A DNA stretch of 64,000 nt, taken from positions 62,001 to 126,000 of the forward strand of contig NMRA01000634.1 in assembly GCA_002633005.1 (NCBI GenBank), written 5' to 3'. Below the pieces are notes generated by a model. It was given only the letters and a program-made list of their open reading frames with translations. It made no database searches and was not told where the DNA came from. Source of the stretch: Phoronis australis. Taxonomy: Eukaryota > Animalia > Phoronida. Below, one piece after another: positions 1-64,000 of the stretch; the stretch's first letter is position 1, and each line of letters starts with the position of its first letter. Position numbers and translations under genes: made by a program.

Positions 1-775
1 GCATAAATTCACGCATCCTAAACACAAATTCAACCCCAGTGGTTCTTTTTTCACATTTTAGATATACTTTAATCATATCCAGCTTCCCTATTTCAATAGT
101 CGTCCACGACAGTGGTGTAATTCTAATGAAACGTGATTTGCGGTAACCTTAAAAGGACACTATACCCGGCTTGGGTGTATCAACAGCTAATTAAACGACA
201 TTCCGTCCAGTTCTTTGAAACGAAATAATGCTCTGTAATTCTCGACTACCGTAAAATTTAGAGGAAAATTTGAAAACTCCGTTCAGAGTTTGCTAAACGG
301 GCAAGCGTGACCTACGCTTTTAACGAATTGCACTTCAACTGTGGGAAAAGACCACCTAGCAAGAACGATAATGTCCAATTTGTGAAACAGAGGGTGTGAG
401 TTATTGGTTCATTCCGGCTTTTATCTGTGAAGATTGACCCCAATGATGCAGTACCAGGTGACCGAACGAGAACTGCTTGAAATCATCAAAACACTTTAGT
501 ATCTTTTAAGGGTATACGGTTCTCCACATCTTAAGGGTGCTCAAGGTCGTGTAAATACAATAAGCGATCATGTAAGCAGCAAAAGGCCTACCAATCTAAC
601 GAGCAAACCAGAGAACAGGTGCATTAGTGGTCGTATGATCATACAACAATGGTATTTGAATGTCACTTTGTGAATGTTCGCATTAAACTGAGATTTTCCG
701 GGATGGTTCGATTTTCGCATGACTAGTGAGAAACATTGAAAAGTGCAATTATGTGGAACTCACGAGTGCAAACCA

Positions 776-1003
776 CATGCGCGCACCCAGGGGGGGGCTC
801 GGGGGGGCTCGAAAGAAGTGGCGATGTGGGCAAAATGTCGGCCTCAGAGAAACAAAAACCCCGAAAAAGTAGAAAACGAGATTAACAAAATTCGGCGAAT
901 GTACAATTCCTAGCTTTGAATGTACCCCGCGAATCTTAGTAAAAGGTCTACATTCTCAAAAATTCGAGCCCCCGCCCCGCATGTTAGGCTACGTGCGCGC
1001 ATG
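776..1003. mobile_element. MITE with CATGCGCGCAC terminal inverted repeats
   Basis: catgcgcgcac...gtgcgcgcatg; same ends at 2755-3016 and partial ends near 36845, 48602 and 53032. Confidence 0.7.
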
Positions 1004-1199
1004 AATCAGCACTACAAATAGATGAATATTTAAATGCAACATTCAGTGCAAAAGACGCAGATGTATTATGATACAGTCGACGAATTAAGGTTATGTAGGA
1101 CTTGTCTGTACATTTAGCCTAATATCAACAAAACAATAAAATTTAACTCGGCCAGAGTATATATTTCCTGTAAGTAGAAATTGTGTACTAGAGTCTCTC

Positions 1200-2400
1200 A
1201 AACAGCCTCAGGATGGTACTGGGTTTTGAAATGCTGATGATCGAAGATTATTGCAGATCTTGACCACAAATTACAACATCTGCTATTATAAATAACACAA
1301 ATTAGACTGCAACAGTCATCAAAGAAGTTGTACACCTCAAGAAAACACAAACGAAGACACGCTGGCGCACGCTTACCACACAAGGTTGGGCAGTGTACAT
1401 TTTGCTGTCAACTATATGAGTTTCACAAGCGCACGTGTCCTATTATGGCCAAAGGACGTGAAAAATGCGGAGGATGAAACCATTTCGATGTGCAAGAAAT
1501 CATAACACAAACATGATCAGCTCCAACTATAATAAAACGTTATGAGTATTAATACTGTTTCCACTCACGCATGCGTACGACTGGCTATTGAGAACAAAGT
1601 TCTCAATTTGTTTAACGACATAGGGAGCCTTGTAAACAAATTAGAGGCAAGGTATATCTGTAGTATCTCCCTACAGCAGTACAAGCGTGTCTTTAAAATG
1701 TGGCACGATTCCAAGAAGACAGCCTTAGGTGAATGCCGACTAACACGAAGAAACTTAGCAAACATCAGACAAAATGATATGCGCTTTGTAGTAAGTCCTT
1801 TCGGGTTTGTATGCCTGCTTTCCAGCAAGAAGATTGTCACCGGGGTCAACAACGTCAACGGACATGAATCTGACAATACTATTGATAACCTCCGAGCTGT
1901 ATTTGGTAGAGATCTTAAAAGTTAGATTGCGTGAAGTTTACTTGACTGTCGAAGCAAATGTAACCCTAATGGTTCCCCCTGCTAAACGCATTCTTGTAGC
2001 CCTTATACCCTAACAGAAAGCTGAGTGTGCCATACATGGGTCATGTGATCAATGCAGATGGATTAAAAGCTGACTCCAAGAAGCCAGAATCCGTGATACA
2101 GATGCCAAAGCAAGAGACTGTTGTTAACGTCCAGCGACTGGGATGTTCCATCAACTGAGTTGCAAAGTTCGTCCTTCGACTTGTCGATGCCAGAGAACCC
2201 ATCCGCCTCTTAACAAGACAGATGGATTATGGAAATGGAGTGACCGTGGCCCCCTGGAAAAAAATCCATGAAGTGAATAATTTAATATCTCGTGCACACG
2301 TTCTCTGGTATTACAAGCCCGACCAGCCCATCGTAGTCTAGTGTGATTTCAGCTACAAATTAGGGCTGGAAGCGCCTTTCCTACAAGTGGAGAGTTCAAG
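1200..2400 (+). mobile_element. Highly decayed Ty3/Gypsy relic
   Basis: Broken gag knuckle (CTFC...H...CP...KCGG*NHF near 1390-1490), RT end YMGHVINADGLKADSKK (about 2033), RNase H start VLWYYKPDQPIVV*CD (about 2300); many stops and deletions; boundaries approximate. Confidence 0.65.
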
Positions 2401-2754
2401 GCTAAATATGGGGGATTCACAAACGCCTTTATAGCGCCAGTCGATATTTCTTTATTTTTTACCACATATAGAAAACAGCACCATACTATATTTGAAATTT
2501 GAAACTAAACAATTTTTAAATAGGCAAAAGGAAAGCTACTGAGGTACTGGTAATAATATCAAATGTTAAAGAAAAACTGACGCATATTCAAGTATAATAG
2601 TGATTGAAAAGTAGGTAAAAAATTAGCGAGGTCAAAAGTTTGTATAGTTTGAATGGATTAATTCCAGATTTTATCATGTTGGTTCAGGGAGCGAAAGAGC
2701 AATTCGCGTTGATGGCTGTATGCAGATGGAGCATTTCATAAAGAAATGATCTCC

Positions 2755-3016
2755 CATGCGCGCACCCAGCCTTTAATACGGGGGGCTCGAATTTCTGACA
2801 TGTGGACCATTTGCTCACAAAAAAGCGGGAAGACTAAAAAAGAAAAAAAACGGGGTACTACCTTCACAGCTGTGAATTGTGCGTTTGCGCATTTGTTTGC
2901 TGGAATTTTGTCACGTTTTTTCGGACTTCTTGTTTCACTGAGGCGGATCTTTTTACCCACTTTGCTAAATGGGGGGCTCATTTGAGACCCACGAACCCGC
3001 CCTGGGTGCGCGCATG
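2755..3016. mobile_element. MITE, same family as 776-1003
   Basis: catgcgcgcacccag...ctgggtgcgcgcatg terminal inverted repeats. Confidence 0.75.
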
Positions 3017-3589
3017 TCCCCTGTGTTGATCTCTCCAACTAGACATAGTTGGTTCTATAAGAGAAATTCCGAGTCCATAAATTAATTGATTTCATAAATT
3101 ATATATGATTCACGCGCACTCATATGTGTCTAGTTACATCAACACTTTGGTTATGACGTACAGTGCAGAATCAATGAGCGTCAACAGAAATACAAGTGAA
3201 TCAATAATAATGATGTATTGTTTGTTCCAAAACTACATAGATCGATCTATATAGATTGGTGGTCTTAGGTCTGGCCGCGGTACATTGAACTTGGTATTAA
3301 TTGAAATCGTTTTGAAATTCAATGTCGTAATAGGTGGAGGCAACCTGGTAAATGAAGTCCCACGTTTTTCAAGAGCGGATTGTATGAGAGAGGCATTTCA
3401 AACTACATGTACGTCAATAGCGGAGTTGCAACCGAATCGATTTAACGATTGCGCATGTCCAGAAATTAGGGTGCGCAAAGGCTATTGGGATTGATTAGGG
3501 TATATGAAATGGTCGATTGGTTTGCACTACGTGTGATTTGTGTGCATTAATTTAAAACTACTCTGCTGTATGTAATTCTGCCGCTATTC

Positions 3590-4562
3590 GCTCATGCCCC
3601 GATAAGTGCCCCAACGCGTTTTCAGACTTTGCTAAAGTAAGCGCACAGCCCGTGAACTACCTGCGAAAAATGCCTTACCTACAGTTCTTACGTCTCCAAT
3701 TTATCAATTGAACGATCCGACAGTCCTGAATTTGTAGACCGCGAGCCTCACCGTTATGTCCGTACACATTTCAAACTTACGACGCGATTCAAAAAGAACG
3801 CAGAAGTTTTGCTGCTCTTGCGAGGGGTGTGCCCCACTATGCGGGTCTGTACTTTAAAAACAAACGCAGCGTACTTGTCAGCGGGATTGCATTGTTTCTT
3901 TCCGGTACAGATCTTCTCCGGCCTCAACCAAACTTCTTTGTACACGTGAAAACCTTGAATCGAAGACTAATAAAAAAAACTCAACCAGTGTTAGCACGCG
4001 GCCAAGAAGCGCGTGCTGCATAATGTACCGGCTGTCATCTAAGACATTTAGTCGGGAACTTTCTATTCATGAAACGGGTAACATGGCATCGGCAAGAAAT
4101 AAATATTGGCACTAATTTCGAAACTTTCTAATACCGTATAAAACTTTTGCATTATTTTTAAGAGAAATTATTTAACTAATCATAATTGGTGTTTTTAAAG
4201 TCAAAATGACCCACCGATAGTGAATACATTCTCACCCTTACACCCCAAATCTTCCGGAAAATAGCTGTTACACTACGGTCACGCATCCACTCACCCGGCG
4301 ACTCAATGAGTGACATTTACATATCGGTTTTACCGAAACATCTCGAACGCTTTTAGCAGATGAGGCCAGCAAGTGCTAAGTTAAATATTAAAACACGCTC
4401 TGCTTGACTGCTTGAGTTTACTTAATTTCTTTGGATACAACGCACACCGAGATCATTAGATCGCATTTACTCTGACAAAATGAACTCTGATGACAAGCAC
4501 ACGCACGCTTACTCTCACACACACGCATACAAGCTTCAAAACAAACGTCACGTGACAACAAC
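3590..4562 (+). repeat. Dispersed repeat, diverged copy of 63370-64000
   Basis: Shared blocks such as cgttttcaga.tt.g.taaagtaagcgc and caaacgtcacgtgacaacaac; boundaries approximate. Confidence 0.6.
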
Positions 4563-6866
4563 ATGTGTGTTCCTGCAGAGACTTTTCTCGTGTTGCGGGA
4601 TACAATCTAGCGCAGATTTGGACTTAATCTGCAGTTAATACAGACTCCACGAGAACGGAAAAATCTTGGAGGCGCTATCTGGAAAATTTGAGGAGGATTT
4701 TAGGCAATTTGGTGAGTCGAAGCTGTATTCTTATTCAAGAATTCAAACCCTATCGACGCTTGCGAGACCGGCAGCTACGCATTTGTCGGCAAGATTTCGC
4801 TCTGGGATTTCAGCACAATTTTCTGAAAAATGATCGTAATTTAACAACGAATTTAGATAGCAATGCACTACAATTTTGTAGAAAGTAAATAATAATATTC
4901 TGCACGCTTTATCTTTGCGCGTTAATGCATATAGTGTGCGTGAGTTGACCAAGAAGAGGTGATTGTGCAGAGGCATCATCCTCAAAATTGCTCATGTTGG
5001 CTTGGTTCTGGTCAAGCAAAAACAATTTTTTATCACTATCAATCGCCGTGGAGTATTTGTTACTGTTTCTTTCAAGGGAGATATTGTTAGGCAGTTTCCA
5101 AGGTACGTTTTCTTGCCGCCCTCAAAATGAGTGCTGCATACTTTATCACCGGCTACAAAGTCGGAAAGAATTCTATAAAACGGCCTTTGCTACCAGCTCT
5201 ACCGATGTCTCTGACCCATGATTAACGCAGTTCTTGATCCTTGGGAAACAGGTAGTAACTAAAATCTTTATCTCGCTAACTGGTATTATAGAATGCCAGG
5301 CACACAACACGTAAAACCTCCCTGTGGCCGGTTCGCCCCCACGCTTGACGACGTACTTGTTTACCGGCTTAACCACAATGCAACATTCTGACCCATTTCC
5401 AATATGGCAGCGTTGCAACTCAGCTTTTATAAATATAAATTATGTGCATGCATTTTGTCGCTATCGCGTCCGTCGTCCGAAATTGTAGCTTTCAAACCCC
5501 AAGCAGGATCTCCATGGTAGTGTTCCTAAAGAAACTGCATGTGGCATCAAAATTTGGATTGATCCGACGACTGCTGTGTTCCCTAGCGGCAGTGCTAGTT
5601 TTTTTGGCGTTTGCCTCTGTGTCTACCAAGTTCCTACAATGTATATGCGTTTGTAATTACATAGTATAGCCATCATCGTGACCGGAGGTCCGGTCCATAC
5701 ATGTATCTCAAAAATCGAGGTCAGATTTTGGTGAAATTTGACATACGGGCGATTGGCATCACAAATGCGGCGCATGCCACTTTGCAGTTTGCCCCAAACC
5801 CAAAGGCCAGCGGGGTCTTCTCTGTAGGAGTCTTTTCATGTTCATATCTGGACAACAGATTGGCGGATTTCAATTAAACTTTACATTCAGAGGCTTTTCG
5901 GAGAGATTCGGTCACTGCATCTCCTCCAAGTGGCCATTTGGGTATCGACTAATGCTTTTTCAATACTTTTGGAGACAACGTTTCTGGATGATACCTCAAG
6001 AACCAATTAACTGATTCCAATGGCACTTAACACAGTATGTTAGGGTAATACACCGGCAATAGTGGTTTTTTCGGGCACGATTCGGTAACTGCAGCTCCTT
6101 TTTGATATATGACAGCTTCCAGTTTTAATCCGATTCCAACAAGTGCTGTGCACTATTATGTCATTCTATTTGCAAAATTTAGATGGATGTTCTTTGCATC
6201 TGCCAATTTGTATGCGCGTAATACTGTATCCCTGTGTGGCATTTTTATTTTCCTTTCTAGAAAACTGCTCATTTTTATTTTTTCGTTTGATGTTAATTTA
6301 AAAAGGTGAGGCACTAACCCCTGTTGTCTATTCTGACTATTGTATTCAATTTGCGTCGCTTCATCCATGTACCTCATGTGAACTAATAAGCAGCCCTTAG
6401 AAACCGCTGTCAATTCTCAAGAGCGTTGAGCAACTTTGAAAATTTCTTACAAAACCTGCCAAATTGACAAACACGACTAACCCGTTGGGCAAGTTAAGTG
6501 ACATTATGATCAACTTTTTGACACAACCAGAAGGCGATGAAAATCTATCCCTAAGTAATCGTTTTGTCTCTCTGGGAAAGTGCAAGTCATGCAAGAGTAA
6601 GACTAAGACGAAACCAGGTCTTGAAAAAATCCTCAATCCAGAGCAAAATATTCCGTCCTGCATGTCACCATCTACAACCAGATTGTCATTGTATTACAGT
6701 ACAAATAACCAGCCCCGTCTTTCACCTTGTCACTATTCAATACATTAATTCACCATCGATTGACATCGTGCTTCCCCGGATTGTGTTCCTCTCTTTGTTT
6801 CATTGCTCAACAACGATCATTTAATATTAAGGCTATTGAAGTGGGGTACGCTGTTACGGCGAAGTG

Positions 6867-6915
6867 ATGTCGCGAGCGTTTGTGCTGTTGTCACTTCTTT
6901 ATATTCCTTGCTCAG
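6867..6915 (+). CDS. Exon 1: signal peptide
   Basis: ATG 6867, [16 protein letters not shown](G), basic residue then hydrophobic core; donor G|gtaagt, phase 1. Confidence 0.75.
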
Positions 6916-9900
6916 GTAAGTGGGAAAGCTTTTTGATAATTTAGAGAGACACTAGAAAATTTACGAAACATGGCCTAGCAAAGGGATGTTATGCTACTGC
7001 TAACAATTACATGACATCTTTAACGCACTTTGAAGCAAAGCCTGTTGAACTTACTTCATTCTGAAACTGCATGAAACGTAATCTACGTTGTTAGTCGCCA
7101 TGGAATTGGGTGAAATATTTTCTATCTGAAAGTCTTTTGTTTAGCGCACACACCAGACATGTGTTTCGCATACATTTCAACGAAACAAATACGATAGGAT
7201 AAAGTGCCATATGGCGGTACAGTCAAGAAGATTTTGCTTGCAAAAACTGCCTAGGTTACGTGGTCAACAAGCTATGACGAGTGTAATTACGACAGACTGC
7301 TCGGAATCACATTGATCCTTGACCTGCTTCCCGTTCAGTAACGCTAGGACCTCGCTAAAAAGCAAGATTTTGTGAGATTACGTGAGTAATTGCAGTGTAT
7401 TTCAAATGAGAACATGTGACTTTGACTACTATGCTTTTCAGCACAAATACGTTCATCAACTCCACGAGACTAGTTACATACAATTTAAATGATGCAAATG
7501 TATTAATTTGAAATTTTTTACTACTTTTAACAGGTTATTATTTTATTAAGTATTCGAGCAAATCAGTTAACACCAGTCCTGGTGACGAAGAGACACACTG
7601 GGCAGTTACAGTGCCACAGTGTGAGCGCCTTTGTGAGCAGTGGTCGCCATGCAAGTCATTTACCTACAGTGCTGGAGACGGGAAGTGCACACTATACAAA
7701 CAAGACAGGAACTACTTTATAGGGGCCGGACACTATGTCACCCAATCGGGAGTCGACTTTCGCGACAGAGGTAATTTTATTTAAACCTCGTGTAGATAGT
7801 CGCCATTCTTTCTTCTTGTAGTTGCATTGCTCCGTGTAAATGGCTCTAATGGAACTGGTCCAACGTCTAAGGCGCACCTTCTGCAAATCATTATTTACAT
7901 CTTATTTTATACTATTGTGTATACTAGTTATGATCAAGAGTAATTCGGAATCGTCGCGCTGCGGCAAAATCACCCCATGTATGCTTTAGTGTTTTGTTAA
8001 GCAATATATTGTGATATTAAATCTCGAAATATTGTCTCTCTTCGAGCGCGAAATTCTGTGAATTACAAAATCATTTAGTCATACGGCTATTTTTGGTGTG
8101 ACCGTCCTCCAGAGAGAGGGGGGAGGGAGGAGCATTGAAGCCTATGAATCTCGAAGGCAAAAGCCAATACTCATCGATAAACACGTAATACAGGTAAGCA
8201 ACAGAAAATACGATAATTATTATTTCCCATGCATACGCTTAACATACGAATGGAAGACAAAATACGAAACCAATGGTATGAGTACTTCAATAAATAAATG
8301 AATAATGGCCAACGATTTTCATGTAACTTCGTGAGCCATTTTAAAATTCTGTTCCTGAAACTCATTAGATGTCGGTATCTGCCTTAGGAGAGTCTGCCCT
8401 GAAGCAGCCTCTTGTGTTTGACTGGCACAAAAGATTCAAAGATGCAAAGGACAGTCTCAAGGATGGCCAGCTTAAAGCCATGCTCTCCACAACAATGACG
8501 TCGTTGTACCGGCTGCTGCTCCATCAAAACTTATGGCTGACAGAAATTTGACCAGTTGGGGGACATGTACTTGGTTGCAATCTCGTTTGGAACCTGACAA
8601 AAGAGTTTTTGGGGGATTTGAATAGGATGCCAAGAAAATTTGTGGCAGGTCAAAAGGGAACAGCGTGGACACAAAGTCATTCTGTCTTGTGAACGTGGCA
8701 CTGAATACACGAAACACGTCAACATTTTTGTTCGTTTAACTTATTCCGATTCAACATAACTATTTTATTACTTGTATGGGTGTTCATACTTTTTATTGCG
8801 TTACTTGTTAGAGATCATATCCAGATGAATCTGGTTTGATTTCATCATTTTCAAGGTACCCAGAATTCTTTGCAGATTTATTTTTCATTGCGCTGGTCTA
8901 AATGGGGAGCAAGTTGTATTGACAGACCATGTTGTCTACCTGAGACAGTCGTATCCCAAAGAACCCAATGTACCCGTTTCGTTTGTTCACTGCCAAACCC
9001 ACATATCTACCCCAAACACAGCGTGTCTATTTCTAACAAGATCTGTGATATTTTATTAACTTCCTTTTGGTCACTTCTGTATTTCAGTCATGAGCTGCTA
9101 CTTCGACAGTATCGCCAAGAGTAAACTGAGTTACGTGAATAAAACCACAACTGCAGCGGATTATCTGGTTTGCCAGCAACACTGCCTGGATGAAACAGCG
9201 TTTGATTGTAAATCGGTGAACTATTACGCCAGCACGTCGACCTGTGAGTTGAATCATGAAAATGTGGACACTGTTACATCGGTCGCTCAATGGTATTCAA
9301 GCTCCACCTCACAGTATTATGGCAAGACATGCCCAGACAATCGTAAGCAAAATTTTTCTTCATAGTACATGTATCTCACAGTAACGACATACTGACGCTT
9401 TCAAACTGGTCAAGTTGCGTAATTTCCGCCATTGAAATTGCACAGCAGCCAGAAAGTTCTGGCAGTCAACTTTATTAAGTAACATTCAATGTCTTTGCTT
9501 GGAAATATCAGCATATTCATGAATGTACGTATGTTTCATTCAGTTGGTTTCGGACATTTATCTTTGACACAACGATTAAGATATTAAATCGAAAATACTG
9601 TCTTACTTAACTTTATGGTGTAATCCCATTGTAATTATAATCTCACTGTATTGTGAGCATGCCAATATGAAATACGATTTCTGACAACGTTTCTCATTGA
9701 ATTGTAGCATGTCAAAGCGGTTGGCATACATGGCGCGGGCAGTGTTACAAGTTTGTCACCGAAAAAGCTCCTGCGCACTCCAGCAACGCGTGGCTTAACG
9801 CCGTCGAAGGATGCGCTGCGGAGTCGAGTGTGTTAACGAGTATAAACAGCGCACAGGAAATGGATTTCATAAAAATCTTGGCAACGTAAGTTTTTGGTTT

Positions 9901-12900
9901 GTGAGTAAGAGTAACAGCGCACATGAGGATGGTATTTGTAGTTCAGTCAATATGATGTAAGTTGTGTGAATCCTATGAAACGAGAACAAGTCATGATTAC
10001 AAAAAAGTTACTCTCCTAATAAAAACCAATGAAAAGAATTCATTTGAAAACCATGTTTTACTTCCCGCCTAATGTTTAATCAAACACTTGTCTTCATTTA
10101 TCTGGCCTGCGACAGTTTTTTGTCTAGTTTGGAGAGGTCACGTAAAAAAGGTTAACGAACATGTGCTGTTTTGTGAATAAACTGACGACCTTACCAATGT
10201 AATACGGAAAAATAACTGTCATTGAAATGATTGATCGTCTAAACTAGAATGTTGAATTATGAGAACAAACGGCCCATAGATTGCTGTTGTTCCGTAAAAC
10301 AGGAAGTTTCGATCAAGTGTCGCACGATGGATTGGCATTACGGAGTGCACAACAATATTCACCACATTATATCTGAAGGTTTAAAAGTGCTCAAATGTGT
10401 CAATATGCAATAGAAAAAAAATCACCTTCATTTCAGAAAATATTACCCGACCAGCAAGTTTTATATTGGACTGTCATACGGCATCCATGGTAACGAGTGG
10501 ATTGACGGGTCTGCTACTTTCTTCACAAACTTCGACCATGGTAAGTGTAACTATTTATCGCCACTTATTTTCGCGAATTCTAACACAACGAGAATTACAC
10601 ATAGCAAAGTAAATTGATATTTTTGTTATTTTATGGCAACGTCGAGGTGATGGGCATTACCTTCACTCCGTCACACCTAACCCAAATTGCCAGTTTAATG
10701 ACAGGAGCCGAAACCACGTTCCATGACGACGGATCTAAATCCCACTTCCGGATCAAAGGATTCCGCACGTTGCGAAAATGCTTCATACACAGTATCCAAA
10801 CTTCACTTCCGGGACCAAACTTCAGTTCCTAGGACCGGTCTCTGGGTAAGGAATCTGGTCTCCGGGACTGGAGTGTGGCTACCAGAATGGAACATATTCG
10901 TTGTGTACCGGGGCACTGGGGATTCGATATCTAGTGGTAATTGGATAGCGTTGTAGTTAGCCAGAGACGAGGCCATGAAATGGTGTCTGTGATCTGAACA
11001 GAAGGAGATTCATTTTAGTTGATAACGTCAGTTTTTGGCCACGATAGGATAACAAAAACGGACAATCGCCGCACAGGTGAAAAAGTTCATATTGATTCAA
11101 CGTTTCGTCTATTCATTAGTCATCATCAAGTTCCTGTCGACAGTCAAGTTACATCCATTAAATGAAATGAGTGTAAAAACAATGACACTATGACAGGAAA
11201 TAGTAAATAGGTCATCACCATAGATGTGTGATCACTGAGGCCTGCATGCTATTCAGAGAACCAGCAGCATGCTGGTCCTGAATGTCCCTGACTCTTTCAT
11301 GTAAAGCAATTCCTTTATAGGTTCTTTACAGATTTTAATTGACGTTTTGTGTCATCAAGCCCAGAATATACTTTCTAGATCCATTTCAATTCCCGGTGTG
11401 GCCTCGACAGTGTTTTAAACAAGGTTTCCCAGGCCGATCCAGTCCTGAAACAATGTCCTTTTGAGGGAGTCCAGTAACCAGTTGTTCCTATTAAAAATTC
11501 AGTTACATGAATAAGTTCGAGCTACGGGTGGGAAATAACGTCGACAAAATAATTCAAATAAACCTGCGTTCTTCCGGAAGACGGGGTGGATTGATTTTCG
11601 CATCAATATTTCATATACGTGCAGGCGAATGTTATTATTCATTGTTTAAACGTTGGCTATTACGCAAGCACCTTACTGATAAAGGCTAAGAAAACTATTC
11701 TCATTCTAGAAGATTTTTCCTTACGTGGCTGTATGCCCTAAATTTTCCGCAAAACATTTGTTGAATTTGGAAAGTGTATTTCTATGAAAGTAACAGCGGA
11801 TGGCGACGATTTTCGGACGCATCTGACAACTGTTGTTCCCCCTAGTGGCAATTTTAGTTTTTTATACTTTCCACTGTAGCTTTGAAATTTGTTTCCAGTT
11901 GGATTTGACAAATTTACGCCACCTAGTGGTATTATCATTATTACTTGGCTTCTGCCTATCCATCGGCAAAAACAATGTAAAGTTCATTATTAAAACTGAT
12001 CTATGAAATGCGCATAACTGACATTGGTTTTGGGACGGATTTAATATTCTGTTGCGCCGCCTTGTGGCAAGTTTGCTGTTTTCGCGTTTGCAGCTGTTTC
12101 CCCCTAAACCGCTGCAGGATCTTTTTGAAATGTGATTAGTGTTCCTCTCATGGCAGTTTCAGTTTTTCGTTTTCCTCTTCTCTTAAAGAGGCATTTTCGG
12201 ATGGATTTTACTGATTGAACGGCACATAGTAGCCATTTTGTTGCTAACTTTTTTCGAGTTTTGGTGTTCGCCTCACTGTCAGCCATTATTGTGAAACCTG
12301 GCAAACGTGTTTCCGCCCAGAGGGAAGTGCATGTCTTACGTTGATTTACAGACAGATAAACCTGTTGTAGCGCCCTCTAGCGGCATTTTGCCTGTAACTC
12401 TGAATATACAAATATTCTTTATGGATCTTAAAGAAAATGTGCATGTGTTTTGCTGTCAAATTCTAGTGTAGAGTACATTAGTGGCAAGTTTCTTTTTCTT
12501 TGCACTGGTCTTGATATAGATCAAGTTCCCCGTTGCTCTAGGTAGGATTATTGTTGCATGGATTTAAAATTCACAATAGCTATAAAACATAAACATTCGT
12601 TAAGTTTTCTTTGTGGTTCTACTACAAATCGACAATTCTCGTCATTGTCTGTCAGACATTCGCTGAAATCGAGGCCTGTGACTTTTGCGTTGGTTTGGCA
12701 GTGAGATAAATGATGCGTAAAAACGTTAAGTGGATGGAGATTTTGCAGGACTTCCTTCTGCAGCACATTTTTCTCGTGAGCAACATATTCTTACATGTAA
12801 TGGTATGTGAAGACAAGTGATATCATCAGCTCTAAATTGTGTTACATTCTGACTTGAGTTTAGTATTGAAAATCTGTAAACTAGTGCTGATAAGGCCATT

Positions 12901-15900
12901 TTTCTCAGCTAAGCAGTGCTTACCTCAATCAAGTTGTTATTTGTTTTACTTACTAAAGAAAGAGAAGTAACATAAGAAATTCAGCCAAATTATGACACCA
13001 ACGATTTAAGGAAGAAATGAAAAAATAAGTTTGATGACAGACAAAAACACAAACATTCCCTTCAAGGAGCAATTGTGTTTATTGTTTGGAGCAAAATTGT
13101 AAAAAATCTGATAAATGATCAAATTGAAAAATCCCGCCATGTGGTGTGAAATTAAGTATTTTGATCATGCACACACCGAACATGGGAACCAGTGTCCTGT
13201 GATGACTCTAGTTTGCTTTCTTCTGTTACAGGTCATGGAGTTATCAAGAAAGTTGTTTGTTACCCAAACCAACTGTCACTTAAGTGTCCTATTGGCAAAG
13301 TTCTTCGTATACACAAGGCAAATTATGGGCGTACGTCATCTAATGTACCCAACTGCGGAGTTACTGTAAGTATAAGAAGCAATCCAACAATTAATTCCTA
13401 CGCTAGGTCACTGCAGTGGCGCAGCCCCGGGGCCGTGTTAGTCAAGGGAGCCCGCCGGCGCAGTAAAACAAAACAGAACAAAAGTTTCACAATAAAATAA
13501 TCAAATATTCCCAAGGGTTTGGGCCATTCGTCTTCGTTTGGATTAATTTGGGGCTTTTAGATTCAAAACTCACTAGAAGTCATCATAAGAATGTCTCTCC
13601 TCATCACTCTAACCAATAATCATGCTATCAACAATGGTTCAAAAATCAAATTAAAATGTTACAGGCTTAATGAATTATTCCTACACCTCTAATTCTGTAA
13701 TTTGCTGTTAAATTTCAACAGTTTTTTTTATTAAAATGATTCTTTTTTGAAAAAATGCATTTTAAAATGTGAGTAGACTTAATGTTTTATGGGGATTATA
13801 ATAACCCAGGAGATGGTGGTGGAATAGGGGGAACTGAATTACTTTCAGAGGAGCAATTTTCCAGGAAAATATATCTATAGTGATTTTGACTATTGCACCA
13901 TCGAAGATAAACCACGTGTTCAGTTTACTTTTGATGCCATAAAACACGATATCCAGTCCGCTGAAAACGCCAATACCCACCCCTCCCCCCAAAAAAATAG
14001 AACATCGCTCCTCAGTAGCCCTTGAACCAACTAGTAAAAGACATTTTAAATGAACGAGCCAAAGTTATGTATTACTTTATAATTGTTGATGATACGCCTG
14101 AACTTGTTCATATGGAACAACATGTGTTCATCTTGCGCTATATTCTCTTCGCCAATGAAGCACAGAAATACGAAGTCCAACAAAGATTTCTATAATTCGT
14201 AGATTACAGTTTCCCTAAACATTTACACCGGTCTGAGGATTTTTCATAGCCTGCCTACGACAATCGCCCAGTGTTATTGCAAGAATAAGCAATGGTCATG
14301 TACCAAAATAAACTGACCGGTTCAGGAACTCCTGTGGGAATCATTCTTTCAAAGGAAATCACATCATACTTGAATGCACTGCGTCTACAGAACCCACTGG
14401 GTAGCGTAACCCAAGACACTCGCAAGACTTGCAGAGATGCTTAAGGATCCAGAAAAGAGTATTTCGTCTCAGCATTTTTTATTTAACATTCCAGCCTCAC
14501 CGACCAATCATCTCAGTGACCGTCACTCGCGTGATTTTGCGTGGTCTCGCAAAACTCGCAAGAAACTAGTGCTACAGAAGGCACCCTTGATACACGCTCG
14601 ATATCNTCTTCGCCAATGAAGCACAGAAATACGAAGTCCAACAAAGATTTCTATAATTCGTAGATTACAGTTTCCCTAAACGTTTACACCGGTCTGAGGA
14701 TTTTTCATAGCCTGCCTACGACAATCGCCCAGTGTTATTGCAAGAATAAACAATGGTCTTTGTTCCACCATGTACCAAAATAAACTGACCGGTTCAGGAA
14801 CTCCTGTGGGAATCATTCTTTCAAAGGAAATCACATCATACTTGAATGCACTGCGTCTACAGAACCCACTGGGTAGCGTAACCCAAGACACTCGCAAGAC
14901 TTGCAGAGATGCTTAAGGATCCAGAAAAGAGTATTTCGTCTCAGCATTTTTTATTTAACATTCCAGCCTCACCGACCAATCATCTCAGTGACCGTCACTC
15001 GCGTGATTTTGCGTGGTTTCGCAAAACTCGCAAGAAACTAGTGCTACAGAAGGCACCCTTGATACACGCTCGATATCTCAAAAGCAACCTGGCCGGATCT
15101 TGATGAAATCTAGCACAATGATGTAAAGCGTCACACTTGACATTTTTAATTAGTCCTCCTCACCCCAGGACCAGTGGGACAAGGCTTTTCATTGTTTTCG
15201 AGATGAAAGTTTTAGGATGATATCTAGAGCACCGATGGACGTACTTTATTGAAACTTCAAACAATGCACGTGCACTAATTGATTTTCGGGAGGATTCCAC
15301 CACTGCAGCACCCTGGCCTGGTGTTCCGTTGTTCAATTGTCCTATCCAGATCTCAAAAGCCGCAGGTCTTGCTTTGATGATGAAATGAGGGACACTAATT
15401 TGTCACATGCCACCTTTCCATATGCCCCTTATGTATTTTTGGGAAGTGCATTCCCCGATGATATATAGAACTGATTGAACGATTCCAATGAAACTTAATA
15501 TATGAATACGTGATTGCAATGCATCAGCACATGTCACCTTTTTGGCAAATTCGACATCTGAAGCGCTCCCTAGTTGTAGTTTGGTTTTCACAAGGGACAT
15601 TTCAGTATTTTGGGAGGAAAGGCGTTTCCGGATATCTCAGACAGTTTTTCTGATATGTGACGTCAGTGGGCAGTTTCCAGTCGATTTTCGGGCTGATTGA
15701 CCACTGCATATATATGTTTTGATCAGATTACAACAACCACTGAGCTCGTTCTTTCGCTTGGTGTCGATTTGCCAAACCTCATGATTGTTCGCTATGAAAC
15801 GAAGTAGACTAGGCCTGCAAATATCGGATACCAAGTGCTGGGTCCATTTGCGGCATGTTTTATTTCTTTCTTGCAGATGTTGAAAACTGTACATTTTTAA

Positions 15901-18900
15901 GTTTTTGGTTCAATGGTAGTTTTAAAAGGTGAGGTACCAACAATTTTGCAACTTCCTCTTGTAGTCCATCTGCTGTCACCTTTTAACTTATAAGATACTC
16001 ATGAGCACCTGTAGACACATAACGTTCAAGGTGCACTGTGGACGCATGCCAATGTTTCGCGTTGCTCTTATTCGCAGAAATACATGGTCGACTGCATATC
16101 GACGTCCAGTTTCACTATTATTCACAACGCTTGTCACAACAAGACTTCGTGTACAGTTGAACAATCAACCGCAGTGTTTGGTGATCCCTGTGTTGGAGAA
16201 AGAAAATACATCGAAGTGGACTACGACTGTGTTGAAGGTAGGCTAGGCTAGCAACTTCTCATTTCAACTCTTAAGGTAACGTGGGACTCTTTTCAAATAT
16301 CTACAATACTATAGAATTTAACTTTGTAAAAGTAATTTTTTTTAAAAGTATAATTCAATCTCTACTCTCTTTCAGTTTGCCGTGGCGTGACCATGTCTTA
16401 TCAAAAGTAAATGACAAATAATGATCGACGTTCGTAACAAGACAACTTGATGAATAGCACAAACAAATTAAAAATGATATAAATGTTCAAGACGACACCT
16501 CAAAAACGATTTTACAGTTTTCTAAATTATCATTTCGTCCCTCTTGCCAAAATGGAACACTTTATAAACAAATCCTAACATAAAGCACATATCTGATAGA
16601 TTCCAATCAGCCATCTTTGATATCAGATCTTCCAGAGTTGGTCAAATTTAGACATTTTTGTGGATCTCACATAATGTTAAAGTGTATCAACGACTTTCAT
16701 TTCTTATAGTGAGCATTCTATGGGAAACCTGCTAATTTCATCCCATTTCTTCATAAAACTCCAATATGCTTCAGTTTTAAGATTCCGAACAAAAGGCAGC
16801 GAACCTGTCACGAGATAGTTCGCGAACAGATGCTTCTGTTCATGTTTGCGCCCACAAATGCAACGTAGTTGATCCTGAACCGAAGGCGTGCCAGATCACG
16901 TGACGCGAAGTCTGACCTTTGACCAAAAGATATACGTCACATTTAATCACGTGATGTTTCCGAGGTCATGTTTTTAATCACACGCCATCAAGACACTGGT
17001 TGTTTTCGTTTTACAAGTTGTCTACGTTGATTTAATGTATGAATTACAAATTAATGTTGCTACACCTTCTTAATATTCGTTCTGTTTGCAGAATTGAACA
17101 CTTGTACCGTGTTAGAGCCGTTGGCTAGTTTCGCTTGGAAAGATGTATCGTGTAACAAATCTGATGTGGGATATATATGTAAAAAAGGTGAGGAAATTTG
17201 CTGATGATGATCAATACAGCCAAAAAATACAAGATCGTTGTACTGGTTTGATTTGAATCAGCCATTAGACATGCAATCCGTCGTCTAAGAAGTGAACTTT
17301 TGATTTTAATTAGACCATATACTGCTATAAAACAGGCCCGAACGTGTCCCTTACTCATATGAGAATGAATTTCTGGTCGCCCCCAGAGCTGACACTTCGC
17401 TTTTAAGACCGTGCTCAGCACATAGAATAATATGACGTCTCAAGACATGTTGTAGTGCCTGGTTTCAAACAGTAGCGAACTTTCACGCCTGTAGAAGCTC
17501 TGAAATCCCCCTAATTTAATTAAGGAACAAGAGACCAATTTCATACAGGTAAGTGGTCTAAATCCGATTTTATAGAAGGCAGATTGGTAACCCCTTTTAA
17601 TCTTAACCCAAATTTGGAGAATAATGCACACCAGACAGACCACTTTTGAATGGCGTTTACGTTTACCCCATGACCAATTGATGACGCAATGGTGTCAATT
17701 CGCTCCTTTCGAATGCTCTGGTCAACGAGACACTGTTAAATTTGCAAGGTCAAGTTTACTCTCGAATTTAGCCATTATGAACATTGGAATCTGTTGTCCA
17801 TCACTAACATCTGGTTCTCTATTGGTCAATAAAGGATGAGGTCAGCCGCGGCTGTACTTTAAGGAGAATGCCAGCCAAAAAACAATCTATTTTGTATCAA
17901 TTTATATCGAATAGTTCCACACAATAACAACAAGTTCAGTTATTTTACTTGACACATGACGGCTGACGGAGGTGTTGCAATTAACCAATGATATCACAGG
18001 CTCGAACGCAGTCTGGTCAGCAGTTCACAACACGCTTGCTGGTATAGCTTGAATTCATCTTTTTACGCCAATAAATCACCAAAATTCGAAGTAAAACCCT
18101 TACAAACACATCGCGTTCTTGAACAAACGTTTTGTCTTATTCCTCTTTTACGGATTTATAGGTAATTGAAAGTACCGTTGCCAGAATTCGATAGGCCAAT
18201 GTACCAAAGCGGTCGCGAAAGTTTGGGGTGTGTTCGGTAATAAACTCGAATTGTTCTTCCTTGAGATACAGAAAGGAGAACATAGCTGTGTATTTTAATT
18301 TTAGTCTATCGATTTTTTCATTTATAAATACACAAAACGCTTGTTATCCCGGCCAGTGACTCGGAACGCGATCAGGCCCGTCACGGGCGCGCTGAAGACA
18401 TCACGAACATAAACCAGCAGAAGTTGGAAACTAAACTTCTAGTCACAAAAACTAGAGAGCCAAAGAAGTAATGCGTATTTTGGTGAATTGGCTACGAAAC
18501 TGCAAATCTATTTACTCCTCGGGGTCGCGAAGTCAGGTTCCCCTTTCCCTTCCACAGGCCTTGGTGCCCGGTCAATTAGCTTTAATGCATCTAAAGCCGG
18601 TAACGCAGTGATTTATTTGTTGCTGGCTTCTCAAAACATATGCACTCACGAACACTCTAATGAGACAGACTTTGACATTTTGTTTCAGTTTTATACATGC
18701 ATTTAATTAGTTAGAGTGAGAATTATTCATTTCGAAACAGAACACACAGAAATAAACGTCAATATGGCAACTTGCAATCCCGACTTAGAAGAGTGCTCAT
18801 CAGTTTTTCTGTCCTGGCATGAGCTATTTGGAACGCCGGCTCTTGTAAGTGAAATCACTTACGACAAAATGCCGGCCACAGACACGGCGATGTTTCACGG

Positions 18901-21900
18901 CCTTATACTTGATAATAACGGCTTACTTTTCATTCTTCATTGCCGTGAGTCACTTTCGAAGAATTTTGGGCTCTCGAGGAAATCGAAAAACGATAGACCC
19001 GCTTTCCTCGCAGCTTCATATTTCGCATAAGCGGGAACGATATACCACATCATAGCGGCACTCGATTACTCTGTAGAAGAACCACTGACTTCGCTGCCTC
19101 GTTTACTCACCTTCCACATAGGTTAACGTGACAACTCTAGGTAAGGTAAGATCGACCGTATACGAGAAGATGCAGATATAGACCGACTTATACAGTAAAA
19201 ATGACCAATTAAATCGGGTGGCATTCTCCTTTACATCAGCTGAACGTAAAACGCAAAGTTTCCAACCTTAACCGTCTCTTAGAATTAATAAACAACAGAT
19301 GAGAGAAATGAGAGACAATTTATAACGGTGAGGTACGCAAACAAACCAGATCGTAGCGTAGTACGGTAAAAAATCTGATCAAAAGACCCCGGTTTCCAGA
19401 TGTAAACAAGACTCAAATGCTAACGATAGAGACTGGATTTTACATTACCAAATGTTCTTTTCCTGCTTATCTACCGGGCCAGTGTGCATTTGCTACGCAT
19501 GCGCAACCCAAATTCTTGAACTACTGTATGATGAAAGTACATGTATTGTATATGTACTAATATTACAGAATTGACCCCGTTGTTGACCTTGATCGTTTCG
19601 ACCATCCTCTTTAATGACCGATGTCAGACGATCATAGTAAATTTTGCTATTTCCAGCTCGCCAGACTTACTCCCCTTTGGATTGCACTTCTGTTAGTGGA
19701 AATAGCGAGTCTGCGACGTGCCCCGCAGGTAACGTATACCTCAAATCATAACTTTTCCTTCACAATGACACTTTCGATCATCTAGTTATCTGTTCCTTTT
19801 ATTGAGGGTCATCAAGAGGTTTGAAGACATTGTGGGTAACAAAAAATCTTCTTGAATAATTGTTTTTCCTGCCAAAATATGAGCATGTCTCAGTCAATGA
19901 GCTCGTGCCACTAGGCAATCAGCAAATTTTAAATGCATGTAAAATACACGTCAAATGTTGAAAAATCAGATTATCATTTGTTAAAAAACTATATTGTACA
20001 CACAGCCCCGTGCCAAATTGATGCCAATTCTTTAAAGAGATAAGTAATGCCGCACATCAAACGCTGTAATATCGAGTTTACATCTTACAACTCCTAAGTG
20101 ACGGGGGCAAAGCTCGATCGATTCTTTTGCCTGGGTTCGGGCAATACATGTAATTGGTGGATCGCAGGAAAAACTGCATCCTTTCTGGCGTGTCAAACAA
20201 TCAGCACAAATCGTACTTGCGCTAACCACGTCCATGGATTTCTGAAAATGTACTGACAATCTCCGCCCGTCGGGTTGTCTGCTGGCGTCCAGCGAATGAG
20301 AAATGTCCGGACATCGGAATACTTTCAAATTTACTCTGTGCAACTATTGGTTATTTTTCACTCCGACGCCAACCCCACGCTCCTGGTCTCCCAACTTCAC
20401 GCCAATACGTCCATTATCGCCCAGACAGTCATCAGATCGTGGTTGGATGCTTTATACGACTTAGACTTCGGCCTAAGTCTTTTAATTCCTACTTACATGT
20501 ATGTCTCGGTCACAAAGGGCGTTGACGTCAAATATCATCAATTACTAATCGGATGAAAAATTACCCAATCACGCTAAGTATTGGGAATATCATTAGCACT
20601 CAATCAGCGCTACTGGCCGAGCATAACCCAGTATGCTACTAAGGCTTGGCAATTCACGCATTGACAGCTATACCTGTCCTGCTTCATTTCTAATTTTTTA
20701 TGACCTCTTCTTAAATTTCAGACTTCCCACAGGGAGTCGCCTGTCGATGTTCGTGTGCTAATGGCCGATGGAAACATTATCGACGTATATGCGACTGTTC
20801 TCTCTGCAGCTCCAACGCCGTTAGTGTGGCGCGCTGTTGCAAACCTCACTCAGGCTATTCACCCGGCCCCGACTACAAAGCGTCTGTTGAATGCGTAGAA
20901 AATCGTCAAACACCCCTAATCGCAGGACCCAGTGCAACTTGCCCAACAAGTAGGTAGACTTGCCCTTCCAGCAACTTGAACAAATAAGTCAATTTGTGGA
21001 AATACAAACCTCTTAGGTGTCGCTTAAATATCTTAGACTTTCTGCAATTTTGCCTGTGTAGGAGAATGCTTCTGCCAAATTGTGCGAAGCACAATCATGA
21101 TTTTTATACACCTATGCTACCTGTAGTATTCGTAGCTTATGATATTAAGCTCAAACTGCTGAACAGTTTGATACCAGTAGCCGTACAATGACGTTTTTAT
21201 GGGGTGCCAGTCACGAATCACGTGAGAATCCTCTCTCACTAATGTCAGATGTTATTTCTGCAAATTGGCGAATCTTTGATTGGTTTATCCTCTGTCACAG
21301 CGCATCCCAGATGTATGGATTTCTTGCTTTAGTTTACCAAATTCGCATAACCAGGTATATCTTTACGGTCATAATCTCACGTTGCATTGACTTTGCGTCA
21401 GGAGCACCTATTTCACAGAAAAGTAGACCTCAGTCATTTATATCCACTGCATAGGCGAGTTCAAGAGAGGGCCCAGGGCCACACACCCCACCCACCCTTA
21501 CGGTCACGACCTTCTAAAAATAAAAACGCCCTTCTTAGGAACAAAAGAATATTTTTGTCTTCGAAAATTGTGGTTGAGTTCTCCTTTAGACATCCTAGTT
21601 CCACCAGTGCACTGTTGCTTAAATATCGTGCAGATTCTCTGTAAAAGGTACATTGCACCAAAAGAGTCTCCCACGTCCGCTGTCCACGTCTTCTCAAACT
21701 ATAGAAAAAGCTGTAAAACACCAAAGAAAAATGAAATAATGTGCTTTTTGGACCAGCCTGCAATACCGTCATGTGCTATATGATTCCATAACTACATTGG
21801 CCAAATAAACTCGGTCAGTTTACACAATCCAATCGATTTACACTCCCTTGACTTATATCTTTTAGATAGATTCTTTGGCATTCCACCAACTGTCAGAGGT

Positions 21901-24900
21901 CACTTAGAGGAAACATTTAGATATTCTCAGGAAAAACGCATTGGCTATTGGTAATTAGCGTTGATATGAATGTCGTTCTGCAGATTTCCCAACAGCCACC
22001 GACTGCTCGTGTGGTGGCTGCAGTGCAGACTTTGAAATTATCAACGACAACACGTGCAAATGTTCTTCTGCCACGACTGACTGGGCCACAGCACAGTGTT
22101 GTAGGATCGTATACACGCCGAGATCAACAGGTTGGTTTTAAATGTTAACTCGTGTTTAAGATGGCACACCGCGCCGTGTCAAAGGAGAGAAATCAACAAA
22201 AGTGTCAGTGGAGTTTCTCAGTAGTCACGGACTTTTTTATCAACTTCGCATGCTCCCCAGTGTGACAGTAAACTAAAAATATCAACTCGCTTATTAAAAA
22301 ACCCGGAAATTGTGTGAAACAAATAGTAAATCGTTGTGGAGTTCAGAGGATGACATGTCCGTTAGACTACTCGTCAGTTTGACATGCCTGTAAACTAACC
22401 GAAAAACATCAAGGTTCAGGCCCGTCCCGACGAAGGTGAAGTGGACAACTTAGAAGGACGTGAGTTTTTTGGATTGATTGGCGCGCAACTTTCAACTTTA
22501 AAATACCAAAATCATGTGATCAGTAACCTTTCCTGTAGAAATTGTCTAAACTGAGAGCCATAGCTCCAAGCAATTCAGACAATTTCTTGCCATGAATTTC
22601 TCCCAAATATTCCCCCCAAATGCTCACCGATGCAGAATTTTCCAAATTTTGCCATATGGACGTACTTTCGGAGCCATGGTTTGCAGGATTTTCTGAACTG
22701 TGATGAGCGATTGTCAAGCAAAGAAAAGGCTTTGTGAGAAACAGACCAAATTTCGGCTTACCTACAAAATAAATTTAATAGTCTCTTATCTGGACTCATT
22801 GTTTCTCATTCCGTGTAAATGTCCGAAAATGCGGCATGGCTTACATTTGGAGCTTGACAGTTGAACGTACGCCATATGACAATCGGTTTGACGCGTGGTG
22901 TGCCACTATAAATTGCTTCTCTATAGGAAATGTTGCGGAGCAGTACTTTCCTTATACAATGTAGACCAGTCGCCTAGAGCACTTAGCATAGATGAACGAG
23001 ATACCCACATCTGACCATGGGAGCACTTAGAGTTCAACTCAGTTTATTAGGAAATGGGCGTCTGTGGTTGTCTGAACTCTGGGTGCAACCCCTGGAGACC
23101 TTACAAGGGGGTCAAAAATGAGCAAGCCTAGATGGTTGAGGTACTTACCAAAACTGATTTAAACAAAAAGTAGCACCGCACTGAACACCGAATGACCCAT
23201 GACAGACAAATTGCAAGATGGAATGGGTCCGGCAGAAGCCAAAAAAGGACACCCAAAAATGAGCTAGCTGATACATTCGAGGTAACATAAAAACAATTCC
23301 AGGTGATTCAATACATGACACTGATCACTAAATGCCCCATGACAGACAACATAAATACTGTTTGCGCCCGCCTGAAACTTCCAAAAATTTCAACCACAGT
23401 ATGCCATTAAAAATTTGAGCTACATTAGATATTCGAAGTAGCAGCTAAAACTGAACTCTCTCCTTGCTTAAAGGTGAAGGCAACCTTTTTTCATGTCATT
23501 TTTAGCAAAAATAAGGTTTGTTGATTATCCCAGACATATTTTTTTTCACTTTATTACAGCTTTTCGTAATTGAATTAATTATTCGTTCTTTACTCTAGAA
23601 GTGACGTATTGGGAGCCAAGAATTTCGCGCCAATTTCTTTTCATATACATGTAGTCTGACTGTGGGAGCTTTCGAGCCACTCATTGTTCTACCTCGGTTG
23701 TGCTAAGTTCAGTCGTCGTACCAAGAGTTCTGTGCAGTGCTATTGTTCGTTTTAAATCAGTTTTGGCCGCTACCTCAAATATCTAGGCTAGCTCAATTTT
23801 GACCCCCTTGTAAGGTCCCCAGGGGTCCCATTCAGAATCCAGACAACGGCAGACGTCCATATTCGTATACACTGAGGCAGACTCTAATACTCCTATGGTC
23901 AGATATTGGTACCTCTTTCATCTATGCTAAGTGCTCTGGGCTGCCGGTCTATTAGTTCTCTGCACAGTAATTGTGCGGCCACAGTAAACATACCAACTTT
24001 CGCGCGTATGCATAGTTTAGGCATTTGCGTTTAGCATACACAGATCTTAACCGTGAGTGACGCCTAAATATTAACAACGGATTTAACACCACTCTGCATT
24101 TCAAATAAGCCGTGAATATTTTCGCAGATCCGTTGGTTGTAGTTAAGCAGTATGTTTTAACTAACGGACAAAGCTGAGTTTTATACAACTGTAGAGTCTG
24201 CTTTTCAGATTTTCTGATCACGGCGTGCCTCAGTTCAGTTCTAGTCAGTGGCATAGTGACGAATGTTAAACCAGTGTCAACTCTCGCCGTCTTTGCTTAC
24301 GTAAAAGAAAACAGCCTCTACTGTAATGACTGCAGGTTCGATCATTGTTTTATTGAAATTGTAGGTACGTATCTTGCAGACAGATACTTGTCAATAGACG
24401 GCATCGTAATCGACGGACAAGATGATTGGACACCTTTGGGTGTGACGTCAGAGGATGAGTGTTTGCAAGCTTGTGAAAATCAGGTGATTAATTACCATGA
24501 CGACAACAATATTCTTTATATGTTCTCATGCTGTCTACGTCATGCAAATCATTTGGTTACAATGACGTTTGACACAAGTAGTGCAGGAAGGGGGCAATCC
24601 TTGTTTATATTCGAGCCCCAGTTCAAATACCATTCCACAACCTGCTGTTCTTGTCCTTGGACCAATTTGCTTCATTTAAGTCACTAACTATCGGCTACTA
24701 TTGTCAAAGCACACCTAACGCTAGAAAATAACTTCAGGGATATAACAAACAGTGTGAAGGGGTGTATCAACGGTGCGTTTACATTTAAAAATCAGAATAA
24801 CAGAACACCTTGTTGAGGTCTACTTGTTAATTTTAGGCTGGTTGTAATTCTGTTGAGTTCAAGTCGTCTGATAGCACCTGTCGACTGAGCGGGTCCGCAA

Positions 24901-27900
24901 TAAAGCATGTCGGCCTATCAGGGTTACTGCAACAACAGTCGGGATATACGTACTACGAGAGGCTGGACGGGGAAGGTAAGGATATGTAAATCATCACAGG
25001 AGACACGATCTTTATCCAACCATTTTGTCATTGCTGTCATTTATTCTACTGCACTATTGTTAGTGATGGAATAGTTCCGACAAACGCGATCGGGCTATGC
25101 GCATCATGGTTCTAATACGATTATTTAGTAGTGTCTTGGGTTGACCACGAGGCCACATTTCCGTAAGTCACAGGAGCTGTCACCTACATTGTACATGCGT
25201 TCTACATGCTTTCTTATTTTAGCAATTCACATCTATATCACATTAAACGAAATACAATAAAAAGGTTTGGAAATGGTTATGAAATTAAATTGCTTTCACT
25301 GTGTGCTTCTGTTTACCCACACATTTAATCAGGTGATCGTGACACGTGCTCCATGAATTTATCAGGGACATACAAGTTTCCTTGCTACCCCTTCGTAAAT
25401 CCTTGAGCTGCATTGTAAGTGCTCCTAAGGCATCGTAAAACCATCTTTACGCTTTTGTTAGCAACCAGTACTTGTGGGACACAGGTGGTGGAATAACACG
25501 CCGTGACAACTCATAGGACATGGTCTCCAACAATAACGAGCTGTCAGTTCTGTTGAAATCTTGAAATCACTTCAACATGAAGGAGCAGTTTGAGATTAAT
25601 TACGAAATGGCTTGTTGTATAAAAATCAAAAAAATTTTGTGATGTATTGCCGCTTAAAGACGAAAACTAATTTGATCAAGATAAAGAAAATCTTAGATTG
25701 AGCTAAAAGAGTTCAAACTGTAGTGCAAGATCTTGTTTGGTCTCTGGAAATACTCACTACATTAGGACAAAACCCAATCCGATGGTACTCGAGTCATATC
25801 ACCGGATCAGAAGAACTAATAGTTTCTAATAACCACCACCGTGTGGCAGTGCGATCATTTGCTGCTTATGCCGAGTAGTCTACCTGAAACTGTTTCTCCT
25901 AAGGAAAGATACGGCGACTCAGTTGGGACACTGAAAAACTCCCTTTCCGCCATGTCAAATTAGCATTCCGCCCGGGCAAATTAGTAATCTTCCGAGAGAC
26001 ATGTAGTTTAGTATTCCGACCTGGCCGATTACTAATCTGCAAGCCACGCGGAATGCTAATCTCGTATTTCGTCATTTTATTGATTCATTGTCTTAACTGA
26101 GTCATGGCTTCAAAAACTCATTTTTGAGAATTGCCTTTGCGAAGGACAGGTCCCGTCAATCTCTACAGGCCAATTTGTATTGTTATCCATTTGTACACCT
26201 TTTGACTTGCAACTTTTGTTATTTATGTCTTAAGGGGCCAGATTACCTCAGAAAAGTTTTACAATGTAAGTAATTTCGTAAAATCGTAGGAAAACACGAG
26301 ACCGAGTTTGTGGACTGCAACTTTTCGTTTTAGGAGACATCCGAAATTACTTCCACAAGTTTGACGGTGTTTACCTATCTGGTGTCACTGCTATTGATAC
26401 CATACGCGACTCCACGTTGACTTTGACTTCATGCATGACTATTTGCTTGGAGGACAGCTCGTGCAAATCGACGGATTTCGATTCGTCAACAAAAACATGC
26501 TACTTGCGAGGTGGAAACAGCTTTGATGGAACTCTCACTTTGTCCAGATATTACTACCACTTTGATCTGATCACGAGTACCCCAGGTGAGAATTTTTTAC
26601 CTTTTACGAGACAGGGCAGCGCGTGAAGTCGTCTGTGTATAAATTGAGAGTAATCGCTATTTTGTCAGTGTTACGAGCGCCTGTTTTATCAGATCGTAAG
26701 CCCGATCGTAAATAAAGAATAGCGACACGTTATTGCAAATGCAATGAAAACAAATACAGATGCAACTGATGTAGAGTTGACTGTCATATTCATATCAAAC
26801 AACCATCATAACCACCATCATAAATTGTGTGCGCGACGACCTTGGCCTCGTCTCATTGAAGGTCTTAAGTCCAGTCGTAGCTGTAGCGTAGACGGTCGTA
26901 GGCACGTTACTGCAAACGCGGTGGTGTATTAGTACTGCCTTCACGAGCACCACAGTGTGTTTACCTAAATGTATACACAGCAATTGCCAAGGTAAGGTTT
27001 TGTCTTCAATAACCTGCAACTACGATTGTGACTTTGTATTATATAGACCAGACAGGGAGTAGTCTACCTTTAATTAAATGTGTCCAGGCATGCGTTCTGT
27101 GAACGTTAACTTCCTTGCGTAAGGTTAGTGTGGTTACGTGCTTTGCATGTTGTGAACAATAATATCTTGCTTGATCTTACGTACTCAAGAGGACGTCGGG
27201 TCTAAGGAATGCTGCTCAGATCAACGGGAGAGGAGGAGGTACATGTATATATCGCTTAGTAACTTGATGAAACTCTTGTACTATGAGTCCCTGCTCTTAG
27301 ATGCCCATGCGTACTTTTTGAAGATATTTTTCTGGTGCTGAAAGAATTTGCTGTCCAAGAAGGTGGGAATGTTTAACCATCTTTCCATAGCCTTTGGGAG
27401 ATACTACATAGAAATTTCTTGGAACATTCATCACCACCGCCGTCATGGCAACTTCCAAATCCCAGCAACACCTAAGCATATCCCTACAAAGGCCGTCGTT
27501 AACAATTTTCAACCTTGGTCATTATGTTGTCACAGCACGTAAAAATGATAAAGATTTTGTGGCGAATGCTGATCGCTGTACTTTATACAGCAAAAAAGAA
27601 ATGAGTGTTGCGTTATGTCATAATGGGATTGACGTTCGTCAAACAAGAAATAAATCTGAAAACCCCACTGACATCACATTTCAATGGGTTTTTGGATGCC
27701 CGAGAGAATGAAATCAACCTGACCGAAAACATAGAATGTACACGTATCTTTCCAGGCGACATTAGTGATGGATATTCCACTAATCGAAAACCATGAAAAT
27801 GCCAGTAGCATGGTCACTGTGGCAATCACCAGAATTGTCGGAGTAGTGGAGTCTTTTGTCAACTTTATGAAACTGCTCTTCAATGCAACATAAAACACGT

Positions 27901-30900
27901 GACGGTACTATTTTTTGACTTTCAGATCCATTCTTCACTTGTGACACCGTGAAAAGCAGTGAAGCTGATGGTAATCAATTCTCTTGTGGAGCAATAGGTA
28001 TATACTTAAGTATTGTGAGCGTATTGTTGTAATTTGGTTGAAAACCGACCAAAATGAACAGAAAAATGCGATACATTATTCTTTTTTCATATTCGGGGCC
28101 ATCGTTTATCCCACTGTCTGTAGTCTTCATAAGATAATTACAACTATAAAACATAGGTCTCTTACGCATGTATGACGCATGCAGTTTCAGTCATCCATTC
28201 GTGTTTGCCTTAGTACAGAGGAAGGATACGCTAATCTAGATTTTCAGCTAACTACAGGAGTCCAAATTTTCAATAATTGTGAATATTCTACAGCGATACT
28301 CTTAGGTTATGTTTTGACGCTACCGTTTTATGTCACCAAGGAAGAAGAGATCCAAATGTGTTTTATCTCTCATTTCAGCCACCTGGATGGATCATTTTAC
28401 CTACGTCCAAGCCGCAGTATTGGCAGGTTACAATAATGAATTGCCGGACAGCGACAAAAATGCATGTCTCCAGCAATGTCACGACTCTGCCAGTTGTAAA
28501 ACTATCGACTATAAAGACAAAGCAGGTAATAAACTACTAAAAAGTAATGCCTCTTGAATTTTTTGTTCATAAATTCGACAGTGACGTTTATTTTGAAAAA
28601 TTCAAAAATGCCCTAATAGTATAAGTCAAGACACACATTCTTATATTAAGTTTAATACAACAACCCAATTATTAATTTCACAGTGAAGCTTTTGTAGTGA
28701 CGTGAATCTGAACCAAAAGTCACAAAATAGAGATTCCAAAGACATTTGGTTCGCACACGGATTCAACGAAATGCAAATTTACGAAAACTACATACCTCAT
28801 AACGTTGGGATGAATGAGTCTGTAAGTCTATAAATGAATTAATAAATGGTTTTATTGAGTATAATGCTTCTTGTATGGAGTTCCAACAGCTTGATACCGG
28901 CTGATGGTCAATGGCATTCCGTGGAGCACCACTGATTCCTACTGAAAGTGAAAGAAATTAGACAATAAATCCATAAGTTTAGTAGAAGTTACATAACAAT
29001 TGTTCGAAGGTGCAGAGAGGAGGCAGTGTGTCCTAATGTAATAGATGCCCGCTTTCTTTACTCGAGGTTGGGAGTTCGAGTCCCCCTGGGCCACATTGTG
29101 AAATCCTGCAGTTATATTTTATTGCAAATCGCACGTCATCAGCTTTTCATTTCGTTCCAGGGAAAACGTTTGTATGCCACATCAGTTACTCAGATCGCTT
29201 TACAGTATCAGAGTACACATCAGGCGACACGTTTTTCGAGCATTTTATTTTTGACAGTTATCGAGGTAAGTGTGGGTGAATTGTCGGGACGTTATTGTTC
29301 AAGTATGCTGGTATGTGTAATATGTAAGCCCCTGGAGCCCTCCCTCTTTACATATGTGGGTGCAGTGACAGACTGACTGCGTGGCCATTTGAGGGAAAGC
29401 CCGCGGCACCTTCCTTTCAAATGTTGGGAAAAGGCGACTTTAATATAACTTTCAACATTGATTTTAACGGAATCAAACCACAAAGACAAGAAATATTTTG
29501 GATAAATCGCATTCAAGCTGAATAACATGAATATTGAGCCACGCAGGTTTACAGTCAACACAATATTCTCAGCCGGAAGTTATTTTCTTGGGTTTCTACA
29601 CCGTTTTGTCAAACAATCCCATGTTGTCATGTACTCTGTCACAGCGCCACCTATATGGAAATGTAGCACTGGGAAAGAGTAAGCTGTTATACTGGACTTC
29701 GTATGTAAAGCAGGCATCACGTAATGTAATGTGATATTGCATGGTAGAACGCGCATATATACTTAATATCATTGGTAAACAAATACAAAAACGCAAACAA
29801 GAACATCCATTCGTACACGCATGCGCACCTCAGGAAAGACTATTCTCGTATATGTAAACAATTGCTACATGGAGTTAACATGAGCAATAAAATTTCCCAT
29901 TACTTAAAAAAGCTGTCATGCACAAAATTTTTATACGCAAATAAATCTTCAGCATTTTAGTACTCATGAGTATATGTAACAAACTTGTGAATATTAGGTA
30001 TATTTTTGACACCCCTCCTTGTAAATCTACTGTTTGGCTAATAATAGCAAAATGTTTAATAAGAAATCATGCGTCTCATAAAGTCCAAGTATAACACGAT
30101 TGTAAGAAAAACAGTTGGGAAGCTGAATGTGACACTTTTTGTATTTTTTTAATTCCATTTTCCGGTAAAATGGCGCCTGCAAAAAACGTGAATTTTGTTG
30201 CTCTGTAAATTTTCAAAGTTATCTTCACCTTGTTGCTTGAAATTGGACGACCAACAAGAGCCACATCATTTACTGCACCATTAGACGGCGAGGAAGTTCC
30301 AGAGAATGAACTCGAGTGGTTTTCATCATTAAAAAGGGAGTTAAAAAGGTCTAATGAGGAACGAACTTGTCATGTGAGAATAGTTTATCTGTAGTGCTAA
30401 AGCGATATATGGGCCTCGACAACATCACCGTTGAAAGAGTGCACCCGATTGGCGATAAAGGTACTATCATTGCTAAGTTTTCATTCTATAAACAACGACA
30501 ACAAGTGTGGAAGGAACAGAGAAAGTTTCAAGGTTCGAATTTTTTTGTTATGAGGACTTCCCGCATGAGATCATTGTCAATCGAAAGCGCTTGATACCTT
30601 TTCTCAAGTCAGCGAGACGGTGCCCGCATGTTAACAAATTGGCTGAATAGAGATCGGTTGGTGATTGACGGGAAAACCTATACAGTTGGCAATAAAAATG
30701 CGATTCCCACCTTCAGTGAATAGTGGCGATCAAGAACTCGACAAAGATGGTGTGCAGAGCACCGAAGCAAGTGTTGTTCATAGATTAGTGTTCGTGGCTA
30801 AGGTCTCGTAATTAAAAGTTTCTGAATCAGTATTCGGTAATTCGGTCCTGTTTATTTTTTCTGTGCCCAATCTTTACGGTTATTAGTTATGAGTCCCTAT

Positions 30901-33900
30901 TGTCCTCCTGTAATTTTTATAATTTTGAGAGGTGAAGACATATAAAAACATGTCCTTTATCGGTTGCCCGTGATGAACATAGTACAATTGGTAACATACA
31001 TACGGGTAACTAAATGGTGTCTTATACCCGTTGAGCACTTATTGTCGATAAGTTTCACTGACTGTTTCTTTAGAAGAATTTATCATTTACATTGGTTTAG
31101 GGTTCCTGTGGTTTCGGTTGTTTTTTGGGTGTTTAGAACACACAATGTGATTCATTTGTACTTAATGAGGAAGGTTGTATTGTTCAGTGAGTTTAGAAGT
31201 ACCAATGAGCTAAATATACTAGTTGTATTTATATCATTGAGAAGTACCTTAATTATCTTTTTATGCATCTTTTTAACTTCAGAGATCTAAGAACTCGGTC
31301 AAAAAGACGAGATTTTCCACTGTATAAGGCAACTAGTGTGCGTGCATTATTTTCTATTGTGTTGATGAATATTTATGGACCACTAACAAAGATAACCCTA
31401 AATTTTTTATGACATTTCACACAAAATCGCCAGTTACAATAACTATTTTATTGTGGTTTGTGGCGATTTTAATTTGGTCCAAGATTTTCACCTTGATTGT
31501 CATAATTATATCTACGTGAATAACCCTAAAGCGCGTGACCAAATGCTGGAAATGAAGGTGGCTCTTTATCTGACGGACCCATGGCGTGTTTATCATCCCT
31601 CAGCGAAAATGTTGACATGGTCCAGGAAAATCCGGTTAAAAAAGATGGGTTAGATTATTTTCTTGTTACCCAACAATTACTCTCGCACATCAAAAATGTG
31701 GAAATACAGTCGTGCTACCTATAGGACCATAACAACGTCGTCTTAACTATGCAATCAACTACGTTTAAAAAAGGACCGGGATTTTGGAAATTTGATAACT
31801 CACTTCTAAAAGACAAAGAATATGTCGAGAATGAGATTTTGTTTACGAAAAAACAATCTGCTCTTCCAGTATACGATTTTAACAATATACAAAAAAATGA
31901 CTCTGATAGTCTTCAGTTTTATATATCTGATCGATTGTTTTTGGAGACGGTATTGTTAAATATTCGAACGGTAACTATTCCATATTATATCTCTAAGAAA
32001 AAAAGAAAAAATAGACAAGGAAAAGACTTAGAAGAGCAGTTAATGTCCTTACAAGATATGTTCAATTAGAGTGACGATCCTGAAATTGCTGTATTGGGAA
32101 ATAAGAAGTCAGAATATGAGGATTATCGCAAAGAATACATGCATGGAGTAATGGTCAGATCAAGAGCTAACCGGGTTGAAAACGGCGAAAATCCAACAAA
32201 ATATTTTTGAGCATTAGAAAAACGAAATTTTGTGAATAAGAATGTAACTAAGCTACTAAGGTCAAATAATGCTGTTATCAAGGATCATTCCGCTATCCTC
32301 TCGGAGATCACTTCTTTTTATAAAAATTTATACTCCTGTAAAGACGGCGACCTTGTTGATGTTAGTTTAAATGAATTTTTGGCATCCTGCCCAATGACTA
32401 AATTGAACCAGTCTAACCGAGTCGAACTTGAAAACTTTATCACTTTGGATGAAATTCATGCAACTCTGAAAGATTTAAAAAACAACAAAAGCCCAGGTTG
32501 AGATGTTACAGTAGAATTTTTAAATTTTTATTTTTTTGGCCAGACCTTAAATATTATTTGTTCCGATCTTTTGAAGATGGTATCAATAAAGGAGAAGTAT
32601 CTACAACGCAAAAACAGTGTATTATCTCAATAGTACCAAAAGAAAATATATCAATAAGCCAAGAGAATTCATTAAAGATTGGCGTACAATTTCACTATTG
32701 AATGTTACAAAACGTCTGAAAAGCGTCGTCGGACCCATTATTCACGAGAACCAACAAGGTTTCATGAAAGGCAGATGTATTGGGGAAGACATAAGAATTT
32801 TGTATGATGTAATTTAATTTTTAGACTGTAAACCCTTTCCCGGACTACTCTTGATGAATAATTTTGAAGAAGCTTTCGACTCAGTTTCATGGTCTTTCGT
32901 GCTCATGGCATTATCATACTTTAACTTTGGCCCAAGGTTCATTGACACGGTCAAAACTTTCTACAACAAATCTTGTATTTGTGTTCTCTAACATGGATTT
33001 TTCTCTAAGTTTTTTGAAATAGAGAGAGGCTGCCATCAAGGAGACCCCATTTCTCCTTATCTTTTTGCATTATGTGTAGAAATACTGGGTAATTTGATTT
33101 TAAAAACCAGCTGAAGGAACCGATAATCTGTTCTGGAAGGAAGTTTTAAGCGATGTTGTTCTCCTGTTTCAAATGTGTGACAAAAAGTAAAATATAATTT
33201 ACTCTCCCCTTTGGTATAATTCAAAGATTAAAGTCGGTAGAAAATCTGTTTTCTATCAGACCTGGTATGAAAGGGGAATCTATCGTGTGTGTGATTTGTT
33301 TATGCTGTACGTTCTTTTATGTCATTCGAAGAACTCTGTATCAGTTATAACTTTCAATCTGCAATACTAGAATTCTATGGATTAAGAAGTGCAAGACTGT
33401 GCACCGTTCAAGGGTCTTAAGAATAGACAAGACAATATCTTTTTACTAAATTTTCCAAGTTATATTTATAAAATTCTGCATAATAAATCTCAAGCGGTAA
33501 ATATTTATGACACCTTAGTACAGAAACTTCAGACAGCTTGTTAATATACAAAAAAGTGATCATCTGAAATAGATATAAACGCCGTCATAAATAATGTAAA
33601 TTTTAGTGACCCTGATACATGGTGGAGAAAAGTAAGTAAAGTCTCCTTCAATTGTACAAAAGATACAAAATTGCGTTGGTTTCAATACCGTTTAATTCAC
33701 AAAATATTGCCAACCAATAATTATTTGCATAAAATTAAAATAAAAACAAGTGATTTANCAAAAAACGTGAGTTTTGTTGCTATGTAAATTTTCAAAGTTA
33801 TCTTCACCTTGTTGCTTGAAATTGGACAACCAAAAAGAGCCACATCATTTACTGCACCATTAGACGGCGACGAAGTTCCAGAGAATGAACCCGAGTGGTT

Positions 33901-36900
33901 TTCATCATTAAAAAGGGAGTTAAAAAGGTCTAATGAGGAACGAACTCTCTACAACAAATCTTGTATTTGTGTTCTCTAACATGTATTTTTCTCTAAGTTT
34001 TTTGAAATAGAGAGAGGCTGCCATCAAGGAGACCCCATTTCTCCTTATCTTTTTGTATTATGTGTAGAAATACTGGGTAATTTGATTTTAAAAACCAGCT
34101 GAAGGAACCGATAATCTGTTCTGGAAGGAAGTTTTAAGCGATGTTGTTCTCCTGTTTCAAATGTGTGACAAAAAGTAAAATATAATTTACTCTCCCCTTT
34201 GGTATAATTCAAAGATTAAAGTCGGTAGAAAATCTGTTTTCTATCAGACCTGGTATGAAAGGGGAATCTATCGTGTGTGTGATTTGTTTATGCTGTACGT
34301 TCTTTTATGTCATTCGAAGAACTCTGTATCAGTTATAACTTTCAATCTGCAATACTAGAATTCTATGGATTAAGAAGTGCAAGACTGTGCACCGTTCAAG
34401 GGTCTTAAGAATAGACAAGACAATATCTTTTTACTAAATTTTCCAAGTTATATTTATAAAATTCTGCATAATAAATCTCAAGCGGTAAATATTTATGACA
34501 CCTTAGTACAGAAACTTCAGACAGCTTGTTAATATACAAAAAAGTGATCATCTGAAATAGATATAAACGCCGTCATAAATAATGTAAATTTTAGTGACCC
34601 TGATACATGGTGGAGAAAAGTAAGTAAAGTCTCCTTCAATTGTACAAAAGATACAAAATTGCGTTGGTTTCAATACCGTTTAATTCACAAAATATTGCCA
34701 ACCAATAATTATTTGCATAAAATTAAAATAAAAACAAGTGATTTATGCTCTTTCTGTGGTGAACACAGTGAAACTTTTCTCCATCTGTTTTGGGAATGTC
34801 GTCTTGTCTCCGGTTTCTGGCTCCTATTTGCTGAGTTGTTAAAACAAACATGTCATGTAAATTTTTATGTGGACAAAATAACAATGTTTTTTGGGAAACA
34901 TTCAGTGAGAAAATTGTACATTAATTTGTTGATCGTGCTAGCAAAAAATTACATATTTAGCCAAAAGTTTGTTAAAAAATCGCAATTTTCATAAACTTTA
35001 TTAAACTACATCCTGAAGAAAATACGGTACTTCGGTTGATTCAAAAAGTCTTCGTTACTGGCAACGATTATTTTCTTATAAAAAGTTGTAATACTTCCAA
35101 ATACGTCGTGCCAATAGGAATTGTCAGTAAGAGTGAATGTAGTTCCTGACCACTTTTAGACGCAGGTATTATTCACGATATTTACGAGCACGGCGAGTTT
35201 TAAGCTTTGATGAAAGTATGTATATTAACCATTTGAACTCCCCCTTGATCTAATCCTAAATAAGCCGTAGTTTGTTAAATTAATATTTATGTAAAGCATT
35301 ATATCTGGACGTAGGGGCAGCCATTGACGATGGTCACAATTGTATGAGTATCATTGTTCATCAGGAAATTACGTGAAGGACTCTTTCCTGAGAATAGACG
35401 GGAAAGCAATGAGGAGCAGCAATTTTGCCAGTTACTCGAGCAAGACTGTGAACGAGTGCATGCAACTGTGTTTCGACAACCCTACCTGCAAATCCTTTGA
35501 CTACAAATCCTCGAATGGCGGTTGCTATCTCGGAACTGTAACTCGGCACACGGAATCCAAACTCTTTACAAACTACACGGGGTTTGACTACTACGAGTTT
35601 ACCGGCAGGCGAGGTAAGTGCCAGTGTTCTCTTGTGGAGAATATCTGTTAGGTTGTGTTCAAAAGGCCTAAACATCCGATTTGTGCATATAGTTCCCTCT
35701 GCGTCCAATGAACGAGATTTTTACACACATTTCGGTAACAATGTTTATAGTGTTTAGAATGATAATCAAAACTTTACAACTTTGTAAAGTAAAAAAATGA
35801 CTCCGCACTTTTTTGCGTAAAGGTGCTTTTCTTATATTTTGTCCGTATAAATTGTCGAGATATATTCGAAGCAGGGCTGGTGTATTGTAAACACTAAATA
35901 CGAAAATGAATAATACATTGTAGTTATCTTTGTTTCCGTTTTAGCAACTTCATTTCTCGGCATTTCAAAAACAGAAGCCGCGGTAATTCTCAATTCGGCT
36001 GTCGGTAAATAATCTTCAATAAATAAATGAAAAATCGTGGCATGCTGTTGTTCTTCTATGCTTTGGTGACTGATTAGACAAAAGTTCAGGAAATCGGAAT
36101 CAAAAAACGTGAACGGAAAGTACGCGTTGAGTAAGAGCATAACCGTACGATGATCATTTCAAAAGTAAAAGTACGCGTTCATTGATATGAAGCGCCAAAC
36201 TTTCTCCAACGAGTACATGTACCTTCTGAGCTTAGAAAAGTGTAATATGAAGCCCAAAGGGTTCTTAAACCATGAAACGCCAGGAGTACCTCCCTACTCT
36301 TAGAAATGTGCTTATGCACCGGAGTGCACAACGAGATAACTCATTAGATTTGAGTTCTAACTAGAACTCTTTAATGTCTTAGATCTTAGAGCAAATCCGT
36401 GGCTGATTATAGGCATGGTGCTGTTTTGAAATATTCGTAAATAAGTATAGAATTTCTTGATGGTTCATCTGATAAAAGACAACATTGGGTAATGTTTTTG
36501 ACGCGCAAATTTATAACTTTGGAATAAATTGTGTTTTTTAAATGGCCTGTTTAAGAAACTCTGATTGATTTTTTTATTTTCATCTTGGAAATAGAAAGCG
36601 AGGCTATCAAATATTCCAATCACGATATATTGAGACGGACTAAGCTGAGATATTATTTGGCGAAGTGGGTAAAAAGGTACGCTTCAGAGAAACAAAGTCT
36701 GAGAAAACGAGACAAAAGTCTACTAAAAAGGTGCAGACATACAGTTCACAGACCTGCAGGTGGTACCCCGTTGTTTTAGTCCTCCCGCTTTTTTGTTAGC
36801 AAAAGGTCCACTTTTTCAGAGACTACAGCACCGCATATTAAAGACTGGGTGCGCGCATGATCTAGGCTATGCTCTTACCGAGATAAAGTCCCAGCGAATG

Positions 36901-39900
36901 ATCCTCACGGAGCAGTTTACCTAAAGACGTCCCAATGCATGTACGTTCCGCAACTACTGCTTAGGTTAACTAACTGCGACAGTAATCATAGATATAGGCC
37001 GCCGTTTTTAAATATTGTTTTCTTTTATCACTGTTGGTATTCAAGTAATATCCTCCCCTTTTGAGTCGAAAAAAGACTTGTGTCACGTACAAAAAATCCA
37101 ATATCTACCCAAAATATTTTACAAATTCAACGATAACACCATTGTCACAACCATGAGCCATGCATCTTGTTATCATTCTTTTAAGCAATTAGTTAATTCA
37201 TTGTGTATCGATTGACTGTAGAAATGAAAAGTCACGAGAAATTAGGAATATAGAAATTTACTGAGGGGGCAGTCGTTATTGTAGAAAAAAGAACAAAGGC
37301 ATGGATTCCCACCACGTCCTCTCTCGACTACATCCCCTATAACACCAACTGCCACCACAGACTATGTATGGTGCCTGGTATCAACGAGTCTCAGGCGAGA
37401 GATGCTGTCTATGAAACCTAGGCAATTAATTATAGAGGCACTCAATCCGTTGTACTTACAGCATATCCTACAGACTGCTCATGCAGCGACTGTGCTTCTT
37501 ACGACTATCTGAACGATGTGACGGGCTGCAAATGCCACGGTTCCGACAATTGGGGAATGGTTCTCTGTTGTCACGCAAAAAGTTTGCGAAGACCTCGTAA
37601 GTACACGAAACAAATCGTTGGTGTTTACATGTAACATCTCAGTCGAAAACAGGTTGGGTAATTCTACATAAAATGAAATCGGTGATGATACTAAAGGTGC
37701 ATTAAAAATCGAAAACATTAATGCTAACATAAGAAAATCTATTGTTTTCAGTCAAAAAGGTCCTTCCAAGGCAAATTTGAACCAGTTCTGTGCAAAACCA
37801 GGTTGTACTTAGGTGCAAGTATCTTAAGTTCTGTTATCTACAACCCCTACAAGTATGTATTTTCTGATATGTGAACAAATTTCCTAACCACATTTATTAC
37901 TTTTATTTACTTGCCATTATTTTTTCACGATATATGCGTTTTAGTACTATTATTTTACTTTGTACAAAGATTTGAAAAAATGTTAACTATGTTCGGAATA
38001 TGTCCCGAAAATAATAGGTGCGTCGCAAGCTCCGTTTCCAGAGATACAAAGGAGACCGTGTATAGGCGATATAAGGTCACTTACTATGACTGATAAGGTA
38101 CAGAAATATGAGTGTACAAATAACATAAAGATAAAATAATAATCTCTGGAAAGCTGGGCAATAAAAAGCGCCAGCACTCAGGTAAGAGGAACCACCCAAA
38201 AGAGAGGGTGGAGAGGGTGGGAAAAAATAAAGAGAGATTAGACTAGAACCTAAGTGCTGCTAAAGCGAAGTACTGATGGCAGGAAATACAACTTTAATGA
38301 GAACAAAGGAGCCCTATGACACGTGACAAGCATCAGCCTATGGGAGCCAGGAGCTGACTAAACTCGTTGCAGTAACGCAAACGAACCAATAGTGAGGCTG
38401 GAAATGGAATGTCCTAGTGCAGAGGACCGCATGCGAATCTACACAATTGGTTAATGGACAGTCCGAAAGATCGGGGTATAAGTGGGACGAGTCCATATTC
38501 TCACATAAACATATTTAACGAGTGAAATATCATTTATGTTCGGAATATGTCCCGAAAATAATAGGTGCGTCGCAAGCTCCGTTTCCAGAGATACAAAGGA
38601 GACCGTGTATAGGCGATATAAGGTCATTTATTATGACTGATAAGGTAAAGAAATATGAATGTACAAATAACATGAAGATAAAATAATAATCTCTGGAAAG
38701 ATGGGCAATAAAAAGCGCCACGAGAGATGATGAAGACAGCTCATGCCCATCCGCAGGGACGCACCAAAAGAAAAGGGAGGAAAAAGGAGGCATTGTGTAG
38801 ATTCGCATACTTACGGAGGCTGGCAGCCGAATACCCAACCCTAACTCCAGGGGCCAAGGCTGGAGGTTCTTTTGTAAACATGTTGATAACGGCATTTTCA
38901 AGTGAACGATATGTCAGAATTTTGAAATAAGTCACATTTTTAATTATCCACCTTTAGAGTATTTTGGGCCAAAATGGAAGTAGTCTTGGTTTTTGAAGGC
39001 TTTGTTCCCAAAAACTAGAGCCTAAACCGAGATTCTGAGACCGGTTCCCTTTGGGGGTAATAAGCAGCACGTATTTGAAATTTCATAGCACTCCGGACAC
39101 GCATCGCCGAGAAATTGGTGCTCAAAAATTGAAATAAACTCCAAAATCGCAACGCAAGAATTGGCCAATAACGCACGGCGGCGATCGAGAAGTTCACTTT
39201 TGGCATCATATCAGATCTTTCAGGAGTTTCATGACTGTGACACAGGTAGTCCAATANGGTACAGAAATATGAGTGTACAAATAACATGAGGATAAAATAA
39301 TAATCTCTGGAAAGATGGGCAATAAAAAGCGCCACGAGAGATGATGAAGACAGCTCATGCCCATCCGCAGGGACGCACCAAAAAAGGGAGGAAAAAGGAG
39401 GCATTGTGTAGATACGCATACTTACGGAGGCTGGCAGCCGAATACCCAACCCTAACTCCAGGGGCCAAGGCTGGAGGTTCTTTTGTAAACATGTTGATAA
39501 CGGCATTTTCAAGTGAACGATATGTCAGAATTTTGAAATAAGTCACATTTTTAATTATCCACCTTTAGAGTATTTTGGGCCAAAATGGAAGTAGTCTTGG
39601 TTTTTGAAGGCTTTGTTCCCAAAAACTAGAACCTAAACCGAGATTCTGAGACCGGTTCCCTTTGGGGGTAATAAGCAGCACGTATTTGAAATTTCATAGC
39701 AATCCAGACACGCATCGCCGAGAAATTGATGCTCAAAAATTGAAATAAACTCCAAAATCGCAACGCAAGAATTGGCCAATAACGCACGGCGGCGATCGAG
39801 AAGTTCACTTTTGGCATCATATCAGATCTTTCAGGAGTTTCATGAGTGTGACACAGGTACTCCAATAGGGTACCAGTATTCATAATTTTGAAAGTTTGAT

Positions 39901-42039
39901 TAATTTAAGTAATGCAGAAATTTAGGAATAATCGTTCAGTTTTAGCGACCTAATCGAGCCTACTCGAATGTTGTCGGAGTTAGTGTCATTTAGCTGGACT
40001 AGATCGACGTGACTTTATCGAGAAGGTTTGATGCTTGAACGTGGTGTAAATAAAACTACAGAACAGAAATCATGGAGAATTTTGGAAGGGCACAGAAAGA
40101 AAGACTAAGAGTACTGCGAAATTGGCTGAGGAATGGCCGAGCTGGCGTGAGATTTAACCATGACTTTATGTTGCTACTTAGAACCACCATCACATTGCGA
40201 AATAGTACTAGAACCCTGTCTCTTGGTTTCTTTTCTTGTACAAATCAAGTTCGCAAAACTGTGTTCATTTTATCGGAGACATTCGAGAGTCTGATTTTAT
40301 AAAATCGTAATTCACTGGGCCGGTCATACCGAAGACCGAAGTATTAGCTTACTAACCGAGTATCGTGTTGTTCTGGTTTTGGACTCCATTTGCACCCGAT
40401 GTTGGCCTCATGCAAGATCGACACTCGCCATGCCAGCTGTTGCGGAAGCTTGAAATGGCAGGCTCTAGGTGACGAAACGTTGCTTTAAATTTTCAAATAA
40501 TAGTTTCTGTTTGTCATTGAATGAAGTACATTCGCCGTCGATATATTTCAAGACCCTAATTTAGAAGGCATATAACTGGAGAGCGTTCCGTGAGCCTAGT
40601 TGCTTGCGAGAAAAGCAAGGCCCTGCAAGACTTCACAAAATCATTTGATACAAAACAGCGAGATATTTGAGATATTTGATCGCGAGTAACAGCTCGTGAG
40701 CTTGCTGGCCTATCGTAAGAAAATGGCGTCTACCGGCCGTGAAGTGACTGGCCGGTGAGGTTAGAGTGTTATGTTGTAAGTGTCTTCGTTCCATAGCCTA
40801 TATGTAAGCGAACATTGTTCTCCTCAAGCACGAGCTAATGTTTAGCGGCCTCTGCAAACCTTAGCTAGATATGTCATGTTCTACATGAATTGAAACACCC
40901 CAATGTCCCTTTACAATCTTGAGAGCTAACATCTTGCCACCTCTCGCATTTTCAAAAACTTTCGTCATTCTTTGTTGTGCCTTCATGTTCTTTTGTCCTC
41001 TTGCAGCATGTAAACCCGGCACATATTCACCCACTGGTTACCATGGCGTCATCCGTTGTTTACCTTGTCCTGCTGGGACATTCTCTTTCAACACCGGAAG
41101 TATAGAGTGTCAAAAATGTCCTGCAGGTAAGTTGAACATTTGGTACAAAATAGTCTTCTGGTTTTAGTCATGAGTTGAACGGAGCATTTATTTTCGACCG
41201 TGCTTTAGTGTGTGACTGATACTCTTCAATTAAAAACTGTTTCATTAAACTTGGTTGTCTGTTTTTGCTAATAAACTATGTCGAAAAAATCAAATAGTTT
41301 TCTTTTTAAATTTTGATTAAGGAGATAGCGCTCATGATAATTTTGTTCCTTGTCAGGTTATTACTCGGGTCAAGGTCAGACCCAGTGCACGCCCTGTGAT
41401 TATGGCTCCATTAGCAACATCTCTCGCACAGCATGCGAACCGTGTCCCTCTGGCTACAAGTCTTTATTGGGAGAGTGTTTGGGTAATTTTACTGAGTGAT
41501 TAGTGTTGTCCACAACCCCATAGTTAGGTCAGTATACATTTGCTGTTTCCTTTCCGCTTTCTGCTTAACCCTGAAACCAGGAACTGTGCTAGATCGAAAA
41601 GCCTATCAAAATGGGATTTCCTTGCCCTTGACCTTTTTACGGTTAGAGAGCTGGATTGTGGGACACCGGTGTATCAAGGGAAATGAAACCGACCGCAGAA
41701 AGCAGAAAACATACAACTAAACATTTACAGACAACAGATGGCGAGAAACGGCGCACATCTCACAATGCTTTAACGGCAAAAAGGTGCATGATAGCCAACA
41801 ATGAGTGGGTCTAGCGAACCGAATTGCCAAGTCCATGGAGCTCGTGCTTTTCGGAAGAGCTACTTACGGCCTAAATTTTCTGGGTCCAGCCGGTCTTAAC
41901 CAATCACGAGGCATGGTAATTCGTGTCAATGAAAAGCGTGATGGTTGTGACGGTAAAGGCTAATTTGAAATTTATTTTGAGAGTTCAGTGACCCAGCTTC
42001 GCGCCAATTTCCCAGACATTTTAACAAGGGGAATGCAAA

Positions 42040-42076
<37 letters not shown>

Positions 42077-45000
42077 CAGTATATATATATATATATATGG
42101 AGTATTGTTTCGACACAATGGGACTGTACTCTGAAAATGTTAACTTTACGATGAATGTCTGTTTCCAAGGGAACCATGCAATGATGAAAATAACATTTTT
42201 GTATTTTTTTCTTCTGTTATTTACTCACAGATGACTTACAATACAAATGGAAATTATAACAATCTTGAGTGGTGCATGTGTGATATTGCAAATAAATTTC
42301 TCCCTTTGTTGTTTTAGTGACGTCCTCACTATTTTGTAGAACTCTTTCAAAACTACCGTATAAGACCCGATGTTGCCTCTGCTGACGTGTCGGAATTATT
42401 ACCAGAAACTACTACGTCGTCTGCTGAGGCATGTCGTCAGTACTGCGAGCACAGTGTGACGTGTGTAGGTTTCACATATAACGCCGCAACTGGAGCATGT
42501 TCTCCGAAGAAATACATTGGAACAGCCACCAAGCCGCACACAAATGGGACCAATCTGTTCGACGCTGCAGGTAAAAGTACAATAAATGCGTTCTACTATC
42601 AATTGGCTGTCTGAGAATTGGTTTCAACGTAGACTGAAATTTGTCGCGAATTTTTCAAAATTCAAATTCTGACGGAGTTCACAGAATGGAAACCGCGACC
42701 CATACGCGACAGATTGCAGCCAACAAGAGCCACATCTGCAGGAAATTTCGACCTAAAACGGTCTTACTTGGGACACTGCAACAAAGGGGTGGGGCTTGGA
42801 TTGCTATATACAAGAAATAGCTGCCTGTTTTCGCTTACAGTCTATGGAAGATGGATTTGTCGTGCTCTGGTCACGCTTGCAATTGTATAACGAGCTATTA
42901 CAAAGTGGACTAACGAACACCGTAAAAAGACAACAAGCTGCTTTGAAAATCCCCTTTCATGTTTAGTTTTAGTTATTCATTCTTAAATGTGACCAGAACA
43001 TGTGAATTTCAAAACGACTCGTCACCATAGTCTATGAGTTCAGCCTTGTGTGTACCCTACAAAAACCAAACTCCGCTTTTCTGTAGCACTGCCTCCCAAT
43101 AAAACCCTGTTTATAGTGATGGGTATTTGAGATCATTCATACTAGGTATTTGAAGTAGTCGACATAATGGTCTTCATCAGGATGACTCGTTTTACACGAC
43201 TCGTTTTACTCGACTCGTCTTACGGAAAATGTGCTTTTTGAAAAAGATCCGTTTAATGCAAAACGGGCAGGTATCAAAACTGTTGTATCGGGTCTACGAG
43301 TGTGTCAGATTTTCCACCGCAAATGGGTCGTCACTGACCGGCGCCAATGGCTATGATAGGCTGAAGGCTTCGTGTTAATTATTTTAAATTCTACTAAATC
43401 TACACAAGCTTACTCAAACAAATTGCTCGACGTAATGTTTCTCTCATTGATGCGAATCTTTAGCAATTTTCACACTCGTTTACTGATGCGGCAGCAAATA
43501 CAATGACGTGTTTTCTATTTGGCATGCTCACACATTGATTACAATGACGTGTTTTCTATTTGGCATGCTCACACATTGACTTAGTATGTGCTAAAAGTTG
43601 ACTCACTATACTTTTACAATGTCCAGGAAGTTTTCACATGCACATTCTAGAATTTTTTGGAATCTACCCTCTTTTCTGCAAATATATGCTAGGTTTTAGA
43701 ATATTTTAATCACAGTTCCATGTCAGTCATTTTATGCTGGAACCTACTAGAATGCTCTCAAATATTCTCCTGTAAAAAGATTACATAATACGTAAGTAGA
43801 TTGGGCCAGTTCAATGCTTATTATTAGAAATTAAGCAGGACAAAACCAATACTCCTGACAATCAAATACCATATAATGTTCTACCTACTGTACAGGACAG
43901 CGAGATAATTAGGTTGTTATGTTTCAAATCTTAAATTATTGGTCTATATAAGCTTTTTTAACTTCAACCGTGATGTAGTTGCTTGTATAGCAATCCATAA
44001 ATACTGTTTTTATTAAAGTTGCGTTGCCATGGAATTGTGGGTGGGTTGTTTCTTCTTACGTGGCTGAACCGAACCTCGCCTCGGCAGTTGGACCGCTGCC
44101 TCTCGCTAACTGTAGTCAACACTGTGTCGACATCACTTGCGCTGGATTCTTTATATCCCCTGATGGATACTGTGTGTTCATGTCTTCTACACCATCTGAC
44201 CTTGGAAACTTCGATTACTATGCCTCAGTTCATGGATCCACTTTAGGCTGGGACTACTTTTCTCGGATGTGTAGTTTGCGAAAACGTAAGTGGCTGAATA
44301 TCAGCATGTTTTGGGCCGAGTTCCGTAGACCAAGAGACATTAACTAGCATGCAATTTCGGCGCAAAATCTTCGCTTATGGTACGGAAACAGTGAATTTGC
44401 CCCGTGATCCATGGATTCAATTACATAATGCATCATCCAAAGCTCATCCACCAATCACTCCAGGTGCTGCCATTTGACTACATAGGCTGGTGAGCTCTTA
44501 GTACACTGTCGAAACATTCGTCTTACACTTGCGTAATTTTGCGAGGTCATGCAATATCGTGCTTTTCTCGCAAGAAACTTGGTCTACAGAACATTTCCCA
44601 CGTCAATAACGATTTGCTGAGTTATAGCCAAGGTGATGACAATGAAGCTATGTTCTGTGGGCTCAAGAGACACTCGCGAAAACTTGCTGCGTAAAATTAT
44701 GTTGCGTAATCTTGCCTGTTTTGCACTTGGTGGTCCCAGCATTAAAGCTATAGTTCGAGTCTGAACTATCGAGCTCCTTCTCGAAGTTGTAGCACTAATC
44801 TGGGGCTCAATAAGTGGGAACTTGGATTATACACTCATCTATGTAAACTGCAATGTATTCATGCACAGAATAATAGAAACTTGTCTTGAGTTTGCCTTAA
44901 AAGAAGAACAGAAAAGTTCAAACATATTTCCAACTAAAAAGATTAAACCCTGGACCTATCTCAATAAACGCGTCTCAAATCTCTTCATGGCATGAAAGAA

Positions 45001-46006
45001 AAACAAATACTTTCATGGAAAAATTTGGGGACATTGGCATGTAAACTGAAAAAGCCAAGACTAGTTTACAGTCATAGCTATGTCTTTTATGTCAGTCGCA
45101 CGTGACTTGTGAATTTCATTATTGAAACCAATTTTAATGGAATGGGGCAACCTTTGGCCGGATGCATGAAAAAGTCCCAAATAGGGACTAAACTAAGGTC
45201 TCTAAATATTTTTGCGTATTAAGTTTTAATGGACCCATAGATGCAATATTTTTCTATCATTTCATTTTCATTACGAGCTCCTCTTTGATTACTGGCATTT
45301 TCTAATAAAATAACTAAAAAGTGCACCCAGATTTCATTGAAAATAAATAGGGACTCATTCCTTAAATTGAGGGTGTTGCACGAAAAGATCCCTAATTATT
45401 TTCAATAATATTGACATTTCAACGTAGAGTTCACTCTCGATTTGTGTCAAAGTCAAAAGTTGTCTTCGTAATGAAACTAAAACAATACAAGAAAGGGCCA
45501 TCGATGTTTTCACAAGTCCAAAAATATGCTGGTAGATTTAGGGGTCTTATTTGAATTTGGGACTGTTTCATGGAACCAGGCACTTGAGCCCATTTTGTTA
45601 GAGTTAGTCAGGCAGAATTAAATTATTTGTGGTTTTCATGTTTGAGTTGCAAGTTGGATGGAAATTCCCTTTACCTGGAAACATTACAAAAATCGTAATA
45701 TTACAGATAACAAAATTTTTAACTCGCATATTCACGTGCCTCATTCCAACTGTTTCTGTTTCAGAGAGAACAATGAATATGTCTATACAAACTGGTAAAA
45801 CCATCACCGGACACAGCATATCGAGTTTCACAGTGTTACGAGCTCTTGACTGTATTGAAAAATGTATGGAAGATACGGAGTGTAAGTCAATAAGTTTCAC
45901 AAAAGAAATGACACCTAACTGCATCTTGAACGACGTCTCGGCACACACATTAAAGTCTGTGTTGCAGGAGGAAGCCGGAACGATTGTCTACAGTGTAGTT
46001 CCTTAA
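6867..46006 (+). CDS. 24-exon gene for a secreted mosaic PAN/apple - C-type lectin - SUEL lectin - resistin-like - Cys-rich protein (about 1287 aa)
   Basis: Manually joined exons: 6867-6915, 7534-7770, 9088-9342, 9708-9885, 10437-10540, 13232-13365, 16078-16237, 17092-17187, 19657-19728, 20722-20949, 21984-22130, 24365-24483, 24837-24975, 26334-26585, 27926-27997, 28379-28525, 29161-29265, 35365-35613, 37462-37596, 41007-41126, 41357-41482, 42340-42570, 44019-44285, 45765-46006. Introns are GT-AG, phases match, there are no internal stops, the total is 3864 nt, and AATAAA follows the stop. Small exons could have been missed. Confidence 0.8.
7325..7430 (-). repeat. Short dispersed repeat (copies at about 49270-49400, 51487-51617, 53705-53830)
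   Basis: cccgttcagtaacgctaggacctcgctaaaaagcaaga is the reverse complement of the other copies. Confidence 0.7.
7534..7770 (+). CDS. Exon 2: PAN/apple domain 1
   Basis: ttttaacag acceptor; [31 protein letters not shown] (C-x3-C...C-x-S-F-x-Y...C-x-L); phase 1-1. Confidence 0.85.
8366..8670 (+). mobile_element. Mariner-like transposase relic (HTH region)
   Basis: [28 protein letters not shown] resembles mariner G-E-x-A-L...V-F-x-W-H-K-R-F-K-x-G-R-x-S-L-x-D; degenerate. Confidence 0.6.
9088..9342 (+). CDS. Exon 3: PAN/apple domain 2
   Basis: atttcag acceptor; [28 protein letters not shown]; donor C|gtaagc; phase 1-1. Confidence 0.9.
9708..9885 (+). CDS. Exon 4: C-type lectin domain, N-terminal part
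   Basis: [16 protein letters not shown]...[27 protein letters not shown]; phase 1-2. Confidence 0.9.
10437..10540 (+). CDS. Exon 5: C-type lectin domain, middle part
   Basis: [28 protein letters not shown] (WIGL / W-x-DGS / Y-x-NW-type motifs); phase 2-1. Confidence 0.85.
11040..11590 (-). mobile_element. Possible Penelope-like retroelement 3' relic
   Basis: Weak GIY-YIG-like traces (IKELLYMKE) and a TGATGA...GAAACGTTG motif; very degenerate. Confidence 0.3.
13232..13365 (+). CDS. Exon 6: SUEL/rhamnose-binding lectin domain, N-terminal half
   Basis: [27 protein letters not shown] contains the ANYGR signature; phase 1-0. Confidence 0.9.
14043..14207 (+). mobile_element. hAT transposase fragment
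   Basis: [33 protein letters not shown]...EVQQRFL*FVD matches the hAT first catalytic-Asp block; in-frame stop. Confidence 0.7.
14146..15077 (+). repeat. Apparent tandem duplication across N14606 (probable haplotype artefact)
   Basis: 14146-14605 is re-read as 14607-15077 with few SNPs and an 11-bp indel. Confidence 0.85.
16078..16237 (+). CDS. Exon 7: SUEL/rhamnose-binding lectin domain, C-terminal half
   Basis: [10 protein letters not shown]...[19 protein letters not shown] contains the DPC..KY signature; phase 0-1. Confidence 0.9.
17092..17187 (+). CDS. Exon 8: C-type lectin domain, C-terminal part
   Basis: [32 protein letters not shown] (C...W-x-D-x-x-C...Y/F-ICK); tttgcag / G|gtgagg; phase 1-1. 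Confidence 0.88.
17862..19230 (+). mobile_element. Non-autonomous Kolobok-like DNA transposon (internally deleted)
   Basis: TIRs aggagaatgccagcc / gggtggcattctcct, degenerate TTAA flanks; homologous to 47536-49840. Confidence 0.7.
19657..19728 (+). CDS. Exon 9: resistin-like domain 1, first half
   Basis: [24 protein letters not shown] (C-x11-C-P); tttccag / G|gtaacg; phase 1-1. Confidence 0.8.
20722..20949 (+). CDS. Exon 10: resistin-like domain 1 second half plus domain 2 first half
   Basis: [42 protein letters not shown]...[21 protein letters not shown]; phase 1-1. Confidence 0.82.
21984..22130 (+). CDS. Exon 11: resistin-like domain 2, second half
   Basis: [42 protein letters not shown]; phase 1-1. 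Confidence 0.85.
22962..23951. mobile_element. MITE / foldback element with imperfect TIRs of about 190 bp
   Basis: tagaccagtcgcctagagcacttagcatagatgaa... versus ...ttcatctatgctaagtgctctgggctgccggtcta; arms about 22962-23145 and 23770-23951. Confidence 0.75.
24365..24483 (+). CDS. Exon 12: PAN domain 3, first half
   Basis: [33 protein letters not shown]; an alternative in-frame acceptor is possible at 24380; phase 1-0. Confidence 0.8.
24837..24975 (+). CDS. Exon 13: PAN domain 3, second half
   Basis: [18 protein letters not shown]...GYTYYER; phase 0-1. Confidence 0.85.
26334..26585 (+). CDS. Exon 14: PAN domain 4
   Basis: [10 protein letters not shown]...[26 protein letters not shown]...YHFD; phase 1-1. 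Confidence 0.9.
27926..27997 (+). CDS. Exon 15: resistin-like domain 3, first half (putative)
   Basis: ttttttgactttcag acceptor; [24 protein letters not shown]; 72 nt like exon 9; weak donor G|gtatat; phase 1-1. Confidence 0.65.
28379..28525 (+). CDS. Exon 16: PAN domain 5, first part
   Basis: [16 protein letters not shown]...[17 protein letters not shown]; phase 1-1. Confidence 0.85.
29022..29094 (+). mobile_element. tRNA-derived SINE head / tRNA pseudogene
   Basis: Degenerate A box (tgtcctaatgt) and B box (agttcgagtcc) at tRNA spacing; stems do not pair well. Confidence 0.5.
29161..29265 (+). CDS. Exon 17: PAN domain 5, second part
   Basis: ttcgttccag acceptor; [35 protein letters not shown]; G|gtaagt; phase 1-1. 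Confidence 0.8.
30260..35000 (+). mobile_element. Decayed L1/Tx1-like LINE in intron 17
   Basis: ORF1-like ITVERVH...IIAKF; endonuclease NIYGP, CGDFN, LDYFLV; [12 protein letters not shown]; KSPG; RT AFDSVSW and [14 protein letters not shown]; C-terminal CSFC...HLFWEC. Many stops and frameshifts; RT core deleted after about 33110; partly duplicated across N33758. Confidence 0.9.
35365..35613 (+). CDS. Exon 18: PAN domain 6
   Basis: FLRIDGKAM...[29 protein letters not shown]...FDYYE; phase 1-1. Confidence 0.92.
37462..37596 (+). CDS. Exon 19: resistin-like domain 3, second half
   Basis: [40 protein letters not shown], clearly paralogous to exon 11; acttacag / C|gtaagt; phase 1-1. Confidence 0.85.
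37989..38720 (+). repeat. Direct repeat of about 185 bp (37989-38173 and 38535-38720)
   Basis: tatgttcggaatatgtcccgaaaataataggtgcgtcgc...aaaaagcgcca occurs twice with no N between the copies. Confidence 0.8.
38644..39866 (+). repeat. Apparent tandem duplication across N39257 (probable haplotype artefact)
   Basis: 38644-39256 is re-read as 39258-39866. Confidence 0.85.
41007..41126 (+). CDS. Exon 20: Cys-rich repeats (ephrin-receptor-like / GCC2-GCC3 type)
   Basis: [10 protein letters not shown]...[23 protein letters not shown]; phase 1-1. Confidence 0.88.
41357..41482 (+). CDS. Exon 21: Cys-rich repeats continued
   Basis: [42 protein letters not shown]; phase 1-1. Confidence 0.88.
42041..42098. 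repeat. (CA)n(TA)n microsatellite
   Basis: Seen directly. Confidence 0.95.
42340..42570 (+). CDS. Exon 22: PAN domain 7
   Basis: attttgtag acceptor; [30 protein letters not shown]; phase 1-1. Confidence 0.85.
43500..43579. repeat. Two-copy tandem repeat, 41-bp period
   Basis: acaatgacgtgttttctatttggcatgctcacacattga twice. Confidence 0.9.
44019..44285 (+). CDS. Exon 23: PAN-like domain 8
   Basis: [26 protein letters not shown]...WDYFSRMC; C|gtaagt; phase 1-1. Confidence 0.8.
45156..45580. mobile_element. MITE with imperfect TIRs
   Basis: ggccggatgcatgaaaaagtcccaaat ... atttgggactgtttcatggaaccaggc. Confidence 0.55.
45765..46006 (+). CDS. Exon 24 (terminal): PAN domain 9 and stop
   Basis: [35 protein letters not shown]...NCILN...VVP*; no hydrophobic TM segment. 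Confidence 0.85.
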
Positions 46007-46025
46007 AGGGATAGTCCCGGACAGC

Positions 46026-46031
46026 AATAAA
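46026..46031 (+). promoter_or_regulatory. Candidate polyadenylation signal
   Basis: AATAAA starting 20 nt after the stop codon; AT-rich context lowers specificity. Confidence 0.45.
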
Positions 46032-47535
46032 ACTGGTCTAAACTTATATTCAGGTGAGACGTGGATATTGGCTTGACAGTTCTTAAAAGCTTAAACCCAT
46101 CGGCGCGTCAAGTGACACACTGAGACAAACCAACAACGGACTGTCAGTCTTTCCATGAAATCACATCTAAATCCCCAAAGGACAAGTTTGAGACACATAT
46201 CTGATCAATTAAAAAGTTGATTTGTTGTTATGGAAGGTGCGTCTATAGCCTCTTTATGTCCTTGAAACAGAATACGTCTGTTACCACCGTCAGTCTTCAA
46301 AGGTTTCGAACAAATTTGAAAATTCCTACCACAAATCACAAGTTTGGCTAAAGCTTGAGGGGATCCATTTTGCGAAGCATCGAGAAAATCCATTTAGCTA
46401 AATGACCACGTATATTTTATTTCTCGCAAGAAGTAATATTAGTCTAATCAGATGATAAAATCTGATCATGAGTGATATCACAAAAACAGGATTTGGTGTT
46501 ATTTTTAACATATTTTGCCATCCGTTGATATAGTAGTAAAGTAAACAACATGTTTGAGATAAAGTAAAGGTTGACAATTGCATGTATATTTACCTCGTGA
46601 TAAAATTTGATCGTATCTTTTCTGTTTCTTTTGTTCCACTGTACGTACCGCAGTCGGTCATGCAAACAAGACATATATCAAGTCCCTCTCAGCTCGTCAT
46701 TGTTGTGTCTGCATGGCAACTCAAATCACTAAGCATCAATAAATATTTTGGCCATTAGAATGAGGAGCGACTGTTGCATTTGATGTAAGGTGTTGATAAG
46801 CACAACACCAGCAGCTGTGTCACTGTGATATTTCGGAATTTGCCTACATATCCATTGGTGCAGGATATTCACATTTCGTTTGTTAATGTTTTAAGCAACA
46901 AGTTCTGAGAGCAGATGGGTCTACGTCGACCGTCACAGATTTTCCTGAAATTTTATGCGGGCTTGGGCTACCCCCTAGATATGTACTAAGTCACCTTTAA
47001 TTTTTCTGACAGAAGGCTCTTTTTCGTTTTCATGGGGTTCTTGCAAAAATGGGTTTGTCCAGTGAAAAGCTGTCAATTTTTGTCCTATATATGGTATTGA
47101 TTTTCTGGATTAGTGTGCACCCAAAGAATTCCTTTGTGAGATAATTCTCGTTTATACCATGGCCAAGAAAACCGTTTAATAACCCATTTAGTTATTTAAC
47201 GGCGTTGAATAACATTTTGGCGGGAAACAGTGGTCGGTTTCGAACACGTTACGTAAGAGCTTCGGACCGTCGACTTTACCACTCCTCCACTCAGCGGCTA
47301 ACATCATCGAACGCGAAAATAGAATACTTAAGTGAGCACGCGCAACAATCGCGTGTTCAACAAACGGCATTGTATCGAAATTTATAAGCTATGAAAAACA
47401 AGACGCAAAATTTCAATAAAAACGACATCTGTAATTCAGTAAAATTTATCTGTCTTTTTCTCTCGCTTGTAAATCATCGATCTCCAATTTGAATGCAAGT
47501 AACGTGTGGTCGGGATGCTTTGACTTGTACATTAA

Positions 47536-49840
47536 AGGAGAATACAACCCAAAACACAACCTATTTTGTGTCAATTTAGATTGAGTAGTTCCACTAGATA
47601 ACAAGTACAGTTCTGTTACCTGACATCTGATGGCTGACAGAGGTGCTGAAATTAACCAATGACGTCAGAGGTTCGAACGCAGTCTGTTCAGCAGTTCACA
47701 ACACGTTTACTGGTGTCAGCTTTTTGCTTGAATTCATCGTTTTACGCCAATAAATCGTCAAACTTCGATGTAAAACCCTTACAAATACATGTGCATCGAG
47801 TTATTGAACAAACGTGTTGTTTTATTTCTCTCTCATGGATTTTTAGGTAATTGAACGCACCGTAGCCTACAGAGTTCGGTAGGCCAATTTACCAAGGTCG
47901 GTCGTGGGAGTTTGGTTTCTGTTTTGTGATAAATTCAAACTTTTCGTCCGTGATATACTGACAAAAGACCATACCTGTGTGTTGTTTGTGTTCTTAACAC
48001 ACAAAACGCTTGCTATCCCGGTCAGCGACTCGCAACCCGATCATGCCCATCGCGGCTGGACGGCTGAAGATATCATGAACGTAAACCAGCCAAAGTTGGA
48101 AACTAAATTTCCAGTCACGAAAAGACTATACTAGTGAGCCAAAAAAATAATGTCCATGTAATTGTTCTGGTGAATTAACCGCGAAACTGCATTACTAGCT
48201 CGTAGGGGGCCGCGAAGTTGGGTTACCCTTCCACAAAATCGTCAGGGCAAAAGTTAGTAACACGGATTCGAATACTGTATATGAAAATTTAAATAAAGAT
48301 TCCGTTAGCATCTGACCATATGATACAAAATCGAGTTATTGTTTCACTGCAGCTTTCTCTCTGCAAACACCGAATGAAAATTCGCTCACACGGTCTCGGT
48401 GCCCTGTCAATTGCATCCAAAGCTGGTAACGCAGTGATATATTTATTGCTGGCTCCTCAAAACATTTGGCAGGACTAAAAAAACGCGGTACCGCCTTCAC
48501 TGTACGCCTTTTTAGTGGAATTTTGTCTCGTTTTCTCGCTTGGACTTTTTGTTTCTCTGAGGCAGACCTTTTGCCAACTTCGCCAAGCGGGCGAGCTCCC
48601 ACTGGGTGCGCGCAACAGTTTTATATAAGTGGTTAGAGTGAGATTAATTCATTTTGAAACAGAAAGCACAGTAATGAACGTCAACGTGGCAACTCGCAAT
48701 CCCGACGAAGATTTCACAGGTCAATCGTTAGGTTTCACAGGCTATCAGTTCGAACCTGAAACCACTGATCAAGAAATACTAAAAAGGCTCTGTGAACGTG
48801 CACAGACAATGGAACACATGGATAGTTCCAAAAACCGTTTGAATGACTTGTCAGTGTCACGATAATTGAAAAAATTGATACTTGCGTTTGCTGCCACGAA
48901 ATTCCGAAAGTGAAACGCCTTCGTGGAGGAGAGCTCATGTGTCTCACAGACCATCCATATTTTCCACCGCCTCTAAACAGAGTTGTGCTTACGACGTTTT
49001 TTTAGGCTGCTGAGAAAAGAACTGGCGAAAACATCCTACATCCAGAGGACCAAACAGACGCCTGACGATCGAGTCAGTCATCAAATAGGATACAAAAAAC
49101 GTTATGTTCTCAGGCCTTGAATTTATTGTAATTGCATATGTTTTCATGGTCAATCACAATGCTCCGTAAACAAAAGCTAATCAACAACCGATCCGCTTTT
49201 CTTTTTCTCCTGCCTGTAGAACGCAAACGCACTAGGCACAACACCTGGCGTGCGTTCAGTAGACGCTGGGACCTAAGCTAGGACCTAGCTAAAACCTAGT
49301 CAAAGTCACGTGCTCTCATTTAAAATGCACGGCAATATCTCACGTAATCTCGCGAAGTCTTGCTTTTTAGCGAGGTCCTAGCGTTACTGAACGGGAGGCT
49401 GACTTCAACCTCAGTCTTTTTTTTTCTGCCCTGACATGAGCTGTTTGGTAAGCCGTTGATCGTTAGTTGAATCAGTCGACAAAATGCTGGCCAGTGACAG
49501 TCACGGAGAAGTTTCACGGCCTCACACTTGGTGTTAACGGCGTACTTTTCATTCTTCACTATCGGGATCCACTTTCAAAGCATTGTGGGCTCTCGAGGAA
49601 ATCGAAAAAACGATGTACCCGCTTTCCTCGCAGCTTCATAGTTCGCGCAAGCGAGAACGATACACCACACCTTAGAGGCACTCACTCTGCAGAAAAACTT
49701 CTGACGTCGCTTAGTCGGTTCTCAATTTCCTCACAGGTTAGCGCGACACCTCTCGGCGAGCTAAGGTCAACCATATACGAGGTGTTTATAGAGCGATTAA
49801 GACAGTAAAAAAGACTAATTAAATCGGGTGGCATTCTCTT
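47536..49840 (+). mobile_element. Kolobok-like DNA transposon (TTAA target-site duplication)
   Basis: TTAA|aggagaatacaaccc ... gggtggcattctctt|TTAA; partial second copy 52294-54054. Confidence 0.75.
48686..49070 (+). pseudogene. Cys-rich relic resembling KolX / P2X7 C-terminal ballast domain
   Basis: GYQFEPE...NRLNDLS / frameshift / CVCCHEIPKV...MCLTDHPYF...LNRVVL; the start is ATG in the related copy at about 18764. Confidence 0.55.
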
Positions 49841-50157
49841 TTAAACTCAGTAACCAGTGGTAACCTACTTTACCAGACGATGGACGCTTAGCATGATAAG
49901 ATATGTAGTATACTACAGTAGTTGCTTAAAATAAAAAGTATTTTACAGATTCACTGAGTTCTATTTTGTTTCAATTTTTATTTGGTTTTAAGTAAAAACA
50001 TCACTTTAACAAGAAAAACGGCGTTTATTGAAAGGTCACGACTTCAGACTTCAGGCCTCTAACATAGGAAATAGTTACAAAAGCCGAAGCGAGTCGAGAA
50101 AGGTAGATCGATTCATTGCAATGTTTCTCGTTCTGTATGTGATATAAATAGATAATT

Positions 50158-50293
50158 ACATGTTCTCAGTCGTAATCCCCCTTATCTAGACCCCTCGTGG
50201 ATTTTGGAGAATTATCGCCCTCGGCCCGTCGGGCGATAATCCTCCAAAATCCACTCGGGCTATAGGTTACGGGGGATAACGATTTCGCCATGT
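50158..50293. repeat. Palindromic (hairpin) mini-element
   Basis: Core stem gtggattttggagaattatcgccc (50197-50220) / gggcgataatcctccaaaatccac (50231-50254), with imperfect outer arms; repeated at about 54372-54505. Confidence 0.75.
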
Positions 50294-51618
50294 AAAAATC
50301 TACATATATATGGCGTGAAAATTAAGTTGTCCCTTTGTATAAAACGTGCTACTTGCTTAATTTGAGCACCAATGTAAAGACCCTTGTTCCTGCATTTAAA
50401 CATTTGCAGGTTGGAATTCTTAACATAACAGTAATCCTTGCTACAAAGGTTGGTGATATAGTGAGATGTTTTGGTGAGCTTCTAATATATAAAACTTCTC
50501 GAGGATGAAATTATTAAATTCAATGACCTAGGCCTTTCTCAGATACATGTATGTGTGAATGGCATTTTTAGAGACTGTACGTCATAGTGTTGTCTGTCAA
50601 ATTATTATCTGATAAGTATTTTGTCGGTAACTGAAGCCCCCCTTTGGATTGGAGCGAAAAAGATGTTTCTCTAAATTTCAACCCTTTAACCCTTTGACAC
50701 AAGTAAATGAAATTGTGCAGGTAATCATTATGTACTGTATCATTTTAAGCTGCGTAGTAAATTTTAGTCCAATTCTGAGATAGTGACACAACGCCTGCTT
50801 AGTAGGTGATTTGAAGTGGATTGACCCTATTGTGAGAAACGATTTTATGAGAGTAAAATGCCTAGTTCGACTTTTAGGCAACTAAACAGGGAGGAATTCA
50901 TTTTTTATTGTCGTATTCGGTCTTATAAGACTGATTAAATCTCTCAGTGGACAGAACACCGCGATTTAAAAGTGTCCTTTGTACGCACTGTCGTAGGAAA
51001 TCAACTGTTTATAATATGGCTAAAACGGACTTGTCAAATATTTTGTACAACGTTGTCTTTTAATACAGGACTTGTCTGACTAAGTGTCTTTAATAGAACA
51101 GAAATTGGTCATAGAACCATCTATTGCTTAGATAAATATTTCTACTCGAAAGATGATCAGTTTGTTCAGCTTCATTTCGGCAAAATTTTCCTTTCATGCG
51201 ACATCGTTTCCTTCGAGTTATAAAGCAGGCGGTTTATCAAGGTGCTCCCACATATAGCACCTGTTAGCTGAAGAGTCTTCCTTTTTACGATTTTATCAAT
51301 TCACCCATCGAAAAGTCCAAAAATGCCGTCTGGAATGAGAATGAAACAGATGAGACTAAACGATTATTGACACGTGCTGTTCTACAGCAGTTCAATTCTT
51401 CCATTCCTCATGATCCCGTGCAGTTGCACTTCGTTCTGCATCGATGACCTCCTAGGGAGACCTGGAGTGACTTCAGTAGTGCCGGGACCTAAGCGAGGAC
51501 CTAGCTAAAATCTAGGCAGAATCACATGTTCTCATTGAAAATACACAGCAATATCTCACGTAATCTCGCGAAGTCTTGGTTTTTAGCGAAGTCCAAGCGT
51601 TACTGAACGGGAGGCTGG

Positions 51619-51762
51619 TGTCGGAATACTTCGTGCGTAGTTTGACTATAATCAAGTAAACACAAGGCGAGGATGAGAACAGTGATCGTTTATTCGACTT
51701 TCGGCGATAAGAAACGTTAATGCCGGGAGCGTCACCTACTGGTGAACATAGATAATACAACA
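51619..51762 (-). repeat. 3' LTR (144 bp)
   Basis: Matches 61695-61838 with about 10 differences by eye; adjacent polypurine tract agaaggaggga on the - strand (about 51765-51775). Confidence 0.9.
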
Positions 51763-52293
51763 TATCCCTCCTTCTAATGCAAAGGTATAAAAAAGCTCAC
51801 TTGGCCTAAACTGCAGTCTCTTAACTACACAGATATATCAAATTAGTGCTCGTAATGTTCATCCAGAGTAGTCCACTAGACGGGATGGGGGTACACTGAC
51901 TCGTCCTGATCTGGTCACATATGGTGCATCGCTAGACGTGCGGTTGCTGGCTGTTTCTGCAGTGCTGGTGGTCTCGTCAGAGACAACTTAACGAATGTGA
52001 TTTCGGTTGCGGCGCACAGGTGGTCGACCATCAGTTAACACTTCGTAGGACCTATGTTCTTGGCGAACACGTGTTATCTCAGCGGGCTTATATGTTCCGG
52101 TCTGTACGTCACGGATAGTTACAGGTTGTCCGACATGCAGGGGTGGTAACTGTTTATCAGAGTACTTCTGATCATGGTATTCAGCCATGTTTTGGCGTTT
52201 GATCAGCAGTCGATGGTAATGATTTGAGTAGTCTGGGGAACGGACATCCGGTGAGTGGTAGCTAACAAGCAATGAGCGAACAGGTCTGCCGAN

Positions 52294-55200
52294 AGCCTAC
52301 AGAGTTCGGTAGGCCAATTTACCAAGGTCGGTCGTGGGAGTTTGGTTTCTGTTTTGTGATAAATTCAAATTATTCGTCCGTGATATACTGACAAAAGAAC
52401 ATACCTGTGTGTTGTTTGTGTTCTTAACACACAAAACGCTTGCTATCCCGGTCAGCAACTCGCAACCCGATCATGCCCATCGCGGCTGGACGGCTGAAGA
52501 TATCATGAACGTAAACCAGCCAAAGTTGGAAACTAAATTTCCAGTCACGAAAAGACTATACTAGTGAGCCAACGAAATAATGTGCATGTAATTGTTTTGG
52601 TGAATTAACCGCGAAACTGCATTACTAGCTCGTAGGGGGCCGCGAAGTTGGGTTACCCTTCCACAAAATCGTCAGGGCAAAAGTTAGTAACACGGATTCG
52701 AATACTGTATATGAAAATTTAAAAAAAGAATCCGTTAGCATCTGACCATATGATACAAAATCGAGTTATTGTTTCACTGCAGCTTTCTCTCTGCAAACAC
52801 TGAATGAAAATTCGCTCACACGGTCTCGGTGCCCTGTCAATTGCATCTAAAGCTGGTAACGCAGTGATATATTTATTGCTGGCTCCTCAAAACATTTGGG
52901 AGGACTAAAAAAACGGGGTACCGCCTTCACTGTACGCCTTTTTAGTGGAATTTTGTCTCGTTTTCTCGCTCGGACTTTTTGTTTCTCTGAGGCAGACCTT
53001 TTGCCAACTTCGCCAAGTGGGCGAGCTCCCACTGGGTGCGCGCAACAGTTTTGTATACCTGGTTAGAGTGATATTAATTCATTTTGATACAGAAAGCACA
53101 GTAATTAACGTCAACGTGGCAACTCGCAATCTCGACGAAGATTTCACAGGTCAATCGTTAGGTTTCACAGGCTATCAGTTCGAACCTGAAAACACTGATC
53201 AAGAAATATTAAAACGGCTCTGTAAACGTGCACAGACAATGGAACACATGGATAGTTCCAAAAACCGTTTGAATGACTTGTCAGTGTCACGATAATTGAA
53301 AAAATTGATACTTGCGTTTACTGCCACGAAATTCCGAAAGTGAAACGCCTTCGTGGAGAAGAGCTCATGTGTCTCACAGACCATCCATATTTTGCACCGC
53401 CTCTAAACAGAGTTGTGCTTACGACGTTTTTTAGGCTGCTGAGAAAAGAACTGGCGAAAACATCCTACACCCAGAGGACCAAACAGACGCCTGACGATCG
53501 AGTCAGTCATCAAATAGGATACATAAAACGTTATGTTCTCAGGCCTTGAATTTATTGTAATTGCATATGTTTTCATGGTCAATCACATTGCTCCGTAAAC
53601 AAAAGCTAATCAACAACCGATCCGCTTTTCTTTTTCTCCTGCCTGTCGAACGCAAACGCACTAGGCACAACACCTGGCGTGCGTTCAGTAGACGCTGGGT
53701 TCTATGCTAGGATCTAGCTAAAACCTAGTCAAAGTTACGTGCTCTCATTTAAAATGCACGGCAATATCTCACGTAATCTCGCGAAGTCTTGCTTTTTAGC
53801 GAGGTCCTAGCGTTACTGAACGGGAGGCTGACTTCAACCTCAGTCTTTTTTCTGCCTTGACATGAGCTGTTTGGTAAGCCGTTGATCGTTAGTTGAATCA
53901 GTCGACAAAATGCTGGCCAGTGACAGTCACGGAGAAGTTTCACGGTCTCACACTTGGTGTTAACGGCGTATTTTTCATTCTTCACTATATACGAGGTGTT
54001 TATAGAGCGATTAAGACAGTAAAAAGGACTAATTAAATCGGGTGGCATTCTCTTTTAAACTCAGTAACCAGTGGTAACCTACTTTAGCAGACGATGGACG
54101 CTTAGCATGATAAGATATGTAGTATGCTACAGTAGTTGCTTAAAATAAAAAGTATTTTACAGATTCACTGAGTTCTATTTTGTTTCAATTTTTATTTGGT
54201 TTTAAGTAAAAATATCACTTTAACAAGAAAAACGGCGTTTATTGAAAGGTCACGACTTCAGACTTCAGGCCTCTAACATAGGAAGTAGTTACAAAAGCCG
54301 AAGCGAGTCGAGAAAGGTAGATCGCTTCATTGCAATGTTTCTCGTTCTGTATGTGACATAAATAGATAATTACATGTTCTCAGTCGTAATCCCCCTTATC
54401 TAGACCCCTCGTGGATTTTGGAGAATTATCGCCCTCGGCCCGTCGGGCGATAATCCTCCAAAATCCACTCGGGCTCTAGGTTACGGGGGATAACGATTTC
54501 GCCATTTAAAAATCTATATATATATGGTGTGAAAATTAAATTGTCCCTTTGTATAAAACGTGCTACTTGCTTAATTTGAGCACCAATGTAAAGGCCCTTG
54601 TGCCTGCATTTAAACATTTGCTGGTTGGAATTCTTAACATAACAGTAATCCTTGCTACAAAGGTTGGTGATATAGTGAGATGTTTTGGTGAGCTTCTAAT
54701 ATATAAAACTTCTCGAGGATGAAATTATTAAATCCAATGACCTAGGCCTTTCTCAGATACATGTACATGTATGTGTGAATGGCATTTTTAGAGACTGTAC
54801 GTCATAGTGTTGTCTGTCAAATTATTATCTGATAAGTATTTTGTCGGTATCTGAAGCCCCCCTTTGGATTTGAGCGAAAAAGATGTTTCTGTAAATTTCA
54901 ACCCTTTAACCCTTTGACACAAGTAAATGAAATTGTGCAGGTAATCATTATGTACTGTATCATTTTAAACTGCGTAGTAAATTTTAGTCCAATTCTGAGA
55001 TAGTGACACAACACCCGCTTAGTAGGTGATTTGAAGTGGATTGACCCTATTGTGAGAAACGATTTTATGAGAGTAAAATGCCTAGTTCGACTTTTAGGCA
55101 ACTAAACAGGGAGGAATTCATTTTTTATTGTCGTATTCGGTCTTATAAGACTGATTAAATCTCTCAGTGGACAGAACACCGCGATTTAAAAGTGTCCTTT

Positions 55201-55921
55201 GTACGCACTGTCGTAGGAAATGAACTGTTTATAATATGGCTAAAACGGACTTGTCAAATATTTTGCGTAGTTTGACTATAATCAAGTAAACACAAGGCGA
55301 GGATGAGAACAGTGATCGTTTATTCGACTTCAGGCGATAAGAAACGTTAATGCCGGGAGCGTCACCTAGTGGTGAACATAGATAATACAACATCTCCCTC
55401 CTTCTAATGCAAAGGTATAAAAAAGCTCACTTGGCCTAAACTGCAGTCTCTTAACTACACAGATATATCAAATTAGTGCTCGTAATGTTCATCGAGAGTA
55501 GTCCACTAGACGGGATGGGGGTACACTGACTCGTCCTGATCTGGTCACATATGGTGCATCGCTAGACGTGCGGTTGCTGGCTGGTTCTGCAGTGCTGGTG
55601 GTCTCGTCAGAGACAACTTAACGAATGTGATTTCGGTTGCGGCGCACAGGTGGTCGACCATCAGTTAACACTTCGTAGGACCTATGTTCTTGGCGAAAAC
55701 GTGTTATCTCAGCGGGCTTCTATGTTCCGGTCTGTACGTCACGAATAGTTACAGGTTGTCCGACATGCAGGGGTGGTAACTGTTTAGCAGAGTACTTCTG
55801 ATCATGGTATTCAGCCATGTTTTGGCGTTTGATCAGCAGGTGATGGTAATGATTTGAGTAGTCTAGGGAACGGACATCCGGTGAGTGGTAGCTAGCAAGC
55901 AATAAGCGAACAGGTCTGCCG
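52294..55921 (+). repeat. Re-read of 47864-52292 across N52293 (probable second haplotype)
   Basis: Near-identical, with SNPs and two deletions; includes a partial LTR at 55264-55392. Confidence 0.85.
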
Positions 55922-58900
55922 AATAACATTTCTGCAGGTGATGGAAGATGTGCGTCGATTGGAGTGGTGCGAAAAAGCATTAATGCCATTGAGAAGTCTT
56001 GACCTGATTTGATGGACTTCTTCAGTATGCTCTTTAGTGTTTTCACCAAACGTTCCGCGAAGCCGTTGGATTCGGGGTATCTTGGGGATGATGTTATGTG
56101 GTTGATCCCAAGTTCTCGACACATTGTTGTTAAGCTCTGCCAATGTATTGTGGTCCATTGTCAGTCACAATCTCTCTCGGTGTACCGAACAAACAGATGG
56201 TGCGTTTGGTCACCTCTGTGACATAGTCACAGGATAATTTCTCCAATCTGTGCACTATTGGATATTTCGAATGGTAATCTGCAATCACAAGATAGGTAGT
56301 GCCTTGGTGTTCGAGAATATCGGATGCTAATTTCGTCCATGGCGTGGACGGTACGTCGTGTGGGTGCAAGGGTTCTGGTCGGTTTTCGTCCCGAAACTCG
56401 TCGCTTGTTCTGCATGACTTAACCATCTTCTCGATATCGTCGTTGATACGCGGCCAGTGCACACTCTCTTTAGCCAGTCGTCGAGTGCGATCTATGCCTT
56501 GATGTCCTATGTGGAGCTGCTGTAGTATATTTTCTCGCAGTGGTTTTGGGATCAACACTTGGCGACCTTTGAAGATTATACCATCGGACACACCCAACTC
56601 GTCGCGAAAGCTCCAATATGATTGGAGATCGGTGGGCAGCTCTGCTATTGTGTCTGGCCATCCGGTGATGATGGTTTGGTAGAGAGCCTGGAGAGTAGGA
56701 TCTTTGGCGACTTCGTCTCGTTAGGCATTACGCTTATGTGTGCCGAAGTTGATGAGGTCAATGCTGATACCATCTACCGAGATGTCAAGAGGGACATCTT
56801 CAGTCTTAGTCGGGTTAGGTAGGCAACTAAGCGCATCCGGCAAGATCATCTTACTACCTGGCTGATAGACAATGTTGAAATCGTAGTCTTGGATCTTGAC
56901 AAGCAGTCGCTGGAGTCTCGGCGGAGCACTAGTAAGTGGCTTGTTCCAAATCATTACTAGAGGGCGGTGGTCTGTGACGACTTCAAAACTGCGTCCAAAG
57001 AGATATGTATGGAATCTTGTTATGCAGAAAACAAGACCAATGGTTTCTCGTTCTATGTTAGAGTAGTTTGATTGTGTTGGTGACAGTGCTTTCGATGCGA
57101 ATGACACAGGTTTGCCACTCTGAGATAGGCAGGCTCCCAGCCCTTTCTGGGATGCATCGACTTCCAGGGTTAAGGGTAGGTTTTTGTCATAATATGCTAG
57201 ACAGGATTCAGGTGAGATGTAGGACTTGGGATTTTCGAATGCCTGTTCATGGTCTTCATGCCAGTCGAACGGGTCAGTCTTCTTCAACAGCTCACGGAGT
57301 ATGGCAGATTTGTCCGCATATGATGGTATGTGGGCAGACATGTAGTTGAAGATACCCAAGGCTCTGTGTAGATCTTCTTTGTTCTGGGTTGTCGGCATAG
57401 CACGAATGTCATCCACTTTCTGAGGATCAGGCTTGATACCGTCTTTNGAACAGGTCTGCCGAATAACATTTCTGCAGGTGATGGAAAATGTGCGTCGATT
57501 GGAGTGGTGCGAAAAAGCATTAATGCCATTGAGAAGTCTTGACCTGATTTGATGGACTTCTTCAGTATGCTCTTTACTGTTTTCACCAAACGTTCCGCGA
57601 AGCCGTTGGATTCGAGGTATCTTGGGGATGATGTTATGTGGTCGATCCCAAGTTCTCGACACATTGTTGTTAAGCTCTGCCAATGTATTGTGGCCCATTG
57701 TCAGTCACAATCTCTTTCGGTGTACCGAACAAACAGATGGTGCGTTTGGTCACCTCTGTGACATAGTCACAGGATAATTTCTCCAACCTGTGCACCATTG
57801 GATATTTCGAATGGTAGTCTGCAATCACAAGATAGGTAGTGCCTTGGTGTTCGAGAATATTGGATGCTAATTTCGTCCATGGCGTGGACGGTACGTCGTG
57901 TGGGTGCAAGGGTTCTGGTCGGTTTTCGTCCCGAAACTCGTCGCTTGTTCTGCATGACTTAACCATCTTCTCGATATCGTCGTTGATACGCGGCCAGTGC
58001 ACACTCTCTCTAGCCAGTCGTCGAGTGCGATCTATGCCTTGATGTCCTATGTGGAGCTGCTTTAGTATATTTTCTCGCAGTGGTTTTGGGATCAACACTT
58101 GGCGACCTTTGAAGATTATACCATCGGACACACCCAACTCGTCGCGAAAGCTCCAATATGATCGGAGATCGGTGGGCAGCTCTGCTATTGTGTCTGGCCA
58201 TCCGGTGATGATGGTTTGATAGTAAGAGAGCCTGGAGAGAAGGATCTTTGGCGACTTCGTCTCGTTAGGCATTACGCTTATGTGTGCCGAAGTTGATGAG
58301 GTCAATGCTGATACCATCTACCGAGATGTCAAGAGGGACATTTTCAGTCTTAGTCGGGTTAGGTAGGCGACTAAGCGCATCCGGCAAGATCATCTTACTA
58401 CCTGGCTGATAGACAATGTTGAAATTGTAGTCTTGGATCTTGACAAGCAGTCGCTGGAGTCTCGGCTGAGCACTAGTAAATGGCTTGTTCCAAATCATCA
58501 CTAGAGGGCGGTGGTCTGTGACGACTTAAAAACTGCGTCCCAAGAGATATGTATGGAATCTTGTTATGCAGAAAACAAGACCAATGGTTTCTCGTTCTAT
58601 GTTAGAGTAGTTTGATTGTGTTGGTGACAATGCTTTAGATGCGAATGACACAAGTTTGCCACTCTGAGATAGGCAGGCTCCCAGCCCTTTCTGGGATGCA
58701 TCGACTTCCAGGGTTAAGGGTAGGTTTTTGTCATAATATGCCAGACAGGATTCAGGTGAGATGCAGGACTTGGGATTTTCGAATGCCTGTTCATGGTCTT
58801 CATGCCAGTCGAACGGGTCAGTCTTCTTCAACAGCTCACGGAGTATGGCAGATTTGTCTGCATATGATGGTATGTGGGCAGACATGTAGTTGAAGATACC

Positions 58901-60592
58901 CAAGGCTCTGTGGAGATCTTCTTTGTTCTGGGTTGTCGGCATAGCACGAATGTCATCCACTTTCTGAGGATCAGGCTTGATACCGTCTTTNTCCAAAGAG
59001 ATATGTATGGAATCTTGTTATGCCGAAAACAAGACCAAGGGTTTCTCATTCTATGTTAGAGTAGTTTGATTGTGTTGGCGACAGTGCTTTAGATGCAAAT
59101 GACACAGGTTTGCCACTCTGAGATAGGCAGGCTCCCAGCCCTTTCTGGGATGCATCGACTTCCAGGGTTAAGGGTAGGTTCTTGTCATGATATGCTAGAC
59201 AGGATTCAGGTGAGATGTAAGACTTGAGATTTTCGAATGCCTGTTCATGGTCTTCATGCCAGTCGAACGGGACCGTCTTCTTCAACAGCTCACGGAGTAT
59301 GGCAGATTTGTCTGCATATGATAGTATGTGGGCAGACATGTAGTTGAAGATACCCAAGGCTCTGTGGAGATCTTCTTTGTTCTGGGGTGTCGGCATAGCA
59401 CGAATGTCTTCCACTTTCTGAGGATCAGGCCTGACACCGTCTTTCGTGTAGAGTGATCCAAAGAAATTAATGTGATCCACCTTGATGTCACACTTGGTGC
59501 TGTTNTCGTGTAGAGTGATCAAAAGAAATTAATGTGATCCACCTTGATGTCACACTTGGTGCTGTTGAAGACCAATCCAAATTTCTCTGCAACACGTAGA
59601 AAATGGCGTAAACGCTCGTCATGCTCTGCCTCGGTCGCTCCAAAGACCGCAATTTCGTCAGCAATTCCGACACAGCCTGGGACTTGGCAGGTGATGTTGT
59701 CCATTTTCTGTTGGAACAGGTCTTGTGATATGGATAGGCCAAAAAGCAGTCCAAGGTAGCAATATCGCCCAAAGGGTGTACGGAAGGTGGTGAGAAGCTG
59801 CGAGGTTTCATCAAGGTGCACGGACCAGTAACCACTTCTGGCATCAAGCTTCGAGAAGTATTTGGCGTTGGAAAATTCAGGGTTGAGTTCCTCGAGTGTG
59901 GCTATCATGTGAGAACACCACTTAAGGGCGTTGTTAAGTCTTCTGGGGCCAAGACATATTCGGATCGAGGAGTCCCTCTTCGTGGTTACGACTATTGAGC
60001 TGCACCAGTCCGTATGGTCAGTAACTTTGTGAATGATGCCTTGCTTCTCCATGTCGTCAAGCTGGTCCTTGATTTTGGGTTTGAGATGTACGCTGCACTT
60101 TCTTGGTGGGTCGATGGAAGGAATCGCGTCATCCTTAAGATGTAGGCGCACTGGGCCTGGCATGTTTCCAATTTTGTCAAACTGATCAAGGAACATCTAA
60201 GGGAGGTCATCAGTGGTGATGATCGCTGCATCTGGGGTTGATGAGATGGATGGGTTAGGCAATGTCGCATCGACGTTGATAGCTATAAGCTTCATGGCTT
60301 CACACGCGGGTAGACCAATGATGGAAGGTTTTTCCACGTCGACAACATAGAATCTCTGCTGAAGCCAGTCGGGCGATTTGAAGCGGCACTGTAAGTTGAT
60401 GTAACCAAGGCAGGGTATCGACGTGTTGTTATATGCATAGAGAGTTCTGCTAGTTGGGTGTAGCTCGGCTTGCCAATTGTCGGGGTACATGGTTTTCACA
60501 GTACGTAGTGGTAGGGTGTTGCAACCTGAGCCGGGGTCAACCTTGGCATATAGGTGATGTTTACCTCTAATATCTGGACATTTGATATCCAA
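55617..60592 (-). pseudogene. pol: Gypsy pol (protease, RT, RNase H, integrase), disrupted and partly duplicated
   Basis: PR AKVDPGSGCN, RT FSKLDARSGYW and GIADEI, RH EVDASQKGLGA and VVTDH, INT LHIGHQG...VTDNGPQY and SNGFAER; stops and frameshifts; duplicated across N57447, N58991 and N59505. Confidence 0.9.
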
Positions 60593-60760
60593 TGTTCAGA
60601 AAACTTCCTCGCGAGGACGGGGCTTGATAATTGCGTGTACGTCTGGGGATTCATCGGGGTCTGATGGCGTTATGGAGTGGAATGTAAACGCATCGTTGTC
60701 GCTGGAGTTCTGCTCAATGTGGTGTGTCTTCTTCTGGTGTGGTCGTCCAGTGCTCTGGTG

Positions 60761-61549
60761 TTATTTTTGGTGTGGGCGCTGTCGTTTTTGGCGTTGTCCA
60801 TGTTTTTGGGTTTTATGTTTGTCATGGGTGCCCTGGGTTTGTCGACGTTTAATTTTGCAGCATTTCTCCCAATGGCCCTTGTTGTGGCAGTGAGAAGACT
60901 CATCATGGAATGCAGGGCATCTTTTGGGTGGGTGTTTTGTCCCGCAATTGCTGCAGTCTAGGTTGCGTGCCGGTGTAATTGCGTCCACTGACTTCGCTCC
61001 CCGTGTCATCTCTGTTATGGACTGTTCAGAAGCTTTTATAGCTTCATACTCGCACCCTTTCTCGATTATTGATGCGATAGGATGGCCTTTTTCTTTTGTT
61101 AGTAACTCTTTTCGGAAATCCTCGAAAGGTGTCGAAAGTATTATCATCTCAATTAGCAGTTCAGCCAGTTCACCGTCAGGCAGTTCGCATTTGTTTGCCT
61201 TTTCTCGCAGGCGAGAAATGTAGTCAGTGATTGTTTCGTCAGGCTTCCGTCGCATGGTTGACAGTTCCAAACGATGTACGCGAAAATTTACTTTGGTTGT
61301 TGCATTTACTTGTTGTTCAATCAGGTTGTACAGTTTCTCAGGTTTGTTCTGGTCGGTGGTGCTCATTCCCAAGTTGAGAATCCGGCGCATGCCCTCATCT
61401 CCAAGCGCTATTTTTATCTTGGTCGCTTTCTTAGTAGTGTCGGTGACGTAATTGTCTACTAAAAAGAGGTCCATTCGTGCTCGGAAGGCACGGAAAGAAT
61501 CGCACAGTGGCTCATATTGCAAATTCATGACGGGCATTTTGGTTGTCAT
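60761..61549 (-). pseudogene. gag: Gypsy gag
   Basis: 262-aa ORF with ETITDYISRLREKANKC and a knuckle region CSNCGTKHPPKRCP...CHNKGHWEKCC. Confidence 0.85.
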
Positions 61550-61676
61550 TGTCGATTTGTGCGCAGGCGGTGACGGCGAGGTGAGGTCACGGCTGAGGTC
61601 GGCACACTGAATTCACGATAATTTAGACAGTCAAATATTTTAAAATCACTTTCAATAGTTACTTGATTGTTCTATA

Positions 61677-61694
61677 ATCCCACCGTTGCCACCA
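61677..61694 (-). other. Primer-binding site (tRNA-Leu type)
   Basis: TGGTGGCAACGGTGGGAT immediately after the 5' LTR; nearly complementary to the tRNA-Leu 3' end ATCCCACCGCTGCCACCA as recalled. Confidence 0.75.
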
Positions 61695-61838
61695 TGTTGG
61701 ATTATCTCGTGCGTAGTTTGACTATAATCAAGTAAACACAAGGCGAGGATGAGAATAGTGATCGTTTATTCGACTTCCGGCGTTAAGAAACGGGAATGCC
61801 GGGAGCGTCACCTAGTGGTGAACATAGATAATACAACA
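61695..61838 (-). repeat. 5' LTR (144 bp)
   Basis: tgttgg...tacaaca, flanked by the PBS and the TSD. Confidence 0.9.
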
Positions 61839-62082
61839 GCTGGTGTGGACGGCATGAACCATTAGATTCGCAGTTCAGACAAAACTTAGGAATAACGACA
61901 TCTTGGTCGTGCATGTAGAACTCATTTCAGATTCACCGAGTAAGTGACAGGACGTAAAGTAGTTCATGTCCTGATTCAAATGTTGAAATATGCTTTTCCA
62001 TGACAAATCTTCCTGTGACATAGTATCGTCTTATTAACTCAATGAACCCAGATTAAGATCTAGATTTTCTACTAAAAGGTTT

Positions 62083-62224
62083 CCGTGTGCAGGAACAGAA
62101 CTCGTTTCCCTTTGAAATTTCCCGGATATTTCTCTATCGCTGCATGCATACCTAGCAAGGCCTTTCCAGTATAACTCGGGTCTAATATTATGCTCGTCTT
62201 CCTGGAAAGTTTTAGAGAGAGTTC
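62083..62224 (-). pseudogene. Orphan exon resembling D-cysteine desulfhydrase / ACC deaminase family C-terminus
   Basis: ELSLKLSRKTSIILDPSYTGKALLGM...FKGKRVLFLHT matches LDPVYTGKA...VLFLHTGG; no canonical AG/GT at the expected boundaries. Confidence 0.7.
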
Positions 62225-63369
62225 CAGAAAAATAAAACAACAATACGAATTCAATGAGCCGCTAATTAGACCTTTCTATTGTCGCGCCTGTGACTCCATT
62301 TTCGAATTAAAAAACACGAACTCCACTTAAGTACCTTACTTAGATCGGACCTGAATTCCGGGCTGGGAAAGAATGAACAACACATAATGCAGAAGACAGG
62401 CTCCACGTCCGAACACTACAATATACTGTCACTAGTTGGATGATAGCGAGTATAAATAGAGTCATTTGCTTAACAAGAATCGAGTAGTAAAAACGAATGA
62501 AAACAACTGGGTAGCAGTGGTGCGGTGTTGTAGCTGTAGTGATGCATGTAGCTGCTGTCCACGCCAGCTGCCTGCGTTCCTGCCTAGCTTTGAAGCCATC
62601 TGCCTTAGTGCCTTCGTAAGTAGGACTGCATTTCTCGTTCAGACCACCTGCAATAGGGACTGGGAAATCAGACCTCACGTAGTAGAGCTTTTCAAACACG
62701 TACTGCATCTCGTGATGAAGCAGAAATCGCTCATATGATTGTTAGACATACAGTTCTTATTCACCTATTTCACGAAAGCGCCATCTTCCCGCGCCATCTT
62801 TAAATACTTATCGAAAACGAGGCACACTGATAAAACCTCGTGAGTGGTCATCAGCTGGCCATCATGGTGTACTGTGCAGTGCCTAAACGTACCAATTCCA
62901 GTAATAACTCGTCGGTATCCTTCGGAGGGATATACTCGCCACTCGCCCAGTCGTCAATGCGAGTAAAAATGGTGCTGGGCGAGTAGAAGTTGACTTGCCG
63001 GTCGCCTAGGTGGCGAGCGAATTTCAGAGCGCAAAAGCACTATCGTTTCCCAGATGAATATGAATAATTTTCCTCCTCCTTGTGCTGTTTTTATCATGAA
63101 TTTAAGGTTCAGTTTGGTCATCGTGTCGATGCTCCGGCAGTAAAAAGCATCGGCGCAGTGCGACCCTACCGATTCAGTACATGTCACCCGTTAGCGATTC
63201 GTCAAAAAAATCACAGTGTGTGGTCGTGCACAAAGAGTTGTGGACTAGTCCGAAACAAAGAAAAGGGGAGAAAGGTGGAAGACCGGTTCATGTGCTCATA
63301 GCAAATGAAATACCACATTTCACAATGTCATTTTAGCCAAAATTATATTTATAACATTCGTCCTAATAA

Positions 63370-64000
63370 GCGCCCATGTCCCTATAAGCGTCCCCACTCG
63401 TTTTCAGATTTCGGTAAAGTAAGCGCCCTGTCCATGAATGTGTATATGTGCGAAAAATGTCTTACCTCACAATTCTAAAATTCTACAGTAATGTATTCAA
63501 TTTATCAATAATATCCGACAGTCCTGAAAAATCATTGTGCGCGGAATTTCTAGTAGACCACGAGCTTCGCCGCTATGTGGGTATTTAGCCGTGGCTGTAC
63601 ACTTCAAACCGTTCCGCAGTGCTTCAAAAAGAACGCAAAAGATTTGCTGATCTTGCGAAGAAAGTGTCACACTATATAGTCTGGCCCTTCAGAACAGACG
63701 CAGCGTACTGGTCAACTGGATTGGTATTGTATCTTTCCCCTACAGATCATCTCCCACAACAGGAATCCAGATTGCTTTGTACACGTAAAATTATAAAAAC
63801 CGCGAATCGAAACTTGGCCAAGAAGCGCGCGCTAGGGCCTACATATAATATGTGGGCCTGCTCAATGAGATAAATATAACTACATATACAGCTCATTGGG
63901 CCTGCTACTCTGGCAAATGAACACTGATTACAGGCACGCGCTCGCTCACTCGGTGCACACCTGTTGACTCACTTCAATACAAACGTCACGTGACAACAAC
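63370..64000 (+). repeat. Dispersed repeat related to 3590-4562
   Basis: Shared sequence blocks; taataagcgccc sub-terminal repeats suggest a DNA-transposon end. Confidence 0.55.

What the first reader, a model, noticed from the sequence alone, without database searches (positions are those of the whole stretch)
9708..17187. A SUEL/rhamnose-binding lectin domain is inserted inside a C-type lectin domain
Seen: CTLD exons 4-5 end at ...[14 protein letters not shown] (phase 1). Two exons encoding a complete SUEL domain follow (ANYGR, FGDPC..KY). Only then comes the CTLD C-terminal exon ELNTCTVL...WKDVSC...YICKK. I found no other CTLD C-terminal exon in 10541-13231. Known: this position is the CTLD long loop that normally carries the EPN/QPD Ca2+/sugar motif; that motif is absent here and WND reads WKD. 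Inference: the Ca-dependent sugar site has been replaced by a grafted Ca-independent lectin domain, and skipping exons 6-7 would restore a contiguous CTLD in frame.
Basis: partly seen in the sequence, partly recalled or inferred. Interest (0 to 1): 0.85.

Follow-up and report, generated by a model that had tools for sequence, protein, structure and literature searches.

The report
Domain nested inside a C-type lectin
In an animal gene for a predicted secreted protein, two exons for a complete SUEL lectin-type domain sit in frame in the middle of a C-type lectin domain, exactly at its sugar-binding loop, but both domains have lost key sugar-binding residues, so the nested unit is likely a protein-binding module, not a sugar sensor.

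Summary
Exons 4-5 (C-type lectin N-part), 6-7 (SUEL, all 8 Cys) and 8 (C-type lectin C-part) have GT-AG borders and lie in one open frame of a 24-exon, 1282-residue gene with a predicted signal peptide. The SUEL pair is flanked by phase-1 introns and starts where EPN sits in an intact CTLD. The N at 14606 lies between the two SUEL exons, so it explains neither nesting junction.

The sugar-graft reading is not supported. The SUEL has Tyr at the Glu required for sugar binding (23 of 23 distinct relatives keep Glu) and Thr at the Asn site (73 of 77 keep Asn).

The gene likely holds a second nesting: two PAN domains inside a resistin-like domain.

Weak points: RNA support is one inferred read over 10540>13232 and none on exon 8; no orthologue was found; the joined unit was not folded. 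Ten paper searches found no description. The scan earlier noted other inserts in lectin domains in other genomes (trefoil in a CTLD, PAN in an F-lectin; unchecked), not this pair.

New variant of a known kind; interest 0.5.

The parts
6867..6915 (+). exon 1, start codon and predicted signal peptide
   Evidence: most hydrophobic 19-residue windows are at the N-terminus (max 1.42), none looks transmembrane
7534..9342 (+). exons 2 (7534-7770) and 3 (9088-9342): two PAN/Apple domains
   Evidence: Pfam PAN_1 E 7.6e-9 and 4.2e-10
9708..9885 (+). exon 4: CTLD N-part, Cys182, 193, 216
10437..10540 (+). exon 5: CTLD WIGL-type motif (FYIGL) and first half of the long loop; ends in phase 1 just before the EPN position
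13232..13365 (+). exon 6: SUEL N-half, with Tyr in place of the sugar-binding Glu
14140..15077 (.). assembly join: N at 14606 between two 96.6% identical copies of about 470 bp, inside intron 6
16078..16237 (+). exon 7: SUEL C-half; Asp, Gly and Lys sites kept, Asn site is Thr
17092..17187 (+). exon 8: CTLD C-part (WKD for WND), Cys377, 393, 402
19657..22130 (+). exons 9-11 (19657-19728, 20722-20949, 21984-22130): two resistin-like domains, each cut by a phase-1 intron
   Evidence: exon 11: Pfam Resistin 50-88/88 E 1.1e-6, RELM-beta E 1.4e-5; exons 9 and 10 by internal similarity only
24380..26585 (+). exons 12-13 (one PAN) and 14 (one PAN)
27926..27997 (+). exon 15: probable N-part of a third resistin-like domain
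   Evidence: 72 nt, phase 1-1, like exon 9; 7 residues match RELM-beta 25-37 by eye (segment printed); not significant against exons 9/10; no PDB or Pfam hit
28379..35613 (+). exons 16-17 (28379-28525, 29161-29265) and 18 (35365-35613): two PAN domains lying between the parts of the third resistin-like domain
   Evidence: exon 17 has no Pfam hit
37462..37596 (+). exon 19: C-part of the third resistin-like domain
   Evidence: similar to exon 11, 0 of 2000 shuffles reach the score; no Pfam hit of its own
41007..41482 (+). exons 20-21: Ephrin-receptor-like (GCC2/3-type) Cys repeats
42340..46006 (+). exons 22-24: PAN, PAN-like, PAN; stop at 46004-46006, AATAAA at 46026

Best explanation
A two-exon SUEL module sits in frame inside the long loop of a C-type lectin domain in a predicted secreted mosaic protein, likely placed there by exon shuffling, and the nested unit likely serves as a protein-contact surface because both sugar sites are predicted dead. 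Shown: the exon order, the open frame, the phase-1 introns on both sides, the position at EPN, all 6 CTLD and 8 SUEL cysteines, and the lost binding residues. Inferred: (1) a phase 1-1 cassette entered a phase-1 intron in the loop; (2) exons 4, 5 and 8 still close into one CTLD core, with Cys216 pairing to Cys402 across the insert; (3) the SUEL, whose first and last strands lie in one sheet, hangs from the loop as a folded knob; (4) the protein is a multivalent extracellular scaffold (8-9 PAN, 3 resistin-like, 1 CTLD, 1 SUEL) that binds proteins or matrix. The same route likely put two PAN domains inside the third resistin-like domain.
For: One frame over 24 GT-AG exons, ATG to stop, with AATAAA 20 nt after. 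20 of 23 introns are phase 1, the signature of 1-1 shuffling (PMC4284660). The loop is 26 residues without and 124 with the insert, against about 30 canonical; it is the variable part of the fold and can be expanded or missing (PMC6468738). The RBL sheet is beta1-beta5-beta3 (PMC2430599), so its ends should lie close (inference). The Glu and Asn sites are lost, and RBL domains lacking them are proposed to bind non-sugar ligands. Both nesting junctions lie in N-free sequence. Run X2 has 82-85 nt of depth in the exon-5 bin, 58-60 nt in the bin with the 5' part of exon 6 and none in the next bin, all from pairs with the first mate on the minus strand; the sum fits one 145-nt read over 10540>13232. 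Run X1 has same-orientation depth on the bins of exons 7, 10, 11, 12-13 and 14.
Against: No splice joint of this gene was listed (threshold 3 reads); the 5>6 read is inferred from bin depths. The exon-8 bin has zero depth in 4 of 4 runs, and X1 and X2 show 6-18 nt of depth spilling into the bin after exon 7, which may be unspliced or read-through RNA. Exon 8 added no significant score when exons 4+5+8 were aligned to two intact CTLDs (282 and 1 of 1000 shuffles reached the score; other exons scored as well). No orthologue was found, so neither conservation nor an uninserted ancestor is shown. I picked the exon model by looking for open, cysteine-bearing exons, so the open frame is partly by construction. 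No ligand is known.
Confidence: 0.6

Rival explanations
1. The nested form is a minor or absent isoform. Transcripts either skip exons 6-7 (plain CTLD) or read through the exon-7 donor to a stop four codons later and end in intron 7, giving a short PAN-PAN-half-CTLD-SUEL protein.
For: The skip is in frame. The exon-7 donor is AAG|GTAGGC, read-through meets a stop, and ATTAAA lies at 16467. Depth spills past exon 7 in X1 and X2 and there is none on exon 8.
Against: The one inferred junction read goes from exon 5 to exon 6, not to exon 8. With so few reads a gap on a 96-nt exon is unsurprising. Exon 8 keeps the cysteines that pair with exon 4, and downstream exon bins are covered.
Confidence: 0.17
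2. One reading: the SUEL is a working Ca-independent rhamnose/galactose site that replaces the lost Ca-dependent site.
For: Tyr of YGR and the Asp, Gly and Lys contacts are kept. The insert sits exactly at the old site. A different glycan cannot be excluded.
Against: Glu is Tyr and Asn is Thr; the Glu is required for binding in latrophilin-1 and invariant in 23 of 23 distinct relatives.
Confidence: 0.1
3. A recent, tolerated shuffle with no function: the insert breaks the CTLD and the pieces are drifting.
For: Both binding sites are degenerate, expression in the sampled runs is very low, and no orthologue was found.
Against: All 14 cysteines of the two domains, the core motifs and all splice sites are intact with no stop, although the SUEL is only about 50% identical to its nearest relatives found.
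Confidence: 0.08
4. Assembly error, or a separate small gene inside the intron, places the SUEL exons here.
For: Short-contig scaffold with 7 single-N joins, one at 14606. Introns 5-7 hold repeats that attract foreign reads. No DNA run could be laid.
Against: The N lies between two exons that together make one whole SUEL, and exon 5>6 and exon 7>8 are each N-free. The phases fit on both sides. The SUEL exons begin at an acceptor with no leader of their own found, and one inferred read links exon 5 to exon 6.
Confidence: 0.05

Closest known systems
Canonical long-form C-type lectin-like domains (mannose receptor family: PLA2R 7qsr, MRC1 5xtw; Reg3-alpha)
   Same: Six cysteines, WIGL-type motif, W-x-D-G, C-terminal strand; best PDB hits of exons 4 and 8.
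   Different: The domain is discontinuous, with 98 residues of another fold at the EPN position; no EPN/QPD; WKD for WND.
SUEL/rhamnose-binding lectin domains (SUL-I 5h4s, CSL3 2zx0, latrophilin RBL 2jx9)
   Same: Eight cysteines, YGR and DPC motifs, Lys/Gly/Asp contacts.
   Different: Lacks the essential Glu and the Asn, like the predicted non-binding RBLs of EVA-1, PKD1-like 2 and C. elegans LAT-1 (PMC2430599); sits inside another domain, not in tandem.
CTLDs with a remodelled long loop: snaclecs (swapped loop), link modules (short loop), DGR CLec-fold proteins with inserts
   Same: The fold tolerates large change or inserts and can lose the Ca/sugar site (PMC6468738, PMC5006420; passages).
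   Different: None of the passages read describes an independent, recognisable domain placed in the long loop.
Phase 1-1 exon-shuffled mosaic proteins of marine invertebrates (lancelet analysis, PMC4284660)
   Same: 20 of 23 introns are phase 1; domain-sized exons; new domain combination.
   Different: Here modules land in introns inside domains, giving nested and not serial order, probably twice in one gene.
Proteins with CTLD and SUEL in tandem (locus L077 here; PKD1L2, recalled)
   Same: Both domains in one chain.
   Different: In L077 they are about 700 residues apart and each is intact.

Membership tests
C-type lectin-like domain (fold family) | WIGL-type beta2 motif | tested here: met
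   FYIGL at residue 248, aligned to the motif of an intact CTLD
C-type lectin-like domain (fold family) | Conserved cysteines for three disulfides (long form) | tested here: met
   Cys182, 193, 216, 377, 393, 402; pairing inferred
C-type lectin-like domain (fold family) | [quoted passage not shown] | tested here: not met
   Loop 124 residues in the full model, 26 in the skip form
C-type lectin-like domain (fold family) | The halves close into one CTLD fold | not testable with these tools
Ca-dependent C-type lectin (CRD) | E/Q-P-D/N motif in the long loop | tested here: not met
   None in residues 181-404; exon 8 opens with E-L-N, possibly a remnant
Ca-dependent C-type lectin (CRD) | W-N-D on beta4 | tested here: not met
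   WKD at 388
SUEL/RBL domain (fold family) | Eight cysteines, YGR and DPC motifs, Pfam PF02140 | tested here: met
Sugar-binding RBL | Glu at +1 from the first Cys | tested here: not met
   Tyr285; 23 of 23 distinct relatives have Glu; requirement from PMC2430599
Sugar-binding RBL | Asn equivalent to CSL3 Asn74 | tested here: not met
   Thr350; 73 of 77 distinct relatives have Asn
Sugar-binding RBL | Tyr27, Asp79, Gly83, Lys86 equivalents | tested here: met
Sugar-binding RBL | Measured rhamnose/galactoside binding | not testable with these tools
   Needs a binding assay
Exon-shuffled class 1-1 module | Flanking introns both phase 1 | tested here: met
   Introns 5 and 7 are phase 1; cassette 294 nt
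Exon-shuffled class 1-1 module | Donor gene or uninserted orthologue | tested here: inconclusive
   No genome held; homologue searches found none
Resistin-like domain (third copy, split) | C-terminal cysteine pattern | tested here: met
   Exon 19 against exon 11, p 0.0005; exon 11 passes the Pfam cut-off
Resistin-like domain (third copy, split) | Exon 15 is its N-part | tested here: inconclusive
   By-eye match to RELM-beta, but p 0.69 and 0.12 against the gene's other N-parts

The most novel reading that the evidence does not exclude
Phase-1 introns inside domains act as landing sites for whole modules, and the C-type lectin's ligand loop is a recurring socket in marine invertebrates. This gene shows the process twice (SUEL in a CTLD, two PANs in a resistin-like domain), with the SUEL as a conserved, splice-switchable binding knob on a folded CTLD core. 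Domain annotation misses such nested units because each half scores below cut-off.
Probability: 0.3. Interest if true: 0.72.

Novelty: new variant of a known kind. Interest (0 to 1): 0.5.

Why it matters
Animal extracellular domains are usually shuffled as beads on a string. Insertion into introns made up under 10% of domain gains in one survey (PMC2926785), and I found no paper describing a whole domain inside a CTLD long loop. If the nested unit folds, the CTLD ligand loop can carry an entire domain, which bears on how receptor specificity evolves, on scaffold engineering, and on lectin censuses: here exons 5 and 8 get no Pfam hit and exon 4 stays below cut-off. The case also warns against reading function from names, since two 'lectin' domains here probably bind no canonical sugar.

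Tried and rejected
No whole genome is held.

Sequencing runs: no RNA holder was listed; four runs came by species label only. Both read lays gave no listed splice joint for this gene, and most laid reads were intron repeats.

Homologue searches: exon 4 gave 5 candidates, none significant. Exon 7 gave no candidate. The six-PAN alignment gave 2 PAN-array proteins among 7993 candidates. The representative search with exon 3 gave 79 proteins; Pfam listed no SUEL or resistin in any and one intact CTLD, in P0074 (two proteins shown with only their best 5 families). These blanks are weak, because queries were single short exons or PAN only. The blastp printed nothing and may have failed, so I do not rely on it.

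Metagenome SUEL loci: 80 of 97 confirmed loci were kept; none matched exons 4, 5 or 8, and the one with a CTLD (L077) is tandem. Genes with long introns would be missed.

Structure: complex prediction of exons 4, 5 and 8 was not available, no verdict. Exon 10 folded alone gave pLDDT 45, uninformative. The Atlas search with exon 11 gave only scores under 0.8.

Slips: loop lengths and the exon-7 columns were indexing errors, corrected; one search had two off-by-one exon borders, corrected.

Rejected: hidden CTLD exons in introns 5 and 7; the N as the cause; another resistin N-part before exon 19 or C-part after exon 15 (none seen).
Full report
OBSERVATION. Extending the model by hand-guided scans gave a 24-exon gene, 6867-46006 (+), 1282 residues, one stop at the end, a hydrophobic N-terminus and no transmembrane-like window, with AATAAA 20 nt after the stop. 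I chose exons for being open and cysteine-bearing, so the open frame is partly by construction; the domain hits are independent of that. Order: signal, PAN, PAN, CTLD-N, SUEL, CTLD-C, resistin-like x2, PAN, PAN, probable resistin N-part, PAN, PAN, resistin C-part, Ephrin-receptor-like repeats, PAN, PAN-like, PAN. The organism is an animal, probably a marine invertebrate (inference from domain content); no genome is held.

IS THE CTLD REALLY SPLIT? Exon 4 is a clear CTLD start. Exons 4+5 align to the intact CTLD of L077 better than all 1000 shuffles, but not to that of P0074 (852 of 1000 reach the score). Exon 8 is the weaker part. Its best PDB E-value is 0.15, though 6 of 8 hits are CTLD C-termini with all three cysteines aligned in the best. 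Its signature occurs once in the window against once in 100 shuffled windows. Adding it to exons 4+5 gave no significant gain against those two distant references. No other CTLD half was found in introns 5 or 7. The six CTLD cysteines are divided 3+3 across the insert. Counting from W-x-D-G, exon 5 ends at position 15, and position 16 in the intact L077 domain is the Glu of EPN. Exon 8 opens with E-L-N, perhaps a remnant. The insert therefore sits at the Ca site-2 motif, defined by E/Q-P-D/N and W-N-D (PMC6468738, passages); both motifs are lost.

ASSEMBLY. The window has seven single Ns beside near-identical duplicated stretches. The one at 14606 is in intron 6, between the two halves of the SUEL. 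A misjoin there would need each side to carry a nesting junction already. Misjoins at intronic repeats cannot be excluded, as no DNA run was laid.

EXPRESSION. No RNA holder was indexed; four runs were offered by species label, of which about 18-19% of each raw run was read. No joint of this gene reached the listing threshold. Bin depths show low coverage from pairs with the first mate on the minus strand, which in most stranded libraries means plus-strand RNA. X1 covers the bins of exons 10, 11, 12-13 and 14 (47, 240, 587, 333 nt) and exon 7 (about 487 nt). X2 has 82-85 nt on the exon-5 bin, 58-60 nt on the 5' exon-6 bin and none on the 3' exon-6 bin; the sum fits one read of the run's mean length, 145 nt, across 10540>13232. 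This is an inference from depth, not a displayed junction. Against: exon 8 has no depth in 4 of 4 runs, X1 has none on exons 3-6, and 6-18 nt of depth spill into the bin after exon 7 in X1 and X2. The exon-7 reads could also come from a paralogue at 90% identity or more.

THE SUEL IS PROBABLY NOT A SUGAR SITE. It has all eight cysteines and the YGR and DPC motifs. CSL3 binds through Glu7, Tyr27, Gly83, Lys86, Asn74 and Asp79 (PMC3269628, passages). Here the Glu site is Tyr285 and the Asn site Thr350. Among relatives from the 80 loci, 38 of 43 hits cover the first Cys and all 23 distinct ones have Glu after it; 73 of 77 distinct hits have the Asn. In latrophilin-1, Kd for rhamnose went from 1.8 mM to about 140 mM with Asp or Gln at this Glu, and binding was undetectable with Ala or Arg; the authors favour non-carbohydrate ligands for such domains (PMC2430599, passages and sections 6 and 9). 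So the insert does not restore canonical sugar binding; an unknown glycan remains possible.

MECHANISM. The SUEL pair is 294 nt between two phase-1 introns, in a gene where 20 of 23 introns are phase 1. Shuffled exons in lancelets favour phase 1-1 (PMC4284660, passages). A 1-1 cassette entering any phase-1 intron keeps the frame; it should persist where the host fold tolerates it. The long loop is the variable part of the CTLD, and the RBL's first and last strands share a sheet, so the ends should be close. I infer a folded CTLD core with a SUEL knob where the sugar site was, in a secreted scaffold of interaction domains. Folding, ligand and order of events are untested.

SECOND NESTING. Exon 11 is resistin-like, and exon 19 is a third such C-part with no adjacent N-part found. 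The only candidate is exon 15, two PAN domains upstream. It has the size and phases of exon 9 and matches the RELM-beta N-part by eye, but is not significant against the gene's own N-parts and did not rank in the top 8 of 228 candidate exons. Exon 15>16 and exon 18>19 are N-free. I rate this nesting about 65% likely.

COMPARISON AND NOVELTY. No orthologue and no other SUEL-in-CTLD protein turned up, but these searches were weak. Ten full-text searches were run. Three aimed at CTLD insertion returned zero papers (12, 13, 51); in the others I saw only listings, apart from nine papers read in passages (PMC2430599, PMC3269628, PMC10377782, PMC514892, PMC10140915, PMC6468738, PMC4284660, PMC2926785, PMC5006420), none describing this layout. 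No supplements were read; domain-architecture tables there could hold such a protein. The Zelensky and Gready 2005 review was not seen. Earlier notes of this scan report trefoil modules in a CTLD loop, PAN in an F-type lectin and inserts in intelectins in other genomes. They are unchecked and not evidence, but they suggested that nesting recurs.

VERDICT. New variant of a known kind (exon-shuffled domain insertion). Interest 0.5, held down by thin RNA support, no homologue and no fold.

Noticed in passing
window 27926-37596: Probable second nesting: two PAN domains between the N-part (exon 15) and C-part (exon 19) of a resistin-like domain.
   Followed up: partly
window 19657-22130, 37462-37596: Resistin-like domains as internal modules of a PAN-rich mosaic protein; the phrase 'resistin-like domain' occurred in none of the 20 papers listed.
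   Followed up: partly
window 16238-16470: Read-through of the exon-7 donor meets a stop after four codons, with ATTAAA at 16467 and a few nt of RNA depth beyond the exon bin: a possible short isoform.
   Followed up: partly
window about 30200-34900 (intron 17): By eye, a decayed LINE-like retroelement with many stops, partly duplicated around the N at 33758; not scanned against families.
   Followed up: no
window 14606, 33758, 39257, 52293, 57447, 58991, 59505: All seven single Ns are beside 95-99.6% identical duplicated stretches, typical of uncollapsed haplotype overlaps.
   Followed up: partly
window 17853-19233 and 47526-49843; 22962-23951: Dispersed repeat families (about 75% identical copies; one 226-bp inverted pair) that attract many RNA reads from other loci.
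   Followed up: no
L077:1-7641: 2547-residue open frame with SprB, PKD, LamG, SUEL and an EPN/WND-bearing C-type lectin domain in tandem, likely a bacterial surface adhesin.
   Followed up: partly

Follow-up and report, generated by a model that had tools for sequence, protein, structure and literature searches.

Resistin is an immune hormone of mammals. Resistin and the RELM proteins of vertebrates are described as stand-alone molecules of ~110 aa that trimerise through a helical coiled-coil tail, as far as the accounts drawn on here extend (PMC8253364, PMC4467842). The resistin head carries ten cysteines in the arrangement C-x11-C-x8-C-x-C-x3-C-x10-C-x-C-x-C-x9-CC and includes a C1-C10 disulfide (PMC6545779). 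A survey of the family's origin across 116 vertebrate genomes found members in lobe-finned fish and tetrapods only; its authors conceded that this restricted range could come from search sensitivity (PMC4467842). Outside the vertebrates, Pfam Resistin matches at E<1e-5 have been tabulated for sea anemones, four in Nematostella and one in Aiptasia (PMC6214176, Table 2 and Table S14). These non-vertebrate Resistin domain matches are known here from the table rows alone.

The Cys/His-rich domain of PCSK9 is a second point of comparison. Its modules M1-M3 are said to resemble the resistin homotrimer, and one secreted multidomain chain holds three resistin-like modules that bind partners. The modules have 6 cysteines each, lie contiguously behind a subtilisin domain, and are likened to resistin on structural grounds (PMC9113161).

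The window, which is the whole 64-kb stretch of DNA analysed, holds a gene, likely from an invertebrate, that shares several features with resistin/RELM (PF06954; RELM-beta 1rh7; resistin 1rfx and 1rgx). These are the head sequence, the terminal CC of the cysteine frame, a phase-1 intron just past Cys2-Pro-x, and predicted secretion. It differs in that the head is repeated within a 1287-aa chain, with short linkers, lectin/PAN flanks and no tail; the whole protein is therefore not of the small, stand-alone, coiled-coil hormone type. Two acidic copies carry 9 cysteines each, and one copy is split by two PAN domains. Compared with PCSK9, the modules hold 9-10 cysteines and the third stands two PAN domains away from the others. 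The PCSK9 family and chain were absent from the Pfam and PDB matches of the repeats and exons, and no peptidase family matched any exon scanned with Pfam.

Gene model and domain order

The gene model comprises 24 exons on the + strand (Table 1). All 23 introns are GT-AG, 20 of them are in phase 1, and the only stop codon is at the end of the model, followed by AATAAA at 46026. GC content is 0.47 in the exons vs 0.39 in the introns. The hydrophobic N-terminus is a likely signal peptide. The best 19-residue window elsewhere reaches 1.2, and neither a membrane helix nor any membrane-length hydrophobic segment was found after the N-terminus. The product is predicted to be a secreted mosaic protein. 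A search for overlooked phase-1 exons that encode at least two cysteines returned seven candidates in two introns, none domain-like.

Table 1. Exons of the gene model and the domains assigned to them (positions in the window)
Feature	Position	Strand	Evidence
E1: initiation codon, likely signal peptide	6867..6915	+	first ATG of open model; hydrophobic N-terminus
E2: PAN domain 1	7534..7770	+	Pfam PAN_1 E 1.5e-8
E3: PAN domain 2, six cysteines	9088..9342	+	Pfam PAN_1 E 1.1e-9
E4 (9708-9885) and E5 (10437-10540): N-terminal part of C-type lectin-like domain	9708..10540	+	E4 Pfam Lectin_C E 0.015, under cut-off; E5 no Pfam match; motif and cysteine count
E6 (13232-13365) and E7 (16078-16237): SUEL (Gal/rhamnose-type) lectin domain	13232..16237	+	Pfam SUEL_Lectin E 0.0099 (E6), 6.4e-14 (E7)
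E8: likely C-terminal part of C-type lectin-like domain	17092..17187	+	inferred from motif; no Pfam match
E9: repeat 1 first part, cysteines 1-2	19657..19728	+	72 nt, phase 1-1
E10: repeat 1 second part, linker, repeat 2 first part	20722..20949	+	Pfam Resistin 8.1 bits, E 5.4
E11: repeat 2 second part	21984..22130	+	Pfam Resistin 30.4 bits; RELM-beta 1rh7 E 1.2e-5
E12 (24365-24483) and E13 (24837-24975): PAN domain 3	24365..24975	+	Pfam PAN_1 E 0.0045 (E12), 0.012 (E13), each under cut-off
E14: PAN domain 4	26334..26585	+	Pfam PAN_1 E 2e-9
E15: likely repeat 3 first part, two cysteines	27926..27997	+	72 nt, phase 1-1
E16 (28379-28525) and E17 (29161-29265): PAN domain 5, between repeat 3 halves	28379..29265	+	E16 Pfam PAN_1 E 3.2e-4; E17 alone no match; both align to Lingula protein
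E18: PAN domain 6, between repeat 3 halves	35365..35613	+	Pfam PAN_1 E 6.4e-14
E19: repeat 3 second part, seven cysteines	37462..37596	+	likeness to E11; profile test
E20 (41007-41126) and E21 (41357-41482): Ephrin_rec_like cysteine-rich repeats	41007..41482	+	Pfam E 7.9e-8, 9e-5
E22: PAN domain 7	42340..42570	+	Pfam PAN_1 E 7.2e-8
E23: PAN-like	44019..44285	+	inferred from six cysteines only; no Pfam match
E24: final PAN domain, with stop codon	45765..46006	+	Pfam PAN_1 E 4.2e-10

The order of domains is signal, PAN, PAN, a C-type lectin-like domain with SUEL inside, Res1, Res2, PAN, PAN, then the first half of Res3, PAN, PAN and the second half of Res3, followed by Ephrin_rec_like, PAN, PAN-like and PAN. 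Judged from the predicted protein, the SUEL domain is nested inside the C-type lectin-like domain. E6-E7 continue the reading frame of the latter, and the three cysteines of E8 bring it to six. E7 scores 52.5 bits against a Pfam PF02140 cut-off of 31.4, eight cysteines are spread across E6-E7, and the SUEL domain may bind sugar. The EPN, QPD and WND motifs of Ca2+-dependent C-type lectins are absent from residues 181-405, so sugar binding by the C-type lectin domain is not assured.

Four RNA runs, X1-X4, were chosen by species label and examined in bins up to E17. In run X1, each of the nine bins that contain E7 and E10-E17 had depth, on the first-mate-minus side only. Eight exon-free bins had zero depth, and the bin of E8 had none. 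Depth was roughly estimated at ~0.1-2.6x. Two of the nine exon bins had depth in X2, and none in X3 or X4. The first-pass annotation had looked to RNA-seq for junction support; no exon-exon junction is listed in these data over the bins up to E17.

Resistin-like repeats and their relatives

The first-pass annotation had proposed three resistin/RELM-like domains within a secreted lectin-PAN protein. The peptides on which it relied are real and are encoded by E9-E11, E15 and E19: eight of nine short motifs were located on the + strand (at 19677, 20724, 20817, 20886, 22079, 27934, 37461 and 37548), and the ninth crosses a splice junction. The outer limits it gave, 19657 and 37596, are the first base of E9 and the last base of E19. 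The splicing it claimed for repeats 1 and 2 holds, through E9-E10-E11 with GT-AG introns and an open frame.

Pfam scans were made exon by exon, with E11 above the Resistin cut-off of 25, E10 below it and E19 without a match. E11 encodes half of repeat 2 and passes at E 5.8e-7. All three of its matches in the PDB are RELM-beta and resistin, and the residues shared with RELM-beta beyond the cysteines are N-T-C, D-W and A. For E10, Resistin is the sole Pfam row. A profile of four repeat rows searched against the PDB placed RELM-beta and resistin as the top 3 of 5 matches.

The other two repeats are weaker when taken singly. Repeat 1 found no PDB match at E<=10; it has ten cysteines and an intron position in common with Retn. 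Repeat 3 gave nothing in Pfam at E<=10, and its single PDB row is unrelated (E 0.96). Its second half, E19, shares 43% identity with E11 over 37 columns. Among 2895 six-frame fragments, E19 is the top match to the repeat profile outside the training set (E 0.011). The score of E19 was reached by 0 of 1000 full shuffles and by 22 of 1000 shuffles that kept the cysteines. The profile score of E15 is not significant, being equalled by 530 of 1000 shuffles; this exon resembles E9 in its size and phases.

The intron position is a further line of evidence. In human RETN and RETNL both introns are in phase 1 (PMC4467842, S2 Fig), and the duplicated exon 2 of the Chinese alligator, the one exon from which the vertebrate position was taken, ends one base past Cys-Pro-x as read by eye (PMC4467842, S1 Fig). 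The donors of E9 and E10 lie at the same place, and E15 ends one codon later. E9 also equals vertebrate Retn coding exon 2 in being 72 nt long with phase 1-1. On this alignment, repeats 1 and 2 and vertebrate Retn have an intron at the same codon and in the same phase.

The one relative found is an uncharacterized protein of Lingula anatina, LOC106180721 (XP_013420250.1), with 37% identity over 578 columns (E 4e-105). It was the one match kept (P0006) of seven from a HMMER search of 1.84 billion representative sequences. The other six (P0001-P0005 and P0007) were dropped, by eye, as repetitive or unrelated and without the cysteine frame. Vertebrate resistins lay above E 0.001 in the same search, which shows its limit. 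The Lingula protein aligns colinearly with the window gene, starting in the linker ahead of repeat 2 and reaching the Ephrin_rec_like repeats. It scores 23.2 bits (E 1.1e-4) against Pfam Resistin, a family that its precomputed Pfam list omits, and the first three places among the 7 PDB matches of its domain go to RELM-beta and resistin. Its repeat 2 also lacks the eighth cysteine. The Lingula model begins just before repeat 2, and on the C-terminal side it has an IgGFc_binding domain and one PAN, whereas the window gene has three PAN-type domains.

Further word-index searches of proteins are weak as evidence of absence. A search of longer proteins with E11 gave no candidate, one with residues 1-460 of P0006 found only itself among 3428 candidates, and one of longer proteins with the four-row profile found only P0006 among 100 candidates. 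Six metagenome loci were rejected: in the one checked, L001, the match runs across a stop codon, in a reading frame that overlaps a different ORF, and the remaining five share its segment and identity.

None of the three repeats has the canonical cysteine spacing exactly. That of repeat 1 is shifted (x11, x9, x1, x1, x11, x1, x2, x9), and repeats 2 and 3 have nine cysteines of ten, the eighth missing in both. Every module other than these two has an even number of cysteines. The resistin head is a six-stranded jelly-roll beta-sandwich. Two AlphaFold models made here had a mean pLDDT of 45-46, which is low confidence, and Foldseek and VIA-align gave no match; searches of the ESM Atlas with E10 and with the Lingula domain yielded no usable result. 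The irregular spacing, the sub-threshold scores of repeats 1 and 3 alone and the lack of a structural match from these models would suit small cysteine-rich exons that merely came to resemble resistin. Such convergence is highly improbable, given that half a domain already passes the Pfam cut-off, that non-cysteine residues are shared with RELM-beta, that a second species matches the same family, that intron position and phase agree with Retn, and that anemones have Resistin matches in the table rows cited above. By sequence, the repeats are very likely homologous to the resistin/RELM head. The Pfam, PDB and intron evidence together bear out the earlier view of this head as a module in a predicted secreted PAN/lectin protein.

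A probably interrupted third repeat

Repeats 1 and 2 are whole copies. The third is not built as first described: its halves, E15 and E19, are not adjacent, and E16, E17 and E18 lie in frame between them and encode two PAN domains. The locus would thus hold two whole copies of the resistin head and one that is likely interrupted. In the Lingula protein the counterpart of E15 is conserved at the same place, with the spacing C-x11-C, and PAN-PAN follows immediately behind it. The second half of repeat 3 is missing there, with E19 falling in a 45-residue gap of the alignment. This leaves two options: a first half may be tolerated without its partner, or an exon may be missing from the Lingula model. 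Variants of the gene model scored 970 against Lingula with all exons, 1025 without E19 and 557 with E15 joined to E19.

A splice switch would account for the same exons if E16-E18 or E19 were cassettes, one isoform joining E15 to E19 as an intact third head and another dropping E19; the interrupted form may then be rare or unfolded. All the joins concerned are phase 1 and in frame, the direct E15-E19 join restores the resistin spacing C-x8-C between cysteines 2 and 3, and E19 is exactly what the Lingula model lacks. Such a switch nonetheless seems unlikely. The bins of E15, E16 and E17 all have reads at similar low depth in X1, PAN-PAN is kept directly behind the first half in Lingula, and no junction read for any form was found in the RNA bins up to E17. 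That the interrupted third head folds as one domain is considered more likely than not.

Proposed function and origin

The best explanation, held slightly above even, is that the two whole heads and the likely interrupted one would be disulfide-held interaction modules of a secreted, multivalent binding protein. A mucus or extracellular matrix protein is likely, and the heads are likely not free hormones or pore formers. The modules would have been assembled by shuffling of phase-1 exons. An old phase-1 intron in the resistin head would have been the entry point for two PAN domains, and the SUEL domain would have entered the C-type lectin-like domain in like manner. The host domains would still fold, with the guest domains looped out.

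The three heads may pack together like the PCSK9 modules, replacing the trimerising coiled-coil tail of resistin. In the resistin head C5 pairs with C8, and this pairing lies behind the idea that repeats 2 and 3 each have one spare cysteine, and that the two would pair with each other or join chains into a polymer. That link is possible, at somewhat under an even chance. The protein would bind multiple glycan or protein ligands simultaneously, in agglutination, adhesion or a barrier. A role as a binding scaffold is favoured by a narrow margin.

The first-pass annotation had hinted at bactericidal activity like that of RELM-beta. Such a targeted killer would use its lectin and PAN domains to bind microbes, and its resistin heads, chiefly repeat 1 and perhaps freed by proteolysis, to permeabilise membranes. 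RELM-beta works via its C-terminal head on negatively charged lipids, according to the parts of the sources used (PMC8253364, PMC13647132), and repeat 1 fits, with ten cysteines, a net charge of +3 by count and a place directly behind the lectin domains. The hint does not extend to repeats 2 and 3, which are each one cysteine short and acidic (-4 and -5), as is the Lingula repeat (-5); a positive charge is ascribed to the resistin head (PMC8253364). The charge and cysteine number of repeats 2 and 3 therefore make RELM-type killing doubtful. The heads are also tethered at both ends in the long chain; RELM-beta pores are estimated at six to eight subunits. According to a review, it has yet to be established, even among the mammalian members, that the C-terminus is a conserved domain for membrane disruption (PMC13647132). 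Killing of this kind is considered improbable, and the multivalent binding protein remains the preferred reading.

No description of an architecture with three resistin heads, PAN and lectin domains was found in the freely available papers searched. The novelty is lower than first held, because anemone Resistin matches are already tabulated (PMC6214176) and PCSK9 has three modules (PMC9113161). The gene shows two nested insertions, a SUEL domain in the C-type lectin and a PAN pair in a resistin head; both break up domains, which automatic annotation then overlooks.

Heads that are recognisable by sequence and share the internal intron, together with a matching domain in a brachiopod, would date the domain to well before the vertebrates and show it as a shuffled module. 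The sequences suggest that the resistin domain long predates the vertebrates and likely started as a binding module. A bolder joint reading, which is rather unlikely as a whole, takes the gene to represent the ancestral resistin state, a two-exon phase-1 module in large lectin/PAN proteins of invertebrates; vertebrate Retn would have been excised from such a protein and would have gained its coiled-coil tail afterwards. The three heads would fold into a trimer within one chain, fastened through the spare cysteine that repeats 2 and 3 each have, the PAN pair would be plugged into the intron of one head, and the cationic first head would be a lectin-aimed antimicrobial. If true, this would supply a missing link between resistin and the three-module domain of PCSK9. 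Two questions become testable with these findings: whether the head attacked membranes from early on or gained this function in mammals, and whether resistin and the three-module domain of PCSK9 descended from such repeats.

Gene model and domain order

Motif lookup placed the peptides of the first-pass annotation correctly on the + strand; their interval, window 19657-37596, begins at the first base of E9 and finishes at the last base of E19. These exons belong to a 24-exon + strand gene model (E1-E24, 6867 to 46006), derived from a splice-site listing and translation by coordinates. All 23 introns are GT-AG, 20 of them phase 1, and GC is 0.47 in exons versus 0.39 in introns. The translation has 1287 residues and one stop, at the end. 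The N-terminus is hydrophobic and no membrane-length segment follows it.

The domain order, built mainly on Pfam scans of single exons, comprises nine PAN-type, two lectin-type and three resistin-type domains and zero enzyme domains. There are two nested insertions: the lectin domain encloses SUEL, and repeat 3 is split by two PAN domains. The whole SUEL lectin domain lies between E5 and E8 of the C-type lectin-like domain (9708-17187 for the enclosing domain), outside 19657-37596.

Features of the gene and the window
Feature	Position	Strand	Basis or remark
Signal	N-terminal	+	hydrophobic N-terminus
PAN, PAN	after signal, before E4	+	Pfam
C-type lectin-like, N-part	E4-E5	+	Pfam below cut-off (E4); motif and cysteine count
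SUEL	E6-E7	+	Pfam
Likely C-part of C-type lectin-like	E8	+	no Pfam match; three cysteines bring the domain to six
Repeat 1	E9-E10	+	
Repeat 2	E10-E11	+	
PAN	E12-E13	+	Pfam
PAN	E14	+	Pfam
Repeat 3, first half	E15	+	size, phase, cysteines, Lingula counterpart
PAN	E16-E17	+	Pfam
PAN	E18	+	Pfam
Repeat 3, second half	E19	+	
Ephrin_rec_like	E20-E21	+	Pfam
PAN	between E21 and E23	+	Pfam
PAN-like	E23, 44019-44285	+	six cysteines in PAN-like pattern; no Pfam match
PAN	after E23, last domain	+	Pfam
Decayed LINE-type retroelement	~30200-35000, between E17 and E18 (intron 18 region)	+	stops present; zf-RVT match at 34548-34991
Broken LTR retrotransposon	55700-61600	-	gag-like, RT, RNase H, integrase pieces; partly duplicated
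Near-identical duplications	14135-15068; 32955-34242 and 30180/33759; 37978-39681		beside single N bases; likely overlapping contig ends left by assembly
Long inverted repeat	22962-23951		arms 80-85% complementary, flanking a segment rich in repeat-derived RNA reads; likely MITE-type
Repeat similar to the 22962-23951 element	~17850-19240		

The annotation had joined E15 directly to E19, passing over E16, E17 and E18. With 20/23 introns in phase 1, both this join and the E15-E16 to E18-E19 joins are in frame. The in-frame direct join favours a third head switched by splicing, an unlikely reading overall and one compatible with a binding scaffold.

Resistin homology of the heads

Repeat 2 is a true resistin-domain homologue, as indicated by sequence matches and intron position. 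E11 alone scores 30.4 bits against the Pfam Resistin cut-off of 25 (E 5.8e-7), its PDB matches (3/3) are RELM-beta and resistin, and a four-row profile places both at the top of 5 PDB matches. Repeat 1 is very likely also a true homologue, having ten cysteines and the C-x11-C and C-x9-CC spacings of resistin; on its own it is weak (Pfam Resistin E 5.4) and has zero PDB matches.

Repeat 3 is likely an interrupted candidate homologue. Over 37 columns, E19 shares 43% identity with E11. With a profile built from the Lingula domain and repeats 1 and 2, it was the best non-training match among 2895 six-frame fragments (E 0.011), scoring above 1000/1000 full shuffles and 978/1000 cysteine-keeping shuffles. 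E15 has no significant similarity with this profile; it is assigned to repeat 3 because of its 72 nt, phases 1-1 (as E9), two cysteines and a Lingula counterpart with C-x11-C. Of the three resistin/RELM-like domains originally proposed, this one is interrupted by two PAN domains. The proposed resistin cysteine frame holds in part for repeat 1; spacing differs from the canonical pattern in all three repeats and the eighth cysteine is missing from repeats 2 and 3, both counting against resistin identity. Structure predictions were of low confidence (pLDDT 45-46), and fold searches with them gave zero matches.

Gene structure adds independent support for the resistin identity of the heads. In human RETN and RETNL both introns lie in phase 1 (PMC4467842 S2 Fig), and the duplicated exon 2 (69 nt) of a Chinese alligator gene, read by eye, ends one base past Cys-Pro-x (PMC4467842 S1 Fig). 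E9 and E10 end at this same place, E15 one codon later. The evidence is the position within the domain, phase alone meaning little in a gene so rich in phase 1 introns. Mere convergence on a resistin-like appearance, to which the cysteine departures would speak, is very improbable given these matches and the shared intron. The protein as a whole is not a resistin hormone family member.

Lingula relative and RNA depth

Among 7 matches from 1.84 billion representatives there was 1 real relative, the uncharacterized brachiopod protein P0006 (Lingula anatina XP_013420250.1); word-index protein and ESM Atlas searches found no other. A brachiopod as sole relative, together with the domain architecture, points to an invertebrate source for the window. 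P0006 is colinear with the window protein (37% identity, 578 columns, E 4e-105), the shared stretch running from the linker that precedes repeat 2, across PAN, PAN, the first half of repeat 3, PAN and PAN, up to the Ephrin_rec_like repeats. The PAN-PAN order after the first half of repeat 3 is therefore conserved. A 45-residue gap corresponds to E19, this half being either missed by the P0006 model or lost. The Lingula repeat 2 has nine cysteines, scores 23.2 bits, slightly below the Pfam Resistin cut-off, and matches RELM-beta in the PDB (E 3.4e-5). The P0006 model seems cut at its 5' end, directly before repeat 2. At residues 661-919 an IgGFc_binding domain, known from mucus proteins such as FCGBP, replaces the C-terminal PAN run.

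RNA depth was checked over 15200-30150 in four runs (X1-X4), E18-E19 lying beyond this span. X1 had depth solely on the first-mate-minus side in nine bins holding E7 and E10-E17, and zero depth in the eight bins free of exons; the bin of E8 was empty, and repeat reads masked that of E9. X2 had depth in 2/9 of these bins, X3 and X4 in 0/9. In none of the runs did an exon-exon joint over this span reach the listing threshold. This pattern, at a depth roughly estimated at 0.1-2.6x, is consistent with a rare spliced + strand transcript, library strandedness not being on record and no junction shown.

Precedent and predicted function

A search of 116 vertebrate genomes reported Retn solely in mammals, saurians, an amphibian and coelacanth, and the word 'invertebrate' is absent from that paper (PMC4467842). 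Pfam Resistin is listed for Nematostella (4), Aiptasia (1) and 0/6 corals as table rows (PMC6214176). In PCSK9, three resistin-like modules pack together within a single chain (PMC9113161). Precedent thus exists for invertebrate Resistin matches and for the three-module idea. The literature searched, domain-architecture databases and subscription papers being outside its scope, held no account of resistin domains together with PAN or lectin domains, of the shared intron or of the nested insertions.

The first-pass annotation had also hinted at RELM-beta-like bactericidal activity. RELM-type killing depends on the head being cationic and on lipids that carry negative charge (PMC8253364, PMC13647132). 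By net charge alone it would fit repeat 1 only (+3), the remaining heads being negative (repeat 2 -4, repeat 3 -5, Lingula -5), and a targeted killer is improbable.

Vertebrate resistin trimerises via a helical tail (PMC8253364), which is absent from the window protein; the packing in PCSK9 may instead be the model for its three heads. Resistin has a C1-C10 pairing (PMC6545779). The cysteine count is even in all modules except repeats 2 and 3. As C5 pairs with C8 in resistin, the missing eighth cysteine would leave a free fifth cysteine in each, and these may pair with each other or with another chain. EPN, QPD and WND motifs are all absent from the C-type lectin domain, so any sugar binding is more likely on SUEL or PAN. 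Judged by its domain families, a secreted chain of PAN, lectin and resistin-type domains without an enzyme would be a multivalent binder, and a binding scaffold is the somewhat favoured prediction for the function of this protein.
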